Assembly: GCA_020631175.1 (NCBI GenBank)
Contig: JAHDHT010000012.1
Location: 4,494 to 36,748, forward strand
Source: Chitinophagales bacterium
Lineage (GTDB): Bacteria > Bacteroidota > Bacteroidia > Chitinophagales > JAHDHT01
Reading direction: 5' to 3'
DNA length: 32,255 nt
Shown here: positions 1 through 32,255 of the stretch, one piece after another
Position numbering within the stretch: position 1 is the stretch's first letter
Layout: each line of letters begins with the position of its first letter
Position numbers and translations under genes: made by a program
The notes under the pieces: model-generated
Databases searched by the model: none
What the model was told of the DNA's origin: nothing
Seen by the model: the letters and a program-made list of their open reading frames with translations, nothing else

Positions 1-3000
1 GATTGTACTGAGCCTGTTTGTTTTTATGATGCTGTAATTGTAAGCACAGATTGCAATACTGACGGAACATACGATCTTGTAGTTGATGTATCAATTACTG
101 ATCCTTTGTCAAATGAATTCTTAGTAACAGTTGATGGAGTACAATTCGGTCCTTACGCTGATAATTATAATGACGGATTAGAAACCATCACATTAAATGG
201 CTTAGCCGGAGACGGAACAGCAAATGTTCAAGTTACGGTTGCTGATGCTGCAGATGGAACTCCGTTGCAACCTGAAGTAATATTTATTTCAGAATTGCAT
301 TATGATAATTTCGGTGGAGATGTTGACGAACAAATAGAGCTTACTGCCTTAGCAGGAACTGATTTGGCTAACTATGAAATTTATTTGTACAATGGTAACG
401 GTGGGGCAGTATACTCTACTGTCTCATTATCCGGAATTGTTTCAGATGAAGCAAATGGATATGGTACTGAAGTGTTCGATGTTACCGGAATACAAAACGC
501 CGATTTTGATGGAACAGGTGATCCGGATGCAATTGCATTAGTTGACATTACTGATCCGGCAAATCCGATTGTAATTCAATTCATTTCCTACGAAGGAACA
601 TTTATTGGATATGGTGGTCCTGCTGATGGAATTTTATCAGAAGATATTGGAGCTGAAGAACCGGGTGAAGTAGGAGAGAGTCTTCAATTAACAGATGCCG
701 GATGGATAGGACCTGCAGCAAATAGTTTTGACGTGTTAAATGCAAACCTCACTGCTGATAGTACACCCGTTATACAGTCTTGTTCTACAACAATTGATTT
801 TGATGCACCATTGTGTACCGTTTGTATGTTAACCGCTTCCGTTGAAATAGGAGATTGTGATGCTAATGATCTGTTTAATATTGATGTTACTGTTGATGAA
901 ATGGATCCTGCTTCTGCTGAATTTACCATAGATCTGCTTGATGCAAATGGCAATGCTATTTTCAACTATGGAACATTTGATTATACAGCAGACCCTGTTT
1001 CAATAGGCCCGTTCATCGGAGATAATATTACAGCCTATAGTATCAGCGTTTCTGATACCGCAGATCCTGATTGCAGCCAGATTGTAAACTTTGGTCCTGT
1101 TTCATGTGAAATAGTTTATAATCCTTCCATCGAAATCGTAAAAGATGATAGTACACCTGATCCAAATGATGCTTCAGACATGGATGGAACAGATACTCAA
1201 ACAGTTGATGAAGGAGATGATGCAAACTTTACAATTACGGTTACCAATACAGGAGATGAAGATTTGACAAATGTTGTTGTGACTGATCCAAATGGAGCAG
1301 ATTGTGAAGCAACATATACTGATAATGATGGAATATTAGCAGTTGGAGAATCATGGACCTATACCTGTACCGTTACAGATGTATCAGCTGACTTTGTAAA
1401 TACGGCTTTCGTTTCTGCAGATGGAGTAAATTCCGGAACTACGGTAAATGATGATGATGCAACAGCAGTTATCGTTGTGCCAATTACTTGTCCTTCATTA
1501 TTTACTTTTGCAGTAGATCAAAATGTAATTTGCAGTAATACAGAAATTAATTTCACAGCAAGTTTAAATCCTGACGATGCAGAAAATGGAACACTTACAA
1601 TTTCTGATGAGGATGGAAATATTCTTACAAATCTTACAGATGATAATGGTGATTTTAATTACACAGGTTCAATAATAGTTACAAATAATTCATGTGCACC
1701 TACAACCAATAACTACACCGTTACTTTAACATGTACGGATACCGGAGATGTAACAGGTTTCGCAACTGAAGATGTTACCGTTTATCCTTCATCGATAGAA
1801 CAATATGTTTCAGTTGTGACCGATGAAGAAAATTGTATGGCAAATGCAGTAATTGATCCGGCATGTGATGGATTTATTAATGCAACAACTTCATTGAATC
1901 AGGCAGGATTACCTGGACAATTATTTAACTATAGTTTCTGTTTTAGTTATTTCAGTGATTCTTCGCCGGGATGTTTCGATTCAGATTTCTGTATTGATGG
2001 TTCGTTTGAATGTGAAGGATGTGAATTTGATGCAGGCATCCTTCCAACCGGAATAAACAAAACATGTTTTGGTAGTACGGTAAGCATACCGGTCTTTGGA
2101 CAGGAAGTTGGGTCAGGAGGAGTATTAACTTATATTCTTCATGATGGAATAGACAATAATATTGGAACAATTTTAGGAAGTAACCAAACTGGAACATTTA
2201 CCAATGATGGAGATTATCCTTTAAATGTCGATTTATTTATCTGCACGGTTGCCGGTTTTGCAACTCCGAATGGCATTCCTGATTTCAATGATGATTGTAC
2301 AGACATTTCAGATGTATGTACACCAGTTAGATTCTTACTTCCGGTTACAATTGAAAGTAATGAAATCTGTAATGATGCAACTGGTGAATTTACCGTAACC
2401 TTTACCGTTACCGGAGGCACACCGTCTGAGCCTGGATTTAGTGGAACTTATGATGTTACCGGTGATTATACCGGAGAGGTATTTGCTGATACTCCAACTA
2501 CAATTGGTCCATTCTCAGATGGAACAACGTGGAGCATAGAGGTTGATGATGACAAAGGTTGTGGAGCTGTGGCAAGCGGAACTGTTCAATGTGAAAAATT
2601 ACCAATTGAGTTGATTAGTTTCACAGGTGAAGTGATTTCGGACGGAAACCTTCTAAAGTGGGAAACAGCAACTGAAATTAATAATGATTATTTCACATTA
2701 GAACGATCTGTTGATGGAGTAAACTTTGAATTCCTTACAACAATTGAAGGTGCAGGTAATTCCTATTCAAACCTCGGTTACGATTATCTCGATAAAGATG
2801 CGCCAAACGGGCTTAGTTACTACAAGTTATGGCAAACTGATTTCGATGGAACTACAAGCTATGCAGGCATAGTTACGCTGCAAAGAGGTGAATCTTCTTT
2901 CGATATTGTTAGCTTAACTCCGAATCCTGCTGTTAATACAATCAGTATTCAATGGCAATCTCCAACCGAATCTGATATTGAAATTGAAATATTGGATGCA

Positions 3001-3150
3001 ATAGGGCAGTTAGTGGCAGTTTACAATGTAAATAGCATTGACGGACTCAATGAAGCATCCTTGAATATATCAGATTTCGCTTCAGGAATTTATTTCGTAA
3101 ATATGAGAAGCGGAGATAAACTGGATACAATTAAGTTCATTAAGCAATAA
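1..3150 (+). CDS. Large T9SS-secreted multidomain cell-surface protein, 5'-partial (N-terminus lies upstream of the window)
   Basis: Frame 1 is open from nt 1. The TTG at 106 used by the ORF track is internal. Contains an LTD-like segment, a DUF11-like repeat, Cys-spaced modules shared with the next gene, a pre-CTD module ('LISFTGEV..KWETATEINNDYFTLERSVDG..YYKLWQTDFDGT') and a C-terminal tail ending 'GIYFVNMRSGDKLDTIKFIKQ'. Confidence 0.85.
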   Translation, partial: DCTEPVCFYDAVIVSTDCNTDGTYDLVVDVSITDPLSNEFLVTVDGVQFGPYADNYNDGLETITLNGLAGDGTANVQVTVADAADGTPLQPEVIFISELHYDNFGGDVDEQIELTALAGTDLANYEIYLYNGNGGAVYSTVSLSGIVSDEANGYGTEVFDVTGIQNADFDGTGDPDAIALVDITDPANPIVIQFISYEGTFIGYGGPADGILSEDIGAEEPGEVGESLQLTDAGWIGPAANSFDVLNANLTADSTPVIQSCSTTIDFDAPLCTVCMLTASVEIGDCDANDLFNIDVTVDEMDPASAEFTIDLLDANGNAIFNYGTFDYTADPVSIGPFIGDNITAYSISVSDTADPDCSQIVNFGPVSCEIVYNPSIEIVKDDSTPDPNDASDMDGTDTQTVDEGDDANFTITVTNTGDEDLTNVVVTDPNGADCEATYTDNDGILAVGESWTYTCTVTDVSADFVNTAFVSADGVNSGTTVNDDDATAVIVVPITCPSLFTFAVDQNVICSNTEINFTASLNPDDAENGTLTISDEDGNILTNLTDDNGDFNYTGSIIVTNNSCAPTTNNYTVTLTCTDTGDVTGFATEDVTVYPSSIEQYVSVVTDEENCMANAVIDPACDGFINATTSLNQAGLPGQLFNYSFCFSYFSDSSPGCFDSDFCIDGSFECEGCEFDAGILPTGINKTCFGSTVSIPVFGQEVGSGGVLTYILHDGIDNNIGTILGSNQTGTFTNDGDYPLNVDLFICTVAGFATPNGIPDFNDDCTDISDVCTPVRFLLPVTIESNEICNDATGEFTVTFTVTGGTPSEPGFSGTYDVTGDYTGEVFADTPTTIGPFSDGTTWSIEVDDDKGCGAVASGTVQCEKLPIELISFTGEVISDGNLLKWETATEINNDYFTLERSVDGVNFEFLTTIEGAGNSYSNLGYDYLDKDAPNGLSYYKLWQTDFDGTTSYAGIVTLQRGESSFDIVSLTPNPAVNTISIQWQSPTESDIEIEILDAIGQLVAVYNVNSIDGLNEASLNISDFASGIYFVNMRSGDKLDTIKFIKQ
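274..735 (+). other. Lamin-tail-domain (LTD)-like segment of the ExeM/NucH 'IHYDN' subtype
   Basis: 'VIFISELHYDNFGGDVDEQIELTALAGTDLANYEIYLYNGNGGAVYSTVSLSG...DPDAIALVD...IQFISYEGTF...GESLQL' matches from memory the LTD pattern seen at the N-termini of extracellular nucleases. Motif recognition only. Confidence 0.5.
1126..1479 (+). other. DUF11 / 'conserved repeat domain'-like Ig-fold module
   Basis: 'SIEIVKDDS...DEGDDANFTITVTNTGDEDLTNVVVTDP...CE...LAVGESWTYTCTVTDVSADFVNTAFVSA' fits the pattern 'F.I.V.N.G...L.NV.V.D.......L..GES....C.Y.V'. Confidence 0.5.
2902..3147 (+). other. T9SS type A C-terminal sorting domain (CTD)
   Basis: The last ~82 aa are 'LTPNPAVNTISIQW...IEILDAIGQLV...GIYFVNMRSGDKLDTIKFIKQ'. 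This is the canonical beta-sandwich CTD pattern (NP-start, G.Y.V.., K.IK. end). Confidence 0.75.
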
Positions 3151-3171
3151 GAACTTTAAATATGATTAAAA

Positions 3172-3199
3172 GGGGTAATGAAAATTACCCCTTTTTTAT
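3172..3199 (+). terminator. Rho-independent terminator after the first surface-protein gene
   Basis: GGGGTAAT-gaaa-ATTACCCC is a perfect 8-bp stem followed by TTTTTTATT, 22 nt after the stop codon. Confidence 0.7.
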
Positions 3200-3297
3200 T
3201 GAATAAATGCTTCCAAATCAAATATTAAAGGCATTTAGTATATATTAATTAATGAGTAATTTTTAAGTCTTTTCCTTTCTTTTTAATGTTAAAATGA

Positions 3298-3305
3298 TAA
3301 TTTTG
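3298..3305 (+). promoter_or_regulatory. Candidate Bacteroidota -7 promoter box
   Basis: TAATTTTG matches the TAnnTTTG consensus. It lies 67 nt upstream of ATG 3372 and downstream of the preceding terminator. Motif-only call. Confidence 0.35.
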
Positions 3306-3371
3306 TAGGTGGCTTAGTGCGCTAAGTCAGCAAAACGACACCTGACGCATTGAAATAAACAATAGATAGTC

Positions 3372-6300
3372 ATGAAAATAAACACTACTCTTTTTAATCT
3401 ACTGTGCGCAGTAGCATTGATTTTTAGTGTGCATTATCTACAAGCTCAGGATTGTCCTGCAGCCTACACAGGTATTGCAACCAACAGCGAAGATCAATGT
3501 AATGATAACCTGGCTTTTCCAAATGTCGACGATGTTTTTGGAGGTCTGGTTGACGGTATGGGGCAACCATTTACCGGTTCAGGTGCTGTAATAGCATGGA
3601 ATATTGATCCTTTAACTATTTTACCTGCTGCTGTACCTCCGGGCGTATGTGACCCGGTTAGTACAACTTACGTTGCAACAGTTGAATGTTTATCAGGAAC
3701 TGTTTTATTTGCTGACATATATACCTATCAGGTAAATGTATTCCCTGGCGCTGATGCTTATTCTGTTGATGTAATTGCCGGAGATTGCGGTCAATTATCA
3801 GCTATTGTGGCAAGTCCGGGTTCATGTGATGTTTCTGTTGTTTATAATGAAATAATTCCTGCTGATCCTGCAGCTTGTCCTGCCGGAGCAGATGGTTCAT
3901 TTACATATACTGCAACTCCGGCTAATGGAGGAAGTTGCTGGTCTGAATCTGGAGGAGGAATCATTCCTGCATGTGATACATGTGCGGATTGTCCTGATCC
4001 TTCCAACTTTATTCCACCACCAAACTTTGCTGCATGCTCCGGTGCTTTAATTACATTACCAGACCTTTCTGATTTTGTCGATACAAATGGAAATTCAGGA
4101 GCTACCTTTAGCTGGACTTCTGATGCCGGTTTCGATAGTATGGGTGCAAGCACAGGTTCAGAAGTTTTAGTAAATACAGATTGTGCGCCGCTTGTTGTCA
4201 CCTATACATATGGTATTAGTTGTACCGCAACTGGAGAAAATCTCGGTTCAGGAGCATTCTCTGTGACTGTTTTCCCTACAGATGTTTCTGCATTTGTAAC
4301 TGCAACAGATGGTATTTGTGAAGCTACTGTAACAGTAGATCCTTCATGTGCAGGCGTATTAACTGTTACTCAAACAAGTCCTGCTTCATTCCCGGCTCAG
4401 GCAGGAACAAGTGGAACGGCTACATGGGATGTTGCTTATATAGGAGATGACATCCTTCCAACTGAATGTGTTACAGATTTTACTGTATCAGCAAATTATG
4501 ACTGTCCTTCTGAAGAATGTCCTGTTTCTACATACCCGGGTCAATTAAGTTATGATGTTTGTTCTGGCGACGTAGTAGCCTTAGACGACTTAGCCGGTTT
4601 TGTTTCTTCAACTGATAATGTTGAATTTTTATGGACAGGTAGTAATGGTTTTAACAGTAATGGAGCGAGCTCAGGCTCAGAAACCTTAACAAATACAGGT
4701 TGCGCACCAATGACCGTAACGTATACTTATAATATATTATGTACACTAAACGGTGGTTCTGTAATCGATCAAGGTTCATTTAATGTAACTGTTTATCCTA
4801 CTGATATTTCTTCATTCGTTACGGCAGTACCGGGTGGATGTACAGCAACATTCTCTGTAATGTCTGGTTGTGAAAACTTTATAACAGTTACTCCTTACAA
4901 CGCTTCTACTGGTGAAGTTGGAGTAGGAACTGTAACTGCAAGCCTTAACGGATCTAGCTGTGCACCTTTGTATACAGAATCAGTAGCTGTTGATTGTAGT
5001 GTAGATTGTCCTTCATTTGTTTCGTCATCTATTAGTGCTAATGAAGTTTGTAGCGGACAAGCATTGACTGTTTCAGTTCAATTGTCGAATTCAACAAACG
5101 CTATAGCATCGGTAACCGTTGGTGGTCAAAGCACAACTCTAACAGGAGCTGGCAATGGATTATTTACGGGCAACGTAGTTCTTACAAATGCTGATTGTAA
5201 TGCAAGCACTTCTAACTTAAATATTGTTGCTATTTGTACAGATGATAACTCTATTCTTGCAATGTTAAATGAGACAGTAACAGTTTATCCATCTTCATTG
5301 AATGCTTTCGTAAATGTAAGTTCTTTGGATGGATGTAATCTTCAGGCAACTGTTAATGCCGGTTGTGAAAATGTAATCAGTATAGCAGGAAGTCCGGTAT
5401 TTATGGGAGCTGCAGGAACAAGCGGAACTGCTACATTTAACTTTACTTACTCTGGAGATGCACCTTGTCTGGCAAATAGCTTTAGTGTTGATTTCCCTTA
5501 CAACTGTGCTCCAATGGGTGATGTTTGTCCTATGACGAATGTTCAGATTCCTGCGTCTATGGATGTATGTGGTGGTCAGTCAGTTGTACTTCCTGATTTA
5601 TCAGACTTCCTATTCATTACTGATCCTGATCAAAATGGTTTTGTTTCCTATAACTGGATAGCGACTAATGGATATTCAAGTAATGGTGCAAGTTCTGGTT
5701 CAGATACTCCGGTAAATAATACCTGTAACGTTCAAACCGTAATTTATTCATATAGCATAACATGTGATTTGAATGGTGCATTACTTGCACAAGGTTCAAT
5801 GTCAGCGAATGTTTATCCTTCCAATTTGGCTGCTTTTGCAACTGCTAACGATGGTGAATGTTCTACTTCGGTAACTATTGACCCGACTTGTGGTAGTAAT
5901 ATTATTGTTACACCTCCAAGTCAGACTGCAGCTCCGGGAACTTCCGGTCAACATAACTATATGTTAGTATGGAATGGTGGAGGAACTTGTTCAGATGTAG
6001 CAACTATTACTGCTAACTATAACTGTGCAGGTCAAATGGACGATTGTCCGACTGCAATTATTGCTTCTGCTTCAAGCCTGCAAGCTTGTGATGGGGAAGT
6101 GGTTAGCTTATCAGCAACAAGTAACAATGGATCTGCTATTAACACAACATGGACAGATCAGAATGGAAACGCAGTAGCAAATCCTTCTGCAGTAACGGTT
6201 ACTTCAAACGGATGTGCCCCAGGTTCATTTACTTATACTGTTCTGGCAACTTGTGTTGATAATCCGGCTGTTTCATTTACTGAAACAGTTACCGTAACAG

Positions 6301-8192
6301 CATATCCGTCAGATATCAGTGTTTATGTAACTCCGAACTTCACACCTTGTTCAGCTACTTTTACTGTTCAATCAGGTTGTGAACCTTATATAAATGTTAC
6401 TTCATACACAGCAGCAGCCGGTGAAATGAGTATGGTTAACGTTTCAGCTTCTGCTAATAATAATTTTAATTGCTCAGCTTCAATTACTCAAACTGCAAAT
6501 ATTGACTGTCCGGGTGGAGGTTGTTTCGCTATGGCTCCAACTATCTCTTCGGACAATCCTTCAATTTGTATCGGAGATGGAGAAGTAGTAAATATTTCAC
6601 TTGATTCTTCAAGCCCGAATGATCAAATCGTATATGTTGTTACTGATGCAACAGGAACAACTATTTTAGCTGGTCCTACAACCGATACACAGTTTAATTT
6701 TGACGGAGCTCCTGCAGGTACTTGTTTAATATGGGCAGTAGCACATGATGGTACATTAGTAGCACCAACAGATCAGGTTGCTGATCTTCAGGGTTGTTAT
6801 GCACTTTCTAATCCGGTTTCAGTAATACGTGAAGATTGTAACCTTGGTGGTTTTGATTGCGGAACTTGTTTCCCAGATACTTTGGTATTCTGTACGAATC
6901 CGATTACACCGGTAGAAATTTGTTTGGATTGTGATGGTTCAAATGTAAGTGTAACAGATGTTGAAAGTTTATTCTTCTGCTCAATAGAAAATATTGATGA
7001 TCTGGATGGATGTTTCACATATACTCCACTTCCAAATATGGAGAATTTCTCACCAGATATTCTTACAGCAACTGTTTGTGAGCCTGGTACAAATAATTGT
7101 TGTGAAGTAGTTATTCAGGTTGATATTCAGGAAGATTGTACACCAGAGCCTGTTGATTGCGAAGAATTAATTGAAGTATGCACAGCTCCTATAACTCCGG
7201 TTGACATATGCATTGATTGCTTGTTGGATGGAAGCATTGAAGCAGAAATTGATACGATCTATAGTTTATGGGGATGTTCTATCAATATGATCGGAGATGC
7301 TTGTTTCGAATATGTACCACTTCCGAATCTTGAAGATTTTGGTGGAGATACGGTAATCGTCGAGTACTGTGATAATGCAGGAAATTGTTATCAAACAACA
7401 GTTGCCATTGCTGTAACTGAAGATTGTGAAGATGTTGAACCTCCTGTGGTTGATGAAACTTGTATCGAATATTATGAAGGTTGTATTGCTCCACTTGAAA
7501 CATTCGATTTCTGTCTCGATTGTACTTCAGGTATGAATACAACGGTCGTTATAGACTCAATATATTCTTTATGGAATTGCACCATTAACATGCAGGATGA
7601 TTTCTGCTTCGAATATGTTGCTTTACCAAATATGGATCTTGTTCCTGCTGATACGGTTTACATAGATTATTGTGATACGGTAACTAATGAATGTAGTACT
7701 GCATTATTAGTGATGACATTCAATGATTGTGATGATGATGGTAATGTTATCCCTAACGGAGGAACAGCCGGTGACCAGTTTAATGGTGACATGGGTTCTT
7801 TAGGAGTTCAAAACGATGATACCGTTGTGGATATCATTGATGATGAAGATGATGTAACAGGTGATGATGAAACATCAACAGTTGCTACCAACGAAGATGG
7901 TCAGGTTCGTGATAATTTCGGAGCTTCTGAAGTAGTTTATTCAGATGAACTTCATGCTTATCCAATACCAAGTTCTGACTTCCTGTATATTAATGTAAAC
8001 TTAGATGCTACCGAAAAAGCAGAATTAGTTACTTATAATGCTCAGGGTCAACTTGTTGAAAGTAAAATTGTTTACACAGTAGATGGAAATGCAGTGCTGA
8101 AACTTAACATTCAAGCATATGCTAAAGGTGTTTACTTTGTTTCACTCAAACAGAAAGGTATTGTGAAAACATCTCAATTCATTAAAAACTAA
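3372..8192 (+). CDS. Giant (1606 aa) secreted, Cys-rich, polyacidic repeat protein with T9SS C-terminal sorting domain; probable adhesin/surface-coat protein
   Basis: Signal peptide 'MKINTTLFNLLCAVALIFSVHYLQAQ'. Six 8-Cys modules, one shared 'X' module, three ~96-100 aa Cys repeats, a D/E-rich linker (7731..7946), and a CTD ending 'GVYFVSLKQKGIVKTSQFIKN'. Confidence 0.9.
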   Translation: MKINTTLFNLLCAVALIFSVHYLQAQDCPAAYTGIATNSEDQCNDNLAFPNVDDVFGGLVDGMGQPFTGSGAVIAWNIDPLTILPAAVPPGVCDPVSTTYVATVECLSGTVLFADIYTYQVNVFPGADAYSVDVIAGDCGQLSAIVASPGSCDVSVVYNEIIPADPAACPAGADGSFTYTATPANGGSCWSESGGGIIPACDTCADCPDPSNFIPPPNFAACSGALITLPDLSDFVDTNGNSGATFSWTSDAGFDSMGASTGSEVLVNTDCAPLVVTYTYGISCTATGENLGSGAFSVTVFPTDVSAFVTATDGICEATVTVDPSCAGVLTVTQTSPASFPAQAGTSGTATWDVAYIGDDILPTECVTDFTVSANYDCPSEECPVSTYPGQLSYDVCSGDVVALDDLAGFVSSTDNVEFLWTGSNGFNSNGASSGSETLTNTGCAPMTVTYTYNILCTLNGGSVIDQGSFNVTVYPTDISSFVTAVPGGCTATFSVMSGCENFITVTPYNASTGEVGVGTVTASLNGSSCAPLYTESVAVDCSVDCPSFVSSSISANEVCSGQALTVSVQLSNSTNAIASVTVGGQSTTLTGAGNGLFTGNVVLTNADCNASTSNLNIVAICTDDNSILAMLNETVTVYPSSLNAFVNVSSLDGCNLQATVNAGCENVISIAGSPVFMGAAGTSGTATFNFTYSGDAPCLANSFSVDFPYNCAPMGDVCPMTNVQIPASMDVCGGQSVVLPDLSDFLFITDPDQNGFVSYNWIATNGYSSNGASSGSDTPVNNTCNVQTVIYSYSITCDLNGALLAQGSMSANVYPSNLAAFATANDGECSTSVTIDPTCGSNIIVTPPSQTAAPGTSGQHNYMLVWNGGGTCSDVATITANYNCAGQMDDCPTAIIASASSLQACDGEVVSLSATSNNGSAINTTWTDQNGNAVANPSAVTVTSNGCAPGSFTYTVLATCVDNPAVSFTETVTVTAYPSDISVYVTPNFTPCSATFTVQSGCEPYINVTSYTAAAGEMSMVNVSASANNNFNCSASITQTANIDCPGGGCFAMAPTISSDNPSICIGDGEVVNISLDSSSPNDQIVYVVTDATGTTILAGPTTDTQFNFDGAPAGTCLIWAVAHDGTLVAPTDQVADLQGCYALSNPVSVIREDCNLGGFDCGTCFPDTLVFCTNPITPVEICLDCDGSNVSVTDVESLFFCSIENIDDLDGCFTYTPLPNMENFSPDILTATVCEPGTNNCCEVVIQVDIQEDCTPEPVDCEELIEVCTAPITPVDICIDCLLDGSIEAEIDTIYSLWGCSINMIGDACFEYVPLPNLEDFGGDTVIVEYCDNAGNCYQTTVAIAVTEDCEDVEPPVVDETCIEYYEGCIAPLETFDFCLDCTSGMNTTVVIDSIYSLWNCTINMQDDFCFEYVALPNMDLVPADTVYIDYCDTVTNECSTALLVMTFNDCDDDGNVIPNGGTAGDQFNGDMGSLGVQNDDTVVDIIDDEDDVTGDDETSTVATNEDGQVRDNFGASEVVYSDELHAYPIPSSDFLYINVNLDATEKAELVTYNAQGQLVESKIVYTVDGNAVLKLNIQAYAKGVYFVSLKQKGIVKTSQFIKN
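3450..6509 (+). repeat. Six tandem protein-level copies of an 8-cysteine module of ~165-180 aa (first copy divergent)
   Basis: Module boundaries by hand count: 3450-3986, 3987-4505, 4506-4997, 4998-5507, 5508-6026, 6027-6509. Shared motifs are 'CP..', 'C(S/G)G', 'N(T/G).CAP..VTYTY.I.C', 'F.VTVYP(T/S)D(I/V)S.FVT', 'G.C.AT..V...C'. The DNA copies are diverged, so this is not a recent duplication. Confidence 0.8.
6840..7730 (+). repeat. Three tandem ~96-100 aa Cys-rich repeats (cadherin-like / 'tandem-95'-like flavour)
   Basis: 6840-7139, 7140-7427, 7428-7730. Each has 'C(T/I)(N/A)P(I/L).P(V)..C(L/I)DC ... SL(W/F).C(S/T)I(N/E) ... CF(E/T)Y.(P/A)LPN(M/L) ... D......(Y)C(D/E) ... C ... (E/N)DC'. 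Confidence 0.8.
7947..8189 (+). other. T9SS type A C-terminal sorting domain (CTD)
   Basis: 'LHAYPIPSSDFLYINVNL...LVTYNAQGQLV...GVYFVSLKQKGIVKTSQFIKN'. This is the only lysine-containing part of the protein (8 K in ~81 aa). Confidence 0.75.
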
Positions 8193-8216
8193 GAAGTTTA
8201 AGAATTAAAATACAAA

Positions 8217-8247
8217 CCCGGATCGTTCAATCGATCCGGGTTTTTTT
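8217..8247 (+). terminator. Rho-independent terminator after the giant gene
   Basis: CCCGGATCG-ttcaat-CGATCCGGG (9-bp GC-rich stem) followed by TTTTTTT. Confidence 0.8.
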
Positions 8248-8363
8248 GTTTCATTTTCGAAAGAGAATTATCAGGAAGATTCATCAAGATATTAATATGG
8301 TCGATCGCTCAATATTTGTGGAGAACCCTTTAATATTTCATTTATTATATCATTAGTTATTAG

Positions 8364-8371
8364 TAACTTTG
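8364..8371 (+). promoter_or_regulatory. Candidate Bacteroidota -7 promoter box for the nqr operon
   Basis: TAACTTTG matches TAnnTTTG, 35 nt upstream of the nqrA ATG. Motif-only call. Confidence 0.35.
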
Positions 8372-8406
8372 CGCAGAATTTTTTAGGGTCAAATTTAACC
8401 GCTAAT

Positions 8407-9783
8407 ATGAGTAAAGCGATAAAGCTAAAAAAGGGGTTCAATATCAATTTAGATGGCAAACCCGAACTTAAGCTTGATAAATCGATTAAGGCAAGTACAT
8501 TTGCCGTGAAACCAGCTGATTTTCAGAGTCTTCGACCAATACCGAAGTTAACAGTTGAGGTAGGAGATGAAGTTCTTGCAGGTGATCCATTGTTTTTTGA
8601 TAAGCCAAATCCTGATGTTTTGTTTACTTCACCGGTAAGTGGAGAAGTTGCAGAAATTAGAAGAGGTGCAAAAAGAGCAATTGATTCGGTAATTATCATT
8701 GCTGATGGAAAGAACCAGTTTAAAGATTTTGGATCTGCAAATCCTAAGAATCTTTCAAGAGAAGACGTAAAAGCTAAACTGAAAGAATCAGGATGTTGGG
8801 CATTTATTAAGCAACGTCCATTTAATATTGTCGCAGAACCTGATGCTGTTCCAAGAGATATATTTATCTCAGCTTTCGATACAAATCCTTTAGCTGCAGA
8901 TACAGAGTTTACACTTGGAGCTGAATTAAAAGCTTTTCAGGCAGGTATTGATGCCTTAAATCAACTTACAGATGGCGATGTCTACGTAGGAGTTAATGGC
9001 GGAATTGGAGGTTCTTCTTTCGATGGCCTTTCAAATTGTACCGTGAATAAGTTTTCCGGTCCGCATCCAGCAGGAAATGTTGGAGTTCAAATTCATCACG
9101 TAAAGCCAATAAACAAAGGTGAAATTGTATGGACGGTTTCTCCTTATGATCTTGTTACCATTGGGAAACTCTTCCTTCATGGTAAGTACGATACTTCAAG
9201 AACAATTGCTATTGGAGGGCCTTCAGTAGCTGAGCCAAAGTATATAACTACTTATTCAGGTGCTAAGGTTTCTGCACTTTTGGATGGAAATATCAACGAA
9301 GAGAATGTTCGAGTAGTATCAGGGTCTGCATTAGTAGGAGATAATATAGGTATCGATGGATTTTTAGGATCATTTCATCATCAATTAACCATTTTAGATG
9401 AAGGTGATTTTTATGAAATGCTCGGATGGATCCTTCCAAGTTATCCTAGACCAAGTATTTCTCCGACAATTCCACCTTTCACTTTAACTACTAAGTTTCC
9501 ATTTATAAAGAAGGTAGATAGCTTTAATGCGAATACAAATACACACGGTGAAAAACGAGCATTTGTGGTTACTGGTCAGTATGAAGCTGTAACTCCAATG
9601 GATATTTTCCCTCAGCAATTGCTAAAAGCTATTCTAAGTAATGACTTAGATAAAATGGAAGGTTTAGGAATATATGAGGTCGTTGAAGAAGATATGGCTC
9701 TTTGCGAATTTGTTTGTACATCTAAGTTTAATGTACAGGAGACACTTCGTAAGGGCTTAGATTTAATGAGAGAACAAGGTTAA
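8407..9783 (+). CDS. nqrA: Na+-translocating NADH:quinone oxidoreductase subunit A
   Basis: 'MSKAIKLKKGFNINLDGKP' N-terminus, 'SPVSGEVAEIRRGAKRAI', 'FSGPHPAGNVGVQIHH'. First gene of the canonical nqrABCDEF order. Confidence 0.95.
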   Translation: MSKAIKLKKGFNINLDGKPELKLDKSIKASTFAVKPADFQSLRPIPKLTVEVGDEVLAGDPLFFDKPNPDVLFTSPVSGEVAEIRRGAKRAIDSVIIIADGKNQFKDFGSANPKNLSREDVKAKLKESGCWAFIKQRPFNIVAEPDAVPRDIFISAFDTNPLAADTEFTLGAELKAFQAGIDALNQLTDGDVYVGVNGGIGGSSFDGLSNCTVNKFSGPHPAGNVGVQIHHVKPINKGEIVWTVSPYDLVTIGKLFLHGKYDTSRTIAIGGPSVAEPKYITTYSGAKVSALLDGNINEENVRVVSGSALVGDNIGIDGFLGSFHHQLTILDEGDFYEMLGWILPSYPRPSISPTIPPFTLTTKFPFIKKVDSFNANTNTHGEKRAFVVTGQYEAVTPMDIFPQQLLKAILSNDLDKMEGLGIYEVVEEDMALCEFVCTSKFNVQETLRKGLDLMREQG

Positions 9784-9803
9784 AAAAGATAAATAAAGAT
9801 TCA

Positions 9804-11072
9804 ATGCGCAAAGCGAGTTTTTTACGGAAGCAAATAGATAAGGTAAAACCTTATTTTAACAGCAATCCGATATTACATACGGTTTTCGATGGACTTGAAA
9901 CTTTTTTGTTTCAACCTAATGAAACTACTACATCCAAAACCCACATTAAGGATGGGATGGATTTAAAACGTACGATGGTGCATGTTGTAATTGCTATGGC
10001 ATTATGTGCAGCACATGGTACGATGAACATTGGTCATCAGCACTATGCAAGCATGGGAATGTTTCCTGGTTTGTTTGATGGTTTATTGTACAAATTAACT
10101 TACGGTATTATTCAGTTCCTGCCAATTTTCACAGTAGTGCATTTAGTTGGACTGGGGATTGAATTCTTGTTTGCCGCATCTAAAGGGCATGCAATCGAAG
10201 AAGGCTTTCTGGTCTCCGGTTTCCTTATTCCGCTTATAATGCCGCCTGATATTCCTTTATGGATGGTAGCTGTTGCCACTGCTTTTGCGGTAATCATAGC
10301 TAAAGAAGCATTTGGTGGTACGGGAATGAATATATTGAATGTGGCATTAACAGCAAGGGTCTTCGTGTTCTTTGCTTATCCAACAGCAATCTCCGGAGAT
10401 GAAGTTTGGATTGCGCAGGATTACAATATCATTCATCAGATAATCGGTTTACCTCAAGTTGCTTTTGAACATTTTGGTATTAACAAAATGCCGGATGGAG
10501 GCTGGGCCACAATGATGGTCGACGGCTATACCGGAGCTACTCCATTGGCTTTAGCGGCTAAGGGTGGATGGCCTGCAGTAACAGAATATTATTCACTAAA
10601 CGATATGATTATGGGTTTCATCCCTGGTTCAGTTGGTGAGATGAATAAATTATTAATCATTGCCGGAGCTGCATTCTTAGTTTTTACCGGAATTGGAAGT
10701 TGGAGAATTATGCTTTCAATGTTAGTAGGCGCTATCGTTATGGGCATTCTTTTAAATGTAATAGGAGGTGCAATGGGGCTCGATCAAACGGCATTTGTTA
10801 ATGTGCCATGGTATTATCAATTAATTATGGGATCCTTCTTCTTTGCAATGGCCTATATGGCAACGGACCCCGTAACAGCTGCTCAAACTGAAAGTGGTAA
10901 ATATATTTATGGATTCCTTATAGGAGTAGTCGGTATGATTGTTCGGGTGCTTAACCCGGCATATCCGGAAGGATGGATGTTAGCCATCTTATTACTAAAT
11001 GTATTTGCTCCGTTAATTGATCATGTTATTGTTAATAGAAATATTAAAAGGAGGTTAGCTCGTGTCGGATAA
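9804..11072 (+). CDS. nqrB: Na+-NQR subunit B (polytopic membrane protein, covalent FMN)
   Basis: Multi-TM protein with the FMN-attachment motif 'GYTGATPLA', plus 'MATDPVTA' and 'NVFAPLIDH'. Confidence 0.95.
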   Translation: MRKASFLRKQIDKVKPYFNSNPILHTVFDGLETFLFQPNETTTSKTHIKDGMDLKRTMVHVVIAMALCAAHGTMNIGHQHYASMGMFPGLFDGLLYKLTYGIIQFLPIFTVVHLVGLGIEFLFAASKGHAIEEGFLVSGFLIPLIMPPDIPLWMVAVATAFAVIIAKEAFGGTGMNILNVALTARVFVFFAYPTAISGDEVWIAQDYNIIHQIIGLPQVAFEHFGINKMPDGGWATMMVDGYTGATPLALAAKGGWPAVTEYYSLNDMIMGFIPGSVGEMNKLLIIAGAAFLVFTGIGSWRIMLSMLVGAIVMGILLNVIGGAMGLDQTAFVNVPWYYQLIMGSFFFAMAYMATDPVTAAQTESGKYIYGFLIGVVGMIVRVLNPAYPEGWMLAILLLNVFAPLIDHVIVNRNIKRRLARVG

Positions 11073-12129
11073 TATTAAAACAGTATTATACGCAGCAGTT
11101 ATGACGTTAATTGTTGCGATCTCTTTAGCTTTCATTACTTCGTTTCTGAGACCAACTCAAAAGGCAGAAGAAAATAAAGACAAGAAGGTAAATATTCTTA
11201 AGGCCGTTGAATTCAACGACTTTATGGATGTCGATGAAGAGTATGCTAAGCGTATACAAGAATTGGTTGTCGATTACAATGGAAAAGTTGTTGAAGGAAA
11301 AAAGGCCTTCGATGTAGATGTTAGAAAAGAGTCGAAAAATAAACCGGCTGAAGAAAGAATGTATCCTTTGTACGTTTACACCAATGATGCTAAAGAGAAG
11401 AAATATATCCTTCCAATGATTGGTCTTGGTCTTTGGGATGAGATATCTGGATTCATGGCTCTTAAAGGTGATTTCAATACCATTGATGGTGCTGTTTTTG
11501 CCCACAAAGCGGAAACACCAGGTCTGGGCGCTGAGATAACAACAGATTGGTTTCAAAGTCAATTTCGAGGTAAAAAGCTAATGGATGCAGGTGGTAAAAT
11601 GATATTTAATGTTCTCAAAGGTCGTGGAAATACATTAGATCAATATGAAGTCGATGGCATTACCGGTGCAACAATTACATGTGTTGGAGTTGATAATATG
11701 ATAGCTGAAGATGTTGCTTCATATGCTAATTTCTTCAAATCAGAATCAAAGAAATTATCTGTAGCATCAGGAGGGAAATCAGTTAATCCTGCTTTGAAGA
11801 ATCCAACTGTTACAAGAATGGCTAAAGATTTTTTCAAGATTGACAAAGTTAGAATCGCTAATCAGATTAATTTCCATAATAACTCATCATTTGTAACTGA
11901 AAATTCATTTCCTCAAATTCAGGCATTGGTTGCTTATTTAAATAACAATCCTGAAAAACGAGTGAAGATTAAAGTGAATAACAAGAATAATGGTGAGCTT
12001 TCTCAAAGAAGATCAGAAAATATTTATGATTATGCACTTCAGCAAGGTGCGAGAATAGCTCAGTTAGAGTTTGAAGGAACAAGTGAAAAGAATAGAAATA
12101 ATAACGTAGTTTTTGAATTATTAAACTAA
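11062..12129 (+). CDS. nqrC: Na+-NQR subunit C with an unusual ~125 aa C-terminal extension resembling a degenerate OmpA-like domain
   Basis: The GTG start overlaps the nqrB end by 11 nt. Has an N-terminal TM helix, 'ETPGLGAEI' and the FMN-attachment motif 'DGITGATIT'. The canonical NqrC core ends near aa 228, but the ORF continues to aa 355. Confidence 0.9.
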   Translation: MSDNIKTVLYAAVMTLIVAISLAFITSFLRPTQKAEENKDKKVNILKAVEFNDFMDVDEEYAKRIQELVVDYNGKVVEGKKAFDVDVRKESKNKPAEERMYPLYVYTNDAKEKKYILPMIGLGLWDEISGFMALKGDFNTIDGAVFAHKAETPGLGAEITTDWFQSQFRGKKLMDAGGKMIFNVLKGRGNTLDQYEVDGITGATITCVGVDNMIAEDVASYANFFKSESKKLSVASGGKSVNPALKNPTVTRMAKDFFKIDKVRIANQINFHNNSSFVTENSFPQIQALVAYLNNNPEKRVKIKVNNKNNGELSQRRSENIYDYALQQGARIAQLEFEGTSEKNRNNNVVFELLN

Positions 12130-12135
12130 GTATTT

Positions 12136-12825
12136 ATGAGTACTGCAACAGCAGATCAGATAGAAGAAGTAAAAGTACCCAAGAAAGAACGGGAACCCTT
12201 ATTTTCAAAAAAGAACAGAGAATTAATAACAGACCCGCTTGACGATTCGAATCCGATAACGGTGCAGGTATTAGGTATTTGTTCGGCATTGGCAGTTACT
12301 ACACAAGTTAAGCCGGCATTCGTGATGTCGATTTGTGTAATTTTTGTTTGTGCCTTTGCGAATTTAATTATCTCATTATTGAGAAACGGAATTCCATCCA
12401 GAATTCGAATGATTGTTCAATTGGTAGTAATTGCGACGCTTGTAACATTGGTAGCGGAATTCTTAAAGGCTTATCAATATTCATTGTCAAAAGAATTAAG
12501 TGTATACATTGGTCTTATTATTACGAATTGTATCGTAATGGGGCGTCTCGAAGCATTTGCAATGGCAAATAAACCCTGGCCTTCATTATTAGACGGTATC
12601 GGTAACGGTATCGGCTATGGTGCGATACTTATTTTTGTAGCTGTATTCAGAGAATTTTTGGGTTCAGGTTCCTTATTCGGATTTCAAATCATTCCGGATT
12701 GGATGTATGGTATCGGTTATGCCAATAACGGAATCATGCTCACACCTGCAGCAGCTATGTTCTTAATTGGTGTCTTTATTTGGTGGCAAAGAGCAAGAAA
12801 CCAAAAATTAGTTGACATCTCATAA
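12136..12825 (+). CDS. nqrD: Na+-NQR subunit D
   Basis: Polytopic RnfE/NqrD-type membrane protein: 'NPITVQVLGICSALAVT', 'YIGLIITNCIVMGR'. Confidence 0.95.
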   Translation: MSTATADQIEEVKVPKKEREPLFSKKNRELITDPLDDSNPITVQVLGICSALAVTTQVKPAFVMSICVIFVCAFANLIISLLRNGIPSRIRMIVQLVVIATLVTLVAEFLKAYQYSLSKELSVYIGLIITNCIVMGRLEAFAMANKPWPSLLDGIGNGIGYGAILIFVAVFREFLGSGSLFGFQIIPDWMYGIGYANNGIMLTPAAAMFLIGVFIWWQRARNQKLVDIS

Positions 12826-12843
12826 TTTAAATTTCGAAGAATC

Positions 12844-13461
12844 ATGTTAGAAGCTTTAAATATATTTATTCAATCCGCATTCATCGAAAATATGGTATTA
12901 GCCTATTTCCTTGGGATGTGTTCTTTTCTTGCTGTTTCGAAAACGGTTAAAACAGCTTTTGGTCTTGGTCTTGCAGTAATCTTTGTATTAGCGATGACAA
13001 CTCCAATCAACTGGGCGATAAAAAACTTCTTCTTAAATGAAGGTGCATTAGCCTGGATAAATCCTGCATGGGCAGATGTTGATCTTAACTTTTTAGGCTT
13101 AATTATTTACATCGCCGTTATTGCATCATTTGTGCAACTTGTTGAAATGATTGTAGAACGTTTCTTCCCTGCACTTTATACTTCTTTAGGTATTTTCCTT
13201 CCATTAATTACAGTTAACTGTTCTATTCTTGGTGGAACTTTATTTATGATTACTAAAGAGTATAATTTCTGGCAATCTATTCCTTACGGTTTAGGTTCAG
13301 GATTTGGGTTCTTCCTTGCAATTGTTGCTTTAGCAGCAATTAGAGAAAAATTAAGATATAGTGCGGTACCCGCACCGTTACGTGGTCTTGGTATAGCTTT
13401 TATCATTACCGGATTAATGGGTATTGCATTCATGAGTTTTATGGGAATTAAAATCTCATAA
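12844..13461 (+). CDS. nqrE: Na+-NQR subunit E
   Basis: RnfA/NqrE-type protein: 'ENMVLAYFLGMCSFLAVS', 'GIFLPLITVNCSILGG'. Confidence 0.95.
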   Translation: MLEALNIFIQSAFIENMVLAYFLGMCSFLAVSKTVKTAFGLGLAVIFVLAMTTPINWAIKNFFLNEGALAWINPAWADVDLNFLGLIIYIAVIASFVQLVEMIVERFFPALYTSLGIFLPLITVNCSILGGTLFMITKEYNFWQSIPYGLGSGFGFFLAIVALAAIREKLRYSAVPAPLRGLGIAFIITGLMGIAFMSFMGIKIS

Positions 13462-13510
13462 ATCAAACTTTAATAAATTGAAACTGTTTATTCAATAAAA
13501 GAAATTATAG

Positions 13511-14806
13511 ATGGTATTAATTAGTAGTCTTGTCTTTTTAATAATAATGTTATCTCTTGTAGGCTTATTACTTTTTGCTAAGTCTAAATTGGTTCCTTCA
13601 GGTGATGTCACCTTGGTCATTAATGGTGATGATGCGAATCCTGTTGTAACAAAACCGGGAGATACACTTTTAACAGCCTTATCTGAACAAAACTTATTCC
13701 TTCCTTCTGCTTGTGGAGGAGGTGGTACATGCGCTATGTGCTTATGCCAGGTGACAGAAGGCGGCGGAGATGTTTTGCCGACAGAAATGAATCACTTAAC
13801 CAGAAAAGAAGCTAAAGAACATTGGAGATTGGCTTGTCAGGTAAAAGTGAAAAACGATATGAAAGTTCAGGTGCCTGAAGAGGTATTTGGAATTAAAAAA
13901 TGGGAATGTGAAGTAGTCTCTAACTACAACGTTGCCTCTTTTATTAAAGAGTTTGTAGTTAAACTTCCGGAAGGAGAGAGCATGCATTTTGAATCGGGTG
14001 GATATATTCAGATCGATGTACCGAAAATAACGGTGCCCTTCAAGGATATGGATATTTCACCACTTCCTAACGATCCGGCCGGAAAGGATAAATATCAGTC
14101 TGAATGGGATAAATTCCAATTATGGGATTTAGTTATGAAGAATGAAGAAGAGCAATTCCGTGCTTATTCGATGGCTAATCACCCTGCTGAAGGAAATGTT
14201 GTAATCCTTAATATTCGTATTGCAACGCCACCTTGGGATAGAGCTAAAAACACCTGGATGAATGTTAATCCGGGAGTGTGCTCATCATATGTTTTCGGAT
14301 GTAAGCCAGGAGATAAAGTGGTAGTTTCTGGTCCTTATGGTGAATTCTTTATTAAAGAAACCAAAAAAGAAATGGTTTACATTGGTGGTGGTGCCGGTAT
14401 GGCTCCATTAAGATCACACCTTTTCCATTTATTTCACACATTAAAAACTACTGACAGAAAAGTTTCATTCTGGTATGGTGGTAGAACAAGAAGAGAATTA
14501 TTCTATATCGATGAATTCAGAGCCATTGAAAGAGAATTTCCAAACTTCAAATTTTATGTAGCATTAGATAACCCGTTACCGGAAGATAACTGGAATGAAA
14601 AAACTACAATTGAAGAAGAAGGAGATGGTTTCATCGGATATATCATGCCGGTTTGTTATAACATGTATTTAAAAAATCATCCGGAACCGGAAGAAATAGA
14701 ATACTATTTCTGCGGACCTCCTTTAATGAATGCTTCGGTAATTAAAGCATTAGATGAATTAGGTGTACCGGAAGAAAATATTGCCTTTGATGATTTCGGA
14801 GGTTAA
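13511..14806 (+). CDS. nqrF: Na+-NQR subunit F (2Fe-2S ferredoxin + FAD/NADH domain)
   Basis: N-terminal TM helix, 2Fe-2S motif 'CGGGGTCAMCLC...C', FAD motif 'RAYSMAN', and 'GGGAGMAP' NAD(H) loop. Confidence 0.95.
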   Translation: MVLISSLVFLIIMLSLVGLLLFAKSKLVPSGDVTLVINGDDANPVVTKPGDTLLTALSEQNLFLPSACGGGGTCAMCLCQVTEGGGDVLPTEMNHLTRKEAKEHWRLACQVKVKNDMKVQVPEEVFGIKKWECEVVSNYNVASFIKEFVVKLPEGESMHFESGGYIQIDVPKITVPFKDMDISPLPNDPAGKDKYQSEWDKFQLWDLVMKNEEEQFRAYSMANHPAEGNVVILNIRIATPPWDRAKNTWMNVNPGVCSSYVFGCKPGDKVVVSGPYGEFFIKETKKEMVYIGGGAGMAPLRSHLFHLFHTLKTTDRKVSFWYGGRTRRELFYIDEFRAIEREFPNFKFYVALDNPLPEDNWNEKTTIEEEGDGFIGYIMPVCYNMYLKNHPEPEEIEYYFCGPPLMNASVIKALDELGVPEENIAFDDFGG

Positions 14807-15866
14807 AAATATAAGGTCGGCTTTTGCCGGCCTTTTTTCTTGGGGATTATTCTTTAGCTTCTTTTTTATTGGAAGTACCTTTTTGGTTTCATGCAATCAG
14901 AATTATAAAAGAGATGTAAAAATTACGGGTAAAACTATGGGTACTACCTATACCGTTAAATACATTTCAAATGCTGAAAATCAAGTTGAAAAAGAGCAAA
15001 TTGATAAGGTATTAATTGCCGTAAATAAGTCGATGTCAACTTATGATCCCAATTCAACTATTTCAAGAATTAACGAAGACACAGTTTCATGGCATGCATT
15101 AACTTTTAATGACTTCATGTTTAAAGATAATTTTGAACTGTCAGTTAAAATGTTCAATGCAACTAATGGTTATTTTAACCCGGCTATTGGTCCTTTAGTT
15201 GAGTATTGGGGATTTGGACCGGAAAGAAAGAAACCGCAGTCGATAGATCAAAAGCAAATAGATCTTTTAAAACAACGATGTGATTTCAAAAGCATTAGCC
15301 TGGTTAATCTTGAAAACAATTCTTTCATGATAAAAAAGCAACATCCTCAATCTAAATTAGATTTCAATGCAATAGCAAAAGGATACGGAGTTGATAAAGT
15401 TGCTCAATTACTTGAGAAAAATAATATTGAAAGATATATGGTGGAAATAGGTGGAGAGGTTCGATTAAAAGGACTGAACGCCGCAGAAGTACCATGGGCT
15501 ATAGCTGTTTCAAAACCGGAAAAGAAATCCAACCAGATCGAATTAAAAGGTATTCTGAATAATAAAAATACAAGTATAGCTACTTCTGGTAATTATCAGA
15601 ATTATTTAAAGATAGGCGATAAGGATTATGGTCATATAATCAATCCGAATACGGGCATGTCGGAGCAAACAGATTTGTTAAGCGCTACTGTTTTACACGA
15701 GAACTGCGCAGTAGCTGATGCTACTGCTACAGCATGTATGGTAATGGGTTTTGATGCCTGTAAAAGTATGATCGAAAAAAGCCCAAATCTTGAGGCTTAC
15801 TTAATTTATAAAGATTCGGAAGGAACAAACAAGTATTATAAAACAGCCGGTGTTTCAATTCGATAA
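14763..15866 (+). CDS. apbE: FAD:protein FMN transferase (flavinylates NqrB/NqrC), lipoprotein
   Basis: Lipoprotein-type signal '...FFFIGSTFLVSC', 'MGTTYTVKY' at the start of the mature domain, 'FNAIAKGYGVDKV', 'IATSGNYQN', 'HIINPNTG'. Start is ATG 14763 or ATG 14790; both overlap the nqrF 3' end. Confidence 0.85.
   Translation: MYRKKILPLMISEVKNIRSAFAGLFSWGLFFSFFFIGSTFLVSCNQNYKRDVKITGKTMGTTYTVKYISNAENQVEKEQIDKVLIAVNKSMSTYDPNSTISRINEDTVSWHALTFNDFMFKDNFELSVKMFNATNGYFNPAIGPLVEYWGFGPERKKPQSIDQKQIDLLKQRCDFKSISLVNLENNSFMIKKQHPQSKLDFNAIAKGYGVDKVAQLLEKNNIERYMVEIGGEVRLKGLNAAEVPWAIAVSKPEKKSNQIELKGILNNKNTSIATSGNYQNYLKIGDKDYGHIINPNTGMSEQTDLLSATVLHENCAVADATATACMVMGFDACKSMIEKSPNLEAYLIYKDSEGTNKYYKTAGVSIR
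14813..14838 (+). terminator. Intrinsic-terminator-like hairpin 9 nt after the nqrF stop, lying inside the apbE signal-peptide codons
   Basis: aaGGTCGGC-tttt-GCCGGCCtt (7-9 bp stem with one G-U pair) followed by a TTTTTT run. Confidence 0.55.
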
Positions 15867-15935
15867 TACAAAAGCATTATTTGCTTTGATGATTCATTCA
15901 TTTTATAGATTTTTGCAGCGCTTTAAAATAAGCTT

Positions 15936-17033
15936 ATGAGTTTACAATGTGGAATAGTCGGATTACCTAATGTTGGGAAATCCTCTTTATTTAATGCTTT
16001 ATCTAATGCAGGTGCTCAATCTGCAAACTTCCCTTTTTGTACTATAGAACCGAATGTGGGAGTGGTACAAGTTCCTGATGATCGATTAATGGAATTATCC
16101 AATCTGGTTAATCCGCAAAAGATTATCCAAACTACTGTTGAAATAGTAGATATTGCCGGACTCGTTAAAGGAGCTAGTAAGGGAGAAGGCTTAGGTAATC
16201 AGTTTCTTGGAAATATTAGGAATACAGATGCAATTGTACATGTTGTAAGGTGTTTCGATGATGATAATATTGTTCATGTTGATGGCTCTGTTGATCCGGT
16301 AAGGGATAAAGAGGTAATTGACATGGAACTTCAGTTAAAGGATCTGGAATCTTGCGAAAAAGCTATTGATAAGTACAAAAGAGCTGCAAAGGGAAATGAT
16401 AAAATGGCAATTAAAGGAATTGAAGTTCTTGAAACTGTCAAAAATCATTTAGAAAATGGTAAATCCGCACGTACAGCTCCTGTTGATGAAGACTATTGGC
16501 ACTACATTGATGAATTAGATTTACTTACGGTAAAACCTGTATTATATGTTTGTAATGTAGATGAAGCAAGTGCAAAAGATGGAAATGAATATTCAAAACT
16601 TCTAATTGAAGCGGTTAAAGATGAACCTGCGGAAGTATTAATCGTTTCTGTTGGAATTGAATCAGAAATTGCCCAATTAGAAACGCTTGAAGAACGAATG
16701 GAATTTCTTCAGGAGTTAGGTCTGGAAAAGGGCGGGGTAGAGCGATTAATTCAGGCTTGCTATAAACTCTTAAATCTAATAACATACTTCACTGCCGGCG
16801 AAAAAGAAGTAAGAGCATGGACGATTACAAAAGGAACAGCTGCACCTCAAGCAGCCGGAGTAATTCACACTGATTTTGAAAAGGGATTTATTAGAGCAGA
16901 AGTTATCAATTACAACGATTATGTAAGTCTTGGCTCTGAATCTGTTTGCAGAGAAGCTGGAAAAATCGCCGTAGAAGGAAAAGAGTACATTGTTAAAGAT
17001 GGTGATGTTATGCACTTCAGATTTAACGTTTAA
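15936..17033 (+). CDS. ychF: Ribosome-binding/redox-regulated ATPase YchF
   Basis: '[17 protein letters not shown]' P-loop, '[12 protein letters not shown]', C-terminal '[17 protein letters not shown]'. Confidence 0.95.
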
Positions 17034-17039
17034 AGTAGC

Positions 17040-18155
17040 TTAGCTTAATAACATTAAATCTTTTTTAAATTTATTAGCAAGTTCTTTTAAATAATTACTG
17101 GCATTCGCTATTGCGTCGTCTTTATTTTTTGCAATATCGACAATGCTGTAAATTTTATCTGTATATATCTCTGCCATCTGATCTTCTTTGATCTTATTTA
17201 TTCCGGAAAATAAAATTAGTGGTTTATTATATTGTCTGCATAGTTTAGAAACTCCCGAAATAACTTTACCGTCTAAAGATTGACTGTCAATACAGCCTTC
17301 ACCACTAATGATTAAATCTGCCGATTTAATTTTATCTTCTAATCCGGTTACTTTAGAAATGGCATCAAAACCGTTAACGAGCTTTGCATTAAAAAAAGCA
17401 AGGATGGATGCAGAAACTCCCCCTGCTGCTCCGCATCCATCCATTTGAGAAAGATCGATTCCGACATTATTTTTAATTATGTTGCAATAATGTCGTAAAC
17501 CTGAATCCAGCATTTCGATTTCTTTCTCACTTGCACCCTTTTGTTTTCCATATACATAAGCGGCACCGTTTTCACCGTACAGCTTGTTATTTACATCGCA
17601 TAAAACTTCTATTGAAATTTTTTCTAAATCAAGTTCTGATTGATTATTAATAGAGTCGATAGAAATCAAATTTTCTCCGATAGGTTTTAGTTTTTCTTTT
17701 TCATTATTTAGAAATTCAATTCCAAAAGCATTTGCTAAACCAATTCCACCGTCATTTGTAGCACTCCCTCCAATGAAAAACAATATTTTATCAGCCCCGT
17801 TTAAAATGGCATGTCTGATCATCAACCCCGATCCATTTGTACTTGTATACATAGGATTTCTTTCAGACGGATCTAGTAATACTAAGCCACTTGCCTTAGC
17901 CATTTCAATATAAGCCGTATTATTTTTTTTGTAGTAGTCAGAAGTAATTGGTCTTCCAATCGGGTCTACCGTTTCAACTTTTATTTTATTTAATGCCAAA
18001 AATTTTGATAAGATTTCAATTGAACCATCTCCTCCATCAGCCAGTGGATGACTACTTGTGTCGACACCACCATTCAGAGTTGAAGAGATAATTTCGCAAA
18101 TCTCAAATGCACTTAGTGAACCTTTAAATTTATCCGGAGCAATTAAAATTTTCAT
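17040..18155 (-). CDS. Glycerate kinase (GlxK/GarK family)
   Basis: 'MKILIAPDKFKGSLSA', 'LADGGDGS', 'IGGSATNDGGIG', 'ISGEGCIDSQSLDGKV'. Confidence 0.9.
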   Translation of the reverse strand: MKILIAPDKFKGSLSAFEICEIISSTLNGGVDTSSHPLADGGDGSIEILSKFLALNKIKVETVDPIGRPITSDYYKKNNTAYIEMAKASGLVLLDPSERNPMYTSTNGSGLMIRHAILNGADKILFFIGGSATNDGGIGLANAFGIEFLNNEKEKLKPIGENLISIDSINNQSELDLEKISIEVLCDVNNKLYGENGAAYVYGKQKGASEKEIEMLDSGLRHYCNIIKNNVGIDLSQMDGCGAAGGVSASILAFFNAKLVNGFDAISKVTGLEDKIKSADLIISGEGCIDSQSLDGKVISGVSKLCRQYNKPLILFSGINKIKEDQMAEIYTDKIYSIVDIAKNKDDAIANASNYLKELANKFKKDLMLLS

Positions 18156-18167
18156 TTGATAACTACT

Positions 18168-19733
18168 TTAAAAAAAATAGGGGACACAGAGACTAATTAT
18201 GACTATCAAAATGAAAAAGCCAATTAGTAGTAAAACTTTATTCTTGTCAAACCCTTCTTTGTCAGGTAATAATTCAAATGATACATCTGAGTTTTTATTA
18301 AATAACATGCTTGAAGTAATCGCAACAACCAATGTTACAATTGCGCCAATTGCATTCCACCAAAACCAAAATACACTTGGTACTAATTGCCATAAAATAA
18401 TATTAACACCTACTCCGACAAAAATTCCAAGATTAATACCTCTTGCATTTACTGACTTAATCCCAATAGCAGCAATAAACGTAGCCAATATAGGTCCGTA
18501 AAAAACGGAACCAATTTTATTAATAGCTTCAATTACCGTTTCTGCAATAGAGCCGGTAAAGAAAGCTAATATAATACAGACCAATCCCCAGAATAAAGCA
18601 GTCAATCTGGAAAACAGCATGTAATTTTTGGTGCTTAAATTGCCATTAATGTTAAAGAAATCTTCAACGGAAGCAGCACTTAATGAATTGATCGCACTAC
18701 TTAATGATGACATAGCCGCAGAAAAAATGGCGATTAAAAGAACACCAATTATACCATTTGGTAAATAATCTTTTATAAAAACCGGAATCATCAAATCTGG
18801 TTTATCAGCTGGAATCTGACTGATAAATTCCGGTGTAATTAAAGCGAAGGTTCCAACCACCAAACCCATTAAACAATAAACAAATGTAATGGGGAAGCGA
18901 AGTAATCCATTGAACAATAATGTTTTTTTGACGGTTCCGAGGCTTTGAGCTGAAAAAAGTCTTTGTACCTGACTTTGATCTGTTCCATAATAAGATGCAT
19001 ATAAAAAGAAGCCACCTAATAACATTGGCCAGAAACCAAATTCATCTCCCTTTTGAAGTCCCATTGAACTGAAGTTAACAGCATTTAATCTTGATCGATC
19101 CAAGTTGGCAGTAAAGTTTTCCCATCCTCCCAAATAATAAAGACCGGCAACTAAACATATTACTATTCCGAAAAACAATAAAAACATTTGAATCATGTCT
19201 CCATATACAACAGCTTTCATTCCTCCGACGAGCGAATATATTAATGTAACAAAACCAATAATTACAATAGTTTGCCACATGGGTATATCCATCACGCTTG
19301 TAAGAATAAGCGCAACTGCATAAATCATAACACTTGTTCCGAAGGCGCGGCTGATTTGAAAAACCGCACTTACTATTATTCTGGTAGCTTTACTGAATCG
19401 CCTTTCTAAATAAGCATAAACACTTACAATTCCTGATTTATACATAGGAGGGATGAGGAAAATCATGAGAAACAGCATGGCCAGCGGAACAGCAAATTCA
19501 TAGGTTAACCACATCATACCACCACCGTCTTTTAAACCGACAAATGCAGGTGCAGAAATAAAACTAATTGCTGATAACTGTGTAGCTATAGTACTTAATG
19601 ACAAAGGAAGCCATCCAAAACTTTTACCGCCTAAGAAATAGTCTTTTTTATCTTTGTTTTCACGAAAAGCTAATCCAAGCAATAAAAATCCAACTATATA
19701 AATAAAGATTACAATATAATCGACGTAATTCAT
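18168..19733 (-). CDS. Sodium:solute symporter (SSS) family transporter
   Basis: About 13-14 TM segments, 'YFLGGKSFGW', 'GGMKAVVYGDMIQM'. Lies 12 nt upstream of glycerate kinase and 19 nt downstream of the GH gene. Confidence 0.85.
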   Translation of the reverse strand: MNYVDYIVIFIYIVGFLLLGLAFRENKDKKDYFLGGKSFGWLPLSLSTIATQLSAISFISAPAFVGLKDGGGMMWLTYEFAVPLAMLFLMIFLIPPMYKSGIVSVYAYLERRFSKATRIIVSAVFQISRAFGTSVMIYAVALILTSVMDIPMWQTIVIIGFVTLIYSLVGGMKAVVYGDMIQMFLLFFGIVICLVAGLYYLGGWENFTANLDRSRLNAVNFSSMGLQKGDEFGFWPMLLGGFFLYASYYGTDQSQVQRLFSAQSLGTVKKTLLFNGLLRFPITFVYCLMGLVVGTFALITPEFISQIPADKPDLMIPVFIKDYLPNGIIGVLLIAIFSAAMSSLSSAINSLSAASVEDFFNINGNLSTKNYMLFSRLTALFWGLVCIILAFFTGSIAETVIEAINKIGSVFYGPILATFIAAIGIKSVNARGINLGIFVGVGVNIILWQLVPSVFWFWWNAIGAIVTLVVAITSSMLFNKNSDVSFELLPDKEGFDKNKVLLLIGFFILIVIISLCVPYFF

Positions 19734-19752
19734 ACAATAATATTTAAACTAA

Positions 19753-21069
19753 TTAATCAGCTTGTTTTATAAAATCCATTATACAGGCAGCCGTCCATGA
19801 AAATTCTTTGCCGCCATAACCATTGTTTAAATCAGAAACAACTTTCTTTTGTGATTCAAAATATTCGTAAAAGCCTAATTTATCAACTAACTCGATCAAA
19901 TCATTTTTTACTATCTCAGCGGTTTCTTCGAATCCATAGTTTCTTAGTCCATGATAAATCATCCAATTCATCTGAGGCCATACAGGTCCACGCCAATATC
20001 TTTTCGAATCGAATAATGGAGAGTCAACATCGAAACTCGGACAAATATAATATCCTCGGTTATGAAGATTCTGTAAATACTTATTTAGAATCGATGCTTT
20101 ATTTTGATCTGGTATTCCGGCGTATAAAGCTGTTAATCCACCAATTTCTTTATGTTTAATTTGTTGTTTACCTCTTAAATCATAAGTTACATAACATTCA
20201 ATATCATCATTCCAGAACTTATCGTTGTAAACTTTAATCGATTGTTGATTCCACTCTTCAATTTCAGCAGTGTCAAAATTGAATTTTTTACCTAATTGAA
20301 TTAGGCTGTTATTTGATTTGATCAGAATAGCATTCATTAAAGTATCCTGAATTAGAAAAGGACTTTCCTGAAAAATACCCAATTCGTCATAAGCATATTT
20401 CTTACCCAACTGTAATAAATAAACATATCGATCATATTGATCTGAAGTTGGTCTTTCATCAGTAGGGGCTATGCTTGTATCTCTTCTTTGATAAGCCGGA
20501 ATGTCTTCAGGATTTATATTAATTCTGTTTAAAGATTCATCCCAGATAGGGGAGTTGTCCCGGCCACTTTCCCAAGGGTGGAAAATAAACATTAATCCCT
20601 CCTTTTCCGGATCTCTGTATTTGTATAAAAAACGATGACTGTTTACAATTTTCGGAAAAAGGTGTTTTGCAAATTCAATAATCGAAGAATTATTTTCAAA
20701 TCGATTAACAAGTTGTTCTAAAATAAAACCATGAACAGCAGGTTGAGTAATACCTGAAGTTTTTGGTTTGTTCGGTGCACCATTATTTACATTAGAATCC
20801 CAAAAGTCAAAATTCGGAAAGTATGTTTTTTCATTTTCACTATGAAAAATAATATGCGGCAACATTCCATTTTCCCATTGACCGGAAAATAAAGAATTCA
20901 TTTCACGGATTGCATAGTCAATATCAAACTGACATTGTCCAAGACAAACAAAACCTGAATCCCAATTCCATTGAAAAGGATATAGTTTACTTGTTGGAAT
21001 AGTAAAACCATCCTTCCAGTTTAATCTGAGTATTCGTTCTCCCTCAACTAATAAGTTCTCTTTTTGCAT
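19753..21069 (-). CDS. GH63-like (alpha/alpha)6 glycoside hydrolase; glucosylglycerate/mannosylglycerate hydrolase (GgH/MgH)-like
   Basis: 'LYPFQWNWDSGF', 'WENGMLPHIIF', 'TSGITQPAVHGF', 'HPWESGRDNSPIWD', 'RPTSDQYDRYVYLL', 'YWRGPVWPQMNWM', 'FSWTAACIMDFI' parallel the motifs I recall for characterised GgH/MgH enzymes. The start is moved to ATG 21069 (MQKENLL). The track's 18-codon extension to 21123 is just the translation of a terminator hairpin. Confidence 0.8.
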   Translation of the reverse strand: MQKENLLVEGERILRLNWKDGFTIPTSKLYPFQWNWDSGFVCLGQCQFDIDYAIREMNSLFSGQWENGMLPHIIFHSENEKTYFPNFDFWDSNVNNGAPNKPKTSGITQPAVHGFILEQLVNRFENNSSIIEFAKHLFPKIVNSHRFLYKYRDPEKEGLMFIFHPWESGRDNSPIWDESLNRININPEDIPAYQRRDTSIAPTDERPTSDQYDRYVYLLQLGKKYAYDELGIFQESPFLIQDTLMNAILIKSNNSLIQLGKKFNFDTAEIEEWNQQSIKVYNDKFWNDDIECYVTYDLRGKQQIKHKEIGGLTALYAGIPDQNKASILNKYLQNLHNRGYYICPSFDVDSPLFDSKRYWRGPVWPQMNWMIYHGLRNYGFEETAEIVKNDLIELVDKLGFYEYFESQKKVVSDLNNGYGGKEFSWTAACIMDFIKQAD

Positions 21070-21074
21070 AGATA

Positions 21075-21114
21075 TAAATAAAAAGGGGTAAAAGCATTCG
21101 CAGACTTTTACCCC
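21075..21114 (-). terminator. Intrinsic terminator/attenuator between the TonB receptor and the GH63 gene
   Basis: Perfect 10-bp stem GGGGTAAAAG/CTTTTACCCC (21085-21094 / 21105-21114) with a 10-nt loop. On the minus strand it is followed by TTTTTATTTAT. Confidence 0.65.
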
Positions 21115-21179
21115 TGATTCCAAATTTTATGAAAGTCTACATTTAATTACTCATTTAAAAGTAATTAACCAAACACGAA

Positions 21180-23795
21180 TTAAAAATCAAAAGTGGTTCT
21201 AACAAATACTCTTCTTGGAAGAATAGGTCTTCCAACAAAGAAGTCACCTGTTCCAACCTGTGAATCACCTTGTCTAGGAGAACCTTCAGTAATTCCGGCT
21301 TCATCCAGTAAATTGAAAACAGAAACGCCAACTCTTAAGCTTTCGTTAGTTCCTAAATAAAATCTATATCCTGCATCTAAACGAACAATATTAAATCCGT
21401 CTAATTCAACAGTATTTGCATCATTAGCAAACTTACTTCCAAGAAAGTTACTTGATACGTTTAAATCGAATCCATTGTCATCATATGCAAGACCTACCAT
21501 ACCCATAACGTTTGGTTGTCTTCTTAATTCATTTCCAACCAAATCCGGATCATTTTCAACTTCAGTAAATTCGTGATCCTGGAAAGTAAAGTTTCCATAT
21601 GCGTTCAATCCTCTTGTTATATTGTAATTTACATTAGCTTCAACTCCAATAGTCTGAGTACTTTGAACCGAAACAACTTCAGATAAAACTCCATCTACAT
21701 CAACGAAGTCAACATTTCTTCTGTCTCCTAATGCAACATAGAATGCAGCTGCTGTAAATGCAAGCGCATTTTGCCCGTATTTCACACCAACTTCACCTTG
21801 AATAATTGATTCTGTATCATATGTCTCAGTTTCACTTAAGCTGCTAAAATCATCTGTTGAAACAAAGCTTACAGATCTTAATTGAGGGAAGAAATAACCT
21901 CTCGAAACATTAGCATATAAATTGGTAGAATTACTAAGTCTGTATAAAGCAGCCAAAGCTAAAGCGAAGTCACTTGCTGAAACAGTTGCTCTTTGATATA
22001 CATTAGAACCAACGCCAACTTCACGATTTATAAAGCCCGATGCTCTTTCCCATCTTGCTCCAATATCAATATCTAATTTTTCACCTTTAATTTCATCGCC
22101 AATAAAGAAAGCAACTTTACTACTTTCATGATCTCTGTTCGACGTTTGACTGCCCGATACAAAACCATTGGTAGCATGTTGAACAACATTGCCTGCAGTA
22201 TCAGTTAAAGTAATATTTAACATACGAGGTGCATTTCTGAAATCACCTACAAAGAAAGAAAGCCAGTTATCATCTGCAGCCTTTGTATTGGCTAAGAAAG
22301 TACCAAAGCTAATATTATGGTTGTCAATTGTTTTTGTTAAATACGTTTCACCGGAAAGTTCTTCCATTGGTCTTCTTCGATCTAAAATTCTGTTTCTGAA
22401 TACTAAATCGTTTTCTCCTAATGCTGATCCGTCATCTGCATATGTAAATACACCGCTTGTAAATTGATCTCCACTTAAGCCAACATATGTGTCTGCACTT
22501 ATAGGAGAATTAGCATAGTTTCCATCACCATCTAAGAATAAGTTAAACCAGTGGTCATATTTAGCTGCTTTAGATTTGTGATATAATCTCCAATCATTAC
22601 CGAATGAATGTTTTAAATCAAACATTAAATAACCACCTGTAGTAGTCACACCGTCACCAATAGGTGATTCAAATCTTCCGAACGGAGTGTCAAAAGAAAA
22701 ATTAGCTGCATTACTTGTTTGTAAAGTAAAAACTTCTTCTCCATCGTTTCCAATAGGTCTTTCTCTTTGATCGTTTTCATTAGCCAAAGGATAAGGCAGA
22801 TAGAACTGAACATTATCATCTATAAATTGACCTGAAACTATAAATGAAGAATTTCCATCATTAAATAATTTTTTAATGTTACCTCTTATCTGATGTCCCC
22901 GAGTTGGTAAACCGGTAAATAGAGGGCCTTCATCATAACGGTAAAAACCAGAGAAAGCATAGAACAAGTTTTCGCTAAGAGGACCACTTGTTAAGAAATC
23001 CGTTCTTAATCGGCCACCATCTGCCCATTCTAATTGTACTTTATTATCGTGTTCAGCTGAACCGGTTACACTTGTATAATTAATGATACCGGCTACACTT
23101 CCTGCACCAAACAAAGTAGAAGAACCACCTCTTACAAATTCAAGATTTCTTATTCCAAGATCATTTCTGAAATAAACATCATGTGCTGATGAGTTTAATC
23201 CGAATGTGCTTAAAACAGGTAATCCATCGACCTGAAGTGGTGTATATTGATATTGACCGCCGGAAGGCATACCTCTAACGAAAACATTAGAAGCAACTTC
23301 TCCACCACCACCTTCAGCAGTAATTCCCGGAATTGTTCTTAAAATATCTGCCTGCGAATTACTTGCCAGTTGTTCAAGACGTTTTGAATTAATTAATGTA
23401 ACCGACATAGGAGAGTCTTTTTGTGTTCGCTCACTAAATGTACCGGTTACTACAATTTCATCTAAAGATAAATTGTCGAGTCCCATTCTAACATCAGAAG
23501 TATAAGCTTTTCCGTCTTCGACAGTCAGTGTCGCTTGTTGAGTAGAATAACCGATGTAAGAATAAACTAAAGTCTGTGTACCTGCCGGCACCATAAGTGT
23601 GTAGTTTCCATTAAGATCAGTAGAAGTTCCAATTGTTTTTCCTTTCACAACTACTGTAACACCAATTAATCCCTCGCCGTTGGCATCTTTAACAGACCCC
23701 GAAACGGTTCCCTGAGCAAAGCTGAATAAGCTAAAACAAATAAAGAAAAAGCTTAAAAGGATGTAGTTAAAAAGAATTGGTTTAGTTCGTTTCAT
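21180..23795 (-). CDS. TonB-dependent outer-membrane receptor with N-terminal CarboxypepD_reg-like domain (no adjacent SusD)
   Basis: Signal peptide, then 'GTVSGSVKDANGEGLIGVTVVVKGKTIGTSTDLNGNYTL', a plug region ('SPMSVTLI', 'DILRTIPGIT', 'VFVRGM'), and a beta-barrel ending 'RRVFVRTTFDF'. Confidence 0.9.
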   Translation of the reverse strand: MKRTKPILFNYILLSFFFICFSLFSFAQGTVSGSVKDANGEGLIGVTVVVKGKTIGTSTDLNGNYTLMVPAGTQTLVYSYIGYSTQQATLTVEDGKAYTSDVRMGLDNLSLDEIVVTGTFSERTQKDSPMSVTLINSKRLEQLASNSQADILRTIPGITAEGGGGEVASNVFVRGMPSGGQYQYTPLQVDGLPVLSTFGLNSSAHDVYFRNDLGIRNLEFVRGGSSTLFGAGSVAGIINYTSVTGSAEHDNKVQLEWADGGRLRTDFLTSGPLSENLFYAFSGFYRYDEGPLFTGLPTRGHQIRGNIKKLFNDGNSSFIVSGQFIDDNVQFYLPYPLANENDQRERPIGNDGEEVFTLQTSNAANFSFDTPFGRFESPIGDGVTTTGGYLMFDLKHSFGNDWRLYHKSKAAKYDHWFNLFLDGDGNYANSPISADTYVGLSGDQFTSGVFTYADDGSALGENDLVFRNRILDRRRPMEELSGETYLTKTIDNHNISFGTFLANTKAADDNWLSFFVGDFRNAPRMLNITLTDTAGNVVQHATNGFVSGSQTSNRDHESSKVAFFIGDEIKGEKLDIDIGARWERASGFINREVGVGSNVYQRATVSASDFALALAALYRLSNSTNLYANVSRGYFFPQLRSVSFVSTDDFSSLSETETYDTESIIQGEVGVKYGQNALAFTAAAFYVALGDRRNVDFVDVDGVLSEVVSVQSTQTIGVEANVNYNITRGLNAYGNFTFQDHEFTEVENDPDLVGNELRRQPNVMGMVGLAYDDNGFDLNVSSNFLGSKFANDANTVELDGFNIVRLDAGYRFYLGTNESLRVGVSVFNLLDEAGITEGSPRQGDSQVGTGDFFVGRPILPRRVFVRTTFDF

Positions 23796-23888
23796 AGCAT
23801 AATGTATTAGTTAAAAGATTTATTTCTGTCAGCTCTGAGGTAATTGCTGATTTAAAATTACATCTAACACCAATGAAAAAATTGGTAG

Positions 23889-23917
23889 TATTCTATCGAT
23901 TAATAACACTATTCTAT
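23889..23917. promoter_or_regulatory. Candidate AraC-type operator: 8-bp direct repeat TATTCTAT spaced 21 bp start-to-start
   Basis: TATTCTAT occurs at 23889-23896 and 23910-23917, in the divergent intergenic region between the TonB receptor operon and the AraC-family gene. A near-consensus minus-strand -7 box TAATTTTA lies at 23853-23860. Confidence 0.3.
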
Positions 23918-23961
23918 AAATAATTTATTATTTTAATATAAGCCAATTAGATTTAAGTGCT

Positions 23962-24819
23962 ATGAAGCCGGAATATGAAAAAATATTTGACCCCATAGAG
24001 AAGTCTTTTGTTGTTAAACAAATCAAACGAGCGAACCGTCCTTTATTAAGTCAGGCCTGGCATTTCCATCCAGAAATTGAAATATGTTTTACAAAGAAAA
24101 GTAATGGTAAACGTTTTGTTGGAAATCAAATTTCAGATTATAGGGAAGGTGATCTGGTGCTACTAGGAAGCAACTTGCCGCACGGATTTACTACAGATGA
24201 TTATTGTGATCAAATTGTAATTCAGTTAAATGAAGATTTTCTTGGAAGAACCTTTATTAATAAACCGGAATTAAGAAGTGTCAAATCTTTGTTTAGTCGC
24301 GCTAAAAGAGGACTTGAATACAAAGAGACTGTTAAAAAGAAAGCCACTAAACTCATCAGCAAGATTGTAAAAAAGAATGGATTTAATCAGTTGATATATC
24401 TATTGGAGCTGCTCAAGCATCTTGCAGATTCTAATGATGTTGAAGAAATTTGCACCAAAGAATATGCGGTGGACTTTAAAGAATCTGAGTTAAGCCGTAC
24501 AAAATTGGTATATGCTCATATAATGGAAAACTTCAGAAAGGATGTAAGTGTAAAAGAAATTGCTGAGAAACTGAATATTTCAGAAGCAAGTTTTTACAAG
24601 TTTATAAAAAAGCAAACAAGTAAAACCTATACCCAGATAGTTAATGAGTTTAGAGCTAACTACGCAAGTAAGTTATTAATTAGCACCGATAAAACAATTG
24701 CACAAATCTGTTTTGAATCTGGATATAATAATGTTTCTTATTTTAATAGAAAATTTAAAAAGATCATGGATCTGACGCCGGGAGAATTCAGAAAACAGTT
24801 TTCTAAAAGGCAAAACTAG
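23962..24819 (+). CDS. AraC/XylS-family transcriptional regulator (cupin-like sensor + HTH)
   Basis: N-terminal 'WHFHPEIEICF...GDLVLLGSNLPHGF' (cupin) and C-terminal 'ICFESGYNNVSYFNRKFKKIMDLTPGEFRK' (AraC HTH). Confidence 0.9.
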   Translation: MKPEYEKIFDPIEKSFVVKQIKRANRPLLSQAWHFHPEIEICFTKKSNGKRFVGNQISDYREGDLVLLGSNLPHGFTTDDYCDQIVIQLNEDFLGRTFINKPELRSVKSLFSRAKRGLEYKETVKKKATKLISKIVKKNGFNQLIYLLELLKHLADSNDVEEICTKEYAVDFKESELSRTKLVYAHIMENFRKDVSVKEIAEKLNISEASFYKFIKKQTSKTYTQIVNEFRANYASKLLISTDKTIAQICFESGYNNVSYFNRKFKKIMDLTPGEFRKQFSKRQN

Positions 24820-24830
24820 ATTTTAGTTTA

Positions 24831-24869
24831 TTTTTTTGTGGATGGAAGGATAATTCATTCCACAAAAAA
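24831..24869. terminator. Hairpin flanked by T/A runs downstream of the AraC gene
   Basis: TTTTTTTGTGGA-(16 nt)-TCCACAAAAAA. Only the 5 central bp contain G/C, so the hairpin is weak. Confidence 0.45.
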
Positions 24870-25023
24870 TATTGTGCAAAGCCCTTATTTTCAGGTTGTT
24901 AGCGTAATATTTCACCACCATTTGTAATCTGCTCTACATTTTGTTTAAGAAATTTGCATAAAAGCTAAACAAAATGATGCCATAGATAGTTAATTGGATA
25001 TTTAACCAAATTCATAAAAATCT

Positions 25024-25977
25024 ATGACAAATTCTTTTTTAGCCAAAATGATGGCTTTCTTCATGATCTGCGGTGTTGTTACATTTACTTCATGTACTGA
25101 AGATGATGGTGGTGACACTCCGGTAATTGAACTTAATGTAGTTGAAACGGCACAAGACGATGCTCAATTTTCGACTTTAGTTGATGCTTTAGTAAAAGCT
25201 GATCTCGTTAATACATTAAATGACGGAACCTACACCGTTTTCGCACCAACGAATGCAGCGTTTAATCAGCTTTTTACAGATTTAGGTGTAAGTGGCTTAG
25301 ACGATTTATCGGCTGCAACTTTAACACCTATTCTATTATATCATGTTGTTGCGGGTGATGTTAGAAGTACTGACTTAACTTCTGGTTATGTTGGAACAGC
25401 AAGTACCGGACCTAATAATCAAGCTCTTAAACTTAAAGTAGAAGTAGAAAATGGTGTTACTTTAGATAATGCAGTTAATGTTACAAGTGCTGATGTAGTC
25501 GCAACAAACGGTGTGATTCATGTAATAGATGAAGTTTTATTACCGAACAATGTTGTTAATATCGCTTTACAGAACAGCAATTTTACTTCATTAGTTGCTG
25601 CATTAACAAGAGCAGATTTATCGTTTGATTTTGTAGACTTTTTAAGTGGTGACGGTCCGTTTACCGTATTTGCACCAACCAATGATGCATTTCAGGCATT
25701 GCTTGATAGTAATGATCAATGGAATTCTTTAAACGACATTGATGTAACTACGCTTGATGCTGTTTTAAAATACCATGTAATAAGTGGTACAAACTTTGAA
25801 AGTGGGGCACTTTCTGATAATCTTGTAGGTACTACTGCAGGAGGAAATGAGTTTACCATTAACACGGCGAACGGAGTAACTGTAACTGATCCAAATGGAA
25901 CTTCGAATGTAGTTTTGGCGGATGTACAAGGAACAAACGGTGTCGTTCACGTGATCGACAGAGTATTAATACCTTAA
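25024..25977 (+). CDS. Fasciclin (2x FAS1) domain lipoprotein
   Basis: Lipobox 'VTFTSC'. Two FAS1 repeats, with 'FTVFAPTNAAF...NGVIHVIDEVLLP' and 'FTVFAPTNDAF...NGVVHVIDRVLIP'. Confidence 0.9.
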   Translation: MTNSFLAKMMAFFMICGVVTFTSCTEDDGGDTPVIELNVVETAQDDAQFSTLVDALVKADLVNTLNDGTYTVFAPTNAAFNQLFTDLGVSGLDDLSAATLTPILLYHVVAGDVRSTDLTSGYVGTASTGPNNQALKLKVEVENGVTLDNAVNVTSADVVATNGVIHVIDEVLLPNNVVNIALQNSNFTSLVAALTRADLSFDFVDFLSGDGPFTVFAPTNDAFQALLDSNDQWNSLNDIDVTTLDAVLKYHVISGTNFESGALSDNLVGTTAGGNEFTINTANGVTVTDPNGTSNVVLADVQGTNGVVHVIDRVLIP

Positions 25978-26008
25978 TTTACCTCATAATATAAAATTTT
26001 GGTTTTGG

Positions 26009-26041
26009 AGAGATGGCTTTTTTAAGTCATCTCTTTTTTTA
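26009..26041. terminator. Bidirectional intrinsic terminator between convergent genes
   Basis: AGAGATGgCTT-tttt-AAGtCATCTCT (11-bp stem with one mismatch), followed by a T-run on the plus strand and preceded by an A-rich tract for the minus strand. Confidence 0.65.
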
Positions 26042-26049
26042 TTACCCTT

Positions 26050-26595
26050 TTATCGGGTAGATTTCCAAATCATATAAATCAAAAGTGGAGCTAAGAAAAA
26101 TGGAAGTGCAGTATACAAGCCGGGAAAATAGCCGCCGGATTTAATTGAAAAGATAACATGCATTATTGCATTTATTAATCCACCAAAAATGATAAAGAAA
26201 ATTGCTATTAATTGCGGGCCCTGAATTTTCAATTCCATACATGCTCCGCTAAAAGCATAAAATAAAAGAGCGATCATATTCGAAATAACAAACTGATCAG
26301 CAGGGTAGGGTTCAGCTCCAAACAAGGCCGGGAATGCTTCATTATAACCGGTTAAATATTCTTCTGCAAAATGAATTGCCTGCCATCCAACCCCCAAAAG
26401 ATAGAGTGGTAAAATAAATTTACCTTCCGGATGTTTTTTGAAAACGGTAAGTAAATAAAATATATAGGAAATTATCATTCCCGGAACAAAAGTGACAATC
26501 ATTGATAATCCTTTAGATGCAACTACGAAAACAATAATCATGGTAATCGCAAAAAAGGTTGGAACGATAAATTTCGGATGAAGGTAGTTTTTCAA
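26050..26595 (-). CDS. HXXEE-domain integral membrane protein (function unknown)
   Basis: About 6 TM helices and an 'AIHFAEEY' (HxxEE) motif. Starts 8 nt downstream of the DUF255 gene. Confidence 0.6.
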   Translation of the reverse strand: MKNYLHPKFIVPTFFAITMIIVFVVASKGLSMIVTFVPGMIISYIFYLLTVFKKHPEGKFILPLYLLGVGWQAIHFAEEYLTGYNEAFPALFGAEPYPADQFVISNMIALLFYAFSGACMELKIQGPQLIAIFFIIFGGLINAIMHVIFSIKSGGYFPGLYTALPFFLAPLLIYMIWKSTR

Positions 26596-26603
26596 AATCC
26601 TTT

Positions 26604-28700
26604 TTATTTATAGTTTATAAGAGGTAAGGCATCTGATACTTCTGTTACCGGAAACTTACATACTTTATTCTGACAAACATAAATGGTTGTTTGCCCATCC
26701 TGTAATTTCATTTTTAATAAATCAAGACTTCCTTCATTTTTTCCACCCAAAAAAATAGCATTGGGAATAAATTCCTTACCCAGATCTAATCGTAACTTTT
26801 TGTAATCGTTTCCAACAACTGCAATTTCATAAGGCGCAAAATTTGTCATTGTGGCAACCTGAAGCCAGTTAGAAAAAAAACGAGGTTGTCTTTTTATATC
26901 TTCAATTACATTATTCAACATTTGTTTTCCGGCATCTATATATGCTTGTTTATATAAAAGGGTTCCAAGCTTAATTAAATTTTCTGCCATAACAGAATTC
27001 CCACACGGAATAACATTGTCGTTCCAATCCTGATCGCGTACAATTAATGGATCATCTTCATCAGAAGTGAAGAAAAACCCTTTCGATTGATCATCGTAAA
27101 AGTGATCCTGAGCATATTTTACATATTCTTCTGCCTTGTATAGCCACTTTTCATCGAATGTTGCCTGATATAATTGAATAAATGCGTCTGCAACTAATGC
27201 ATAGTCTTCAATAAATGCATTTATGGTAGCCTTACCGTTCTTATATGTTCTTGTGAGTCGACTATTATCATGCGTGCATTTCTTAGATATAAATTCTGCA
27301 TTTTTTAAAGCCGCGTCCAGAAATTTTTGCTCACCGAAAGTTGTATAAGCATCAACGTATCCTTTAAGCATTAATGCATTCCATCCGGTTAAGACTTTAT
27401 CGTCAGTTCCCGGACGAATTCGTTTTTCACGTTCGGCCATTAACTTCATTTTTGAGCGTTTTATTAATGCTCTGAGTTCTTCAACAGATATAGAAAGAGA
27501 TTTTGCACTCGCTATTTCATCTAAAGGTTCAACGAAAATATTGTGTTCTTCAAAATTTCCTCTTTCAGAAACAGCATAATGTTTTACAAATGCTTTTGTA
27601 TCTTCACCTAAAAGACCTTCTACTTCTTCTAAAGACCAAACATAAAATTTACCTTCTTCTCCTTCACTATCTGCATCAAGAGAGGAATAAAAACCCCCTT
27701 CATCGTTTGTCATTTCACGTTCCACCCATTCTAAGGTTTCATAAACAACATCTTTGTATAGCTGTTTTTGTTCAAAAGTATAGGCCTTACTGTATAAGCT
27801 CACAAGCTGACCGTTATCGTATAACATTTTCTCAAAATGCGGTACAAGCCATATAGCATCCGTTGAATATCTTGCAAAACCTCCACCCAAATGATCATAA
27901 ATTCCACCCATTGCCATATTATCGAGCGTTACTAAAACCGCTTCTTTAGCTTTAGAATTATTTTTTAAATATGCATAATCCATTAAATACTCCCAATTGG
28001 TTGGCATCGGGAATTTCGGAGCGCGTGCAGATCCTCCACCTTCAAAATCAATATCTTCCGTCCACTTTTTAAATACATCATTTAAATAGTCATCACTTAC
28101 ATTTAATTCATTTTCATTAAATAGAACTACATTATTTCCTTTCAGTCCTTGTTCCAGTTTTGCAGCATCATCTAATAATTTTTCTTTGTCATTCTTCCAG
28201 GCATTAATAAAATAGTCAAGAATTTTCATCCACTGATCTTTGGGATAATATGTACCTCCGAAAACCGGTCTTCCATCCGGTAAAGCAATTGCATTTAAAG
28301 GCCAGCCTCCGCGACCGTTCGTCATATAGGCTGCCATCATGTAAATATTGTCAACATCAGGTCGTTCTTCACGATCAACTTTAATAGAAACAAAATTTTC
28401 GTTCATCAAAGAAGCTACAGTGCTATCTTCAAAAGATTCGTGTTCCATTACATGACACCAATGGCAAGCTGCATATCCCACGCTGATAATCATTAATTTA
28501 TCTTCTTCTTTAGCCTGATTTAATGCCTCTTTATCCCATGGTTGCCAATCAACCGGGTTATGCGCATGTTGCAATAAATATGGAGAGGATTCATTCACCA
28601 ATCGATTAGTGTATTCGTGTTTATTCTGATCCTGCATCCGTCCTGAACTACATCCGGTTATTAAAAAGAGAAGTAAAAATAAAAGTAATTGCTTCGGCAT
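26604..28700 (-). CDS. Thioredoxin-domain protein of the DUF255/YyaL/SPATA20 family (Trx-like N-domain + (alpha/alpha)6 barrel), predicted lipoprotein
   Basis: '[17 protein letters not shown]', '[16 protein letters not shown]', '[18 protein letters not shown]', 'GGWPLN'. N-terminal '[12 protein letters not shown]' lipobox. Confidence 0.9.
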
Positions 28701-28724
28701 AAATGTGAAGATAAGGATAAAGGT

Positions 28725-29933
28725 TTAAGCTATTCTAGAGCTTATCAAGATCGTGTTTTGAAGCGTTTTATGCACCGGACATTTACCTGCTATTTCCATT
28801 AGTCGTAACTTTTGTTCATCACTTAAATTACCTTCAAGATTAATTAAACAATCAAAAAAATCTATTTTGGCATTTTTATCTTCACAGTTCGCGCAATCAT
28901 TAGCATAGCGTCTGCTGTAATCGATGTGAACCGTACATTCTTTCAAATCCCATTTTTTTCTTCTGGCATACATTTGCATGGTCATAACTTTACAGGAGGC
29001 AAGTGCTGAAGATAGAAGTTGATAGGGGGAAGGACCCATATCTTCACCACCTAAATCTTCAGATTCATCGGCAATGATCGAATGATCTCCGGCAATAACC
29101 TCAGTCGTATATCCATCATTTCCCAATCGTGCAGCAACTTGTTTGTCTGTCTTAATCTTTTCCGTTTTAGGTTTGTCGACATAACGGGTAAGCCATGAAG
29201 CTACCAGATCACCGACATAATGTGCATCATTTCTGGTGCTCAACATATGATCAGCTCCATCGAGAGAAACAAAACTTTTCGGGTGAAAAGCTGCTTTGTA
29301 AATTTCGGCTGCATTTTCAATTCCGACAATTGTATCCTGAGGCGAATGCATAACGAGTATTGGTTTTTTGAGCTCGTGCAAGATCCGGTACATATCTTTA
29401 CTTTTCAAATCATCAAGAAACTGTTTCTTAATGGTGAAACTTCTACCGCCGATATTCACTTTAGCCTTACCAGAATGCTCAATTTGTTCTATTTTTTCCT
29501 CTAGAAGATGAGAAACATGTTCAGGCTCTGAAGGTGCACCAATCGTTGCAACAGCTTTCACATGTTCCAGCTTTGATGCAGCGAATATTACCGCAGCACC
29601 TCCTAAAGAATGCCCAACCAATAATTCCGGCGCACGGTAATGTAATTCCAGATATTCAGAGGCTGCAATAATATCTTCCACATTAGAACTGAAATTAGTA
29701 TCAGCAAAATCCCCTTCACTTTCGCCCAGACCAGTGAAATCAAAACGCAGAACAGCAATGCCATGCTGAATCAAACACCGAGATATATATTTAGTGGCAA
29801 TTAGATTTTTACTTCCGGTAAATACATGAGCCAAAATAGCATAAGCATGCACTTCCTGATTTAACGGCACATCCAGCAAAGCTGAGAGCTGATAGCCATT
29901 TCTATTTTCAAACCGAATTTTCTTACTCTTCAT
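28725..29933 (-). CDS. Alpha/beta-hydrolase fused to an OsmC/Ohr-family domain
   Basis: Nucleophile elbow 'GHSLGG'. C-terminal OsmC signatures 'GPSPYQLLSSALASCKVMT' and 'AGKCPVHKTL' (the two family cysteines). Confidence 0.85.
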   Translation of the reverse strand: MKSKKIRFENRNGYQLSALLDVPLNQEVHAYAILAHVFTGSKNLIATKYISRCLIQHGIAVLRFDFTGLGESEGDFADTNFSSNVEDIIAASEYLELHYRAPELLVGHSLGGAAVIFAASKLEHVKAVATIGAPSEPEHVSHLLEEKIEQIEHSGKAKVNIGGRSFTIKKQFLDDLKSKDMYRILHELKKPILVMHSPQDTIVGIENAAEIYKAAFHPKSFVSLDGADHMLSTRNDAHYVGDLVASWLTRYVDKPKTEKIKTDKQVAARLGNDGYTTEVIAGDHSIIADESEDLGGEDMGPSPYQLLSSALASCKVMTMQMYARRKKWDLKECTVHIDYSRRYANDCANCEDKNAKIDFFDCLINLEGNLSDEQKLRLMEIAGKCPVHKTLQNTILISSRIA

Positions 29934-30040
29934 TCAACGATAGATTTTGTGATTCAAAATACTTAATACTTTATAAAAAATATGTCGTTTATACGGAACT
30001 AAAATACTGAATTTTCAGTAATTATTGAAAATACCATAAG

Positions 30041-30898
30041 ATGGAAGCACAAAATTCAATTATCCGTTTTTATGAAGAGGCTACAATAGATTATGCTTTA
30101 TGGAGCTCTTCATTTAATATGCACTTTGGCTATCTGAAGCAATGGAAAGACTTTTTCAGTCTCGAAAAAATGTTAAATCAGTTAAGTGACTGCGTATTTA
30201 ATAAGCTGCAGATTTCAGAAGAATCGCAAAGTAGTGTTTTTGATTTAGGCTGTGGTGTTGGTGCAGTGAGCCGGTATCTTGCAGCTAAATACAAAAATGT
30301 CACCTTTAAAGGATTTACGATTACTCCATGGCAAATTGCCTTTTCAGAAGAAAAAGACAATCCTGAAAATGTAGATCTTACGGTTGGAGATTTTACCAAC
30401 TTACCGGTCGAAGCAAATGTAGCAGACGGAGTGTTAAATATTGAAAGCGCTTGTTATGCTTCAGGAAAAGACAAAAGTGATTTGGTAAATGAAGTATACA
30501 GAATTCTCAAACCGGGCTCCAAATGGGTTGTTGCGGATGGTTTTTTAAAAACAAATAAGAAAATGCCTTTTTGGTTAAATTGGTTTTATAAAAAAAATAT
30601 GGAAGGATGGGCTTTAGATGAAATGGCTCAAATTAAAGACTTTTTGAAAGCATTGGAAAAAGCAGGATTTACAAATGTTGAGGCTGAAGATGTCTCTTGG
30701 AGAGTGGCACCTTCTTTTCTCCATATTCCAAAAACTGTCTTGAAGTTCTTTTGGAAAAGATTAACCGGTACAGATAAAAGTCCTTTAAACAGATCCAGAA
30801 TATTAAATGCAATTGTTCCTTTATATGGAATGGCGATGGGCTTAAGCAGATCTTACTTTAGTTATTACATAGTTACAGCACAAAAACCAAATAAATGA
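30041..30898 (+). CDS. Class I SAM-dependent methyltransferase (Methyltransf_11; SMT/ERG6-RebM-like layout), substrate unknown
   Basis: 'FYEEATIDYALWSSSFNMHFGY' N-terminal motif, SAM motif I 'VFDLGCGVGAVS', 'VLNIESACYA', 'RILKPGSKWVVAD'. Confidence 0.8.
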   Translation: MEAQNSIIRFYEEATIDYALWSSSFNMHFGYLKQWKDFFSLEKMLNQLSDCVFNKLQISEESQSSVFDLGCGVGAVSRYLAAKYKNVTFKGFTITPWQIAFSEEKDNPENVDLTVGDFTNLPVEANVADGVLNIESACYASGKDKSDLVNEVYRILKPGSKWVVADGFLKTNKKMPFWLNWFYKKNMEGWALDEMAQIKDFLKALEKAGFTNVEAEDVSWRVAPSFLHIPKTVLKFFWKRLTGTDKSPLNRSRILNAIVPLYGMAMGLSRSYFSYYIVTAQKPNK

Positions 30899-30919
30899 CT
30901 ATTTTGAAATAAAAAAAGA

Positions 30920-31123
30920 GTGCAGATTGATCCAAAGGATATGTTAAAACTTGCAGTACCAATTATGCTTATAGCAATTGGTGCTGCATTTTTTCTTTAC
31001 TTTGATGAGAGTGATCCGGTGCCCGGTTTTTATTACTTTCCTAAACTTATATTAAAAATTATTTGGTATCAGCTCGTTTTATTATCTGCAATTAATTTAC
31101 TGGTATATAAATCAAAGTTTTAA
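30920..31123 (+). CDS. Small 2-TM membrane protein, possible accessory subunit of the downstream SSS transporter
   Basis: Two hydrophobic helices ('LAVPIMLIAIGAAFFLYF', 'ILKIIWYQLVLLSAINLLVY'). Its stop overlaps the next start (TAATG at 31121-31125). Start is GTG 30920 or ATG 30941. Confidence 0.5.
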   Translation: MQIDPKDMLKLAVPIMLIAIGAAFFLYFDESDPVPGFYYFPKLILKIIWYQLVLLSAINLLVYKSKF

Positions 31124-32255
31124 TGGCAATTGCGGTCTTAATTATTTATTTAGTTGGGATGCTGTTGGTTGCCTGGTTCAGTAGACAATCGTCTGGCAAA
31201 TCTGATGCTGAAAGCTATTTTTTAGCAAATAGGGCAGTAGGTTCTGTTTTTCTCATTTTTACTTTTATTGCAACAAATTTTAGCGCATTCTTTTTTTTAG
31301 GATTTGCCGGGGAAGGATATAGAATTGGTTATTCATATTATGCCATCATGGCCTTTGGAACTTCATTGGCAGCAGTATCTGTTTATGTTTTAGGTATTAA
31401 AATCTGGGAAAAAGGAAAAGTTAATCAATATCTCACAGCCCCTGAATTTGTAGAAGGTGAAAGTGGTTCTTCATTTGCGAAATGGATATTTCTGATAATA
31501 ATGGTAACATTTACTTTACCATATATGGCAATCCAGCCTATAGGCGCAGGGTATATTATCGAAACACTTACTGATAGCACTATTAGCTATTATACCGGAG
31601 CATGTATACTCACCTTTTTTATGGTACTCTACGTTTTTACGGGAGGAATGAAATCTGTTGTAATTACAGATGTTATTCAAGGCATTTTAATGTTCGTGTT
31701 AATGTTTCTTGCTGTTTTCTGTATTGCAGATGATTTAGGTGGAATGAGTTTAGCAAACATAAATGCTTATGATATAGATTATACTTTGTTTGAACCAAGC
31801 GGTCGGAATAATGCTTTAAATTGGCAAAAATGGATTAGTTTATTAATGCTTTGGTTTTTTTGTGTACCAATGTTTCCTCAGCTTTTTTCAAGGTTTTTTA
31901 TTGCTAAAGATGAAAAAGCATTTAAATTAACTTCCTTTTTATATGCACTCGTTCCCGGTATACTATTTATTTGTCCGGTTATGATTGGTGTATTTGGTCA
32001 TATTTCTTTTCCAGGCTTAATCGGGAAAGAAGCCGATCAGATTTTACCTATGATGCTTGAAAAACACGCACCGGTTTGGTTGGCTGCTACTATTATGGTT
32101 GGAGCATTGGCGGCTTTTATGTCGACAATGGATAGTCAACTATTAGCATTAAGTACTATGATTACAAGAGATGTTATAAAGCCATTACTTAATATAAAAG
32201 ATGACCTGAAAAAACAAGTTCTATATGGAAGGATAATAATAGTTGTATTGTCTTT
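31123..32255 (+). CDS. Sodium:solute symporter (SSS) family transporter, 3'-partial (runs off the window; absent from the supplied ORF track)
   Basis: My own translation of frame 1 from ATG 31123 is open to the end of the window: 'MAIAVLIIYLVGMLLVAWFSRQSSGKSDAESYFLANRAVG...GGMKSVVITDVIQG...AAFMSTMDSQLLALS'. These are typical SSS motifs. Confidence 0.85.
   Translation, partial: MAIAVLIIYLVGMLLVAWFSRQSSGKSDAESYFLANRAVGSVFLIFTFIATNFSAFFFLGFAGEGYRIGYSYYAIMAFGTSLAAVSVYVLGIKIWEKGKVNQYLTAPEFVEGESGSSFAKWIFLIIMVTFTLPYMAIQPIGAGYIIETLTDSTISYYTGACILTFFMVLYVFTGGMKSVVITDVIQGILMFVLMFLAVFCIADDLGGMSLANINAYDIDYTLFEPSGRNNALNWQKWISLLMLWFFCVPMFPQLFSRFFIAKDEKAFKLTSFLYALVPGILFICPVMIGVFGHISFPGLIGKEADQILPMMLEKHAPVWLAATIMVGALAAFMSTMDSQLLALSTMITRDVIKPLLNIKDDLKKQVLYGRIIIVVLS

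Follow-up and report, generated by a model that had tools for sequence, protein, structure and literature searches.

Protein A, the 1,606-aa product of the T9SS cargo gene at 3372..8192 (+ strand), is exported with a passenger that contains almost no cationic side chains: between residues 3 and 1548 (nt 3378-8015) there is no Lys, and Arg occurs only twice. Sequence comparisons indicate that this depletion is maintained by selection and not by drift, and that a whole class of giant proteins secreted by Bacteroidota shares this conserved, selected avoidance of Lys and Arg. The reading tentatively preferred here is selection against any cationic side chain outside the outer membrane. It could represent a design rule, still a provisional one, for giant surface proteins with Ig repeats in certain Bacteroidota, namely Chitinophagales, Saprospiraceae and some Flavobacteriales-type lineages. 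The features of the window (the whole stretch of 32,255 nucleotides that was analyzed) on which this is based are the following.

1..3150, + strand (frame 0): gene B, 3' part of a T9SS cargo gene, 1,049 codons (DUF7507/DUF11 and Por_Secre_tail in Pfam)
3372..3446, + strand: Sec signal peptide of protein A, residues 1-25, MKINTTLFNLLCAVALIFSVHYLQAQ (translation read by inspection)
3378..8015, + strand: flagged stretch, codons 3-1548 (recount: Lys 0, Arg 2, His 4)
3453..6527, + strand: six R180 repeats of ~170-180 aa each, residues 28-1052 (self-BLAST)
6552..6851, + strand: D100 domain, ~100 aa, one copy, residues 1061-1160 (homologue search, own HMM)
6828..6830, + strand: codon CGT of R1153, the sole conserved basic position of D100
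6876..7733, + strand: three C95 domains of ~90 aa, residues 1169-1454 (self-BLAST)
7734..7955, + strand: acidic linker rich in Asp/Glu/Gly, residues 1455-1528 (translation)
7956..8192, + strand: T9SS type-A sorting domain, residues 1529-1606, and stop codon (PF18962, TIGR04183)
8214..8243, + strand: terminator-like hairpin just 3' of the stop codon, 12-bp stem followed by a T run (consensus match)
25024..25977, + strand: fasciclin lipoprotein (two Pfam Fasciclin domains; lipobox FTSC followed by TEDDGGD)

From this layout, protein A is predicted to be a fibre-like cell-surface protein that is exported via Sec and then via the T9SS. By inspection, the signal peptide shows an n-h-c organization and ends in AQ followed by D (the next residues are DCP); its K2 is the only Lys of the protein upstream of the sorting domain. 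The signal peptide is followed by the six R180 repeats, the single D100, the three C95 domains, the acidic linker and the type-A sorting domain, in that order. R180 (our own name) is a tandem pair of Ig-like β-sandwiches, and the alignment contains eight invariant Cys per repeat. Its AF2 model (pLDDT 93) is a β-sandwich, for which Foldseek returned tandem Ig/cadherin pairs as well as GhpA of Aureispira at a TM of ~0.42. C95 (like D100, also our own name) is a Cys-rich Ig/cadherin-like domain, again modeled as a β-sandwich (AF2, pLDDT 87), with cadherin/Ig/PKD-like sandwiches as structural matches (TM 0.5-0.63). The invariant Cys point to disulfide bonding in R180, and the models suggest that the R180 and C95 units are disulfide-stapled Ig/cadherin-like sandwiches. 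A Pfam search with the R180, D100 and C95 regions gave no match even at E<=5. The internal repeats of protein A are just 28-42% identical to each other (self-BLAST), and the duplications are therefore old; a recent amplification of a Lys/Arg-free unit was rejected on these grounds.

The sorting domain was recognized by both PF18962 (Por_Secre_tail, residues 1530-1603, 37.7 bits, cut-off 27) and TIGR04183 (34.3 bits, cut-off 23), which bears out the initial annotation of a giant T9SS cargo in an AT-rich genome (36% GC). It has a pI of ~9.3 and, by analogy with the established behavior of T9SS type-A cargo, would be removed at the surface. The mature product would then comprise ~1,500 residues, with ~180 negative charges against just one or two side chains that are cationic. 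Of the two Arg, R1513 (codon 7908-7910) lies in the acidic linker, 17 residues upstream of the sorting domain, and may be retained on the mature protein depending on the cleavage site. R1153 occupies a D100 column in which 79% of 1,414 aligned instances have Arg and a further 12% have Lys (91% basic); basic residues thus appear to persist solely where the structure needs them, this conserved column being an example. A second hairpin was found by consensus match upstream of the ORF (3168-3195) and, together with the one at 8214-8243, suggests that the gene forms its own transcription unit. T9SS components were looked for in the 32-kb window, and none were found.

The counts were repeated on the translation. 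Lys is present at positions 2, 1549, 1565, 1577, 1585, 1593, 1595, 1599 and 1605, Arg at 1153 (VIREDC) and 1513 (GQVRDN), and His at 21, 861, 1125 and 1528. The recount thereby confirmed the 0 Lys and 2 Arg reported earlier for residues 3-1548 and the eight Lys of the sorting domain (all in the last 78 aa, or 10%), and raised the number of His from three to four. An artefact of nucleotide composition was rejected: the same DNA read in its two alternative frames would give 59-61 Lys and 63-157 Arg, and ~3.7% Lys is predicted for the ORF from its base composition alone. The cytoplasmic and membrane proteins of the window had been described as Lys-rich, and 15 such ORFs indeed pool to 7.3% Lys and 3.0% Arg. 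The Lys frequency of the fasciclin lipoprotein (5/317) and the chance of e^-25 derived from it were likewise correct, as (1-5/317)^1546 equals 2e-11. By our own calculation, passenger A has a pI of ~2.3, and at pH 8.1 its net charge is about -180; the Biopython value of 4.05 is probably the lower limit of that routine and not a true pI. Heavy O-glycosylation was considered and rejected, as the Bacteroidota motif D-(S/T)-(A/I/L/V/M/T) is not enriched (8 observed vs 10.5 expected from composition).

For comparison with ordinary T9SS cargo, 86 unrelated, motif-selected type-A passengers from metagenomes were used as reference set. Their median Lys+Arg content is 5.5% and their pooled Lys content 3.14%, at which 0 Lys in 1,546 residues would turn up with a probability of 4e-22. 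Lys+Arg falls below 1% in just one of the 86, and this one is a 321-aa fragment. Normalized to the median ORF of its own locus, passenger A scores 0.02, compared to a background median of 0.59 and minimum of 0.14. A general T9SS rule was rejected on the basis of this median and of the cargo in gut/rumen Bacteroidales loci, which contains 3.9-5.5% Lys. Relative to the 86 passengers, Lys is reduced to 0x, Arg to 0.06x (0.13%) and His to 0.14x; Asp (1.28x) and Glu (0.93x) are little altered, as are Thr, Ser, Asn and Gly. Since the three basic residues are lost and the acidic ones nearly unchanged, it is the cations that are targeted, and not extra anions that are added. In addition, Trp and Tyr are reduced to 0.38x and 0.62x.

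The selection against basic residues that the initial annotation had proposed holds up among the homologues, where the depletion is kept at 30-48% identity. Passenger A and its closest homologue P0002 (48% identity) differ at 702 sites, of which merely 4 involve Lys or Arg; for P0004 (30% identity) this is 1 of 634. Of all possible nonsynonymous single-base changes in passenger A, 11.4% create Lys or Arg, and ~80 of the 702 sites would be expected to do so from mutation. The deficit has a P of 4e-31 against the mutational supply and of 1e-12 against ordinary T9SS-cargo frequencies. By eye, Asp-rich DxDxDGxxD repeats can be seen in the orthologues P0002 and P0003 at the position of D100 in protein A. 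The closest homologues derive from JGI samples, and the prefix BBAY presumably denotes Botany Bay marine samples. When the sorting domain by itself served as query, no candidate homologues came up, and an alignment of sorting domains retrieved only short fragments. A scan of the genome collection with protein A gave no match, one with NqrA had its best match, at only 63% identity, in an uncultured Chitinophagales MAG, and the exact sequence of protein A was absent from the encoding contigs on record.

An exhaustive homologue search yielded 427 matches, most of them through D100. With our own HMMs, R180 was found 189 times in 24 proteins (Lys 0.45%, Arg 0.29%), D100 at least 1,400 times in 130 representative proteins (Lys 0.36%, Arg 1.59%) and C95 59 times in 11 proteins (Lys 0.26%, Arg 0.14%). 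Among the 152 family representatives, 11 have 1,000 or more consecutive residues without Lys or Arg; in six of the 152 the run is longer than in protein A, and the longest comprises 3,359 residues. The gap had been described as confined to the exported passenger, and the same holds for the relatives: the sorting domain is richer in Lys+Arg than its own passenger in protein A and in all 124 family members with a type-A sorting domain (Lys 5.05% and Arg 4.26% in the sorting domains vs 0.51% and 1.49% in the passengers).

The depletion is not restricted to one gene. The passenger of gene B contains 0.7% Lys and 0.3% Arg, and the only basic residues in its first 865 codons are K381, K687, K852 and R777; these are the residues listed earlier as K346, K652, K817 and R742, with numbering offset by 35. 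Gene B contains one R180 repeat (residues 497-674, nt 1489-2022, E 2e-25), no second D100 copy was detected in it, and the B/A gene order recurs beside the orthologue in locus L081. That orthologue is surrounded by four giant Lys/Arg-poor proteins, one with a stretch of 844 residues without either amino acid. The third Lys/Arg-poor exported protein of the window is the fasciclin lipoprotein (Lys 1.6%, Arg 0.95%), which is not a T9SS cargo. As the three domain families are also Lys/Arg-poor wherever present, an outcome that the initial annotation had itself named as speaking against gene-specific selection was in part what was found. The window also carries a gene cluster apparently suited to the use of mannosylglycerate, a red-algal solute.

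The constraint would seem to track the final location of a protein and not its export route, because the sorting domains are spared, the periplasmic proteins are Lys-rich and the surface proteins are Lys-poor. In Bacteroidota, acidic residues after the lipid-anchored Cys are a lipoprotein export signal that leads to surface exposure. The fasciclin lipoprotein carries such residues and is probably surface-exposed, which makes it the third predicted surface protein of the window that is Lys-poor, next to A and B. The periplasm-facing proteins of the window, however, are Lys-rich (ApbE 9.8%, a DUF255 lipoprotein 8.0%, NqrC 9.9%).

In the preferred reading, purifying selection would strip dispensable Lys and Arg, and also His, from the portion that lies outside the outer membrane, and all three potentially positive residues are indeed depleted. 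The fibre would thereby become a uniform polyanion without positive patches, which self-repulsion would keep in solution and stretched out. Neither the anionic lipopolysaccharide and exopolymers of its own cell nor anionic algal or environmental polymers would bind it, and its interactions would instead proceed via bound Ca2+ or Mg2+. Resistance to trypsin-like proteases and lower nitrogen and energy costs would be by-products that possibly add to the selective advantage. The Asp-rich repeats of P0002 and P0003 may point to a link with divalent cations. It has been reported that Cytophaga hutchinsonii needs its T9SS for Ca2+ acquisition (PMC7906972), and that proteins of marine microbes are more acidic than those of their freshwater relatives, with the sharpest difference in secreted proteins (PMC6706942). 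This mechanism is read from composition, and several observations sit less easily with it. Asp+Glu is not enriched (12.1% vs 11.6% in the cytoplasmic pool), so a simple model in which more negative is better is unsupported. The polyanionic coat suggested in the initial annotation comes closest to the preferred reading, with the correction that the charge stems from lost cations and not from added acids. His should be largely neutral at seawater pH, and the electrostatic reading assumes that its pKa is shifted upward on a polyanion. The ordinary T9SS cargo with its ~5.5% Lys+Arg works on similar surfaces, and non-stickiness is therefore no general requirement. Charge also leaves the loss of Trp and Tyr unexplained, and some family members occur in MAGs labeled only Sphingobacteriales or Chitinophagales, which makes a purely marine-salinity explanation unsafe.

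Protease evasion, resource economy and export constraints are considered weaker rivals of cation avoidance. The first of these is unlikely. It proposes that a long-lived extended fibre sheds Lys and Arg to escape clipping by trypsin-like and gingipain-/clostripain-like proteases, which Bacteroidota export via the same T9SS or which competitors and grazers deploy. Lys and Arg are both lost, and solely from the part that stays outside. The mature passenger A is predicted to yield tryptic fragments of 1,128 and 360 residues and would effectively be trypsin-proof. In disulfide-stapled sandwiches, moreover, the sites open to cleavage would mainly be exposed Lys and Arg. Lys or Arg followed by acidic residues forms a poor trypsin site, and several of the retained basic residues precede acids, both in A (R-E-D, R-D-N) and in its homologues (K-I-E-D, K-N-D-D, R-D-L). 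However, protease immunity predicts neither the sevenfold loss of His nor the more than twofold loss of Trp relative to ordinary cargo. Neither the window nor the DNA up to 10 kb away from the homologues of L081-L084 was found to contain a peptidase gene, and most T9SS cargo tolerates its ~5.5% Lys+Arg.

Resource economy is improbable as the driving force. An exported protein cannot be recycled, and the nitrogen-rich, costly Lys, Arg and His would be swapped for inexpensive residues such as Thr, Ser, Asp, Gly and Ala. A lower cost of synthesis is a known property of extracellular proteins (PMC2932507), and passenger A shares it: per residue it costs 20.9 high-energy phosphate bonds vs 24.5 in the cytoplasmic pool and contains 0.11 vs 0.29 side-chain nitrogen atoms, with Trp, Tyr, Phe, Met and His all reduced. 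Economy nevertheless predicts a graded shift and not a complete absence across 1,500-3,300 residues, and passenger A lacks Lys entirely but has held on to Ile, Phe, Val, Cys and Asn. Asn, which carries the same extra nitrogen as Lys, is even enriched (7.1% vs 5.9%), and Ile, Val, Phe and Cys, which cost at least as much as Lys, are retained or enriched. The sorting domain is discarded as well and is nonetheless rich in Lys, and ordinary T9SS cargo is already cheap in composition yet still contains 5.5% Lys+Arg.

A constraint on export or folding is just as doubtful. A cation-free chain can form no salt bridges and repels itself; it would therefore stay unfolded and soluble while Sec exports it from a cytoplasm that is reducing and poor in Ca2+, and would fold only in the periplasm with disulfides and Ca2+, like the Ca2+-gated RTX adhesins; in a variant of this idea, positive charges hinder very long chains in crossing against the membrane potential. 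The 84 Cys of passenger A (eight invariant ones per R180) and its high acidity are in line with such a role, as is the fact that the depletion is strongest in very long proteins. However, the Lys-rich sorting domain and the signal peptide take the same Sec/T9SS route, the periplasmic proteins of the window are Lys-rich despite their signal or lipoprotein leaders, and 1.8-7.9% Lys+Arg was counted in ten ordinary T9SS passengers with a length of 1,000 aa or more. These points, together with the ~5.5% Lys+Arg of ordinary cargo, also disfavor the transport or anchoring constraint that had been offered as a candidate at the outset.

The avoidance of reactive nucleophiles is very improbable. Lys, His, Arg and free Cys are targets of the aldehydes, quinones, tannins and halogenating oxidants of algal surfaces, and their removal would spare a long-lived fibre from cross-linking or damage. 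Lys, Arg and His are removed, Trp, Tyr and Met are reduced, and the invariant, even-numbered Cys pattern suggests that the Cys are locked in disulfides; an algal setting would fit the homologues from the presumed Botany Bay samples and the mannosylglycerate-type cluster. All of this is circumstantial. Tyr (3.1%) and Met (1.5%) remain, and family members are found in MAGs from possibly non-algal habitats. Finally, a state without function, in which Lys/Arg-free domain ancestry persists through inheritance, repeat duplication or compositional bias, may explain why the R180, D100 and C95 families are Lys/Arg-poor everywhere they are found, so that much of the Lys/Arg-poor state is inherited, but it is effectively refuted by the site comparison, in which homologues differ at about half of their sites and almost never by Lys or Arg (P<=1e-12), and it is further opposed by the age of the duplications, by a mutational bias of the genome that favors Lys codons (~60 Lys in the other frames) and by the Lys-rich sorting domain of the same gene.

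The closest known systems are the grappling hook GhpA of Aureispira (PDB 9flp, 9flw, 9g8b; bioRxiv 10.1101/2024.01.29.577165) and SprB of Flavobacterium johnsoniae, which are giant Ig-repeat T9SS surface proteins. They share with protein A the Sec signal peptide, the T9SS sorting domain and long chains of disulfide-stabilized Ig sandwiches, as surface fibres of Bacteroidota. In the GhpA preprint the words 'lysine' and 'acidic' both occur 0 times. GhpA fragments rank among the best structural matches of the R180 model, yet the match is weak, and neither protein A (phmmer) nor the R180 profile (hmmsearch) gave a significant match against all PDB chains, GhpA included. The R180, D100 and C95 domains of protein A also lie outside any Pfam family. 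RTX adhesins are Ca2+-dependent giants with acidic tandem Ig/cadherin-like extender domains and Asp-rich linkers that are exported by the T1SS. Acidic tandem β-sandwiches are common to them and protein A, and DxDxDG-type repeats occur in its orthologues; unlike these adhesins, protein A uses the T9SS and is Cys-rich. RTX, BIg and cadherin Pfam domains were sought in protein A without a match even at E<=5.

Two further comparisons concern composition. In the lysine deserts of GC-rich proteomes, Lys is usually replaced by Arg, and to our knowledge Bacteroidota have no Pup-proteasome system. With 1,546 consecutive Lys-free residues (96% of the protein), protein A lies far past the thresholds for such deserts, which are set at a minimum of 150 aa or of 50% of the protein; these deserts are cytosolic, are read as avoiding ubiquitin or Pup tagging and are commonest in Actinobacteria (PMC10665810). 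Protein A, however, is exported, comes from an AT-rich genome and also lacks Arg and His, so that it falls outside the tagging-avoidance context. Halophilic proteins usually keep their Arg. Protein A resembles the acid-shifted secreted proteomes of marine microbes and halophile-type acidic proteins in its very low pI, in its shortage of Lys and in that the proteins facing the external medium are affected most, but the published shift in composition is small, between a fraction of one percent and a few percent, and mainly consists of more Asp and Glu (PMC6706942). In protein A, by contrast, Asp+Glu is normal, the cations are almost fully removed and Arg is gone.

Targeted literature searches gave no description of Lys/Arg-free T9SS cargo. 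It is conceivable, and put forward with reserve, that these proteins form a previously unrecognized class of T9SS-exported Ig-repeat fibres in certain Bacteroidota, in which selection excludes Lys, Arg and largely His over 1,000-3,400 consecutive residues as a dedicated design, either as a non-stick polyanionic brush or for immunity to proteases specific for Lys/Arg. The exceptions in such a class may be rare, structurally fixed positions, and a brush may serve fibres that move or extend on an anionic surface. If true, this would provide a strict and testable design rule for bacterial surface fibres, with no cationic side chains beyond the outer membrane, and would be relevant to the question of how such a surface allows T9SS adhesins, gliding proteins and grappling-hook-like fibres to remain extended and functional. 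It also flags R180, D100 and C95 as three domain families missing from Pfam. Given the predicted fragments of A and the relatives' runs of up to 3,359 residues, such proteins are essentially invisible to trypsin-based proteomics; standard studies would miss them systematically, and the surface proteomes and exoproteomes of these bacteria may be under-described. The Lys-free, disulfide-stapled Ig scaffolds could also serve for site-specific amine chemistry or for resistance to trypsin-like proteases.

The giant T9SS cargo protein flagged in the window is almost devoid of basic residues over its passenger, the exported part that precedes the C-terminal sorting domain. A recount of the translation bore out the absence of Lys and the presence of only two Arg (1153 and 1513) between residues 3 and 1548; the only Lys are residue 2 and eight that lie at or beyond position 1549. 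The initial annotation had counted three His in this stretch, where the recount gives four (21, 861, 1125, and 1528). Its basic-residue counts for gene B, the partial T9SS cargo gene upstream (1-3150, + strand), are correct after a numbering offset of 35. The genes are accompanied by the following features:

3168-3195: terminator-like hairpin with a perfect 12-bp stem, directly after the stop codon of gene B
3372-8192, + strand: flagged ORF, 1,606 residues
3378-8015, + strand: codons 3-1548 of the flagged ORF, with 0 Lys, 2 Arg, and 4 His
8214-8243: terminator-like hairpin with a perfect 12-bp stem, directly after the stop codon of the flagged gene

Terminator-like hairpins thus stand on both sides of the flagged gene, with 2 such sites per hairpin region versus 0.1 expected.

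A base-composition origin of the Lys/Arg gap can be ruled out: read in its other two frames, the DNA yields 59-61 Lys and 63-157 Arg, and ~3.7% Lys would be expected from the base composition of the gene. The GC content of the window is 32-41%, and its cytoplasmic and membrane ORFs (n = 15, pooled) contain 7.3% Lys and 3.0% Arg. By our own calculation, the mature passenger has a pI of ~2.3 and, at pH 8.1, carries a net charge of about -180; for the C-terminal domain, the pI is ~9.3.

By sequence-based tests, the flagged protein would be classified as T9SS type-A cargo. Its first residues look like a Sec signal peptide, and the type-A sorting domain (residues 1530-1603) is the sole Pfam/NCBIfam match, above both curated cut-offs. 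The passenger matched no Pfam family, even at E<=5. Its units, here named R180, D100, and C95, were delimited by self-comparison and with HMMs built in this analysis:

Residues 28-1052: six copies of R180, ~175 aa each
Residues 1061-1160 (window 6552-6851): one copy of D100, ~100 aa
Residues 1169-1454: three copies of C95, ~90 aa each
Between the C95 domains and the sorting domain: an Asp/Glu-rich linker

Each R180 repeat carries eight invariant Cys. The AlphaFold model predicts two beta-sandwiches for this repeat (pLDDT 93), and in the PDB the model matches best, though weakly (TM ~0.42), with tandem pairs of Ig and cadherin domains and with GhpA fragments. C95 is modeled as an Ig/cadherin-like sandwich (pLDDT 87, TM 0.5-0.63). 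A search of all PDB chains returned no sequence similarity to the flagged protein. Its architecture is similar to that of the Ig-repeat megaproteins of the GhpA/SprB type (GhpA is the T9SS-secreted grappling-hook protein of Aureispira), but there is no sequence homology.

At least 1,400 copies of D100 are spread over 130 representative T9SS proteins, as many as 30 in a single one, and the domain has no Pfam match. It shows conserved Cys, the motifs T-D and G-C...L-S-N, and an Arg at its end, and it looks like an undescribed, widespread surface domain of Bacteroidota. In the homologs P0002 (~880-940) and P0003 (~720-780), the place of D100 is occupied by Asp-rich DxDxDGxxD repeats (DSDGDGIPDF...DTDGDGIPNYLDLDSDGDGF...), which were recognized by eye and are not called by Pfam. 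This looks like a domain swap. The repeats resemble thrombospondin type-3 repeats, which bind Ca2+.

To provide a background of ordinary T9SS cargo, public metagenomes were scanned for DNA encoding the sorting-domain motif VYPNPAxD, regardless of the passenger. The matches listed comprise 122 ORFs, of which 119 are positive with our own sorting-domain HMM and 86 have a passenger of at least 200 aa. In this set, which rests on one sorting-domain motif, the 86 passengers among the matches listed have a median Lys+Arg of 5.5% (5th percentile 1.9%), by which an absence of Lys and Arg as a general T9SS rule is ruled out. For the ten listed passengers with 1,000 aa or more, values lie between 1.8% and 7.9%, and just one among the matches listed falls below 1%, a 321-aa Cys-rich fragment. 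This fragment (L089, CEWQ01034053.1, minus strand), from an ORF that ends at the sorting domain, looks unrelated, with 0 Lys, 0 Arg, and 9.3% Cys, so more Lys/Arg-free, Cys-rich T9SS cargo may exist beyond the family studied here. Relative to the median ORF of its own locus, ordinary cargo scores 0.59 for Lys/Arg (minimum 0.14) and the flagged protein 0.02; ordinary T9SS cargo is therefore moderately Lys/Arg-poor, with the family of the flagged protein at the extreme.

Residue frequencies in the passenger relative to ordinary cargo
Lys: 0
Arg: 0.06
His: 0.14
Trp: 0.38
Tyr: 0.62
Glu: 0.93
Asp: 1.28
Val and Pro: each ~1.45
Cys: 4.6
Thr, Ser, Asn, and Gly: differ by no more than ~20%

The gap is not specific to this gene, as gene B, the fasciclin lipoprotein, the giant ORFs of a second locus, and the domain families themselves are also Lys/Arg-poor. 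The gene B passenger (Lys 0.7%, Arg 0.3%) has one R180 repeat in common with the flagged protein, and the fasciclin lipoprotein (25024-25977) contains 1.6% Lys and 0.95% Arg. The gene order of the window recurs around P0002 in a metagenome locus (L081, JGI sample 3300000977), where all four giant ORFs are Lys/Arg-poor, one with a stretch of 844 residues without either, and the cytoplasmic neighbors have ~7% Lys. An exhaustive profile-free search yielded 427 related proteins; for the best 150 of these the median whole-protein Lys+Arg is 2.25%, and Lys is nearly always below 1%.

Lys and Arg content of the domain families
R180, 189 instances: Lys 0.45%, Arg 0.29%
D100, 1,400 instances: Lys 0.36%, Arg 1.59% (about half at one conserved column)
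C95, 59 instances: Lys 0.26%, Arg 0.14%

Runs of at least 1,000 residues free of Lys and Arg occur in 11 of the 152 family representatives, among which the flagged protein ranks seventh (1,150 residues). P0144 (3,427 aa, NCBI, type-B CHU_C sorting domain) is far more extreme, with 3,359 consecutive Lys/Arg-free residues (3-3361); of its leftover Lys/Arg, five lie within the sorting domain at the C-terminus, and the signal peptide contains one Arg. Another homolog, P0045, has a run of 2,073. A type-A sorting domain was detected with our own HMM in 124 of the 152 representatives; of the remaining proteins, at least eight clearly end in type-B tails, and several further ones are truncated. Named members belong to Saprospiraceae, Chitinophagales, and Sphingobacteriales MAGs and to Sanyastnella coralliicola.

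Upstream of the ortholog in L081 (2535-2662, BBAY70_10000015), genes of 2,780 aa and 2,328 aa seem to form one stop-interrupted frame, and the repeat motif TVNGSSTFPGA(T/S)NTFND(N/D)QGN runs across the gap between them. Given this apparent continuity, gene B may be the tail of a protein of >5,000 aa; another possibility is that the gene in L081 is a pseudogene or was misassembled.

A word-based search found only three relatives, namely P0002 (48% identity; 8 Lys and 3 Arg in 1,357 residues), P0003 (44%; 5 Lys and 1 Arg in 1,198), and P0004 (30%; 7 Lys and 7 Arg in 2,373). The scarcity of Lys and Arg is hence conserved in these relatives, all three being Lys/Arg-poor at 30-48% identity. Of all nonsynonymous single-base changes open to the passenger, 11.4% would yield Lys or Arg. 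Among the sites that differ between the passenger and its relatives, either side carries Lys or Arg in only 4 of 702 (P0002) and 1 of 634 (P0004). The binomial P for so few is 4e-31 against the mutational supply and still 1e-12 when ordinary T9SS cargo sets the expected Lys+Arg frequency. R1153 occupies the only conserved basic column of D100 (Arg 79%, Lys 12%; 1,414 instances), which indicates that basic residues are removed except where structure fixes them.

The signal peptide and the sorting domain keep Lys despite using the same Sec/T9SS machinery as the passenger. Lys+Arg is higher in the sorting domain than in the passenger in 124/124 family members with a type-A sorting domain (pooled: Lys 5.05% and Arg 4.26% versus 0.51% and 1.49%). 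Lys is also abundant in the periplasm-facing proteins of the window (ApbE 9.8%, a DUF255 thioredoxin-like lipoprotein 8.0%, NqrC 9.9%), and those predicted to be surface-exposed are Lys-poor. The Lys-rich sorting domains and periplasmic proteins place the constraint on the part outside the outer membrane, not on the export route. The fasciclin lipoprotein (Lys 1.6%) has the sequence FTSC followed by TEDDGGD, and acidic residues in this position, right behind the lipid-anchored Cys, point to a location at the surface. No acidic residues directly follow the Cys in the DUF255 (26604-28700, - strand; LITGC, then SSGRMQ) and ApbE (14763-15866; LVSC, then NQNYKR) lipoproteins, which have 8-10% Lys. 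With one to two proteins per class, this contrast fits a sorting into surface-exposed and periplasm-facing proteins.

We tentatively favor selection against any cationic side chain on an extracellular fiber, which would give a uniform polyanion without positive patches. Four findings speak for this: Lys, Arg, and His are lost together, the Asp+Glu content is unchanged, the constraint depends on where a part of the protein ends up, and its distribution is class-wide. Such a fiber would be extended, would not adhere to anionic LPS or polymers, and would make contacts mediated by cations. The polyanion agrees with the acid shift of marine microbes relative to freshwater relatives, sharpest in secreted proteins (PMC6706942), and with the link between T9SS and Ca2+ acquisition in Cytophaga hutchinsonii (PMC7906972). 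Immunity to proteases, which is unlikely, would account for the loss of Lys and Arg but leaves that of His unexplained, and local genomic support for it is absent. An economy of resources through a cheaper exported protein is improbable: the trend, for which extracellular proteins are a precedent (PMC2932507), is real (20.9 versus 24.5 high-energy phosphate bonds and 0.11 versus 0.29 side-chain nitrogen atoms per residue), but it fails to explain an exclusion that is complete and yet spares Asn, Ile, Phe, and Cys, or a sorting domain that is Lys-rich though discarded. Control of export or folding has a similarly slim chance, weakened by the same Lys-rich sorting domain and by the Lys-rich periplasmic proteins. 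Avoidance of reactive nucleophiles is speculative and very improbable, and neutral inheritance of a Lys/Arg-poor state is hardly credible, being contradicted by the near-absence of Lys/Arg at sites differing between homologs.

Proteins of the halophile type typically have an excess of acidic residues and retain Arg. The flagged protein differs on both features: it shows no surplus of acidic residues and has not kept Arg. It does qualify formally as a lysine desert (PMC10665810), but differs from the deserts described there in being extracellular, in also missing Arg and His, and in its AT-rich genome. No description of Lys/Arg-free T9SS cargo was found in the full-text literature searched, the coverage of which is incomplete, so that an earlier mention is possible. 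From its sequence, we rate the flagged protein as a case in which the known acidity of secreted proteins is taken to an extreme, by selection and throughout a class, on uncharacterized domain families.

The rest of the window includes a Na+-translocating NADH:quinone oxidoreductase operon, YchF, glycerate kinase, a symporter, a mannosylglycerate-hydrolase-like enzyme, a TonB-dependent receptor, an AraC regulator, and the fasciclin lipoprotein. No close relative of the source organism is present in the genome collection scanned, where NqrA has its best match, at 63% identity, in an uncultured Chitinophagales MAG. The cluster at 17040-24819 (glycerate kinase, sodium:solute symporter, MGH1-like mannosylglycerate hydrolase, TonB-dependent receptor, and AraC regulator) resembles a locus for the uptake and catabolism of mannosylglycerate. 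Mannosylglycerate is a compatible solute of red algae, and such a locus would fit an alga-associated lifestyle.

Follow-up and report, generated by a model that had tools for sequence, protein, structure and literature searches.

The repeat of 161-179 aa encoded in the window, by which we mean the whole stretch of 32,255 nucleotides analyzed here, is predicted to be a pair of tandem Ig-like beta-sandwiches, and neither a new fold nor a single domain. Each unit carries eight cysteines, C1-C4 in a first lobe (A) and C5-C8 in a second (B), and on the strength of profile searches we propose it as a new family that has no Pfam or NCBIfam entry. Taken as a whole, the best explanation of the data, to which we assign a probability of about 65%, is that the unit is a disulfide-stapled Ig-like pair serving as a spacer in a surface stalk or adhesin secreted by the type IX secretion system (T9SS).

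Six units lie in tandem in a T9SS cargo gene at 3372..8192 (+ strand, as for all features below), which was taken from the open reading frame list and whose translation, 1606 aa long and containing 85 Cys, agrees in full with database protein P0001. Read by eye, aa 1-26 (MKINTTLFNLLCAVALIFSVHYLQAQ, 3372..3449) form a putative Sec-type signal peptide with a basic N-terminus, a hydrophobic core, and an A-x-A-like LQA/Q terminus; this segment contains Cys12. The six-unit array occupies aa 27-1046, which is exactly nt 3450-6509, and the linkers within it measure 2-5 residues from C8 of one unit to C1 of the next. Unit 1 (aa 27-205, 3450..3986) is divergent, with 10 Cys, the C1-C5 spacing kept, and lobe B altered. 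It is followed by unit 2 (aa 206-378, 3987..4505), the copy used for modelling, in which lobe A spans approximately nt 3987-4277 and lobe B approximately nt 4278-4505, and then by unit 3 (aa 379-542, 4506..4997), unit 4 (aa 543-712, 4998..5507), unit 5 (aa 713-885, 5508..6026), and unit 6 (aa 886-1046, 6027..6509).

Downstream of the array, a segment of ~113 aa with 5 Cys (aa 1047-1159, 6510..6848) leads into a second, different Cys-rich repeat (aa 1160-1462, 6849..7757), which a three-copy alignment resolves into three copies of ~100 aa with 9-10 Cys each. Neither region had a Pfam or NCBIfam match, and the segment was not matched by the unit profile either. The protein then continues through an acidic low-complexity linker, recognized by sequence and composition as rich in D, E, T, and G (aa 1463-1529, 7758..7958), and ends in a type A T9SS C-terminal sorting domain (CTD; aa 1530-1606, 7959..8189). 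The CTD was identified by both Pfam (Por_Secre_tail, PF18962, 37.7 bits over aa 1530-1603, cut-off 27) and NCBIfam (TIGR04183, 34.3 bits, cut-off 23). It was the sole significant Pfam-A or NCBIfam match in the protein, ~95% of which has no library match. Extremely acidic overall, the protein shows no enrichment in the O-glycosylation motif of Bacteroidota, D[ST][AILVMT], with 8 sites compared with 10.7 ± 3.0 in shuffled sequences.

The original prediction, made from the sequence alone, described an 8-Cys module present in six tandem copies with a seventh in the upstream gene, and this was confirmed in every count. The five best copies, units 2-6, have exactly 8 Cys each, and all of their gaps were reproduced: C1-C2, 15/14/14/14/14; C2-C3, 49/47/49/52/42; C3-C4, 13 in all; C4-C5, 32/33/33/32/32; C5-C6, 10 in all; C6-C7, 40/30/34/33/31; and C7-C8, 12/12/13/12/12. 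The gaps of 15, 50, 13, and 33 given for the divergent first copy were recovered as well, and translation returned the predicted 85 Cys in the protein and 84 once the signal peptide is removed. In an alignment of the seven copies, the invariant positions are all 8 Cys columns together with P3, G48, P97, and G140.

Conservation of the unit among copies is far beyond chance. Leave-one-out HMMs scored six copies at E-values of 1e-18 to 1e-32 (Z = 1e5), and a profile assembled exclusively from sequences found in other organisms matched all seven copies in the window. With this external profile, the five good copies gave values in the range of 1e-32 to 1e-36 (1.7e-36, 2.4e-35, 4.7e-36, 4e-34, and 1.9e-32 for units 2-6, respectively), and unit 1 was matched over profile positions 3-153 at E 2.3e-4 (Z = 1e5). 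Protein identity between copies is 23-45%, and there is no DNA tandem repeat of ~500 nt; recent duplication at the DNA level is therefore excluded, and the duplications are old.

The seventh unit (1486..2013; external profile 2.4e-29) belongs to an upstream T9SS cargo gene at 1..3150, which encodes a DUF7507/DUF11 domain, one unit, and a type A CTD. The reading frame of this gene remains open as far as the left edge of the window; the database call begins at TTG 106, and the resulting 1014-aa protein, in which the unit spans aa 461-636, matches database protein P0022. The predicted gaps of 14, 54, 13, 34, and 10 were found in this copy, a 10-Cys variant with an additional Cys pair in lobe B that is also present in other family members. 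On its other side, the gene for the 1606-aa protein is followed by nqrA-F, and the neighboring genes offer no functional clue for the protein. No T9SS machinery genes were found among the scanned open reading frames of the window.

We then examined how widely the unit is distributed. The module had been reported as unassigned, and this was borne out: no copy has an above-threshold match in Pfam-A or NCBIfam, and a search of both libraries for a known family whose profile matches the whole module returned none. The HMM of the seven copies that had been suggested was built, and an exhaustive profile search uncovered a family, with the unit in 226 of 1.84 billion cluster representatives. Full-length matches occur in 125 proteins, and the 150 best matches contain ~510 unit instances. 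Less exhaustive searches were far less productive: a word-indexed protein search gave no relatives with the 7-copy profile and 3 with the whole 1606-aa protein, and unit 5 alone found no relative when searched against genome contigs. A degenerate DNA motif for [VI]T[VI]YP[ST]DIS[AS]F yielded one true locus, with at least 3.5 units, in a Chitinophagales MAG, so the known taxonomic distribution stays thin. A match to the same motif in an Oscillospiraceae MAG was due to chance, as no unit is encoded there.

Some carrier proteins come from Chitinophagales or "Sphingobacteriales" MAGs. The closest homologue is from JGI metagenome samples whose record names begin with BBAY (BBAY70, BBAY68), a prefix that we take to denote a marine macroalgal-surface sampling series. 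The largest carriers have up to 27 units and reach 6016-6187 aa, and across the 344 head-to-tail unit junctions of the family, the C8-to-C1 spacing is mostly 3-6. When 63 diverse family members were compared with Pfam, the result was a few sub-threshold Ig or PKD matches only, and the literature held no relevant prior description of the unit, nor of PF23237 or PF22352. The co-occurrence with the T9SS CTD that had been suggested for checking was observed: 75% of carrier proteins end in a T9SS sorting domain, with 53 type A and 40 type B CTDs among 124 carriers. In two family members, an IPTL-CTERM signal replaces the T9SS signal, and the unit is therefore not strictly tied to T9SS.

The fold of the unit was assessed with AF2 models of unit 2. 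With the 7 copies as input, the model had a pLDDT of 87.5 and a pTM of 0.77, and with 63 diverse homologues, these values were 92.5 and 0.83; both models are all-beta, with 11-12 strands arranged in two blocks. Each of the top Foldseek matches was an Ig or cadherin domain pair (E 1e-4 to 1e-3, TMq 0.38-0.46), namely cadherin EC1-2, SraP, Sidekick, and the base and neck of GhpA, with SGBP-B also among the structural neighbors. As these TM-scores are modest (0.46 at most), the match is at the level of fold class. The "HYR/Ig-like flavour" noted in the original prediction was thus right at fold level, whereas its single undescribed domain gives way to an obligate pair of Ig-like beta-sandwiches. 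Lobe A comprises ~95 aa and is probably a diverged PKD-type domain, and lobe B, of ~75 aa and five strands, is a small sandwich without a detectable relative. The possibility that the two lobes are duplicates of each other was excluded (hhalign, 2.7%).

Pairing of the lobes is obligate, with 375 full-length matches versus 2 to lobe B only. Matches to lobe A only in Cys-rich proteins are contig truncations, or else a divergent lobe B follows; the search for lobe A alone in such proteins, from which its internal Cys pairs might have been deduced, gave only these truncated or divergent cases. Proteins with a single copy likewise match the whole unit profile (positions 3-169).

All 8 Cys are kept in 391 of 428 unit instances (91%), and the exceptions offer information on pairing. 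Both C2 and C7 are missing from P0095, P0122, and P0028 (Fisher p = 1.7e-5), and both C5 and C8 from P0026, P0132, and P0148 (Fisher p = 2e-4), a sample of 3 + 3 instances in which P0095 and P0122 may represent one evolutionary event. Co-loss was scored with widened alignment edges and column tolerances, and the sequences were checked by eye, as a tight tolerance gives artifacts from alignment edges and shifted Cys. P0088, which lacks C1 and keeps C4, was set aside as an uninformative, N-terminally truncated fragment. By strand order in the AF2 model, C2, C3, C6, and C7 all lie at the interface of the lobes; the far pole of lobe B contains C5 and C8, and the near pole of lobe A contains C1 and C4. 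The paired losses support C2-C7 and C5-C8 as disulfide partners, and at least one bond, C2-C7, would therefore cross between the lobes; strand topology and elimination would in turn match C1 with C4 and C3 with C6. No observation pointed to unpaired Cys, and we conclude that the lobe pair is probably pinned together by disulfide bonds. Of the disulfide-laddered domain that had been envisaged, the part that stands is that the Cys behave like disulfide partners, and the part that falls is a sequential ladder of neighboring Cys, since C3-C4 and C7-C8 each bracket one beta strand of 8-11 residues and so cannot pair.

From these observations, a route and a role for the 1606-aa protein can be postulated. 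Given the putative Sec signal peptide and the type A T9SS CTD, the protein would be exported by Sec to the periplasm, oxidized and folded there, carried through the outer membrane by the T9SS, and finally attached to the cell surface or released. Four disulfides would lock each lobe pair, with C2-C7 and the putative C3-C6 joining the lobes and C5-C8 closing the far end of lobe B. The six units would amount to 12 Ig-like domains, roughly 45-50 nm if extended, and could act as a stiff, reduction-sensitive, protease-resistant stalk that keeps the N-terminal end away from the cell, as part of an adhesin or fibril on the surface of a marine member of the Bacteroidota. It is in this sense that we infer rigidity, surface anchoring, and a spacer or adhesin role. 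A bolder version, which we put forward tentatively and consider doubtful, is that the A+B unit might be an uncatalogued, doubly disulfide-stapled rigid-rod module defining its own family of T9SS-secreted surface fibrils, with lobe B as a new small beta-sandwich family. If this were true, the rods, in carriers that exceed 6000 aa and have as many as 27 units, would belong to sparsely sampled marine Bacteroidota of Chitinophagales/Saprospiria type, and inter-lobe disulfides would do the work of the Ca2+ sites that give the stalks of cadherins and RTX adhesins their stiffness.

The array might alternatively consist of diverged copies of two catalogued domains in alternation, a PKD-type domain followed by HYR_4C (PF23237), both below library thresholds. 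On the copies in the window, K319L-like_PKD (PF22352) reached 14.3 bits at best (E 0.04, residues 25-90; cut-off 27 bits), and HYR_4C gave one match of 13.8 bits (E 0.067, residues 117-152; cut-off 27). Over profile positions 16-100, the unit profile matches Cys-free repeat proteins that are K319L-like PKD arrays in Pfam, and hhalign aligned lobe A with those PKD repeats at E 3.1e-5 over 67/94 columns, with a probability of only 73%. Weak sequence matches in the PDB, to KIAA0319L PKD, a phage decoration protein, and T4 Hoc, also all fall on lobe A. These results support a distant relationship of lobe A to the K319L-like PKD domain, though not membership of that family, and so place it in a fold class that is commonplace among the surface proteins of Bacteroidota. 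The name HYR_4C would also suit the four Cys of lobe B. We nevertheless consider this explanation unlikely. Among the 63 diverse members, K319L-like_PKD was matched in 6 at E <0.1 (best 0.0037) and HYR_4C in 2 (best E 0.033, ~14 bits), all far below the 27-bit cut-offs; HYR (PF02494) was absent from the matches of these members, and the SprB repeat (PF13573) had no match on the window proteins or on 63 unit instances. PKD explains lobe A only, as lobe B compared with PKD gave an hhalign probability of 1.4%, and in Cys-rich proteins neither lobe is found without the other. In addition, co-loss gives C7 of lobe B a partner in lobe A, C2, and lobe B thus does not stand alone as a 4-Cys domain.

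We also considered whether the units are ligand-binding modules, either carbohydrate-binding or Ca2+-dependent and cadherin-like, that would act multivalently on algal or prey surfaces. Cadherins, the glycan-binding SGBP-B, and the SraP adhesin are among the structural neighbors, the closest homologue is from what are presumably macroalgal-surface samples, and the acidity of the 1606-aa protein would also be in keeping with such a function. Across 368 external instances, however, strong conservation is limited to the 8 Cys and to P, G, L, W, V, and Y. No charged or polar site is conserved, which leaves no conserved Ca2+ site (DxNDN/DxD) and no conserved binding pocket, and no cadherin or carbohydrate-binding-module family matches the units. 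Ligand binding as the general function of the unit is accordingly quite improbable, though the variable loops may have such a role.

A single undescribed 8-Cys domain, with its own fold and a ladder of four sequential disulfides, would be consistent with the lack of a library model covering the unit, with the conservation of the eight Cys as a set across the 428 instances, and with the behavior of the unit as one evolutionary module that is matched at full length in 125 proteins. We regard it as very unlikely: both AF2 models separate into two strand blocks, the leading Foldseek matches are two-domain pairs without exception, lobe A by itself appears homologous to free-standing PKD repeats, and two of the sequential bonds are impossible for the reason given above.

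The disulfide-stapled Ig-like pair, our preferred reading, bears on a poorly annotated class of proteins. Apart from the C-terminal signal, the large surface proteins that Bacteroidota secrete by T9SS are for the most part without annotation, and a new family model for the unit would annotate at least 125 large proteins. Judged by the sequences of its carriers, the unit appears to be used by some Bacteroidota as a building block of long secreted surface proteins. It reveals no new fold, mechanism, or pathway, and its value therefore lies mainly in annotation and structural classification.

Finally, the unit can be compared with known systems. As an Ig-like beta-sandwich, lobe A agrees in size and strand order with PKD domains (PF22352, PF00801, PF18911), arrays of which are also common among T9SS cargo proteins. 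The matched PKD repeats, however, are free-standing, ~85 aa long, and contain 0-0.5% Cys, whereas lobe A, in which four Cys are near-invariant, has an additional "C-P" segment at its N-terminus and never occurs without lobe B. With HYR_4C, the unit shares a small Ig-like module, four Cys, and the weak match on lobe B, but C7 of lobe B apparently bonds to lobe A, as indicated by co-loss, unlike in a self-contained 4-Cys domain. The best overall superposition was with cadherin EC1-EC2, in which two tandem beta-sandwiches also meet at a fixed junction (TMq up to 0.46). Cadherin junctions are stiffened by Ca2+ bound to conserved acidic motifs. In the unit, by contrast, no acidic residue is conserved at ≥60% in the 368 instances, no cadherin Pfam match was obtained on the window copies or the 63 members, and disulfides appear to hold the junction in place.

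A parallel in a T9SS-linked protein of Bacteroidota built of Ig-like repeats is GhpA (PDB 9fly, 9flp, 9g8b), which was among the best structural matches, with 9fly_A ranking first for the 7-copy model and 9flp_A matching the 63-homologue model. GhpA of Aureispira is a T9SS substrate of 5,898 aa that forms a heptamer; it has 52 Ig-like repeats with intramolecular disulfides between neighboring Ig-like domains, and its gene cluster encodes PorP- and PorE-like partners (bioRxiv 10.1101/2024.01.29.577165). That the 1606-aa protein is itself one subunit of a multi-stranded appendage, whether a "grappling hook" like that of GhpA or another supramolecular structure of this sort, is highly improbable, even with these shared features, the 6016-6187-aa family members of up to 27 units, and the origin of some members in Chitinophagales or "Sphingobacteriales" MAGs, since the protein has only 1606 aa, the TM-scores to GhpA are low (0.37-0.41), no GhpA chain was retrieved when PDB sequences were searched with the profile at E-values as high as 10, and no PorP/PorE (GhpB/C)-like gene adjoins 3372..8192 within the window, where the flanks are the cargo gene and nqrA-F. 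The likeness would instead lie in how the domains are joined. The inter-domain disulfides of GhpA were proposed as the basis of its straight, rigid stem (bioRxiv 10.1101/2024.01.29.577165), and the unit described here would, in parallel with the experimental findings on that grappling hook, exemplify the stiffening of a domain junction by disulfides rather than by calcium.

The 1606-aa T9SS cargo protein encoded at 3372..8192 (+) of the window, hereafter the large protein, carries six tandem copies of a 161–179-aa unit with eight conserved cysteines (C1 to C8), and a seventh copy was located at nt 1486–2013 in the upstream gene. On recomputation, the cysteine tally of the original prediction was right, with 85 in the large protein and 84 in its mature form, Cys12 lying in the signal-peptide-like N-terminus. 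Exactly eight cysteines were counted in each of aa 206–378, 379–542, 543–712, 713–885, and 886–1046, all predicted gaps between them were correct, and C1–C5 spacing is retained in the divergent first repeat (aa 27–205), so that the observation was confirmed in every detail. Across the seven copies, which share 23–45% pairwise identity, the alignment is invariant at the eight cysteine columns, two Gly, and two Pro, one of them close to the start and the other in the 'VTVYP' motif. Leave-one-out HMMs recovered six copies (E 1e-18 to 1e-32, nominal database 1e5), and with a profile restricted to proteins from other organisms all seven matched, six with E values between 2e-29 and 2e-36 and the divergent first one with 2e-4. 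Given these scores, the repeat signal is not an effect of composition. No DNA-level tandem repeat of matching period was found in the window array, which indicates that the duplications are old.

The only Pfam-A and NCBIfam match in the large protein was its type A T9SS C-terminal sorting domain (aa 1530–1606; 37.7 bits and 34.3 bits, respectively, both over cut-off). Individual unit copies yielded zero above-threshold matches in these libraries, the sub-threshold ones being K319L-like_PKD on the N-terminal half (E 0.04) and HYR_4C on the C-terminal half (E 0.067). When 63 mutually diverse instances were scanned against Pfam, all matches were again sub-threshold (K319L-like_PKD 6, I-set 4, Ig_3 3, Big_7 3, HYR_4C 2), and HYR and SprB were absent. 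A profile search of PDB sequences with the unit gave a best E of only 0.24, and no prior description was found in the searchable literature. The label "unassigned" therefore holds in the libraries tested, and the unit is both uncatalogued and conserved. An exhaustive profile search covering 1.84 billion cluster representatives matched 226 proteins at E ≤1e-3, 132 at 1e-10, and 43 at 1e-30, most matches spanning the full profile. Among the best 150 matches, 125 proteins had at least one near-full unit; these held 510 units, up to 27 per protein, with 344 head-to-tail junctions.

AlphaFold2 models of unit 2 were confident and all-beta, with a pLDDT of 87.5 and pTM of 0.77 when the seven internal copies served as the alignment, and 92.5 and 0.83 with 63 diverse homologues. 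Strand blocks occupied residues 14–96 and 104–172, and Foldseek against the PDB returned only tandem beta-sandwich pairs, namely cadherin EC1-EC2, the SraP adhesin, Sidekick Ig domains, the glycan-binding protein SGBP-B, and parts of GhpA, the grappling-hook protein of Aureispira (E 1e-4 to 1e-3; query-normalised TM-score 0.38–0.46). Taken together, the modelled strand blocks and two-domain matches indicate that the "module" comprises a pair of Ig-like domains and is not a single new fold. Its N-terminal ~95 aa, with C1–C4, are lobe A, and its C-terminal ~75 aa, with C5–C8, are lobe B. The unit profile also matched cysteine-free repeat proteins, at profile positions 16–100 only, and these are arrays of K319L-like PKD domains by Pfam. 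Against a PKD profile of 134 repeats from those arrays, seeded on Pfam coordinates, lobe A aligned by hhalign over 67 columns (73% probability, E 3.1e-5), which suggests that it is a distant PKD relative. In hhalign, lobe B resembled neither PKD (1.4%) nor lobe A (2.7%), and by these comparisons it has no detectable relative. The two lobes form an obligate unit: matches to the unit profile were full-length in 375 cases versus lobe B only in 2, the few lobe-A-only matches in cysteine-rich proteins were cut at contig ends or followed by a divergent lobe B, and single-copy proteins matched the entire profile.

All eight cysteines are present in 391 of 428 near-full instances (91%), and natural losses among these instances were used to examine pairing, with each co-loss sequence inspected by eye. 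C2 is missing in just four instances, in three of which (P0095, P0122, and P0028) C7 is missing too (Fisher p = 1.7e-5), and all three instances without C5 (P0026, P0132, and P0148) also lack C8 (p = 2e-4). These paired losses support an interlobe C2–C7 disulfide and a C5–C8 disulfide inside lobe B. C3–C4 and C7–C8 cannot bond, as each pair brackets a single 8–11-residue strand. The sequential disulfide ladder first proposed is thus not borne out, and by elimination either C1–C4 with C3–C6 or C1–C3 with C4–C6 is left. Laying an ordinary up-and-down Ig topology on the strand order of the model would place C1 and C4 at the N-terminal pole of lobe A and C2 and C3 at its C-terminal pole, with C6 and C7 at the N-terminal pole of lobe B and C5 and C8 at the far pole. 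This arrangement is compatible with both co-loss pairs and predicts C1–C4 and C3–C6; if that is right, the junction between the lobes carries two staples, and these would account for the high pTM of the two-lobe model. C8-to-C1 spacing at unit junctions is mostly 3–6, and successive units would be joined by a linker of 2–5 residues without a cross-link. Of the original interpretation, an uncatalogued, conserved, and very probably disulfide-bonded unit stands; a new domain type does not, since this is a fixed Ig-like pair with one apparently PKD-derived lobe. The unit is a new family-level variant of the Ig-like repeat arrays well known in T9SS surface proteins.

Beyond the array, the large protein contains a ~113-aa segment with 5 Cys and zero family matches (window 6510–6848, aa 1047–1159), followed by a second, unrelated cysteine-rich repeat (window 6849–7757, aa 1160–1462). 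The latter has three ~100-aa copies with 9–10 Cys each, sharing the motifs C[TI]xP[IL]x5C[LI]DC, YSLWxC[ST]IN, and CFEYVxLPN[ML], and matched neither Pfam, NCBIfam, nor the unit profile. An acidic D/E/T/G linker (aa 1463–1529) precedes the C-terminal domain. The large protein has an extreme composition (0.6% K, 0.1% R, 0.2% H, and 8.0% D, with T, V, S, and A abundant), and it shows no enrichment of the Bacteroidota O-glycosylation motif D[ST][AILVMT] (8 sites versus 10.7 ± 3.0 in shuffled sequences).

T9SS is a Bacteroidota (FCB-group) system, and a marine MAG of that phylum is the most likely source of the window. Like the large protein, with its signal-peptide-like N-terminus and type A T9SS C-terminal domain, 53 of 124 carriers end in a type A domain; 40 end in type B (CHU_C), and most of the remainder are visibly truncated. 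Two profile matches, P0084 (1833 aa, 2 units) and P0121, end in an IPTL-CTERM signal without a T9SS C-terminal domain, so the unit is not strictly limited to T9SS cargo. Carriers include a Sphingobacteriales MAG (MBK8442120.1) and a Chitinophagales MAG. The closest homologue of the large protein is P0151 (48% identity), from JGI metagenome samples with the record prefix BBAY (BBAY70, BBAY68), that of a marine macroalgal-surface sampling series. Its gene immediately follows one for a DUF7507/CLIPPER-type T9SS cargo protein. This order, DUF7507/CLIPPER_2 cargo gene and then double-Ig-unit gene, is common to the window and the metagenome contig of P0151 (L003, 2662–14074). Beyond the pair, the contig encodes a giant LTD-domain protein further upstream and has an AhpC/redoxin gene downstream, in the place that nqrA occupies in the window. 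Both cargo proteins, NqrA, NqrB, NqrF, and YchF, all those looked up, are singleton clusters at 90% identity in a 15-billion-protein collection, indicating a very sparsely sampled source lineage.

The upstream ORF (window 1–3150) has a frame open to nt 1, with 1049 codons stop to stop; the database call, P0022, is 1014 aa from a TTG start at 106, and the edge of the window or contig may truncate the gene. Encoded in it are a DUF7507/DUF11 domain (aa 340–453), one 10-Cys unit variant, and a T9SS C-terminal domain of type A. Directly downstream of the large-protein gene is an nqrA-F-type Na+-NQR operon (8407–14806, +; NqrA, NqrB, and NqrF confirmed by Pfam), and a 698-aa DsbH-like thioredoxin (DUF255) protein is encoded at 26604–28700 (−); no link of either to the cysteine-rich proteins was established. 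A glycerate kinase, sodium:solute symporter, and MGH1-like mannosylglycerate hydrolase cluster (17040–21123, −) looks like compatible-solute (mannosylglycerate-type) uptake and catabolism.

Over 368 external instances, the conserved residues are the eight cysteines and Pro, Gly, Leu, Trp, Val, and Tyr only, with no conserved charged or polar position, which argues for a scaffold over a conserved site of binding or catalysis. The best-supported role is that of a stiff, disulfide-stapled spacer, in which six units, or 12 Ig-like domains, would make up the stalk of a surface adhesin or fibril exported by T9SS, roughly 45–50 nm long if extended and assuming about 4 nm per Ig domain. Nothing here is surprising at the level of mechanism and the interest is modest, though the unit is useful for annotation and a neat case of an interdomain junction stiffened by disulfide rather than calcium. 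A profile search of PDB sequences found no homology to GhpA, and no PorP- or PorE-like gene lies beside the large-protein gene in the window, which places the large protein outside the GhpA system. GhpA is nonetheless the nearest experimentally characterised analogue of the array: this T9SS substrate has 52 Ig-like repeats, and cryo-EM revealed intramolecular disulfides linking neighbouring Ig-like domains, which the authors of that study proposed to underlie a rigid stem (bioRxiv 10.1101/2024.01.29.577165). By this analogy, the large protein would resemble the GhpA stem in its working at most.

Follow-up and report, generated by a model that had tools for sequence, protein, structure and literature searches.

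The Na+-NQR complex is a well-studied respiratory sodium pump. Its subunit NqrC is composed of a membrane helix and a periplasmic FMN domain that carries electrons within the complex, and recent Na+-NQR structures show that this FMN domain moves between partners during turnover. The nqrC gene of the present window (the whole stretch of 32,255 nucleotides of Chitinophagales DNA that was analysed) raises the question of what a further C-terminal domain does on such a mobile subunit. A first-pass annotation of the letters had read this addition as a degenerate OmpA-like domain and remarked that no such NqrC fusion is known to have been described. The remark holds for the literature searched on NqrC or Na+-NQR with an OmpA-like or peptidoglycan-binding domain, in which incidental co-mentions were the only matches and no paper on the combination was found. 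The protein is a new combination of known domains, occurring in a small uncultured clade and having a putative wall-binding function. The reading favored here, with a probability of roughly 0.5, is that the tail of this clade acts as a non-covalent peptidoglycan tether for NQR, whose binding would be weakened or altered in the window's copy.

Gene and operon setting

The nqrC gene (11062-12129) contains 355 codons plus a stop, begins with GTG and matches TIGR01938 at 182.1 bits against a cutoff of 144. As with all the features described below, it is placed on the forward (+) strand. The gene is surrounded by a complete nqrA-B-C-D-E-F-apbE operon, in which each neighbor was confirmed with Pfam: nqrA (8407-9783; NQRA_N, NQRA_2nd and NQRA_SLBB), nqrB (9804-11072; NQR2_RnfD_RnfE), nqrD (12136-12825; Rnf-Nqr), nqrE (12844-13461; Rnf-Nqr), nqrF (13511-14806; Fer2, FAD_binding_6 and NAD_binding_1) and the flavin transferase gene apbE (14763-15866; ApbE). 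The stop codon of nqrC is located 6 nt upstream of the nqrD start, and the nqrC frame contains no internal stop or frameshift. The source genome is a metagenome-assembled genome (MAG) totaling 4.37 Mb (520 contigs; completeness 83.5%; 36% GC). It contains one NqrC copy, and therefore the protein encoded at 11062-12129 must be the working subunit.

At its 5' end, nqrC overlaps the last 11 nt of nqrB (11062-11072), the overlap including the GTG start. An overlap of 10-17 nt and a GTG start were observed in every member of the fusion clade (see below) whose DNA was read, although some of these proteins are listed in the database with an M start. To judge from the sequences, this recurrent arrangement suggests translational coupling of the two genes.

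Domain layout of NqrC

Three parts are distinguished in the protein: a core (residues 1-228), a variable linker (residues 229-261) and a folded C-terminal domain (residues 262-355). The core begins with the N-terminal membrane-anchor helix (approximately residues 8-30; 11083-11151), recognized as the hydrophobic stretch VLYAAVMTLIVAISLAFITSFL, modeled by AlphaFold2 (AF2) within a helix of residues 3-47 and aligned with chain C in NQR structures of V. cholerae. The FMN-binding domain (residues 123-215; 11428-11706) matches Pfam FMN_bind (PF04205) at 51.7 bits against a cutoff of 22 (E=1.4e-13). The TGAT flavinylation motif (residues 201-204; 11662-11673) is visible in the sequence, and its Thr204 is presumably the flavinylation site, as established for NqrC. 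In a Foldseek search with the full-length AF2 model, ranks 1-14 were all NqrC chains (E from 5e-14 to 3e-11). The fold, the scores above the family cutoffs, the membrane helix, the TGAT motif, the position between nqrB and nqrD and the nearby apbE all identify the protein as an NqrC.

The NCBIfam NqrC models cover residues 3-230 only. Since the NqrC and FMN_bind models stop by residue 230, residues 229-355 are extra, in agreement with the first-pass annotation, which had quoted the sequence exactly and placed the end of the core near residue 228 of a 355-residue frame. It also gave about 230-260 residues as the size of NqrC proteins. Among the 120 best relatives retrieved from a database of 5.8 billion proteins, the length distribution is bimodal, with 106 proteins of 212-265 residues and 14 of 326-356.

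The NqrC of V. cholerae (PDB 8evu, 7xk3 and 4u9s) and that of Parabacteroides distasonis (3lwx) resemble residues 1-228 (Foldseek E of about 1e-13 to 1e-14), with a membrane helix, FMN_bind domain and TGAT motif in common as well as the nqrABCDEF-apbE operon setting. Known NqrC proteins continue for only about 10-30 residues beyond the FMN domain, whereas that of the window adds a linker and a domain totaling 127 residues. Some NqrC subfamilies are described by long models of 310-320 positions (NCBIfam NF003751, NF003752, NF003754 and NF003755). These models match the window's core with their C-terminal two thirds, and hence their extra length is N-terminal or internal, not C-terminal.

The linker (11746-11844) is Gly/Ser-rich and variable, as reflected in its low identity, its dN/dS (see below) and the low pLDDT at its start, and it ends in a conserved helix, 'AKDFFK'. 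In this helix (residues 253-258, 'MAKDFF'; 11818-11835), Phe258 is invariant and the pattern AKxFF occurs in 9 of the 13 family tails compared. The segment may correspond to the N-terminal helix found packed against the sheet of OmpA-like domains of the MotB and YiaD types, or else serve as a docking element.

Homology and predicted fold of the C-terminal domain

The C-terminal domain (residues 262-355; 11845-12126) is assigned as a diverged OmpA-like domain of beta-alpha-beta-alpha-beta-beta order from profiles and from AF2 and Foldseek. A profile scan, proposed with the first-pass annotation as a check, gave for the window's tail a match to Pfam OmpA (PF00691) of 22.7 bits (E=1.3e-4; 21.5 bits with the whole protein), which is below the gathering threshold of 27.2 bits. 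Several independent NCBIfam models of OmpA type also match the tail, among them the YiaD-type model (1.6e-7), PA1041 and PorE. In the family as a whole, PF00691 matches 13 of 13 tails at E<=0.01 (best 7e-7). A precomputed PF00691 match exists for four relatives and is marked weak where its strength is shown.

The relationship becomes clearer with profiles. A two-tail profile, built from the window's tail and that of an uncultured Chitinophagales MAG (G001), was run exhaustively on 1.84 billion representative proteins and retrieved at least 150 at a library-wide E<=1e-3. The best match outside NqrC had an E of 4.7e-11, and all nine of the non-NqrC matches sampled were canonical PF00691 domains (69-187 bits). 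With one such canonical protein (P0127), BLASTP gave an E of 3e-12, the window's tail being 35% identical to it across 100 aligned residues, with one gap of 6 residues. A profile of the 13 tails searched against the PDB gave PorE (6top) as the best match (E=4e-4) and also found OmpA, OprF and Pal. Only profiles were significant against the PDB, the single-sequence phmmer search with the tail giving no significant match there (E=0.72). Likewise, a word-indexed protein search with the tail alone returned the window's own protein only, and the relatives were obtained with the full-length alignment.

The structural prediction leads to the same assignment. The AF2 model of the full subunit has pLDDT values of 90-96 for residues 260-355 and shows the beta-alpha-beta-alpha-beta-beta layout. 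With this model, Foldseek retrieved NqrC and RnfG chains, and the other matches at E<=1e-3 were OmpA-like peptidoglycan-binding domains, except for 8z5n. With the tail-only model, the top 50 PDB matches were all OmpA-like peptidoglycan-binding domains, PorE among them. The rmsd was 2.3 A to OprF, 2.2 A to Pal, 2.1 A to MotB and 2.2 A to AbOmpA with bound peptide (3td5). For the best matches, TMq was 0.56-0.63, about 30 linker residues being counted in the query length, and the rmsd 2.1-3.5 A. The tail is thus established, by homology and fold, as a diverged OmpA-like domain. Since it comes after the periplasmic FMN domain of NqrC, the tail would be located in the periplasm, by homology to the solved NQR. 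The initial reading of a degenerate OmpA-like domain is consequently supported by sequence, predicted fold and topology.

A capsid match (Pfam MCP_V20_C, PDB 3j26; E=0.002-0.03) was also obtained and is attributed to chance. The aligned part is limited to some 36-40 residues in the Q/N-rich helix region, MCP_V20_C is found in 1 of the 13 tails, and no capsid appeared in the fold search.

The source genome contains 16 OmpA-like matches, among which the NqrC tail is the sole one under the Pfam cutoff. The 15 canonical matches are distributed over contigs C373, C107, C70, C318, C480 and others, and several of them end open frames of about 640-830 residues, the size and layout of PorE-like type IX secretion proteins. 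Weak matches to the NqrC tail in related genomes likewise lie at the ends of frames, mostly of about 570-830 residues.

Putative ligand pocket and proposed role

The tail has the fold of PorE (PG1058; PDB 6top), from the type IX secretion system of Bacteroidota, and both carry the LSxRRA helix and, behind strand 2, a 'DRK'. In PorE the domain belongs to an outer-membrane lipoprotein that also contains TPR, WD40 and CRD domains, whereas the NqrC tail sits on an inner-membrane NQR subunit. [quoted passage not shown] The side chains of Asp576, Asn584 and Arg591 hold the peptidoglycan, Asp576 and Arg591 binding the diaminopimelate (DAP), and Phe541, Tyr583 and Ile587 pack on the peptide (PMC7192894).

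These contacts were mapped onto the 13 family tails via HMMER alignment. They fall in a remodeled ligand-pocket segment, 'VNNKNNGELSQRR' (residues 305-317, including N307 and R317; 11974-12012), which is defined by the alignments and the PorE contacts (PMC7192894). The equivalent of Asp576 is Asp in 12 of the 13 tails and is replaced, by Asn307, in the window's copy alone; this equivalence depends on gap placement, on which two HMMER alignments agree and from which BLASTP deviates by one residue. The equivalent of Arg591 is Arg in 11 tails (R317 in the window) and Lys in two, and the Arg that precedes it is invariant. On the other hand, all 13 tails have a deletion of 5-6 residues between strand 2 and helix 2, corresponding to PorE 579-583. 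Compared with PorE, the NqrC tails lack GPDAY (including Tyr583) and an equivalent of Phe541, a position taken by Gly or by a small or variable residue, and the Asn584 position is Asp in 10 of the 13 tails and Asn in the window. Because the Tyr583 loop is absent and the Phe541 and Asn584 equivalents are changed, the family pocket is not canonical.

In the mechanism proposed, a flexible linker of about 33 residues would join the NqrC core to a diverged member of the OmpA/Pal/MotB/PorE fold, and this domain would hold the NQR complex to peptidoglycan non-covalently, in the way of the MotB/PomB stators. Within a pocket from which the loop deletion has removed one wall, the stem-peptide diaminopimelate would be held by the conserved Asp and Arg. 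The stators (PDB 2zov, 3s02 and 3wpw), which serve as a functional analogy, fix an ion-translocating complex to the wall with the same order of parts: the anchor in the inner membrane is followed by a flexible linker in the periplasm and then by the OmpA-like domain at the C-terminus. Other wall-anchoring proteins of the inner membrane have this layout too. Their fold matches the tail with an rmsd of 2.1-2.9 A, and the homology is confined to the OmpA-like domain. MotB works in a torque generator, for which wall anchoring is mechanically required. We know of no mechanical need for wall anchoring in a redox-driven pump. That NQR in the window's Chitinophagales family is in fact physically bolted to the cell wall via NqrC can be put forward only tentatively.

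A less favored but plausible explanation is that the OmpA-like fold was kept and peptidoglycan binding lost, either in the whole clade or in the window's copy alone, the tail having a protein-protein or intramolecular role. It could dock on the periplasmic faces of NqrB, NqrD or NqrE, dimerise NQR, or restrain the swinging FMN domain of NqrC. The family-wide loss of the pocket loop, with the changed Phe541 and Asn584 equivalents, speaks for this explanation, as does the lack of both the Asp and the RVE motif in the window's copy. Foldseek also matched OmpA-like parts of structural machines, such as the Legionella Dot/Icm components. The selection regime is compatible with either role. Across the clade, pairwise identity averages 68% in the core, 59% in the OmpA-like part and 30% in the linker that joins them. 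Three independent close pairs gave a Nei-Gojobori dN/dS of 0.07-0.09 for the OmpA-like part and 0.04-0.135 for the core; for the linker it was 0.15-0.17 in the two pairs that yielded a value. With a dN/dS as low as that of the enzyme core, the OmpA-like part is constrained by purifying selection just as strongly as the core itself, which fits a non-wall function equally well. However, the DAP-binding positions have been kept (Asp in 12/13; Arg in 11/13 plus two Lys), for which there is no other obvious explanation, and the long and poorly conserved linker better fits a tether that reaches out.

The peptidoglycan tether thus remains the favored reading for the clade. Its interest lies in the presence of a conserved and selected wall-binding-type domain on the very subunit whose FMN domain moves during turnover. 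If true, the NQR of this clade would be the first enzyme of a respiratory chain with a peptidoglycan anchor of its own, which would also imply that immobilisation matters for the function of NQR, whether through a fixed position, a braced NqrC FMN domain or adjacency to another envelope machine. If the binding is real, the clade would constitute a natural experiment on the lateral immobilisation or bracing of a respiratory enzyme, and its natural variants, i.e., the Asp-bearing copies and the Asn copy of the window, bear on what an OmpA-like pocket needs. The impact is moderate, given a putative function and a small clade of uncultured bacteria.

The NqrC tail joins scattered hints of energy-converting membrane complexes that are tied to the wall. 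In Gloeobacter violaceus, the photosystem I (PSI) subunit PsaB has a C-terminal extension of 155 residues, similar to outer-membrane proteins and hypothesised to be a peptidoglycan anchor; this extension does not appear in the solved PSI structure (PMC11565984). Both extensions are carried by a core subunit of an energy-converting complex, but the complex and the phylum differ.

Erosion of the window's copy

The window's copy is, on sequence grounds, the most eroded of the clade. Five motif substitutions, Asn in place of Asp at residue 307 (N307) and Asn at four further positions, are found in this copy alone. The motif differences listed in the first-pass annotation are all real in the alignments: 'VNNKNN' stands for GHTD, the loop before 'LSQRR' is shortened, and 'NNNVVFE' stands for NRRVE. 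The last of these forms the eroded last-strand motif (residues 346-352; 12097-12117), which in the relatives reads (S/G)(D/N)R(I/V)EF. The annotation had also taken the loss of the canonical Asp as a sign of an altered ligand. The loss is true of the window's copy but not of the clade, in which 12 of 13 tails keep the residue, and the clade-wide change is instead the deleted pocket loop. Since the Asp and other motif residues are now Asn and the fold is kept, canonical binding to the wall has probably become weaker or different in this copy, for which the case for a peptidoglycan tether is weakest.

It is unlikely, on the whole, that the tail is a neutral appendage that worked in the ancestor and is decaying in the window's lineage. 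The domain has 19% Asn, compared with 4-11% in the relatives, and a GC content of 30%, compared with 37% for the core. These values would agree with decay, as would the five substitutions and the position of the tail as the only OmpA-like match of its genome under the Pfam cutoff. However, 127 codons have stayed open in a genome of 36% GC, where stops arise easily, and the domain is 46-57% identical to those of the relatives, compared with 17-36% for the linker. Its AF2 pLDDT exceeds 90, and dN/dS relative to the nearest relative is about 0.13, though with synonymous sites saturated.

Distribution and origin of the fusion

The tail is present in at least 14 NqrC proteins (326-356 residues) from independent assemblies. 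The one other genome of the window's family, a MAG of an uncultured Chitinophagales of a different genus, carries the fusion at 57% full-length identity in an nqrB-C-D-E context. At least 12 further full-length fusions are metagenomic and derive from JGI, Logan, ENA and NCBI assemblies. The gene occupies the position between nqrB and nqrD in 7 of the 7 intact metagenomic copies checked (8 of 8 when a broken copy is included), and the longer contigs of the checked copies also contain nqrA, nqrF and apbE.

Outside this group the extension is absent from the genomes sampled. NqrC was found in 109 of 401 genomes of the order, and a match beyond about residue 260 was seen in two members of the family only. 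The 67 other NqrC proteins of the phylum sample all stay within about 265 residues in an uninterrupted frame. A length survey across Bacteroidota, suggested at the outset, hence places the extension in one clade within the order and phylum samples. When genome contigs were searched with the tail alignment, the only locus retrieved was that of the G001 MAG ('uncultured Chitinophagales bacterium').

In trees of the NqrC core, the fusion proteins form one clade, with support of 97/94 in a careful 46-row tree and 99 (SH-aLRT) in a 119-row tree. As all fusion proteins fall in this one clade, the sequences indicate that the fusion arose once, within one uncultured Chitinophagales family. In the tail-less sister lineage (G010), the gap between nqrC and nqrD is 92 nt, with no donor gene inside.

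The chance that an assembly or sequencing error joined nqrC to a separate downstream OmpA-like gene is negligible: the source genome is a fragmented MAG and one relative (P0018) is split, but at least 13 other proteins from different samples (JGI, Logan, ENA and NCBI) carry the fusion uninterrupted and with an in-frame linker, the junction lacks a start codon followed by a signal peptide, and the P0018 contig is itself of poor quality. Because the fusion is kept across independent assemblies, an artefact is effectively excluded, and the lost stop or frameshift named in the first-pass annotation as a possible refutation is not borne out.

The split copy, P0018 (259 residues; JGI sample 3300000977, contig BBAY70_10003360, L027:2853-3845), has suffered a deletion of about 30 codons and a frameshift. 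These remove the first strand and helix of the tail, the remainder of which ('KTNPTKRVKILVNDRKD...GDRVEFELLN') lies in another frame. With the rest of the tail still encoded there and nqrF also fragmented on the same contig, P0018 is not taken as a natural tail-less form of the clade. Its sequence would be explained by either a poor assembly or a decaying operon.

Follow-up and report, generated by a model that had tools for sequence, protein, structure and literature searches.

The window, a 32,255-nucleotide stretch of DNA, contains an operon that appears to be inducible and to scavenge external mannosylglycerate (MG; 2-O-α-mannosylglycerate, digeneaside) and/or glucosylglycerate (GG; 2-O-α-glucosylglycerate), a reading to which we assign a probability of approximately 0.78. 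Four co-directional ORFs on the minus strand encode a TonB-dependent receptor, a hydrolase, a sodium:solute symporter (SSS) and a glycerate kinase, all four family assignments being backed by Pfam and NCBIfam profile searches. The features of the locus are as follows:

17040..18155, minus strand: glycerate kinase of the GlxK/GarK class, 371 aa (PF02595, TIGR00045)
18168..19733, minus strand: sodium:solute symporter (SSS), 521 aa (TIGR00813, PF00474)
19753..21069, minus strand: predicted GH63 mannosylglycerate/glucosylglycerate hydrolase, cytoplasmic, 438 aa (Pfam, PDB matches, active-site residues)
21074..21136, minus strand: spacer element with a TTTCATA box, a hairpin and a T-run (terminator-like site, conserved in relatives)
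21180..23795, minus strand: TonB-dependent outer-membrane receptor, 871 aa (signal peptide, CarboxypepD_reg-like N-domain, plug, barrel)
23853..23918, minus strand: putative control region with direct half-sites and a -7 box (sequence, conservation in relatives)
23962..24819, plus strand: AraC/XylS-family regulator, 285 aa, divergent from the operon (HTH_18, 1e-20; HTH_AraC, 1.5e-17)

The sequence-only reading had already proposed that a hydrolase, a glycerate kinase, a TonB receptor and a Na+ symporter form a scavenging locus, and active-site residues, synteny, a putative operator and the lack of detectable synthase genes agree with this core proposal.

Organization and distribution of the locus

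The hydrolase–SSS and SSS–kinase spacers are 19 and 12 nt long, respectively, matching the gaps of 12–19 nt first given for the four co-directional genes, and the receptor–hydrolase spacer measures 110 nt. We compared 80 named loci drawn from Saprospiraceae, Cytophagales, Flavobacteriaceae, Chitinophagaceae and some Verrucomicrobia. The hydrolase gene is syntenic with genes for the SSS (immediately next to it) in 67/74, for the glycerate kinase (downstream of the symporter) in 54/68 and for the receptor in 38/69 evaluable loci, a strong co-occurrence that bears out the proposed neighbourhood. In four long related contigs, the locus is kept and the flanking genes are unrelated. Dozens of independent contigs repeat the same order between unrelated flanking regions, so the clustering is non-random. 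A gene for a ROK kinase is inserted between those for the SSS and the glycerate kinase in seven loci.

The closest relatives of all locus proteins are found in Saprospiraceae MAGs, and the nearest named match of YchF (72%) is from Chitinophagales. Judged by these protein matches, the host is a Chitinophagales/Saprospiraceae-like bacterium, and the initial description of the locus as flavobacterial was abandoned.

The hydrolase, the glycerate kinase and the symporter

The hydrolase lacks a signal peptide and contains the full (α/α)6 catalytic domain of PF22422 (MGH1-like_GH; 8.2e-89, profile positions 1–356 of 356). Its top PDB match is the MG hydrolase (MgH) TTHA0978 of Thermus (2z07/4wva; E = 2e-99, 2z07 over residues 29–449; 40% identity), followed by the GG hydrolase of Mycobacterium hassiacum (MhGgH; 5e-58 to 1e-55; 29% identity). 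Asp171 (general acid) and Glu402 (general base) correspond to Asp182 and Glu419 of MhGgH and are present in 71/71 orthologues. The window hydrolase is identical to MhGgH at 16 of the 17 substrate contacts, and catalytic and contact sites are retained in at least 64 of the 71 orthologues; at the position of MhGgH Gln434, both the window hydrolase and Thermus MgH have Phe. In the +1 subsite, Tyr30, Trp34, Tyr83, Arg206 and Tyr358 correspond to Tyr36, Trp40, Tyr88, Arg216 and Tyr375 of MhGgH, respectively, and are conserved in every orthologue covering those positions. Among these, Tyr30, Tyr83, Arg206 and Tyr358 were assigned as contacts of the glycerate carboxylate from the roles described for MhGgH (PMC6608630). 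MhGgH fails to hydrolyse the glycerol and glycolate analogues, so that a glycerate aglycone is favoured by the matching +1 site. Family, catalytic Asp/Glu pair and aglycone contacts thus agree with the GH63 GgH/MgH-type hydrolase recognized from the sequence, and the alignment to the characterized enzymes supports the same assignment; hydrolysis of MG/GG is predicted from homology and the complete active site.

In the tree, the nearest characterized enzyme is Thermus MgH. The window hydrolase belongs to a separate Saprospiraceae/Cytophagales branch, is 41–44% identical to the flavobacterial enzymes, and no assayed Bacteroidota member of its clade was found in the literature. Its score against the NCBIfam glucosylglycerate hydrolase equivalog NF047898 (317.5 bits) is under the cut-off of 550, which keeps it from being classed with actinobacterial GgH as an equivalog. 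MgH-type enzymes hydrolyse MG and GG alike (PMC5381378), and sequence does not discriminate between the two substrates. The sequence-only reading had emphasized picocyanobacterial GG, an emphasis that was dropped because the sequence does not favour GG over MG and the nearest enzyme is the dual MG/GG hydrolase of Thermus. The alternative TTG start at 21123 given by the ORF lister passes through the spacer hairpin; thus, ATG 21069, the start assumed at the outset, is likely correct.

Action on another α-glycoside (trehalose, kojibiose, nigerose, or glucosylglycerol as for cyanobacterial GghA), with the kinase as a passenger, appears hardly probable. Homologues are labelled 'trehalase family glycosidase' in databases, the GgH equivalog cut-off is missed, and the GH63-like group includes oligosaccharide glucosidases such as YgjK. 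The hydrolase also matches Pfam Trehalase (PF01204, 3.5e-13), but this match is partial, being confined to residues 263–422, and is 75 orders weaker than the MGH1-like match. NCBIfam scores for TreA/TreF are only 18–30 bits against cut-offs of 512–941, and PDB trehalases were matched at 4e-4 and 3e-3 (trehalases and YgjK together, 4e-4 to 6e-3), so that GH37 trehalase, a class given at the outset as an example of what would refute the assignment, was rejected. Moreover, the four glycerate-carboxylate residues are invariant or nearly so across orthologues, and synteny of the kinase gene extends over several families and two phyla. For the glucosylglycerol variant, the exclusion is indirect, GghA not being among the aligned sequences.

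The glycerate kinase, the sole Gly_kinase gene product found in the genome, matches PF02595 (5e-118) and TIGR00045 (371.5 bits; cut-off, 168.45); both equivalog models that distinguish a 2-PG from a 3-PG product score under their cut-offs. The symporter is a member of the TC 2.A.21 family, scoring 207.4 bits against TIGR00813 (sss; cut-off, 184) and 6.7e-37 against PF00474. Its nearest solved relatives are anion/carboxylate carriers (NIS, 8e-51; SMCT1, 9e-44; SMVT, 3e-40; and SiaT, 2.5e-36), whereas matches to vSGLT and SGLT1/2 are weaker (6e-28 to 2e-22). The carboxylate-binding residues Ser60/Thr63 of SiaT correspond to Ser54/Ser57, which are invariant, and an arginine in TM3 (R129) is shared by 67 of the 69 symporters encoded at such loci, the other two having Lys. 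These features place the symporter in the anion/carboxylate branch of SLC5 and suggest an inner-membrane importer of the intact anionic glycoside.

Among the routes of MG/GG synthesis, the search was confined to MPG synthase and GpgS; Thermus MPG synthase was detected as a control. Neither this genome nor five cultured carriers yielded an MPG synthase (PF09488), and GpgS gave no match above the cut-off in any of them (best approximately 54–60 bits versus 262). The lack of a detected MG/GG synthase favours scavenging. All biochemically characterized family members act on self-made MG/GG (PMC5381378, PMC6608630) and putative transporter genes adjoin mycobacterial ggH too, as might be expected if the hydrolase and the kinase recycled a compatible solute made by the cell itself, as Thermus, Rubrobacter and mycobacteria do once stress is relieved, and the transporters recaptured leakage. 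However, in addition to the synthase results, a TonB receptor on a shared promoter hardly fits an internal pool, and such recycling is very improbable.

The receptor, the spacer hairpin and the regulator

The receptor contains barrel (5.6e-27), CarbopepD_reg_2 (7e-21) and Plug (1.2e-18) domains, and its closest PDB matches span the N-terminal or plug part alone. Against TIGR04056 (SusC/RagA), it scores 113 bits versus a cut-off of 368, with only the N-terminal part aligned, and neither the window nor the four related contigs have a SusD-family ORF adjacent to the receptor gene. A canonical SusC/SusD PUL was therefore rejected, and the original description of a non-PTS uptake system without SusD stands. 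Full-length receptor orthologues (43–69% identity) lie directly upstream of the hydrolase gene wherever the receptor is syntenic, a position unchanged from Saprospiraceae to Flavobacteriaceae and Chitinophagaceae. The receptor is missing in approximately 45% of evaluable loci and is thus an accessory part.

The spacer downstream of the receptor gene contains a TTTCATA box (21135..21129), a 12-bp G+C-rich hairpin (21115..21084; ΔG, -17.4 kcal/mol) and a T-run (21083..21074) that stops 4 nt short of the hydrolase ATG; the hairpin noted after the receptor in the sequence-only reading is this stem. A comparable hairpin is present 3' of the receptor stop codon in nearly all of 41 related spacers, nearly all with ΔG of -14 to -33 kcal/mol, and the TTCAT core is invariant in 13 loci of the Saprospiraceae group. 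The stems recur in these loci with changes that, judged by eye, are apparently compensatory (GGGGTAAAAG, GGGGGAAAAG and GGGGTAAGG), and an Rfam search of the element matched no family. An attenuator, a 3' stabilizer, or a terminator combined with an internal promoter are candidate roles; the hairpin probably raises the receptor:enzyme transcript ratio or stabilizes the receptor message, and it could be a full terminator.

Upstream of the receptor gene, half-sites TATAGAATAGTG (23918..23907) and GATAGAAT (23897..23890) form a direct repeat with a 21-bp period and are followed by a Bacteroidota-type -7 box, TAATTTTA (23860..23853). The pattern TATAGAATAGTG-N9-GATAGwwT is found without gaps in approximately 20 related loci, together with a TAnnTTTG box that begins exactly 58 nt past the motif start; in the 4.37-Mb genome, the operator and -7 pattern has a single occurrence, and the reversed control has none. 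In the receptor-less Lewinella loci L034 and L038, the pattern is located immediately upstream of the hydrolase gene. The divergent regulator has the C-terminal double HTH typical of AraC proteins, and the putative direct-repeat operator, with half-sites approximately 21 bp apart, abuts the promoter. Its 285-aa orthologue occupies the same divergent position in 27/66 evaluable loci and is probably the activator of the operon.

The strong terminator-like hairpin and T-run here and in nearly all relatives, the -7-like box AAAATTTG just ahead of the hairpin, and the frequent absence of the receptor, with the AraC operator then directly before the hydrolase gene (L034 and L038), would also fit a receptor that forms its own transcription unit for an unrelated ligand, the hairpin being a full terminator and the pathway consisting of hydrolase, symporter and kinase with entry through a porin. 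In receptor-bearing loci, however, the single operator copy is upstream of the receptor gene and none precedes the hydrolase gene. Furthermore, the stem is separated from the hydrolase ATG by 14 nt, leaving no space for a promoter downstream of the hairpin, and the orthologous receptors hold their position across families. We regard a separate receptor unit as a remote prospect.

Proposed pathway and relation to known systems

In the preferred reading of a scavenging operon, the presence of the solute would cause the AraC regulator to act on the two direct half-sites, 21 bp apart, and switch the operon on. The anionic glycoside (approximately 268 Da), present at a low ambient level, would cross the outer membrane via the receptor, as synteny and the shared promoter suggest, and would enter the cytoplasm intact via the Na+-coupled SSS symporter, an import step required by a hydrolase without a signal peptide. 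The GH63 enzyme, predicted to be inverting, would release a free hexose and D-glycerate, and the kinase would convert the latter into 2- or 3-phosphoglycerate, ready for entry into glycolysis. No gene for further use of the hexose lies in the locus; in some relatives, a gene for a ROK sugar kinase is part of the operon. This 83.5%-complete genome yielded neither a hexose kinase (ROK, Glk, BadF/G-type or hexokinase) nor a type I PMI, and ROK, Glk, PMI-I and PMI-II were not found in a sister genome of the same family (97% complete); half of the proposed pathway is thus missing. Since neither genome shows a hexose kinase or mannose-6-phosphate isomerase, the glycerate half may be the main gain for the cell, or the hexose may follow an unrecognized route.

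The locus is also present in Sediminibacterium, Chitinophagaceae MAGs and Verrucomicrobia, which, as inferred from taxon and isolate names, are commonly counted as freshwater organisms. Red macroalgae are therefore an unlikely source of MG there. That the substrate in this lineage and its freshwater relatives is GG from cyanobacteria or N-starved bacteria, and not red-algal digeneaside, is a tentative and somewhat doubtful proposal. If it is correct, glycosylglycerate compatible solutes in aquatic dissolved organic matter would have a widespread sink in this locus, and the receptor would be the first of the TonB-dependent transporters with a compatible solute as its dedicated ligand.

In Escherichia coli, the MngR–MngA–MngB locus is dedicated to exogenous MG, which is converted into a mannose derivative and glycerate by PTS uptake with phosphorylation and a GH38 α-mannosidase acting on the 6-phospho form. 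TonB receptor, SSS transporter and GH63 enzyme, all part of the locus described here, are absent from it. SuxA, SuxC, SuxB and SuxR of Xanthomonas constitute a small-sugar, TonB-dependent sucrose uptake locus. It follows the same logic, the scavenging of a small glycoside with high affinity and without SusD, and combines a regulator and a TonB receptor with a secondary transporter in the inner membrane and a hydrolase in the cytoplasm, but proteins, phylum and substrate are all unrelated. The MgH of T. thermophilus HB8 (TTHA0978, GH63; 2z07, 4wva-c) is similar over its full length and shares the catalytic pair; however, it recycles the organism's own MG, Thermus possesses the MPG synthase not found in the window genome, and the enzyme is not reported beside a TonB receptor, an SSS transporter or a glycerate kinase. 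MhGgH (5ohc; PMC6608630) shares the fold family, catalytic residues, contacts and inverting mechanism, but shows a strong preference for GG, differs at Gln434, and functions in recovery from nitrogen starvation on an internal pool. For GG phosphorylase (GH13_18; Franceus et al. 2017; PMC7178133), the specificity in GG catabolism was worked out from the glycerate kinase encoded next to it, but this enzyme, from an unrelated family and often encoded beside GG synthesis genes, catalyses phosphorolysis to glucose-1-phosphate.

The closest precedent is the 'digeneaside (mannosylglycerate) PUL' without SusD listed for 11 North Sea Flavobacteriia in the supplement of Kappelmann et al. 2019 (ISME J, PMC6298971). 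ZGAL_2226 (GH63) and ZGAL_2229 (glycerate kinase) of Zobellia galactanivorans are attributed to Barbeyron et al. 2016 in PMC6298971 and PMC8072126. No experimental or biochemical test of this PUL was found in the literature. The sequence-only reading had called the system not characterized; given this bioinformatic prior assignment, the statement holds in the experimental sense only, as the architecture had been predicted in these two studies. The locus is thus a sound annotation within an already predicted locus type, not a new system. As described in that supplement, the order (regulator, non-SusC receptor, GH63 enzyme auto-annotated as trehalase, SSS and glycerate kinase) and the absence of SusD are shared, and the published substrate, a bioinformatic prediction, is MG from red macroalgae. 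The window differs in having an AraC regulator with its own operator, whereas a LacI regulator replaces AraC in the Flavobacteriaceae/Chitinophagaceae branch (17 loci). Identities to flavobacterial loci with this layout (L065, L067 and others) are 44–48% for the receptor, 51–57% for the symporter and 40–43% for the kinase.

Gene organization and control region of the operon

The sequence-only reading had described four co-directional genes with a hairpin behind the receptor gene, and all of these were recovered in the ORF listing and by direct reading, together with a divergent AraC-family gene:

23795..21180, minus strand, TonB-dependent receptor (871 aa)
21069..19753, minus strand, hydrolase (438 aa counted from the ATG)
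19733..18168, minus strand, SSS transporter (521 aa)
18155..17040, minus strand, glycerate kinase (371 aa)
23962..24819, divergent from the operon, AraC-family gene, 166 nt upstream of the receptor gene

The spacers, in the order receptor, hydrolase, SSS and kinase, are 110, 19 and 12 nt long. A mechanical call extends the hydrolase ORF to a TTG start at 21123; this start was dropped because the extended ORF would read through the spacer hairpin, and the ATG at 21069, as originally proposed, is regarded as the real start. At the kinase end, the ychF and glycerate kinase genes are convergent, with their stops 6 nt apart (17031-17042). No terminator was found between the two genes in this interval, and for the operon strand the best terminator-like site falls within ychF (16857..16837). 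Because ychF is convergent at the kinase end and nqr and apbE genes are located further upstream of the operon, the borders of the cluster are clear.

The spacer between the AraC and receptor genes contains the motif TATAGAATAGTG-N9-GATAGwwT, a direct repeat of two half-sites spaced at a 21-bp period. Exactly 58 nt past the start of this motif, a -7 box of the Bacteroidota type (TAnnTTTG) begins. This arrangement of half-sites and -7 box aligns gap-free in ~20 loci, and the 4.37-Mb assembly contains a single copy of the operator pattern, the reversed control none. The half-site pair is a candidate AraC operator. In the receptor-less Lewinella loci, the pattern is found directly upstream of the hydrolase gene. 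The pattern ties the receptor to the regulon of the catabolic genes.

The 110-nt spacer between the receptor and hydrolase genes (21070-21179) carries a 12-bp hairpin followed by a T-run (21115..21084; dG -17.4 kcal/mol). Nearly all related loci carry a strong hairpin 3' of the receptor gene, in most cases together with a T-run. In 13 Saprospiraceae-group loci (spacers of L019-L061), a TTCAT core is invariant 10-20 nt upstream of the hairpin, taking the form TTTCATA in the window (21135..21129, minus strand), and the stem recurs with changes that, judged by eye, are apparently compensatory. No Rfam match below E = 1 was obtained for the hairpin. The element may act as an attenuator, as a 3' stabiliser, or as a terminator combined with an internal promoter.

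Family and active site of the hydrolase

The hydrolase matches the MGH1-like GH domain of Pfam over its full length (8e-89), with a partial Trehalase match and a very weak match to the GH63 C-terminal domain. Its closest solved structure is the mannosylglycerate hydrolase (MgH) TTHA0978 of Thermus thermophilus (2z07/4wva; E 2e-99), followed by the structures of the glucosylglycerate hydrolase (GgH) of Mycobacterium hassiacum, MhGgH (5e-58 to 1e-55); trehalase and YgjK structures score only 4e-4 to 6e-3. A trehalase or a YgjK-type glucosidase was rejected on domain coverage and scores, which corrects the common automatic annotation ‘trehalase family glycosidase’. The top NCBIfam model is glucosylglycerate hydrolase, at 317 bits, below the equivalog cut-off of 550.

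Residue roles were taken from the structural study of MhGgH (PMC6608630). The general acid/base residues are kept (MhGgH Asp182 and Glu419 correspond to Asp171 and Glu402 in the window enzyme), and the same residue is found at 16 of the 17 ligand contacts, including the four residues that contact the glycerate carboxylate (MhGgH Tyr36, Tyr88, Arg216, and Tyr375; Tyr30, Tyr83, Arg206, and Tyr358 in the window enzyme). The sole differing contact is MhGgH Gln434, which is replaced by Phe, as it is in the Thermus enzyme. Catalytic and ligand-contact positions are invariant or nearly so among 71 orthologues. Since MhGgH does not hydrolyse glycerol and glycolate analogues, the conserved +1 site argues for glycerate as the aglycone. 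With full-length domain coverage, the match to TTHA0978 and the catalytic Asp/Glu present, the GgH/MgH-type identity proposed earlier for this enzyme is supported. Its N-terminus (MQKENLLVEGERIL…) lacks a signal peptide, which makes it a cytoplasmic enzyme.

Proposed uptake of the solute and fate of its products

The receptor has a signal peptide followed by CarboxypepD_reg-like, plug, and barrel domains. It scores 113 bits against the SusC/RagA model, far below the cut-off of 368, and has no SusD neighbour; assignment of the locus to the SusC/SusD class of PULs was thus rejected. The kinase is a clear glycerate kinase (TIGR00045), and no further glycerate kinase gene was found in the window's genome (83.5% complete).

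The symporter belongs to the SSS family (above the TIGR00813 cut-off). Its nearest solved relatives are the anion/carboxylate carriers NIS, SMCT1, SMVT, and the sialic-acid transporter SiaT, with the neutral-sugar SGLTs ranking after them. In SiaT, the carboxylate of sialic acid is bound by Ser60 and Thr63 in TM1 and Arg135 in TM3 (PMC5931594). Ser54 and Ser57 of the window symporter (18168-19733) align to the two TM1 residues and are invariant in 69 locus-linked symporters. In the same alignment, R129, in predicted TM3, lies one helical turn off the Arg135 column, and NIS, SMCT1, and SMVT have no arginine at the R129 position; among the 69 symporters, it is Arg in 67 and Lys in 2. As far as an alignment can indicate, these features fit an anionic substrate, and R129 is a candidate carboxylate-binding residue.

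Every characterised MgH and GgH works on the cell's own solute (PMC6608630, PMC5381378), and recycling of a self-made solute was therefore weighed against uptake. Mannosyl-3-phosphoglycerate synthase (MPGS; PF09488) was not found in the 83.5%-complete genome or in five cultured locus carriers, and glucosyl-3-phosphoglycerate synthase (GpgS) gave no match above the cut-off in the same genomes; of the synthesis routes, this search covered those through MPGS and GpgS. Recycling was rejected on these results, within that scope, and with the TonB receptor and symporter under the same control, the locus is better read as taking up a solute from outside. The scavenging role first suggested for the locus is supported on this basis, and uptake and catabolism of mannosylglycerate (MG; digeneaside) and/or glucosylglycerate (GG) is the supported functional reading as judged from sequence.

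If this reading holds, free hexose would be released, and a hexose kinase would be expected. A ROK-family sugar kinase gene is located between the SSS and glycerate kinase genes in seven loci (L019, 8446-9348, and six others), so that these operons encode a kinase for the hexose as well as one for glycerate. ROK, Glk-type, BadF/G-type, and eukaryote-type hexokinases and type I mannose-6-P isomerase (PMI) were not found in the 83.5%-complete window genome, nor were ROK, Glk, PMI-I, or PMI-II in the 97%-complete sister genome of the same family (G001). Possible explanations in this family are a kinase that was not recognised, an oxidative route, or use of the glycerate half only.

The window hydrolase shares 40% identity with Thermus MgH, 29% with MhGgH, and 41-44% with the flavobacterial enzymes. 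In a tree rooted on MhGgH, all locus-linked enzymes form one clade, and Thermus MgH is placed just outside. MgH-type enzymes act on MG and GG alike, whereas MhGgH prefers GG (PMC5381378). Because the Thermus-type enzyme cleaves both, dual specificity is predicted for the window hydrolase, and a choice between MG and GG is impossible from sequence. The replacement of Gln434 by Phe fails as a discriminator, as Phe is common to the dual-specificity Thermus enzyme, and no second operator site, marking a regulon member that might separate MG from GG, was found in the genome; together with the hexose kinase and PMI negatives, these results do not discriminate between the two solutes. The literature assumes digeneaside of red macroalgae as the source (PMC6298971). 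The locus is also present in usually-freshwater genera (Sediminibacterium, and Chitinophagaceae and Verrucomicrobia MAGs; habitats inferred from taxon or isolate names), for which GG made by cyanobacteria or by other bacteria is, by inference, the more plausible source, and the ecology may differ by lineage.

Distribution, synteny and relation to predicted digeneaside loci

Red algae and nitrogen-limited picocyanobacteria produce the low-molecular-weight compounds MG and GG in abundance, and Bacteroidota dominate the turnover of carbon in algal blooms. To our knowledge, no route for MG/GG uptake and catabolism has been demonstrated experimentally in bloom Bacteroidota.

Homologues of the hydrolase number in the thousands, the closest (65-73% identity) being proteins of Bacteroidota/Saprospiraceae MAGs that are unnamed or named ‘trehalase family glycosidase’. 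Four long contigs with unrelated flanks each contain the divergent AraC gene, receptor, hydrolase, SSS, and kinase.

Gene neighbours of the hydrolase in 80 named loci (one-genome-per-species contigs; denominators are loci long enough to judge)
SSS symporter, adjacent and downstream: 67/74
Glycerate kinase, downstream: 54/68
TonB receptor, directly upstream: 38/69
AraC regulator, divergent and upstream: 27/66

Synteny is thus strong but not universal, since the locus in G001, the only other genome of the window's family (L010 on G001:C24; 7013-9464 and 11061-13388), is interrupted and the hydrolase is solitary in G024, another genome of the same order. In L010, genes for a methyltransferase and a Schlafen/AlbA_2 plus HATPase_c_4 protein are inserted between receptor and hydrolase, and three ORFs without assignment between hydrolase and symporter, with the kinase elsewhere in the genome; this may be a defence-type insertion. 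The locus is carried, among others, by Lewinella, Neolewinella, Reichenbachiella, Winogradskyella, Kordia, Gilvibacter, Robiginitalea, Salegentibacter, Dokdonia, Sediminibacterium, and Chitinophagaceae, and in part by Opitutus, Lacunisphaera, and Calditrichaceae. A LacI regulator replaces AraC in the Flavobacteriaceae/Chitinophagaceae branch (17 loci). The hydrolase is patchy among Bacteroidota, with orthologues (E <= 1e-60) in 24 of 400 sampled high-quality genomes (~6%) and 17 of 180 genera. The host had been taken as flavobacterial from sequence, which did not hold: the locus proteins are all closest to Saprospiraceae MAGs, and YchF (80-84% identity to unnamed metagenome proteins) has a Chitinophagales MAG as its nearest named match (72%).

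The kind of locus has already been predicted. Kappelmann et al. (2019; PMC6298971, supplementary text and Table S3) described ‘digeneaside PULs’ in 11 of 53 North Sea Flavobacteriia, in which a LacI regulator and an outer-membrane receptor (a TBDT that is not SusC-like) accompany a GH63 with the annotation trehalase, an SSS transporter, and a glycerate kinase, without SusD; Barbeyron et al. (2016), as cited there, is the source for Zobellia galactanivorans. In addition, ZGAL_2226 and ZGAL_2229 have been listed as a GH63 mannosylglycerate hydrolase and a glycerate kinase, respectively (PMC8072126), GH63 of Arctic Bacteroidetes as ‘glycoglycerate hydrolase / cyanobacteria’ (PMC11573768), and glycerate kinase has a precedent as a marker of GG catabolism in work on GG phosphorylase (PMC7178133). 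The window locus shares the non-SusC TBDT, GH63, SSS, and glycerate kinase and the lack of SusD with the digeneaside PULs, but has an AraC rather than a LacI regulator and is a Saprospiraceae-type variant. The view that the system is not a characterised one holds insofar as our literature search turned up neither a biochemical nor a genetic test of the locus in Bacteroidota, whereas its architecture is not new.

What had been predicted in a few marine Flavobacteriia is now extended to Saprospiraceae, Cytophagales, Chitinophagaceae, and some Verrucomicrobia. Added here are the breadth of distribution, an active site that is near-invariant throughout the clade, a candidate operator, a carboxylate-type symporter whose TM3 arginine is conserved, the hairpin conserved behind the receptor gene, and the gap in hexose fate. 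The conceptual novelty is modest; the practical value lies in improved substrate assignment in metagenomes and metatranscriptomes.

Three further gene arrangements were observed. A GNAT (Acetyltransf_3) gene of ~200 aa, absent from the window, is located between hydrolase and symporter or past the kinase in 12 of the 80 loci (e.g. L013, 9326-9937; L012, 9326-9919; L015, 9308-9919; L017, 12108-12599); in the four long contigs, three copies lie between hydrolase and SSS and the fourth after the kinase. A gene for a SIS-domain protein (GKRP/MurQ-like, 253 aa) is found, divergent and just upstream of the hydrolase, where the receptor is missing (L071, 8085-8846, plus six further flavobacterial loci). 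L068, L072, L073, and L074 (Sediminibacterium, Chitinophagaceae, and Lacunisphaera) contain two GH63 paralogues that belong to separate sub-branches of the tree, one possibly tuned to MG and the other to GG.
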